20,000 bases of DNA from an uncultured virus (IMG/VR IMGVR_UViG_2875292628_000003) (taxonomy: Duplodnaviria > Heunggongvirae > Uroviricota > Caudoviricetes). Every line of letters starts with the position of its first letter. Positions within the stretch are counted from its first letter, which is position 1. The stretch lies in IMG/VR virus record IMGVR_UViG_2875292628_000003. One strand, written 5' to 3'. The translations under genes and the position numbers were made by a program. The notes under the pieces are model-generated. The model searched no databases. It was not told the DNA's origin and worked only from the letters and a program-made list of their open reading frames with translations. Below are positions 1 through 20,000 of this stretch, piece after piece.

Positions 1-268
1 CAGCTACAGAAGCTGTTTTGTCTAGTTCTGGCTCAATAGTAAAACCAAGAACCCAGTCGGCTGAAACACCGTATTTTTGACATAGCACCGAAAGTAATTC
101 TGCATCTGGCATTAACTTACCATTTTCGATTTCACTCATTCGGTTTTTATGTGGTGTACCGAATATCTCTAAAGCTACGTCTTCTTGACGTAATTGAGCC
201 ATATCACGCGCCATTGCAAGTTTTCTTCCAATAAGTACTCGACGTTGCAAATCGCTCTTTTTCGCCAT
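1..268 (-). CDS. XRE-family helix-turn-helix protein (3' end runs off the window)
   Basis: Not in the ORF track. Manual translation from the ATG at 268, directly after the TAA of the upstream ORF: MAKKSDLQRRVLIGRKLAMARDMAQLRQEDVALEIFGTPHKNRMSEIENGKLMPDAELLSVLCQKYGVSADWVLG. This fits the XRE pattern (R..LRQEDVA...SEIENGK..P...GVSADW.LG). Confidence 0.85.
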   Translation of the reverse strand, partial: MAKKSDLQRRVLIGRKLAMARDMAQLRQEDVALEIFGTPHKNRMSEIENGKLMPDAELLSVLCQKYGVSADWVLGFTIEPELDKTASVA

Positions 269-958
269 TTAAATGCTTCTCCCAGCTAACCAATCAAAAT
301 CTACAGTTTTTGACAACCAATCAGTTTCATCAGTAAAAACGCACGAAAGCCAGACACAACCCTCTTCACATGGTTCTGCCAGCTTAATTTGTTCACTTAT
401 GAAAATATTGTCGTCTTTGAATAACAAGCCATCACCTTTGACACTATCAATTAGTAGTTTTGGATAGTTATCAATATCAAATCGTGGATAAGTTTTAGCG
501 CTGTAAGAACGAGTTTTAAGTGGTGGCTGAACAATTAACCGTATTTCACAAAGTTGATCGATAGCTTTTAACTTAAGTGCTCTAAACATAGGTCCATATT
601 GTTTTTGAACCTTGTCCTTATACTTTTTAGCACCTACTGAAAGACTATTTCTTTGCTTTCCGTTCTGATCAATTGTAGCCCGCCAAATCTCGTTAGCGCT
701 TAATCCATAAGGCAATTTGATTGTGATGTATTGCTTACCAAAAATGATAACACCACCTGTACTTCCCCTATACACACTATTTTCACCATCATTTTCTTTT
801 TCTACATGGCACGGGAAAAACACATGTTTATTTGAGCTAGCTTTATGCTTTTTAACTTTGTCATTACCTGATGAAACACTGAAATCCTTAAAGAATTCCT
901 GTCTTTTATTATTGGAGAAAAACTCGCTCCACTGACGGCGGTTACTTTTTTTAATCAT
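269..958 (-). CDS. rusA: RusA-family Holliday junction resolvase with N-terminal extension
   Basis: RusA motif DIDNYPKLLIDSV...KDDNIF (DxDNxxK..D..DD) and LPYGLSANEIWR. GAGG SD lies upstream. The position downstream of phage replication genes is typical. Confidence 0.8.
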   Translation of the reverse strand: MIKKSNRRQWSEFFSNNKRQEFFKDFSVSSGNDKVKKHKASSNKHVFFPCHVEKENDGENSVYRGSTGGVIIFGKQYITIKLPYGLSANEIWRATIDQNGKQRNSLSVGAKKYKDKVQKQYGPMFRALKLKAIDQLCEIRLIVQPPLKTRSYSAKTYPRFDIDNYPKLLIDSVKGDGLLFKDDNIFISEQIKLAEPCEEGCVWLSCVFTDETDWLSKTVDFDWLAGRSI

Positions 959-1490
959 AACGACCTCAAATCAAGCAAGTAAGATTTACATAAACTTGAA
1001 GCTCTTCTTGCATGACATAATCCTTAAAAACACTTAGTTCCAGAATTATTAACCGTTAGATTTATTTAGAAGTACCCTTGTTCCAATTCATTATTTTTGT
1101 TTGTAAAAAAATGCTCTCTTTTATATATGCAAAATATATTGATCCTCAAAAAAACATCGAGCTGGTCCTACTTACCAATGTGTCAGCACTTTTAGGATAG
1201 GGGCCCCTATCATTTCCTTCTTTTTAGTAATTTAATATCCAAACCCTTTTTACGTAGGATTTGCATCACACACCAAAATTTTAAAGGCCACATCTAGTTT
1301 CCCTTTATTATAAAATTATTACCTAGGGGTTGTTTAGAAATCTAAAACTTTTATAACTCTTACTCAGAAATTCTCTTTTTCATCAACCATAAATTACATA
1401 AAATATTATATTTATCCACAACTTAAATAAGCTTGATTCTTTAATTGATAAACTCACTAGAATAATATTTCTTAAAATAATAGGAGTATA

Positions 1491-1519
1491 TTGACAGAAA
1501 AAAGCTAAAATATTACTCT
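1491..1519 (+). promoter_or_regulatory. Candidate sigma70 promoter for the small membrane peptide ORF
   Basis: TTGACA (1491-1496), 17-bp spacer, TACTCT (1514-1519). Confidence 0.5.
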
Positions 1520-1552
1520 CTAAAAGTTTTCTTCATAAAAAAGCATCAAAAA

Positions 1553-1648
1553 ATGAAAACTATCATCGTAGCTTTTGTACTCTCAGCAATTTTGATCATT
1601 CTATCATTTTTATTTTACATGATTATAAAAACCCATTATAAGAAATAA
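1553..1648 (+). CDS. 31-aa single-transmembrane peptide (unannotated small ORF)
   Basis: MKTIIVAFVLSAILIILSFLFYMIIKTHYKK*: an uninterrupted hydrophobic run with a basic C-terminal tail, a promoter upstream and a hairpin downstream. No clear SD. Confidence 0.45.
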   Translation: MKTIIVAFVLSAILIILSFLFYMIIKTHYKK

Positions 1649-1657
1649 CAAAGAATT

Positions 1658-1690
1658 AAAAAAGCTCATTTCCGAACCAGAAATGAGCTT
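1658..1690 (-). terminator. Rho-independent terminator (U-tract on the minus strand)
   Basis: Perfect 11-bp stem AAGCTCATTTC (1662-1672) / GAAATGAGCTT (1680-1690), 7-nt loop, A-run at 1658-1663. Confidence 0.65.
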
Positions 1691-1920
1691 ATGAAATCCA
1701 CATAAACCTGAAATACTAAGTATGGCTACTTAGCAATATTAAATTAAATGAATTTCTTTGAAGAATCAATATTTTTTTTAAAAAAGTATCTAAAAAAATT
1801 TAAAATTATTACAAATATTATAATTATAGCTTTTAGCAAAGTTAATTTCTTTGCTGCTACAAAAAAGTAAAAGTTCAAAAAGAATAAAACTTCTAAAATT
1901 AGTTAACGGGACTAAGAAAA

Positions 1921-2376
1921 CTATTTTTTAAAAGTTGCTTTATAATGTTTGGAATTAAAATAATTTACAATCTCTTCCCCATTATTTTGATTTTTTTCTA
2001 AATTTAAGGTTAAAAAATCTAATTCCGATTCCAAATTTATAAACTCGGGAATATATTCTTTGATAGGAGGGGGTGGCTTAGGGCCCCCTTCAGTAATTTT
2101 TTGAATAAACCCAGCTAACCATAAAATGTATTCTTCTCTTAAATTATAAGAAGGAATCAAACTTACATCAATCTTTACCTTACAATCATTTTTACTTTTA
2201 CTCAGTACTTCATTGAAATCAATAAAATTATATTTCAGCTTATATTCTGTACCCTTAATTTCTTTTCGAATCACCTTCATAAGAATATACATATTTTCTA
2301 AAACATCTTTAGAAAATAGTTTTTCATTTTTCATTTTTTTGTAAATAGTCTCAGCAAGAAAAAGATATTGTGGCAT
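1921..2376 (-). CDS. Hypothetical protein, AT-rich moron-like gene
   Basis: 151-aa ORF with a conserved-looking EYILWLAGFI...GGPKPPPP segment, isolated between two minus-strand terminators. Confidence 0.7.
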   Translation of the reverse strand: MPQYLFLAETIYKKMKNEKLFSKDVLENMYILMKVIRKEIKGTEYKLKYNFIDFNEVLSKSKNDCKVKIDVSLIPSYNLREEYILWLAGFIQKITEGGPKPPPPIKEYIPEFINLESELDFLTLNLEKNQNNGEEIVNYFNSKHYKATFKK

Positions 2377-2511
2377 GTTACAAATTCCATTTCATAATTT
2401 CCTCTTATTCTATAATATAGAATTATTAAATTAATATTACAAGAATTTACTCAAAGTTTTTTATTTTAAATTTTGAAGTAATATCAAAATATTAAGATAG
2501 TAATTCCTAAT

Positions 2512-2545
2512 AAAAAGGTCTATTTCTTTTTTAAGAAATAGACCT
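2512..2545 (-). terminator. Rho-independent terminator ending the leftward replication operon
   Basis: 13-bp stem AGGTCTATTTCTT (2516-2528) / AAGAAATAGACCT (2533-2545), 4-nt loop, A-run at 2512-2516. Confidence 0.65.
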
Positions 2546-2638
2546 AGCGAAAAAAGCGCTCAAACCTAAAAATGGCTGATTTAGTATTAGCTGCCCTTAT
2601 TCAAGTTGGTACTATTAAGTAATTTAGAAAATGCTCAA

Positions 2639-2835
2639 TTAACCTCTCTCTTTAAATTTCTCTGCTTCCATCTAGTCCCTACATCTTATGAAATGGACCC
2701 CATATTGCATTCATATTCTTGAGCTGCTTCTCTTCGTAGTTAAGCCTTTTTCTGATTAGCTTGAACTTGGGTCGGGGTTAGCTTGTTTGGATTGTATTTT
2801 TTTGAGCGTTTTTTGCTGGTTGCTTTAGATTTCAT
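2639..2835 (-). pseudogene. Degenerate phage gene remnant
   Basis: The ATG overlaps the upstream stop (ATGA) and reads MKSKATSKKRSKKYNPNKLTPTQVQANQKKA*LRREAAQEYECNMGSIS*DVG. Protein-like sequence continues through the in-frame stops. The distal end is approximate. Confidence 0.5.
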
Positions 2836-3365
2836 TTGCACCCACCCCCTTTAGCTCTTAACTTTTCAGCAACTAAACGATCAGCTACACGCTTAACTCG
2901 ATTCCAAACAAAGTTGTGATCAATTTCAGAACGACCTTGATAAATACGTTCAAGTTGAAATGCCGTAACTGAATAATCCACTTCTAAGGCCAGTAAATCC
3001 CAATCTTCATTAAAAGCTGTAGCGTAGGGGGTCAATTGGTTTTTCTGTGCCCAAATACGCAATTGGCGAGCATCTGGACCACGCTTTACAACTGGTTTTG
3101 GCTTAGATTTGATTAAACCAGTGGAAAGCGCCCATTCAACACAAGTTTCGCAACGACAACATAAACGCTTGTACATAGGGCCGGTGCCGTGAGGCATATT
3201 GAGATCACGCCCTAAAGACTCAACCTGTCGGATTTTATTACCAGGATGTTTCAGCCATTTCTTAACTGCTTTTTCTAATGCTTTTCGCTCATCAGATTTA
3301 GCTGCTACGTTTGAGTAAGCAACTAATGCGTATTCAGATTTTTTCATATCAATAAATGCGTTCAC
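2832..3365 (-). CDS. Hypothetical phage protein with small Cys/His cluster (HGT...CCRCETC)
   Basis: 177-aa ORF overlapping the DnaC-like gene by 4 bp (GTGA start/stop coupling, GGAGG SD). The HGT-x-Y...CRC..C pattern suggests metal binding. Confidence 0.75.
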   Translation of the reverse strand: MNAFIDMKKSEYALVAYSNVAAKSDERKALEKAVKKWLKHPGNKIRQVESLGRDLNMPHGTGPMYKRLCCRCETCVEWALSTGLIKSKPKPVVKRGPDARQLRIWAQKNQLTPYATAFNEDWDLLALEVDYSVTAFQLERIYQGRSEIDHNFVWNRVKRVADRLVAEKLRAKGGGCK

Positions 3366-4126
3366 TGTGCTTTACCTCCACCTATACGAGCATCATCCCA
3401 ATCACATTCCACAATATCTAAGCCATCATGTTGAAATCTTGACCATAGACGGTCCCCAAGATCTTCGCGGACCTCAGAAAGACTTAGGTTTGAAATCACA
3501 ACTGTTGGCTTCAACTCGTCATAACGAGTGAGTAGAACCTTATGAACACTTTCAAGAAGTTGAGGACGTTTTTCAGCACGGTCATGTAAACCGTATTCAT
3601 CAATAATTAATAAATCTTTTTTTACATAGCGTTTTAGCGCTTCATCTTCACTATCACCACTACGGCGATAGGCACCCGCGATATCTTCAGCTAGATCTGC
3701 AGACGTAATGTAAATAGCTTCCCAGTTCTTAATGATGATATTTTTCAGAATTGATGAACCTAGATGTGTTTTACCCGTACCAGTACGGCCGACAAGAAGT
3801 AAATTTCGAAAAACACCTGAATTGAAATCCATAGTGAACTTTTCACAAGTTTTACGAGCTTTGTCTTGTCCTTTGTGAGTTACTGCATAGTTGCTAAAGC
3901 CGCTATTTACATGTCTTTTAGGGATACCAGCTCGAGCCATTTTCAAATTTAAAATACGATTGTTCTTATCGCTTTCATATTTTTCATTTGACTGCTTCAT
4001 GATTTTTTCAACACAAGACTGACAAACGATTCGACCATGTACATTGATCATTTGTTCTTTGTGGATCTTACAGATCTGGTTTGTATGGGAAATTTTATAT
4101 TCCAATTTTTGAGGCACTGCGTTCAT
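3362..4126 (-). CDS. dnaC: DnaC/IstB-like AAA+ helicase loader
   Basis: N-terminal CKIH...CQSC zinc motif, AGIPKRH, Walker A GRTGTGKTH, Walker B LLIIDEYG, and C-terminal ISNLS...LGDRLWSR. Confidence 0.9.
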   Translation of the reverse strand: MNAVPQKLEYKISHTNQICKIHKEQMINVHGRIVCQSCVEKIMKQSNEKYESDKNNRILNLKMARAGIPKRHVNSGFSNYAVTHKGQDKARKTCEKFTMDFNSGVFRNLLLVGRTGTGKTHLGSSILKNIIIKNWEAIYITSADLAEDIAGAYRRSGDSEDEALKRYVKKDLLIIDEYGLHDRAEKRPQLLESVHKVLLTRYDELKPTVVISNLSLSEVREDLGDRLWSRFQHDGLDIVECDWDDARIGGGKAQ

Positions 4127-5166
4127 ATCAATTCACCCTTCACAGCTGTGTGAGCAACCGGTTCATATTTCTTTGGCGCGCCCCATTGATCATTTACATT
4201 GCGTGGTAACGATTGATGGTTTGACTGTTGACCGGTAGTCATTTCGGGTTTTTCGTTTAGGTACCAAGATGCTTTGAAGGCACCCCAAGGATTTTGTCTT
4301 TTCAAACAATATTCGACGGCTTGCTGCAGTGTGATTCCTGCTTTTTGGGCTTCATTCAAAAGTGCTTCAAAAGCGTTTTCGGTGTTTTGAGCTTTCTTGG
4401 CTTTACGAACTTGTAAGAACTCAGCAGCGTCTTTCTCAGGTACACCATTTTTTTTCAAAGCACTCTTGAAACTAAATTTTGTTTGAGTCGATGAATCAAC
4501 TTCGCCAACGGCGGAGTTGTTATTACCTTCTGGATTCTGATTAAAGGTTTCAGGATTCAGTGAATCAGGATTCAGATTAAAGGATTCAGGATTCAGGGCG
4601 TTTTGGTCTGAGATAGAAACAGTTTTAGAACCGTTATCTAACTGTTCTTGTTTGTTCCCACTACTGTTTGCTTGATTCGATTCGTTATCTTGATAACTGT
4701 TTTCAACAGCAGAACCAGTATTTTGAGGGGCAAACGGTCCTGTTTTATCGTAAAAATGCTTTAAATCAGCTTTATTTAACTGAATTGGTTTTCCAACAAT
4801 TGTTTTGTTTTTCGGGTTACGTTCATAGACAGTGTAGATACCATTACGGTCAGGTAATTCACTGTCTTTCTCTAGCCCGTGCGGGTTTTGATGTTTAACA
4901 AAGTTAACGATATGGATAACATCAATACCATCAGCGTTATATAACTCGATAAAACCGAACTTAGAAATGTTCTCTAACTGTTCTGCAACGTTTATATCGT
5001 CTGCAGGAAATAAAGACATTTTGATTTTCTTAGGTCGATTTTCGAGTCGGCCTTCGCGATCTGCTAAAGTCCAAAGACCAATAAATAGCAATCGTGCTTC
5101 ATAAGGTAATTCAATAATGTCTTCATTCATAAAGAATGAGGGCTTAATATTTCTAGATCTTGCCAT
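4123..5166 (-). CDS. Phage replication initiator / replisome organiser (module 2)
   Basis: N-terminus MARSRNIKPSFF...ARLLFIGLWTLADREGRLE is typical of phage initiators. It has a low-complexity repeat-containing linker and lies directly upstream of the DnaC-like loader. Confidence 0.85.
   Translation of the reverse strand: MARSRNIKPSFFMNEDIIELPYEARLLFIGLWTLADREGRLENRPKKIKMSLFPADDINVAEQLENISKFGFIELYNADGIDVIHIVNFVKHQNPHGLEKDSELPDRNGIYTVYERNPKNKTIVGKPIQLNKADLKHFYDKTGPFAPQNTGSAVENSYQDNESNQANSSGNKQEQLDNGSKTVSISDQNALNPESFNLNPDSLNPETFNQNPEGNNNSAVGEVDSSTQTKFSFKSALKKNGVPEKDAAEFLQVRKAKKAQNTENAFEALLNEAQKAGITLQQAVEYCLKRQNPWGAFKASWYLNEKPEMTTGQQSNHQSLPRNVNDQWGAPKKYEPVAHTAVKGELI
4529..4597. repeat. Cluster of (A)GGATTCAG direct repeats inside initiator 2, candidate origin element
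   Basis: tggattctga-ttaaaggtttc-aggattcag-tgaatc-aggattcag-attaa-aggattc-aggattcag, encoding LNPESFNLNPDSLNPETFNQNPE. Confidence 0.6.
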
Positions 5167-5169
5167 TTC

Positions 5170-5643
5170 TTAAGCTGCCTCATATAAGTGTTCATGTGCA
5201 AAATTTGCACGTACTAAAGCTTCAGAGAATTGAGGAGGTACGGAATTACCTACCATTCTTCCCTGTTCTGTCTTAGTTAATTTGATAGTGTTTCCATGTT
5301 CATCGATCCCATGATCAATGATGTAAGTAGGTTCAAAACCTTGTGCTGTGAATAGTTCTCTTGGCTGAAGCATACGGAAGCCAATATCAACAATTTGGTG
5401 CAGCTCCCCTTTAACATTCAGCAAGTCCTTTGCAAACTGAGTTGCTTTGTAAGTTGCGTATGAGTCCTTTTCCAAGTAGCCGCTTTTAATTAATTCCTGC
5501 ACATAGCATTGGATAGTGTTGTTAGGTGCATCTAACACATGGTCATGCAAATCCTTCATCGTGAAAGGTTGTGTTGCATGTGTAGCGAATAACAAAATGT
5601 CAAAAATGTTTTGGAATGCTTTAACTCGTTTTATTGCTTTCAC
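5170..5643 (-). CDS. Chimeric ORF: winged-HTH phage protein fused to the C-terminal fragment of a C5 DNA cytosine methyltransferase
   Basis: Residues 1-81 look like a small wHTH (FTMKDLHDHVLDAPNNTIQCYVQELIKSGYLEK). Residues 82-157 (IVDIGFRMLQPRELFTAQGF...GNSVPPQFSEALVRAN) match C5-MTase motifs IX and X. Motifs I-VIII, including the catalytic PC, are absent. Confidence 0.75.
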   Translation of the reverse strand: MKAIKRVKAFQNIFDILLFATHATQPFTMKDLHDHVLDAPNNTIQCYVQELIKSGYLEKDSYATYKATQFAKDLLNVKGELHQIVDIGFRMLQPRELFTAQGFEPTYIIDHGIDEHGNTIKLTKTEQGRMVGNSVPPQFSEALVRANFAHEHLYEAA

Positions 5644-7013
5644 GCTGCACCTCTCTCTTCCATAGACTGGTAATACTCAGGGCTTAAGTCAGCGAAAGTT
5701 GCGCGTGACAAGTCTGTAGCTAATCGAACTGTGCCAATTGAGCCGTTACGAGCCTTACCTATGATGATTTCTGCTGTACCTGCTTCTTTAGAATCCTTGT
5801 TGTAGACTTCATCGCGGTAAATAAACATGATGATGTCTGCGTCTTGCTCTAAGTCGCCTGATTCTTTTAGATCTGCATTTACAGGGCGTTTGTTTGGGCG
5901 GTTCTCTAAGTTACGGTTAAGCTGTGCTAGTGCGATCACAGGACAATCAAAGTCACCTGCCATACGCTTAAGCTCATTAGATATTTCACCGATATCTTTG
6001 TCAGAACGACCAAAGTTGTTTTTAGTGAGTGGTGTTACTTTCTGGATGTAATCAACAAAGATTGCGCCAATCTTTCCGTATTTGGCTTGAACCTTCTTAG
6101 CTGATCTGCGGATAGTTGCCACAGTTGCGCGGTTGTTGTCGTCGATCATCAAAGGTGCTTTCTCAAGTACCAGAGCAGCGTTATTCACCTTCTGTGTATC
6201 GTCGCTATTTGGATCAATATGTCCTGTTAATACTTTGCGTAGCTCTACCCCACCAATGCCACTAATTAAACGCTGTGCAATCTGTCTGCCCTTCATTTCG
6301 ATTGAGATAAACAGAACTGGTAAAGACTGGTTAATCATCATGTCTGCTGCAATGTTTTGAGCAAACGTTGTTTTACCCATTGAAGGACGCGCACCAATGA
6401 TGACTAGATCGCCTTTGCTGATTTCACCTAGTTTGTTGTCCAGAGCAGTAAAGCCAGTCTTGATACCGCCCTCATAAGGCATTTGGTTATGAATTGCCAT
6501 GTGGCGATCAAGGAACTCTTTTACAGCTTCTTTTGAAAACTCATGAGCATGTTTAAGCTTTTCCTCACCAGCACCAAAATCTAAGTTTTGAACTAACGAT
6601 TGTGCTTTGTTCACAGCAGATTCAGCAGTGTGAGTTGCCATGTCGTTAGCGATCGAACTAATCAACTTGCTAGTCTCTTGAAGCTTTCTGCGAGTAGAGA
6701 AATCTTTTAGCTTTTTGATGTGTGTTACTAACAAGCTCACATTGCTTGCGCGGTTCATGAGGTTCACAAGAAACTGCTCATCGATTTGGTTTGCTTCAAG
6801 CGGATTAGCTTTAATCAACTCGAATACAGTCACCTCATCAAACGCTTCACCCTTATTCAATTGGCTCTTGATGTGGGCAAAGATGATCTGGTGTTGTGAT
6901 GCATAGAAATCTTGTGCATCGATCTGAGAGATAAACTCATCTGCTGCCTGATCGATTGTCATGAACGTAGACAAGATGCTTTGCTCAACAGGGATAGAAA
7001 ATAATTCAATCAT
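5640..7013 (-). CDS. dnaB: Phage-encoded DnaB-family replicative helicase
   Basis: GIKTGFTALD, Walker A GARPSMGKTT, FVDYIQ, LAQLNRNLENRPNKRP, DLKESGDLEQDADIIMFIYRD, KARNG. Confidence 0.96.
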   Translation of the reverse strand: MIELFSIPVEQSILSTFMTIDQAADEFISQIDAQDFYASQHQIIFAHIKSQLNKGEAFDEVTVFELIKANPLEANQIDEQFLVNLMNRASNVSLLVTHIKKLKDFSTRRKLQETSKLISSIANDMATHTAESAVNKAQSLVQNLDFGAGEEKLKHAHEFSKEAVKEFLDRHMAIHNQMPYEGGIKTGFTALDNKLGEISKGDLVIIGARPSMGKTTFAQNIAADMMINQSLPVLFISIEMKGRQIAQRLISGIGGVELRKVLTGHIDPNSDDTQKVNNAALVLEKAPLMIDDNNRATVATIRRSAKKVQAKYGKIGAIFVDYIQKVTPLTKNNFGRSDKDIGEISNELKRMAGDFDCPVIALAQLNRNLENRPNKRPVNADLKESGDLEQDADIIMFIYRDEVYNKDSKEAGTAEIIIGKARNGSIGTVRLATDLSRATFADLSPEYYQSMEERGAA

Positions 7014-7900
7014 TGGTCCATCCCCTTAAATTTCTTAGCAACACCTTTGAATTGTGTTGCTGGTTGTTCAGGGATAGTTTGTTGCTGCTCAGCAACTGGA
7101 TTTTCTAATTGCTCAAGCTCTGCATTTGTCTCTTGCCAGTTCCAAGCAGCTTTGAAAGATTCCCAACCACGAACAACGATAATTTGGAATACACGCTCAT
7201 TGCTTAGCTTTGCTTCCTGAGCTTGTTTGAAAACAAGTTGTAAAGCACGTTGAGTTACTGGTTTTTTCTTCTTGTTGCGAAGATCAAGATATTCTGTTGC
7301 TGTTTGCTCAGATACTCCGTTTTTCAACAAGAAATCTTTCGCTTTGAATTTTTGTGTTTTTGGTGCTGAATCAGCACAAATAATATCTGTAGTATTCTCT
7401 GTGTATTCTCTGTATGTATTCTCTGTATTAGATGGGCGGACTTGTGCATTCAGTATGGCGGAATTGTGCATACAGTCTGGCGGATTTGTGCATTCAGTAT
7501 GGCTGTTCTGTGCATTCAGTATGGCGGAATTGTGCATACTATTAATATCAATGCTTTCAGAGTATTCGATCAAAGCTTGATATAGGTTTTCACGCTCTAC
7601 ACGGTAGTAAACACGACAAGGCACACCCATCTTTTTCTCAGAGATGAATTTAAGTGATTTAAGTGTTGCTCTGGCCGTATCTTGCTCACGACGAGTAAGA
7701 CCAGTTTCTTGAGTCCACTCATGATGTGTTTTAAAGATCCAACCTTCACTGTCTTTAGTGCGAGAAGTCCAGTAGACCAATTGAGAGAGCATTAATGCCC
7801 CATTGATCCCACATCCTAAAAATACATAGTGCTTGTTGAATGCTATTGGCTGTTCGTTCATAGCTTCAATCAACTTAATAATTGGAATTGATGCACCCAT
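7010..7900 (-). CDS. Phage replication initiator (module 1, O/gp18-like) containing iterons
   Basis: N-terminal wHTH-like region (LLSQLVYW-type ALMLSQLVYWT...WIFKTHHEWTQETGLTRREQDTAR), internal 22-bp repeats, and DnaB directly downstream. The ATG at 7900 (TGATG overlap) is preferred over the TTG at 7903. Confidence 0.85.
   Translation of the reverse strand: MGASIPIIKLIEAMNEQPIAFNKHYVFLGCGINGALMLSQLVYWTSRTKDSEGWIFKTHHEWTQETGLTRREQDTARATLKSLKFISEKKMGVPCRVYYRVERENLYQALIEYSESIDINSMHNSAILNAQNSHTECTNPPDCMHNSAILNAQVRPSNTENTYREYTENTTDIICADSAPKTQKFKAKDFLLKNGVSEQTATEYLDLRNKKKKPVTQRALQLVFKQAQEAKLSNERVFQIIVVRGWESFKAAWNWQETNAELEQLENPVAEQQQTIPEQPATQFKGVAKKFKGMDQ
7443..7540. repeat. Iteron array: about 4.4 tandem 22-bp repeats (putative origin)
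   Basis: TGTGCATTCAGTATGGCGGAAT (7443), TGTGCATACAGTCTGGCGGATT (7465), TGTGCATTCAGTATGGCTGTTC (7487), TGTGCATTCAGTATGGCGGAAT (7509), TGTGCATACT (7531). Adjacent GTATTCTCTGT x3 lies at about 7392-7426. Confidence 0.85.
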
Positions 7901-8058
7901 CAAACACCTCTCAATACAAATGCAGCTAAATCAGCTTTTGCTTTAGCCAATGCCATAGAGTTTTCGAGAGTTCGATTAAGCACATAAGCCTCAACCGCTT
8001 TTTGAAACAAACTAATCTTCCGATTTAGTTCAATGTCTGCTAATATTGAATAGTTCAT
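7900..8058 (-). CDS. 52-aa hypothetical phage protein
   Basis: Below the ORF-track cutoff: MNYSILADIELNRKISLFQKAVEAYVLNRTLENSMALAKAKADLAAFVLRGV*. It has an AAGGA SD, and its stop overlaps the initiator ATG. Confidence 0.75.
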   Translation of the reverse strand: MNYSILADIELNRKISLFQKAVEAYVLNRTLENSMALAKAKADLAAFVLRGV

Positions 8059-8082
8059 TTGGTCCTTCTCCGATTGAACGTG

Positions 8083-8116
8083 ACCGCTAACCTGTTCGCG
8101 CAGGAAGCGGTTTTTT
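8083..8116 (+). terminator. Terminator-like hairpin oriented antisense to the PR operon, at the cII 3' end
   Basis: ACCGCT-aa-CCTG-ttcgcg-CAGG-a-AGCGGT followed by TTTTT on the + strand. Confidence 0.6.
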
Positions 8117-8477
8117 AATATCCGAGTTCTTCATTAATTCCAAAGTCTTCAATGTCATCTTGAAAAAGATCATCGACTGAACCTAGGCGTCCCATATAAG
8201 CCTTTGATAGATTCAAAAGCGCTGCCAACTTTTCCTTGTGAATTAACTTGTATTTCTTCGGTACGATTTTTAATTCAAGCAAATCCAACATTGCGCAAAC
8301 ATTCTCAATATCTGACAAGCCATTGTTTTTCTTGTCATTTTTAAATCTTGAAAATGTAGTTGGATCTAGCCCCAACTTTTCAGCAATCTGGGAGTTATTA
8401 CTGTTTGCAAGAATGCGTAAAACCCTTGTAATGCTATTTCTCGCACTTGCACTCAATTCGGTTGATACTTTGCTCAT
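8115..8477 (-). CDS. cII: CII-like transcriptional activator
   Basis: Directly downstream of cro. HTH NSQIAEKLGLDPTTFSRFK followed by LDLLELKIVP, resembling the lambda CII family. Confidence 0.75.
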   Translation of the reverse strand: MSKVSTELSASARNSITRVLRILANSNNSQIAEKLGLDPTTFSRFKNDKKNNGLSDIENVCAMLDLLELKIVPKKYKLIHKEKLAALLNLSKAYMGRLGSVDDLFQDDIEDFGINEELGY

Positions 8478-8487
8478 GGTTTAGTTC

Positions 8488-8688
8488 CTAAGCGGTTAAT
8501 TGTTTTGAACAATATTCCTTCCATAAATTTTCTAGTTTTCTTCCTAGATCATATGAAAGGCGTTTCCCACATAACCCGCGCTCTAAATCACTAACGTAAT
8601 TCTGTGAGCACCCGATTTCTGCGGCTATAAATGTCTGAGTAAGACCCTTTTCCCTTAACTCAGAGATCATCTTCTGCCATTGATTCAT
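8488..8688 (-). CDS. cro: Cro-like HTH repressor (66 aa)
   Basis: GLTQTFIAAEIGCSQNYVSDLERG, divergent from cI. Start moved to the ATG at 8688 (GGAG SD) because the longer ORF runs through the operators. Confidence 0.85.
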   Translation of the reverse strand: MNQWQKMISELREKGLTQTFIAAEIGCSQNYVSDLERGLCGKRLSYDLGRKLENLWKEYCSKQLTA

Positions 8689-8713
8689 GGGCGGTCTCCG
8701 ATAATTTTTATTA

Positions 8714-8780
8714 AATATATAGGTTTTCCGATATTTATTCAATAGCCAAACCGATTGAAATATGTATCAGAATTCCGATA
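8714..8780. promoter_or_regulatory. OR operator triplet and PR promoter
   Basis: 16-bp imperfect palindromes (consensus WATCGG-N4-CCGATW): TATAGGTTTTCCGATA 8718-8733, AATAGCCAAACCGATT 8741-8756, TATCAGAATTCCGATA 8765-8780. Minus-strand promoter TTGAAT (8742-8737), 17 bp, TATATT (8719-8714). Confidence 0.8.
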
Positions 8781-8789
8781 GAAGTAACG

Positions 8790-9464
8790 ATGGACAAATT
8801 TATGGCTACTTTGGGCGAAAACTTAAAAGCAATTCGCAAAGCTAAGAAAATGACTCAAAAAGAACTGGCTATGAAGTCAGGTGTCAAACAATCTGTAATT
8901 TCTGATCTCGAAACAGGGAATGCCAAATCGACAGGCTCTATACTTGAGCTGGCTACCGCACTTGGTGTTACCGCAGAAGAGCTAAAAAAAGGAATTGTCA
9001 GTAAGTTTGACAATAATGTTGAGCCTATAACTAAAAAACTAATTCCCGTTCTTTCTTGGGTGCAGGCAGGGACAATGACATCAGTAGAAGCTATCGATCC
9101 TAATAAAATAAATGAATGGTTGCCACCACTTAGTGCAGATGATCCAGATGGTTGTTTTTATTTGAGAGTAGTTGGAGTAAGTAATTCCCCTAGATATGAA
9201 GAGGGAGACTACATTTTAGTTAATCCAAACTATCAAGTTTGCGATCTAATCGCTGATGACCTCATCGTTGTTAGAAATAATTCAGACGCAACCTTTAAGA
9301 AGCTTGTAATTGAAAGCGACCAGCGCAAATACTTGCAAGCATTAAACCCCAACTTCCATCCCAATATTATTGAATTTGAAGATGGTATGGAGCTCGTAGG
9401 CTTAGTTATTGATGCATTTAGACCATTAGGCGGATCACGTCCAAAGCGTGTTAGAAAAAGTTAA
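8790..9464 (+). CDS. cI: CI-like repressor (XRE HTH + S24 autopeptidase)
   Basis: HTH MTQKELAMKSGVKQSVISDLETG, cleavage-site region PVLSWVQAG, catalytic Ser region LRVVGVSNSP, Lys region ATFKKL. Alternative start at 8802. Confidence 0.93.
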   Translation: MDKFMATLGENLKAIRKAKKMTQKELAMKSGVKQSVISDLETGNAKSTGSILELATALGVTAEELKKGIVSKFDNNVEPITKKLIPVLSWVQAGTMTSVEAIDPNKINEWLPPLSADDPDGCFYLRVVGVSNSPRYEEGDYILVNPNYQVCDLIADDLIVVRNNSDATFKKLVIESDQRKYLQALNPNFHPNIIEFEDGMELVGLVIDAFRPLGGSRPKRVRKS

Positions 9465-9484
9465 ATTAAGGTTTTAGGTGATAT

Positions 9485-9700
9485 ATGGACAATTCAAAAC
9501 TACCAATCAACCAGATTATTGCTCGTATCAATGATGCAGCTAAACATGGTGAAGCTTTGGTGCTGACTGCTGAAGAGGTAAAGATTCTTTCTAAAGATAT
9601 TGGCGACAAGGTCTTTATTCCTGTGCTTACTAATGAGCAGGTCGTGCAGTTGGTAAAAGAAGGAAAGCTAGGCCAGAAAATTAATAACACCAAAGATTAA
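9485..9700 (+). CDS. Small hypothetical protein co-oriented with cI
   Basis: 71-aa ORF with AGGTGA SD, 20 bp after cI. Confidence 0.75.
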   Translation: MDNSKLPINQIIARINDAAKHGEALVLTAEEVKILSKDIGDKVFIPVLTNEQVVQLVKEGKLGQKINNTKD

Positions 9701-9704
9701 TAAG

Positions 9705-9727
9705 CTGTGAACCCGACACAGTCTTTT
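9705..9727 (+). terminator. Weak hairpin/terminator after the cI operon
   Basis: CTGTG-aacccga-CACAG followed by TCTTTT. Confidence 0.35.
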
Positions 9728-9832
9728 AAATGTGGGGTATATCACTTATTAGATAGTAATATTTATTGATGTTTTAGTGTGTAATGTGTAGATTGCCAAT
9801 AGTTTTTATAGTAGATATTGGGATTATGCAAT

Positions 9833-12100
9833 ATGTCTAATATTGAGCAAGATACACGTTTTATTGTTAACAATAATTTGATTAACAAGGGCTGGATCTT
9901 GGACATTCAAGATCCAAACAAAAATGTCTTTTTTGAATCAGATATCTTAAGAATTGTTAATAATGAGTTTCTCAAGAAAAGTAAAAAAAGACCCGATTAT
10001 GTTCTTTTCGATTCACAAAATAAGCGGCCAATCGGTGTAATTGAAACGAAATCAGGTGGAAAAAGCTTAACAAAAGCACTGGATCAGGCAACCGAATATG
10101 CTGAAATGCTTGATGCACCTTTGATATTTGCAATGAATAATGGTTTCTGCGAAACACGGCATTTGTATACCCAAAAACCATTATTTATTGATGAAAATGA
10201 GGTTAATGAATTAATAAGAGTAAATGAAGCTAAAGAGTTCATATTGCAGGAAACAAATGGTATTTATATTACACCTAAAGAAATTTTAGTCTCTCGCAAA
10301 GAGTTAATTAATGTTTTCAAGAAGTTAAATAACTCACTAAGAGGTGAAGGTTTAAGAGCTGGTATAGAAAGGCTTTCAGAATTTGCAAACATTCTTTTTT
10401 TAAAATTGTATACAGAGAATGCTAATACAGGTATTTGGAATTCTCTCAAAAGTCTCGATAATGATTTGCTAATTAATACAACTAATAACATACTACAAGA
10501 TATTGATAGACAATATGGTGCTTCTGTTTTTACAAATTTACAGCTAACCAACCCTGTTGCTGTTAAAGAGATGATCAAAGAGTTGGATAAGTTAAAACTC
10601 TCATCAATAGATACCGATATTAAAGGAGATGCTTTTGAGTATTTCTTACAGCAAGCTACAGCAACTAATAATGACTTAGGAGAATATTTTACTCCACGTC
10701 ACATAACTAAAACCATTGTTAACTTAGTCAACCCTAAATATGGTGAAAAGATCTATGACCCTTTTTGTGGGACAGGTGGTTTTTTAACAGAGGCATTTGA
10801 TCATATAAAAGATAACACTTTAATTGCAAACAATAGTAGTGAAGAAATCAAGCTTAAACATAATACTATTTTTGGAAGAGAAATTACCTCAAATGCAAAA
10901 CTCGCAAAAATGAATATGATTCTGCATGGGGATGGGCATAGTGGAATTTGCCAGATAGACACACTTCAAAACCCTATTGAATCTGAATATGATGTGGTTA
11001 TAACCAACATGCCATTTTCTCAAAAAACTTCTTATTCTCACTTATATGAGAATAAGTTAGCTAAAAACGATGGTGATGGAGTATGTGTTCTACATTGCTT
11101 TAAAGCAACAAAAAAAGGAGGGCGAATGGCATTAGTAGTACCTGAAGGCTTTCTTTTTAAAGCCGCTTTAGCTCCAGTAAGGAAGTATTTATTTGAAAAC
11201 GCCCAACTAAAAGCAGTAGTTTCACTTCCAAAAGAAGTTTTTCTGCCATATGCAAAAGTTAAAACCAATATACTCTACTTTACCAACTGTCATAATGGTA
11301 GAACAAATTCTGACGTTTTTTACTACAATGTGACAAATGATGGCCTAAGTTTAGATTCTTTCCGTAGAAAAATTGACGAAAATGATTTAAAAAATTTAGA
11401 TTTTGCTGATTTAAATAAGAGCGACTTTGATAAATATTATAATGAATTAGGTTTCTTAAAAGTTAATCCAGAATTAATCAGAAGCAATGATTATATTTAT
11501 AATTATGCTCACTATAGTAATTCACATATAAAATCAAAATTCCCAACTATAAAACTAAAAGAACTCCTATCCTTGTCTGGCAAAGTCAAAGTGGGAGAGG
11601 ATACAAATATACCTATTATGAGTATCACTATGGAACATGGCTTAATTGATCAGCATGAGAAATTTAAAAAACGAGTCGCAAGTTCTGATATTTCTGGGTA
11701 TAAAAAGGTTTTTAAAAATGAACTTGTAATGGGGTTCCCTATAGATGAAGGTGTTCTAGGATTTCAAAAATATTACGATGCTGCTGCCGTAAGCCCAGCA
11801 TACAAAATCTTTAGATTAAAACGAGAAGTTAATGTAGAATATTTGGATTTGATTTTGAGATCTAATTCTCTAAGAAAAATATACAAAAGTAAAATGCAAG
11901 GCAGTGTAGAGAGACGACGCAGTATTCCTGATGAAATGTTTTTGAATATTGAGATCCCGAATCCTCCTGAAGAGGTTAAAGATCAAATAGTAAAACAACA
12001 TAAACTAATAAAGGAAATTGAGAATAGTCTCAAGGAAAATCAAAAAAAATTGCGTCTAAAGACAGAAGCATTATGGGAACTTCCTCAAAATTACAACTAA
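9833..12100 (+). CDS. Single-chain type IIG/type I-like restriction-modification protein (HsdR_N-like nuclease + N6-adenine MTase + one specificity domain)
   Basis: PD-(D/E)xK motif RPDYVL...VIETK, GEYFTPR, motif I YDPFCGTGGFL, AKMNMILHG, motif IV NMPF, VVPEGFLF, and an HsdS-like tail (VSPAY...GSVERRRSI...IPNPPEEVKDQIV). The ATG at 9833 is preferred over the TTG at 9818. Confidence 0.88.
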   Translation: MSNIEQDTRFIVNNNLINKGWILDIQDPNKNVFFESDILRIVNNEFLKKSKKRPDYVLFDSQNKRPIGVIETKSGGKSLTKALDQATEYAEMLDAPLIFAMNNGFCETRHLYTQKPLFIDENEVNELIRVNEAKEFILQETNGIYITPKEILVSRKELINVFKKLNNSLRGEGLRAGIERLSEFANILFLKLYTENANTGIWNSLKSLDNDLLINTTNNILQDIDRQYGASVFTNLQLTNPVAVKEMIKELDKLKLSSIDTDIKGDAFEYFLQQATATNNDLGEYFTPRHITKTIVNLVNPKYGEKIYDPFCGTGGFLTEAFDHIKDNTLIANNSSEEIKLKHNTIFGREITSNAKLAKMNMILHGDGHSGICQIDTLQNPIESEYDVVITNMPFSQKTSYSHLYENKLAKNDGDGVCVLHCFKATKKGGRMALVVPEGFLFKAALAPVRKYLFENAQLKAVVSLPKEVFLPYAKVKTNILYFTNCHNGRTNSDVFYYNVTNDGLSLDSFRRKIDENDLKNLDFADLNKSDFDKYYNELGFLKVNPELIRSNDYIYNYAHYSNSHIKSKFPTIKLKELLSLSGKVKVGEDTNIPIMSITMEHGLIDQHEKFKKRVASSDISGYKKVFKNELVMGFPIDEGVLGFQKYYDAAAVSPAYKIFRLKREVNVEYLDLILRSNSLRKIYKSKMQGSVERRRSIPDEMFLNIEIPNPPEEVKDQIVKQHKLIKEIENSLKENQKKLRLKTEALWELPQNYN

Positions 12101-12111
12101 TCCCCCCTTCG

Positions 12112-12139
12112 AACCCACCACCACGGTGGGTTTTCTTTT
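12112..12139 (+). terminator. Rho-independent terminator insulating PL from the RM gene
   Basis: AACCCACC-accac-GGTGGGTT followed by TTCTTTT. Confidence 0.8.
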
Positions 12140-12157
12140 GTCTATTAAAGCATAAAA

Positions 12158-12220
12158 AATCGGATTTTCTATAAAAATATCGGATTACCTATTGACTAAT
12201 AATATCGGAAATGCGATATT
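12158..12220 (+). promoter_or_regulatory. OL operator triplet and PL promoter
   Basis: AATCGGATTTTCTATA 12158-12173, TATCGGATTACCTATT 12178-12193, TATCGGAAATGCGATA 12203-12218, all matching the OR consensus. TTGACT (12192-12197), 17 bp, GATATT (12215-12220). Confidence 0.82.
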
Positions 12221-12295
12221 TATCTCACAGACAACAAAAAAGCACACCGCCCCTCCCCAGGTCCGATGTGCTTTTGCAAAACTGCGAGATCAATT

Positions 12296-12736
12296 ATGAA
12301 CGTAAAAGCTCCTCCTTTCAACTCATTTGCATTTGTCAGCATGGCTGCTCTTGCAATTTCTGGTGGTTCTTTAGTTGCTTGCCAATTGCAGCCAGCTTTC
12401 CAAACAAAAGAAGTACCTACTCTTTTTACACCTAAAATTCAACCAAGTACTTACGGTGTGTTAACCGCGAAAATCACAGGTAAAGATTCTGGCGTTGCCG
12501 TCATCAAATTAGATAGCTTCCGTTTAAACGTTAGCTTTGATTTTGAAGCCTATCCAGACAGCTACGGCGTTCCAGGTTCTGAATTCACCGCTGTTGATAT
12601 TACCCAACTCACTGTAAATGAAATCACTGACATTAATGGTAAGTCATATAACGATTTCACCGAATTTGAAGACATCCGAAACATCAATGGTCTTCTAAAA
12701 GGCTTCATCGAACGTAACAAGTTGGTGGAGGCTTAA
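12296..12736 (+). CDS. First PL gene, hypothetical, with candidate lipoprotein signal
   Basis: Starts MNVKAPP (ATG 12296). The hydrophobic segment FAFVSMAALAISGGS is followed by LVAC (lipobox pattern). Confidence 0.7.
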   Translation: MNVKAPPFNSFAFVSMAALAISGGSLVACQLQPAFQTKEVPTLFTPKIQPSTYGVLTAKITGKDSGVAVIKLDSFRLNVSFDFEAYPDSYGVPGSEFTAVDITQLTVNEITDINGKSYNDFTEFEDIRNINGLLKGFIERNKLVEA

Positions 12737-12738
12737 AG

Positions 12739-13062
12739 ATGACTAATTTCAAAAAGCACCCTGATGGCTACATGTCATTTTTAGGCCGTGATGATAAGGG
12801 CCTCTACTCTGTTCGCATTGGCTGGCAAGTGTACGCATCTAATGCTAATGGCTCAGTTCTTTACAAAGTTAAAGACGGAGTTAAGACGCCTTTAAATGTG
12901 TTCAGGTTCCAAACTTCTTATCCAAAAGTTTGGAATGAACTCACCCAAGAAATCGATTTTCAGCGCAGAAAGCAGCTCGCTATAAAACTGCGTGAAACAA
13001 ACATCCCTACCTATGACCGCAAAGCTTATAAAACTAAGCGCGGCTTCACTGGCTCAAGATGA
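12739..13062 (+). CDS. Hypothetical phage early protein
   Basis: 107-aa ORF with GGAGG SD, tightly packed in the operon. Confidence 0.8.
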   Translation: MTNFKKHPDGYMSFLGRDDKGLYSVRIGWQVYASNANGSVLYKVKDGVKTPLNVFRFQTSYPKVWNELTQEIDFQRRKQLAIKLRETNIPTYDRKAYKTKRGFTGSR

Positions 13063-13073
13063 GGATAAGAAAA

Positions 13074-14195
13074 ATGGCGTTACCGATTATTACTGCTGAC
13101 CAAACTTTATTGGTTCAAGCAATTATTGTGTACCTATACGCTGATCCGGGTTTAGGTAAATCATCGATGGGCTTTACTGCGGAAAAAGCAATTTCTTTTG
13201 ACTTTGACCGTGGTGCTCACCGTACTGGTGAATTACGTCGTGGTGCGGTTGTACAGGTTCAACAATGGAGTGATGTTGCAAACCTTACTCCGCAGGACTT
13301 AGCACCATATAAAACCGTAGTCATTGATACCGTGGGTGCAATGCTTGAATGCATTAAAACCCACCTGTTACTTACGGCAAATAACCGTCAAAAAGATGGT
13401 TCTTTAAAGTTAAAGGCTCAAGGTTTAGCGAACCAAACGTTCAAGCAATACATCAATACTTTGATCAGTTTAGGTAAAGATGTTGTTTTCATTGCACACG
13501 CATCAGAAGATCAAAACGGTGATCAAATTATTTACCGACCAGATCTAGGTGGTAAAAACCGCAACGAGCTTTACCGTATCGCAGATGTCATGGGTTATCT
13601 AACAACTGTTACTACTGGTGAAGGTAAAAATGCCCGCGTTATTAATTTCAAACCTTCGCCTACACATCATGCGAAAAACTCTGGTGCTTTAGGCGGTGAA
13701 ACCGGTGAAGTATGGGTACCTGATCTTAAAGCACACCCTACTTTCTTGGCTGACCTGATTACTCAAGCTAAAGATCACATTAACACCTTAACGCCTGCAC
13801 AACTTGCAGCAGCTAAAGCCCAAGAAGAGCTAGAAAACTGGAAACAAAGCTGTGAAGAAGCTGAGCATGCAGGTGACCTTAATCAATTAACTGAGTCGCT
13901 TGATAAAGAACACATGTATTACCAGAACATGCGACAAGCAATGTTAATGAGAGCTAAAGCATTGAATTGCACGTTTGATAAGCAACGTGGCACTTGGATT
14001 AGTCCACCAGAATTTAACGGTATCTCAGATCAACAAAGAGATGAACTTCAAAACTTTATTGCTGAACGTGGCCTCGATGTAAAAACAGTTTGTGAGCATT
14101 TAGGTATCGATGCCCTTATTCAAATTGAAGCTGCAAAGCTACCAGCAGTGAAACAAGAAATTGAAACCTTAGCGAAAACGGGGATGACAGCATGA
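13074..14195 (+). CDS. AAA_24/Sak4-like P-loop ATPase (probable phage recombinase)
   Basis: YLYADPGLGKSS (Walker A), FDFDRG, VVIDT (Walker B), VVFIAH, ADVMGYL. Located in the PL recombination slot. ATG at 13074 with GAGGA SD. Confidence 0.8.
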   Translation: MALPIITADQTLLVQAIIVYLYADPGLGKSSMGFTAEKAISFDFDRGAHRTGELRRGAVVQVQQWSDVANLTPQDLAPYKTVVIDTVGAMLECIKTHLLLTANNRQKDGSLKLKAQGLANQTFKQYINTLISLGKDVVFIAHASEDQNGDQIIYRPDLGGKNRNELYRIADVMGYLTTVTTGEGKNARVINFKPSPTHHAKNSGALGGETGEVWVPDLKAHPTFLADLITQAKDHINTLTPAQLAAAKAQEELENWKQSCEEAEHAGDLNQLTESLDKEHMYYQNMRQAMLMRAKALNCTFDKQRGTWISPPEFNGISDQQRDELQNFIAERGLDVKTVCEHLGIDALIQIEAAKLPAVKQEIETLAKTGMTA

Positions 14196-15268
14196 AAAAT
14201 ATTTTAACTGCTCAAGAAGCATTTGCAGCACTTCAAAAAGGTAAAACTGTTCTATGTCGTCCTATTGGAGACATGTTGGACTTTTCTGACTTAGATCAAT
14301 TCCCCGCTTCTGTTTTTGGTAAACCGGGTTTTGAATTCTGCATCAAAATCGAAACTATTGAGCTGGCTGGCATTACATTCACAAAGCCATTAACTATTGA
14401 TGAATATGAGGAAGGACAGGATGTTTTTGTAATTACTACATATTCGCCTTCTATTTACGTCGTGAATTTTAGAACCACCGCATTAATTGAATCTATTAAT
14501 AGCGGCTTTGTTCAACGTGATGCAGAAAACGCCAAGCTTCAATTAAAAGCACTATCTAAAGCGTTAGGTTTTGAAGTTAGTGACGATTTTAGTGTTATTC
14601 GCCTAGGTGACGAACCAAAGAAACAGCGTGCTAAGAAATCAAAAGGTGCACAGACAGTAGTTGTAGAAAAGACTTCTGAAATTGTTGATGAAGTTAAACA
14701 ACCTACAATTGTTATTACTGAGCAAACAAATGTAACTACTTCTGAAGACTCATTGGTGCAATCCGAAGATATTTCAGAAAATATAGGATCAGCTTTAGAT
14801 AGTGCGATTGTTATTACAGAACAACCTTATGTGTCTTCACCTGAAGATTTTTTAACTCAGCCTACACCTGAGCAAGAAAAAAACAATGAGTATCAGCAAA
14901 CCCTAGATACTCTTCTACAGCGTGTAAAAGAGTCAAAAACACCTGCAGAAGTAAATGCGGTTTATCGTTATACCCGCACATGGGATGACGAACAAATGAA
15001 GCCTATCCTTCTCGCCACTCACAAACGTCTTGAAGAGCTAGAAAAAGAAAAGGCATCTGCTAATGAGCCACCCTCTTTAATGGTTCAAATCCAAACTGCA
15101 CCAGACCTTACAACGCTAGATGCTTTGGAAATAGACGTGGCTGCACGAGATCCGCAGATTCAACCGAAGCTAATGGGGTATGTGAGAAAACGCCGCTATG
15201 AATTAGAGAATCCTACACCTACTCAACAAGAATCTACCCCTGATTATTTATTAGTGGACGGTTTCTAA
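14192..15268 (+). CDS. Hypothetical phage protein, acidic with disordered linker
   Basis: 358-aa ORF with ATGA overlap. IVITEQ occurs twice in the linker. Confidence 0.8.
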   Translation: MKNILTAQEAFAALQKGKTVLCRPIGDMLDFSDLDQFPASVFGKPGFEFCIKIETIELAGITFTKPLTIDEYEEGQDVFVITTYSPSIYVVNFRTTALIESINSGFVQRDAENAKLQLKALSKALGFEVSDDFSVIRLGDEPKKQRAKKSKGAQTVVVEKTSEIVDEVKQPTIVITEQTNVTTSEDSLVQSEDISENIGSALDSAIVITEQPYVSSPEDFLTQPTPEQEKNNEYQQTLDTLLQRVKESKTPAEVNAVYRYTRTWDDEQMKPILLATHKRLEELEKEKASANEPPSLMVQIQTAPDLTTLDALEIDVAARDPQIQPKLMGYVRKRRYELENPTPTQQESTPDYLLVDGF

Positions 15269-15269
15269 C

Positions 15270-15515
15270 ATGAAAGATCAGTACAAGAAAGTGAGCCAAA
15301 AACACATGCTTGGTTTTATGTACTACTTGCAATTGCTGGGCTACGTAATAGTCCGGCAAGGCATGGACCAAGCAATGTTTCTAACAAAGCATTATGCGGT
15401 ACCAGTTGCTTGGCGGCGCATAACGATCGACTATCACAACCGATTAAATAAACCTGCCCAGCAGCTTTATAGAGAGTTTGTTGAGTGGACTAAAGAAGAA
15501 TATTTGAGGGCTTAA
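15270..15515 (+). CDS. Hypothetical phage protein
   Basis: 81-aa ORF starting 1 bp after the upstream stop. Confidence 0.75.
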   Translation: MKDQYKKVSQKHMLGFMYYLQLLGYVIVRQGMDQAMFLTKHYAVPVAWRRITIDYHNRLNKPAQQLYREFVEWTKEEYLRA

Positions 15516-15517
15516 AA

Positions 15518-15898
15518 ATGTTTGATTTGAATAAGGAAAGAGAGGCTTTTCTAAATACCTTCCAATATTACAAAGGAAGAAGAGACATTATTTTTAGTCA
15601 TGAGCATGAACTGTTTATGACTAGATCAAACAATCCTTCTGAAATTGCTCAGAAAGAAATAAGCAACATGAATAGCCGTTGGGATGCTTGGCTTAGATGT
15701 GCAAAGCATCGTGATGCAGAGCTAGAAAAAGCCAAAGCTCAGTCGGTGCCAGAGGGTTATGTTCTTTTACCAAGAGTTCCAACAGAAAAGATGTTCCAAG
15801 CATACGAACGATATTCAGTCGCGCCGATGTCGACGCTGAGTAAAACCGGATATAAGGCAATGGTTGAAGCAGCAGGTGATCAAAATGAAAGCTCTTAA
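15518..15898 (+). CDS. Hypothetical phage protein (Ead/Eaa-like mosaic with VPEGYVLLPRVPTEKM motif)
   Basis: 126-aa ORF with GAGGG SD. The VPEG-x-V-x-x-P motif is typical of lambdoid early accessory genes. Confidence 0.75.
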   Translation: MFDLNKEREAFLNTFQYYKGRRDIIFSHEHELFMTRSNNPSEIAQKEISNMNSRWDAWLRCAKHRDAELEKAKAQSVPEGYVLLPRVPTEKMFQAYERYSVAPMSTLSKTGYKAMVEAAGDQNESS

Positions 15899-16109
15899 AA
15901 TTACTTGGCTTGATGCTTGCTCTAATTGTGGTTTTGGCGACTATGCAGAAATAACAACTGAACGTGGCATTGGGTGCTACTTGTGGAATGGGGACAAGGT
16001 TCAGTGTCCTAATTGCAATCACAAGGGTGAAATAGAATGTGATTCAGGGTTTGCCTTTGTCAATTGGTATGAAGTTGAAGAAGCAAGCGAATCGGGAGCT
16101 GAGGGATGA
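15885..16109 (+). CDS. Small zinc-ribbon protein
   Basis: CSNC...CPNC. The ATG at 15885 has an AGGTGA SD. Confidence 0.7.
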   Translation: MKALKITWLDACSNCGFGDYAEITTERGIGCYLWNGDKVQCPNCNHKGEIECDSGFAFVNWYEVEEASESGAEG

Positions 16110-16588
16110 ATGCACAAATTTTAGATCCATGCTGCGGTTCAAAGATGATGTGGTTTGATCGAAACAACCCAAATGTAGTGTATGGAGATATTCGAAAAGA
16201 AGAACATACATTATGTGATGGTCGTACCTTAGTGATTGAACCAGATGTATTAATGGACTTTCGCAAAATGCCTTTTAACGATGAGCAATTTTCTTTAGTC
16301 GTTTTTGACCCTCCCCATCTTGTGCAAGCTGGAAAGAAAAGTTGGTTAGCTGCCAAATATGGAAAATTGTCACAGGATTGGCGTGAGGATATACAAAAAG
16401 GTTTTTCGGAATGCTTCCGTGTTTTAGTGAAAGGTGGAGTTTTAATTTTCAAATGGAATGAAGCACAGATCAAAGTTAGTGAAATCTTAGAGCTAACAGA
16501 TCAAAAGCCATTGTTTGGCCACATTAGTGGAAAGCGCAGCAATACACATTGGATTACTTTTATGAAAGCGGAAAATAAGGAGGGGTAA
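16106..16588 (+). CDS. Orphan phage class I SAM-dependent (probably amino-DNA) methyltransferase
   Basis: ILDPCCGSKMMWF (SAM-binding motif I), VVFDPPH (motif IV-like), ECFRVLVKGGVLIFKWNE. Confidence 0.85.
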   Translation: MNAQILDPCCGSKMMWFDRNNPNVVYGDIRKEEHTLCDGRTLVIEPDVLMDFRKMPFNDEQFSLVVFDPPHLVQAGKKSWLAAKYGKLSQDWREDIQKGFSECFRVLVKGGVLIFKWNEAQIKVSEILELTDQKPLFGHISGKRSNTHWITFMKAENKEG

Positions 16589-16858
16589 ATGTTAAAAGAT
16601 CTGAGAAATCTATCTGATGCAGAGCAACAAGAATATTTGGATCGCTTCATAATGGCTAATGAAGAACAGAAGTTCCCTCAAGAAGTTGTGGCGCTTTATT
16701 TAGATTGCTCACCATGGACATTAGCCAGAATGCGTTGTGATCAATCATCACTGCCTTTTTCGAAAATTGGAAGACGTGTTTCATATAAAAAGAAAGACGT
16801 TTTAAAGTATGAGCAAAGCAGGACTGTGCTTAATACAGCGCAACTTGCAACTGTATAA
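16589..16858 (+). CDS. Excisionase-like HTH DNA-binding protein
   Basis: EVVALYLDCSPWTLARMR...PFSKIGRRVSYKKKDV (MerR/HTH_17 Xis-like pattern). It is the last gene of the PL operon before the integrase region. Confidence 0.75.
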   Translation: MLKDLRNLSDAEQQEYLDRFIMANEEQKFPQEVVALYLDCSPWTLARMRCDQSSLPFSKIGRRVSYKKKDVLKYEQSRTVLNTAQLATV

Positions 16859-16918
16859 GGATTCAGTTAAGAAATAATTGTAGTTTCCATGATAAATATT
16901 GGGTGACAAATAATTAAA

Positions 16919-16964
16919 ATTGCAAAAAGTTTTAGTTGACACTTTTCAAAATTTGCAATAAATT
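16919..16964 (+). promoter_or_regulatory. Strong sigma70 promoter for the cargo cassette, with flanking inverted repeat
   Basis: TTGACA (16936-16941), 17 bp, TAAATT (16959-16964). ATTGCAAA (16919-16926) and TTTGCAAT (16952-16959) form an inverted repeat. Confidence 0.65.
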
Positions 16965-16995
16965 TTGATTGCCCAAATCTCTTTAGGACTTAATT

Positions 16996-17607
16996 ATGGA
17001 TTTATCGAAGAATCCCCCTCCAAGCTATTATGATGCATCACTGAATGATGAAACATTAAGCTTTTTTGCTAACCATATGCTAGAAGTTTTTTCACAAACT
17101 ACTCAAGATCTTAGTAGAAAAGATGATGATAATTACACTATCAGTTGTGCAATTTTTGGAAGATGCCGTAATAGGTTTGCTCGTGAAATTCGTAGTGGCA
17201 ATGCCCCATCTCCAACATATTTAGAAGATTCTTCAAATAAATTCACCTTTAAAATTGGAAACACACCTGGTATCCGTTTTTTTAAAGAATCTGATCATTT
17301 AAAACCGAAAAGACCAAACTTTTTTAAGCAAAGTTACAATCTAGAATTATTTGAATCTGATTCAAAAGTTCCTGTTTTTTGGCGATTCATTTTGGTTCCA
17401 GCTAAAACTGATGACGAAGAAACATTTATCGCTTTTGTTGGTTTTAACCAGAAATTACAGCCGATTACAGCTTGGACATCTAATAAGACTTCTAGATTTA
17501 TTTTTGATCCAGCGGCTATATTGCCAGAACCAGCAGAATTGAAACGCTATAATATTGATGATCTATTAGCTGATGATGATTTAGATGATGCAAGCGGAAT
17601 CAAGTAA
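16996..17607 (+). CDS. Hypothetical protein, candidate toxin/effector partner of the downstream peptidase
   Basis: 203-aa ORF with AGGA SD and a very acidic C-terminal tail (DDLLADDDLDDA). No family recognised. Confidence 0.75.
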   Translation: MDLSKNPPPSYYDASLNDETLSFFANHMLEVFSQTTQDLSRKDDDNYTISCAIFGRCRNRFAREIRSGNAPSPTYLEDSSNKFTFKIGNTPGIRFFKESDHLKPKRPNFFKQSYNLELFESDSKVPVFWRFILVPAKTDDEETFIAFVGFNQKLQPITAWTSNKTSRFIFDPAAILPEPAELKRYNIDDLLADDDLDDASGIK

Positions 17608-17643
17608 ATCTTCAACAGCAAATAGGCAAAAGTTGATGAGAAA

Positions 17644-18726
17644 ATGAATACTTATTTTAATGGTCTAGAATTGCGGCTCTTACGTCAATTTAATCATTTG
17701 TCTTTAGAGGACTTATCAATTCATGTTGGTAAGTCACGCCAATTCTTGCATAAAATTGAAATGAACCAAGTTGTTCCTACACCTGATTTAATTGATGTAC
17801 TTAGCAACTTCTTCAATGTAAAAACGGATATTTTTTACAGTTCTCATCCGATTTTACAAGAAGAACAAATCAATTTTCGAAGCAACAAAACTGCCAAAAT
17901 TTTTACAAAGCAATCAGTGATCGCTCAGGGTGAATATTTAAAAAGGTTAGTAGAATTTATAGAGGCAAATTTAAGGCTCCCTAAGTATTCAATACCTTCT
18001 GTTGAATCTGTAAAGAATTTTCAAGATATTGAAAATGCTGCGCTTCAATTTAGAAAATATTTTAATTTAGGGTTGGGACCTATTAGCGATATGACTCAAT
18101 TAACTGAAATGCTTGGAATTTTTGTAACTACTTTTCCAAGTGTTTCAAGCGAAGTCGATGCTCTATCTATTGCATCTAAAAGACCAATCTTTGTTAATAA
18201 CGAAATTAGTAGTACTTGTCGCCAGCGTTTTAATTTAGCTCATGAATTAGGACATCTTGTACTACATGATGGTTGTGTTACAGGTGACACTCTCACTGAG
18301 TCGCAAGCGCATCGTTTTGCTAGTGCTTTACTTATTCCACAAGAAATGATGATTTCTCATTTCCGTAATTGCTTTAATGGTAGATTTAATTGGAATAAAT
18401 TAAGTGAGATGAAAACAAATTGGAAAATAAGTAAGGCAGCTTTGCTCTATAGAGCTAAATCTTTAGATCTTTTAAATGAAACAAGTTATCGTAGTGGCTT
18501 TATTCATTTGAAGCGTACTGGTGAGGCTATTTTAGAATCAGAAGATCATGAAATACCTAAAGAAGTTCCAACTTTACTAAATACATGTTTCAAAGCTTTA
18601 AGTAAAAAAGGAATTTCAGCAATTGATATAGCTAATGAATTAAATATATCTCTAGATCTATTAAATAAAATTACGCAATTAGATTTACAGCCACAAAATC
18701 CTTCTAAACTTAAATTAGTTATTTGA
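17644..18726 (+). CDS. XRE-HTH + ImmA/IrrE (peptidase M78, DUF955) zinc metallopeptidase
   Basis: N-terminal HTH (LSLEDLSIHVGKSRQFLHKIEMNQVVP), RQRFNLAHELGHLVLH (HExxH), ESQAHRFASALLIP. Confidence 0.92.
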   Translation: MNTYFNGLELRLLRQFNHLSLEDLSIHVGKSRQFLHKIEMNQVVPTPDLIDVLSNFFNVKTDIFYSSHPILQEEQINFRSNKTAKIFTKQSVIAQGEYLKRLVEFIEANLRLPKYSIPSVESVKNFQDIENAALQFRKYFNLGLGPISDMTQLTEMLGIFVTTFPSVSSEVDALSIASKRPIFVNNEISSTCRQRFNLAHELGHLVLHDGCVTGDTLTESQAHRFASALLIPQEMMISHFRNCFNGRFNWNKLSEMKTNWKISKAALLYRAKSLDLLNETSYRSGFIHLKRTGEAILESEDHEIPKEVPTLLNTCFKALSKKGISAIDIANELNISLDLLNKITQLDLQPQNPSKLKLVI

Positions 18727-18727
18727 T

Positions 18728-18751
18728 TAAAGGCGGTTTAGACCGCCTTTA
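18728..18751. terminator. Probable bidirectional terminator between the convergent peptidase and integrase genes
   Basis: 10-bp stem TAAAGGCGGT / ACCGCCTTTA with loop TTAG, followed by TTTCTTTT. The integrase stop codon lies in the loop. Confidence 0.75.
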
Positions 18752-20000
18752 TTTCTTTTAATCTTTCTGCCCATACAGATTGATAATTAAAGCAATCAAT
18801 CTTACCTTGATACACCGCTTCAATCATGTTCATTGAAGCTCTTAATTCCTCATCTGGAATTTGAACATATCCACCTGTCACATCAATTCTTGGTTTAGCC
18901 GTGTGATTAAGAAGTCTTTTTGTCACATAAATATTAAATCTTAAAAGGTTGCATATAGTGGCAAATGTACGGCGGAAATCATGCATTGAAACGTAATAGT
19001 CAACTTCTTTACCCACTCTATTCAATAATGTATCTACCTTAGTCGCATGCATATTCCACGAAGTAGGCATCTTAGTAGCTGGGAAAACCCAATCGTTTTC
19101 TCTTAATAACCAACGTTCACGCAAAATACTGTGTAGATGATCACCAATAGGAAAAGTATGATCTGAACCATTTTTGGTATCTCTAAAAGTTAAAGTACCA
19201 TTTTTAATATCTACATCAGCCCACTTTAAGCAACATGCCTCCTGTTTACGGCATCCCGTATACATGCACATCAATACGATATCCCGATGCGTGTTTGACC
19301 TAGCAGTATTTTCCAGATTCAACTCATCTTCATAATGAAGCACCGCATTGTAATATTTGTGAATGATGTCTTTATGGAGATGTCTATCCCTACTTGCTAT
19401 TTTATTCCAACCTCTGGTTACGGAAATAATGTCAACTGGATTACTTTTAAGAATCGGGTTCTCATCTGTTGAATAAAGAACATGAATATACTTCCATAAG
19501 GTACCTAAAAGAGATACAGCACCATTTGCTGACGACTCACTTACTTCTGATACCTCAATAAATCGATCCAGTACTTCTTGCTTAGATATCTGGAAAAGCT
19601 TTTTGTTGCCCCACCCCAAATATAAATCAAAGTACTTACGGTACTGCCTAATTGTTTTTGGTCTAAAGTCATTTCTATCAATATAAATTTGAAGAGCTTC
19701 ATTCACTGTAATATCTAAAGGATTAGCAACATTCTTTAATTTGATAGGCTTTTCATATTCATTGTTTGAAATTTTCGCCAGGATCATCTGAGCTTTTGCT
19801 CGAGCATTTGTTGCAGGAATATCGGTAGTTTTACCAATTGTCACTCGATAGAGTTCACCTTCATGCCTCCTTTCAACAATATAGGTTTTACTTTTATTAG
19901 TTACCCGAACAGCAAAACCGATCAGTTCTGCATCTCTATATATTTTTTGACCTTTTTCAGTTAATGGAATAGCATCAACAGTAGATTTGTTGAGTTTCAT
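18738..20000 (-). CDS. int: Tyrosine recombinase (phage integrase with N-terminal arm-binding domain)
   Basis: Catalytic residues R (TGCRKQE), K (DTKNG), HDFRRT, LLNH, Y (GGYVQ). N-terminal IYRDAELIGFAVRV...RVTIGK. Confidence 0.96.
   Translation of the reverse strand: MKLNKSTVDAIPLTEKGQKIYRDAELIGFAVRVTNKSKTYIVERRHEGELYRVTIGKTTDIPATNARAKAQMILAKISNNEYEKPIKLKNVANPLDITVNEALQIYIDRNDFRPKTIRQYRKYFDLYLGWGNKKLFQISKQEVLDRFIEVSEVSESSANGAVSLLGTLWKYIHVLYSTDENPILKSNPVDIISVTRGWNKIASRDRHLHKDIIHKYYNAVLHYEDELNLENTARSNTHRDIVLMCMYTGCRKQEACCLKWADVDIKNGTLTFRDTKNGSDHTFPIGDHLHSILRERWLLRENDWVFPATKMPTSWNMHATKVDTLLNRVGKEVDYYVSMHDFRRTFATICNLLRFNIYVTKRLLNHTAKPRIDVTGGYVQIPDEELRASMNMIEAVYQGKIDCFNYQSVWAERLKEIKAV

Follow-up and report, generated by a model that had tools for sequence, protein, structure and literature searches.

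How can a single phage open reading frame (ORF) begin as a regulator-like protein and end as a fragment of a DNA methyltransferase? This question is raised by a 157-aa ORF lying on the minus strand at positions 5170..5643 of the window, by which we mean the whole 20,000-nucleotide stretch of viral DNA that was analyzed. A first-pass annotation, made from the sequence alone, had described in this ORF an abrupt in-frame switch (...LLNVKGEL|HQIVDIGFRML) from a protein resembling a winged helix-turn-helix (wHTH) to motifs IX and X of a C5-cytosine methyltransferase (MTase), and had explained it by a prophage-prophage fusion. Here, we trace both halves of the ORF to their parents, and we conclude that it is very probably the scar of recombination between two temperate Acinetobacter phage genomes.

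Results

The ORF Is Split between Two Protein Families

The ORF starts with a GTG codon, which overlaps the stop codon of the DnaB gene as GTGA, and ends with a TAA codon followed after 3 nt by the ATG of a 347-aa replication initiator (TAA GAA ATG). This MTase stop and initiator start are the native ones, unchanged in the hybrid when compared with G001, the nearest genome in the comparison, the prophage of which carries the intact MTase. The initiator also has its own GAGG about 11 nt 5' of its ATG. The fusion protein is probably expressed via its retained native coupling to DnaB, and the hybrid ORF may, as the first-pass annotation proposed, preserve translation into the second initiator. 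On the minus strand there is also a 46-aa ORF in a different frame (5277-5417), which starts at an ATG within AATGTTAAAGGGG and crosses the joint; it was taken as spurious.

Searching the PHROGs profiles cleanly splits the chimera, with residues 2-79 and residues 55-156 matching different families. In Pfam, the N-terminal half gives only weak winged-helix hints and the C-terminal half a marginal match to PF00145. When the chimera was compared by tblastn to 50,697 phage records, 142 records matched and none of them (0/142) covers at least 80% of the query. In 31 Acinetobacter phage records, the match is confined to residues 1-81 or 5-81, with 90-99% identity, while the other 111 of the 142 show less than 60% identity and, among the matches listed, concern the C-terminal part and are mostly annotated as cytosine methyltransferases. 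Likewise, no two-part homologue was found in 5.8 billion clusters, where proteins of 86-275 aa cover at most 54% of the query.

These coverage figures speak against a natural two-part domain architecture, in which the 83-aa and 492-aa proteins described below would be unrelated look-alikes or fission products. Such an architecture is also at odds with the DNA identity of 98-100% to each parent, which stops abruptly on either side, and with a MTase remnant that starts in the middle of a conserved enzyme fold. We found no point in its support and consider it refuted, its probability being practically nil. The widespread two-part homologues that the first-pass annotation had named as evidence against a fusion were not encountered.

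The N-Terminal Half Comes from a Vieuvirus Winged-Helix Protein

Codons 1-81 (5401..5643, minus strand) correspond to a wHTH protein of Vieuvirus phages, which has 83 aa when standalone and of which only the last two residues (KA) are missing. By tblastn, residues 1-81 are 98.8% identical to the 83-aa protein of phage Attikon1, the sole difference being the GTG start read as V, and they match the copy in provirus G002 at 79 of 81 positions. The Attikon1 protein ends in ...LLNVKGELKA, followed by its stop. The gene stands alone in G002 and also in Attikon1 and phi4197; in the latter two, its 252-nt ORF encodes 83 aa and is located 3' of DnaB. In the parental phages, the gene's stop and the following gene's ATG overlap as ATGA, and the Shine-Dalgarno (SD)-like AAAGGGGAG lies 8 nt 5' of that ATG, just as expected by the first-pass annotation for the natural end of a coupled gene. 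At the DNA level, megablast of window 3000-8000 gave 99.9-100% identity to Vieuvirus phages (Attikon1, Ftm, SA1, Gln, Eva, phi4197 and others), stopping at 5401.

The N-terminal half had been expected to hit standalone proteins of roughly 80-85 aa, and it is 83-aa proteins that were found. Among representative relatives of the 83-aa protein, 33 of 34 are 46-115 aa long; the window's copy falls outside a standalone size of ~80-100 aa, being 157 aa owing to the fusion. The matching PHROGs family is phrog_6336 (unknown function, 81 positions), of which profile positions 4-81 align with chimera residues 2-79 (E 2.5e-39). No Pfam family was found at cutoff for the winged-helix protein.

We predicted the structure of the chimera with AlphaFold2, using an alignment (A6) of the chimera and 29 relatives of the 83-aa protein, i.e., N-terminal relatives only. 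Two combined alignments (A4 and A5) were dropped because MAFFT had set methylase fragments on the winged-helix half. The predicted N-terminal domain, with a pLDDT of ~97 over residues 11-70, has three helices followed by a wing of two strands and a further, short helix (H-H-H-strand-strand-H). Residues 82-157 show a pLDDT of ~50 with zero alignment coverage, a low confidence that says little about this part since the alignment had N-terminal relatives only. When the model of the chimera was compared with the PDB using Foldseek, nothing was found at E ≤0.001, and the top matches are all winged-helix regulators (MarR, IclR, ArsR/HlyU and PadR) with a probability of 0.97-1.0 and E values of at least 0.0096. 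Superposition gave 2.1 Å over 71 columns for 5y6i_A and 3.3 Å over 76 columns for 2obp_A. The consistency of this top list, at E ~0.01, points to a winged-helix fold for the N-terminal half.

The C-Terminal Half Is the Remnant of a C5-Methyltransferase

Codons 82-157 and the stop (5170..5400, minus strand) represent residues 417-492 of a 492-aa C5-cytosine MTase and carry motifs IX and X. Over its residues 77-157, the chimera shows no difference from residues 412-492 of the G001 MTase, and BLASTP between the two proteins gives 82/84 over residues 74-157, the match to the C terminus of a long C5-MTase that had been anticipated. Across the homologous stretch, the G001 protein reads ...GLVMVKGELHQIVDIG..., or in longer form ...RDRFGLVMVKGELHQIVDIGFRML...YEAA. 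The 231-nt remnant shows 100% DNA identity to nine IMG/VR proviruses in which the gene is intact. As for the profile searches, PF00145 scores 21.9 bits on the chimera (profile positions 229-320 of 324), just under its gathering cutoff of 22, and 104.3 bits on the intact G001 parent. The DNA-methyltransferase families phrog_116 and phrog_23072 match chimera residues 55-156 with E values of 3e-25 and 2.5e-19, respectively. The G001 parent also matches DNMT1 and bacterial C5-MTase structures. Judged by its matches, the 492-aa protein of G001 is a bona fide C5-MTase, while the assignment of the C-terminal fragment is real but weak.

The conserved motifs of C5-MTases include the N-terminal AdoMet-binding and catalytic motifs I (FxGxG), IV (PC) and VI (ENV) and the C-terminal motifs IX (RE..QGF) and X (GNSVP). 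The chimera has QPRELFTAQGF and GNSVPP within residues 93-138, which align, via the parent, with GNAVPP of DNMT1 chains and also with PHROG MTase families. The DNFAGGGG, SPDC and ENV stretches of the parent, located in residues 16-130, are absent from the chimera. The deletion took 411-416 of the 492 MTase residues, the figure varying with the parent to which the five shared VKGEL residues are attributed. With them went all of the catalytic motifs seen in the parent, an arginine-rich stretch and the entire target-recognition region with its repeats. The first-pass annotation had proposed that the catalytic half of the MTase was removed; this loss is real, but its extent is far more than half. 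Since motifs I-VIII and the target-recognition region are missing, and with them all that AdoMet binding and catalysis require, the methylase of the hybrid is dead and the remnant can have no methyltransferase activity. The 157-aa ORF should not carry a methyltransferase annotation.

The intact G001 MTase (L003:268-1746), which is absent from the window, shows four spaced (D/R/H)EPL(R/H)TI repeats between its catalytic core and motif IX. Two of the four are followed by H..ALV.AF....Y.G, and the same repeats are seen in related metagenome fragments. Tandem target-recognition modules occur in multispecific phage C5-methylases.

Besides G001, we inspected 48 IMG/VR loci with a full-length relative of the 347-aa initiator (L009-L056, with the slot directly upstream of the initiator at ~1400-3000 in each). 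The chimera is present in none of them (0/48). This slot is always filled by a large gene, of which there are three alternative kinds: the intact 492-aa C5-MTase (32 loci, as in G001), a 519/527-aa C5-MTase-like protein (6 loci) and a 356-381-aa ORF (9 loci), with L030 as the one further locus. L030 was tried as a second joint and rejected, as it has a 235-aa disrupted copy instead, which aligns collinearly with an intact locus (97.7% identity, 4 gap positions).

The Two Parents Meet in a 15-nt Microhomology

Identity to the Vieuvirus phages ends at 5401 and identity to G001 ends at 5415, so that, with both parents in hand, the abrupt in-frame switch described by the first-pass annotation is confirmed. 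The joint lies in GTTAAAGGGGAGCTG (VKGEL; 5401..5415, minus strand), a 15-nt microhomology that is common to both parents with one mismatch at 5407, i.e., 8 + 6 nt of the form GTTAAAGG-G/T-GAGCTG. In a three-way DNA alignment, the window and the Vieuvirus parent have GTTAAAGGGGAGCTG and G001 has GTTAAAGGTGAGCTG, with flanks that are unalignable on both sides. Blastn between the parents detected no other similarity across the joint. Microhomology at the KGEL codons had been proposed, and (V)KGEL is indeed encoded in both parents.

Base 5407 is informative: the MTase alleles have a T, while the hybrid has a G like the wHTH parent. The MTase-side motif is found in 31 of the 48 IMG/VR initiator loci, all of which (31/31) read GGT where the hybrid reads GGG. 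Because the hybrid has the base of the wHTH parent, the simplest placement of the exchange would confine it to the ~6 nt of GAGCTG (5401-5406). The fusion is in frame without any need of selection, since the two genes read these 15 nt in one and the same frame, as VKGEL.

Such matches are frequent. Between 20 kb of G002 and the 40-kb G001 prophage region, we counted 75 short co-oriented 15-mers with at most one mismatch; the same count after shuffling (three shuffles) was 43-52. Because microhomologies of such quality are common by chance, we assign the event to the short-homology (illegitimate) class of recombination. By this count, the left-hand joint is a chance microhomology and not a conserved linker.

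The Joint Is Found in Contigs and Runs of Several Studies

Short-read assemblers can join sequences at repeats, and one strain (below) has both parental sequences, which is what could be said for an assembly artefact, i.e., a chimeric contig across the shared 15-mer. However, the run index that we used is built on 31-letter words, longer than the 15-nt repeat, and of the 25 words sampled from 5250-5550, all are present in 14 runs (13 samples, 8 studies, 2015-2020). A ninth study has four runs with 84% of the sampled words. Moreover, single contigs from three runs of three different studies bridge the joint with 0 differences: X1 (window 2415-7472), X12 (1913-7472) and X2 (1-7472), in contigs of 5,058, 5,560 and 12,630 bases, respectively. 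There are no parental loose ends at the joint in those runs. A check on sequence spanning the joint had been called for, and these contigs provide it. Finally, the exact 157-aa protein is found on 14 contigs, the longest of 3.92 Mb, and clusters with the 83-aa proteins, one form of which occurs on at least 995 contigs. The bridging contigs and the 14 contigs with the exact protein largely exclude the misassembly that the first-pass annotation had named as a reason for doubt. We consider the artefact already largely refuted and its probability extremely low.

The spread of the joint has to be read with care: all 14 runs were flagged as possible sources of the window DNA and may represent one clone, so that they show the joint to be real and do not imply a repeated origin. 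The exact 46-nt junction string gave 0 matches in viral, genome and metagenome contig collections, which indicates rarity at most.

Another run, X15, is instructive with regard to the parents. One of its contigs matches window 1-5415 and continues into methylase sequence, while a second matches 5401-7472 and continues into the Vieuvirus KA-stop and the next gene. Since these contigs diverge at 5401 and 5415, one strain carries both unrecombined parents. Both parents may have been resident prophages at the time of the event.

In X1, X2 and X12, contig depth at 12007-16008 is ~2-3 times that of the flanks, and a joint 15503>16086 was seen in all four runs, as was a loose end at 16109. This depth rise, together with the extra joint and loose end, indicates that the host genomes carry further related prophages sharing parts of the left arm.

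A Vieuvirus Early Block on a G001-Type Backbone

G001 matches window 3-5415 (98%) and 16565-20000, two segments separated by 11.6 kb in G001 and by 11.2 kb in the window. For provirus G002 and the isolated phage Ftm, all matches fall within 5401-16591, where they are interrupted by small mosaic gaps. Since the flanks match G001 and Vieuvirus matches only 5401-16591, we read the window as a G001-type prophage with a replaced early block, in which an 11.2-kb Vieuvirus early block (5401-16591) would take the place of an 11.6-kb G001-type one. The flanks had been expected to identify two parents, and they did so in the form of Vieuvirus phages and a G001-type prophage. The prophage-prophage fusion of the first-pass annotation thus holds in that two phage lineages are joined, but they are not joined end to end: the product is one prophage-sized mosaic with its 11.2-kb early block swapped.

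The backbone retained from the G001 type comprises the integrase module (integrase at 18738-20000+, shared with G001), the region of an ImmA-like regulator, the second initiator, the DnaC-like loader and downstream genes. The early block of G001 extends into the methylase gene as far as its middle and contains, among others, a CI-like repressor, a Cro-like repressor and an HNH gene. The Vieuvirus block brings in CII-like (8115-8477), Cro-like (8488-8742) and CI-like (8790-9464) regulators and a Sak4-like single-strand annealing protein (13059..14195, plus strand). It also has a small SAM-methyltransferase, and the hybrid keeps two methyltransferase-like genes besides the lost C5-methylase.

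Two further proteins deserve mention. A 760-aa protein of the Vieuvirus block, encoded in the phage left arm (9818-12100, plus strand), has an HSDR_N-like N terminus and a N6_Mtase domain (PF02384, 184 bits); no adjacent specificity or restriction subunit was seen, and its annotation in related phages is that of a type I M subunit. A 360-aa protein (17644-18726, plus strand), which adjoins the integrase in a region 99% shared with G001, matches phrog_2439 "transcriptional regulator" (E 2.6e-109), and its residues 149-275 match phrog_87 "metallo-protease" (E 4.5e-15). These matches point to a regulator of the ImmA/IrrE type.

The right-hand edge of the Vieuvirus block (16565..16591, plus strand) is a conserved linker of ~28 nt that consists of the end of the SAM-methyltransferase gene, an SD and the ATG of an 89-aa gene, and that is common to the window, G001 and G002. 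The two edges might have arisen together, if two short homologies served for a double exchange in a kind of natural recombineering. Alternatively, since G001, G002 and the phages are relatives rather than the parents themselves, the right edge may have existed before the left event.

This bears on another topology, in which a single microhomology crossover or deletion took place between two prophages sharing integrase and att site, either in tandem or as a superinfecting phage and a resident, the right edge being an older and unrelated boundary. Vieuvirus late genes, att site, integrase and G001-type early genes would then have been removed in one step. We keep this single crossover, or tandem-prophage deletion, as a serious minority reading because phages with this integrase module and Vieuvirus-like left arms exist: Ab105-1phi and AbTJ match roughly window 12220-20000 in four pieces, and Acba_1, which has an 83-aa gene at 91% identity together with the same integrase module, matches 16080-20000. 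The strain of run X15, moreover, has both parental types. However, the closest Vieuvirus relatives (Ftm, SA1, Gln, Eva and G002; 98-100%) all diverge at 16591 into another excisionase and integrase, and no tandem arrangement was observed.

On the left flank (1-5400), blastn against the phage collection gave matches at 1-1099 and 1922-2376 only, from which it follows that the G001-type replication region is not among the deposited phages.

Two Replication Modules Stand Side by Side in the Hybrid

The joint brings together two sets of replication genes, all on the minus strand. From the Vieuvirus side come an O-like replication initiator (7010..7903), with five tandem 22-nt iteron-like repeats at 7435-7544, and a DnaB-like replicative helicase (5640..7013). 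From the G001-type side come the second, 347-aa initiator (4123..5166), with 15-21-nt tandem repeats at 4529-4596, and a DnaC-like helicase loader (3362..4126). The hybrid operon thus reads O-like initiator and DnaB, then 347-aa initiator and DnaC-like loader. With a repeat array inside each of its initiator genes, this single prophage has two candidate origins. In all four runs, the Logan contigs are interrupted at 7472/7510, inside the 7435-7544 array.

Could the fusion have been kept by selection, either for a new function of the wHTH with its tail (altered DNA or partner binding) or for a read-through that sustains expression of initiator and loader? The ORF is intact and identical on 14 contigs with runs dated 2015-2020, both coupling signals are kept (GTGA with DnaB, and TAA GAA ATG before the initiator) and the N-terminal domain folds confidently. 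However, the shared frame follows automatically from VKGEL and needs no selection, the runs with the fusion may derive from a single clone in which there has been little time for decay, and the initiator has a GAGG of its own. In addition, the remnant is without every catalytic motif, and its predicted fold is of low confidence. We therefore regard selection as unlikely and read the fusion as a tolerated scar, with low odds of a function for the tail.

A bolder proposal is that the hybrid is a viable phage that depends on the joined features, with dual modules and a dual origin, and with the wHTH and its methylase-derived tail acting as a neomorphic regulator or adaptor. We find this very doubtful. 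If true, a random microhomology event would have led to a functional new gene and a dual-origin phage persisting in a clinical lineage.

Discussion

The two parents of the 157-aa ORF, its breakpoint, its frame and its occurrence in several isolates are direct observations, which we explain as follows. The first parent would be a Vieuvirus phage with an early right operon of cro, cII, O-like initiator, DnaB and the 83-aa winged-helix protein. The second would be a G001-type prophage, the operon of which includes HNH, the 492-aa C5-MTase, the 347-aa initiator and the DnaC-like loader. Strand exchange inside the chance 15-nt match, in the VKGEL frame common to both, would have yielded 81 of the 83 winged-helix residues followed by the last 76 methylase residues (motifs IX and X), in a hybrid where Vieuvirus immunity, left-arm and O/DnaB genes sit on a G001-type backbone. 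As for the mechanism, we infer short-homology annealing or illegitimate recombination, possibly aided by the phage's Sak4-like annealing protein, which is a candidate catalyst of such a short-homology exchange. The hybrid is presumably viable.

The event had both a cost and a product: it destroyed a phage methyltransferase, while it created an in-frame chimeric ORF and gave the prophage a new immunity and two replication modules. The joint is also a simple lineage marker for Acinetobacter genomics.

How does this joint compare with known cases? In its accessible portion, PMC3945230 presents the debate on phage mosaics as one between relaxed homologous recombination and random illegitimate joining followed by selection, and considers illegitimate events to be probably much rarer than relaxed homologous recombination. 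At the present joint, there is no homeologous flank, and the locus is a clean natural example of the illegitimate route at base resolution. PMC3945230 and PMC2327257 both deal with the Hendrix-type model and the mosaic "novel joints" that temperate phages form by illegitimate or short-homology recombination. Our joint shares with these an abrupt boundary, few shared bases, a conserved gene order and the swapping of whole modules (immunity/replication versus integrase/late). In contrast to these, it lies within two genes instead of between genes, with an in-frame chimeric ORF as the result; furthermore, both parental forms are available here at 98-100%, with one strain having both. In the accessible portions of the literature on Acinetobacter prophage mosaicism and methyltransferases, nothing specific to this joint was apparent.

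The two edges of the block differ in this respect. The right edge is like the linkers at module borders of lambda-type phages (~28 nt, gene end-SD-next start, in three otherwise different phages). The left edge is unlike them, in that it is a match by chance, of a quality found ~75 times between the two genomes.

At the protein level, the chimera keeps the position and GTGA coupling of the Vieuvirus 83-aa protein (phrog_6336; WYA90093.1 in Attikon1, "transcriptional regulator" in Ftm and SA1), but the last two residues and stop of the latter are replaced by 76 methylase residues, and the next Vieuvirus genes, which begin at the ATGA start, are gone. With the intact 492-aa MTase, it shares the last 76-81 residues, the stop and the spacing to the initiator, but is without residues 1 to 411-416. 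The joint is the outcome of a known process, a mosaic joint rather than a new kind, but one that is exceptionally well resolved.
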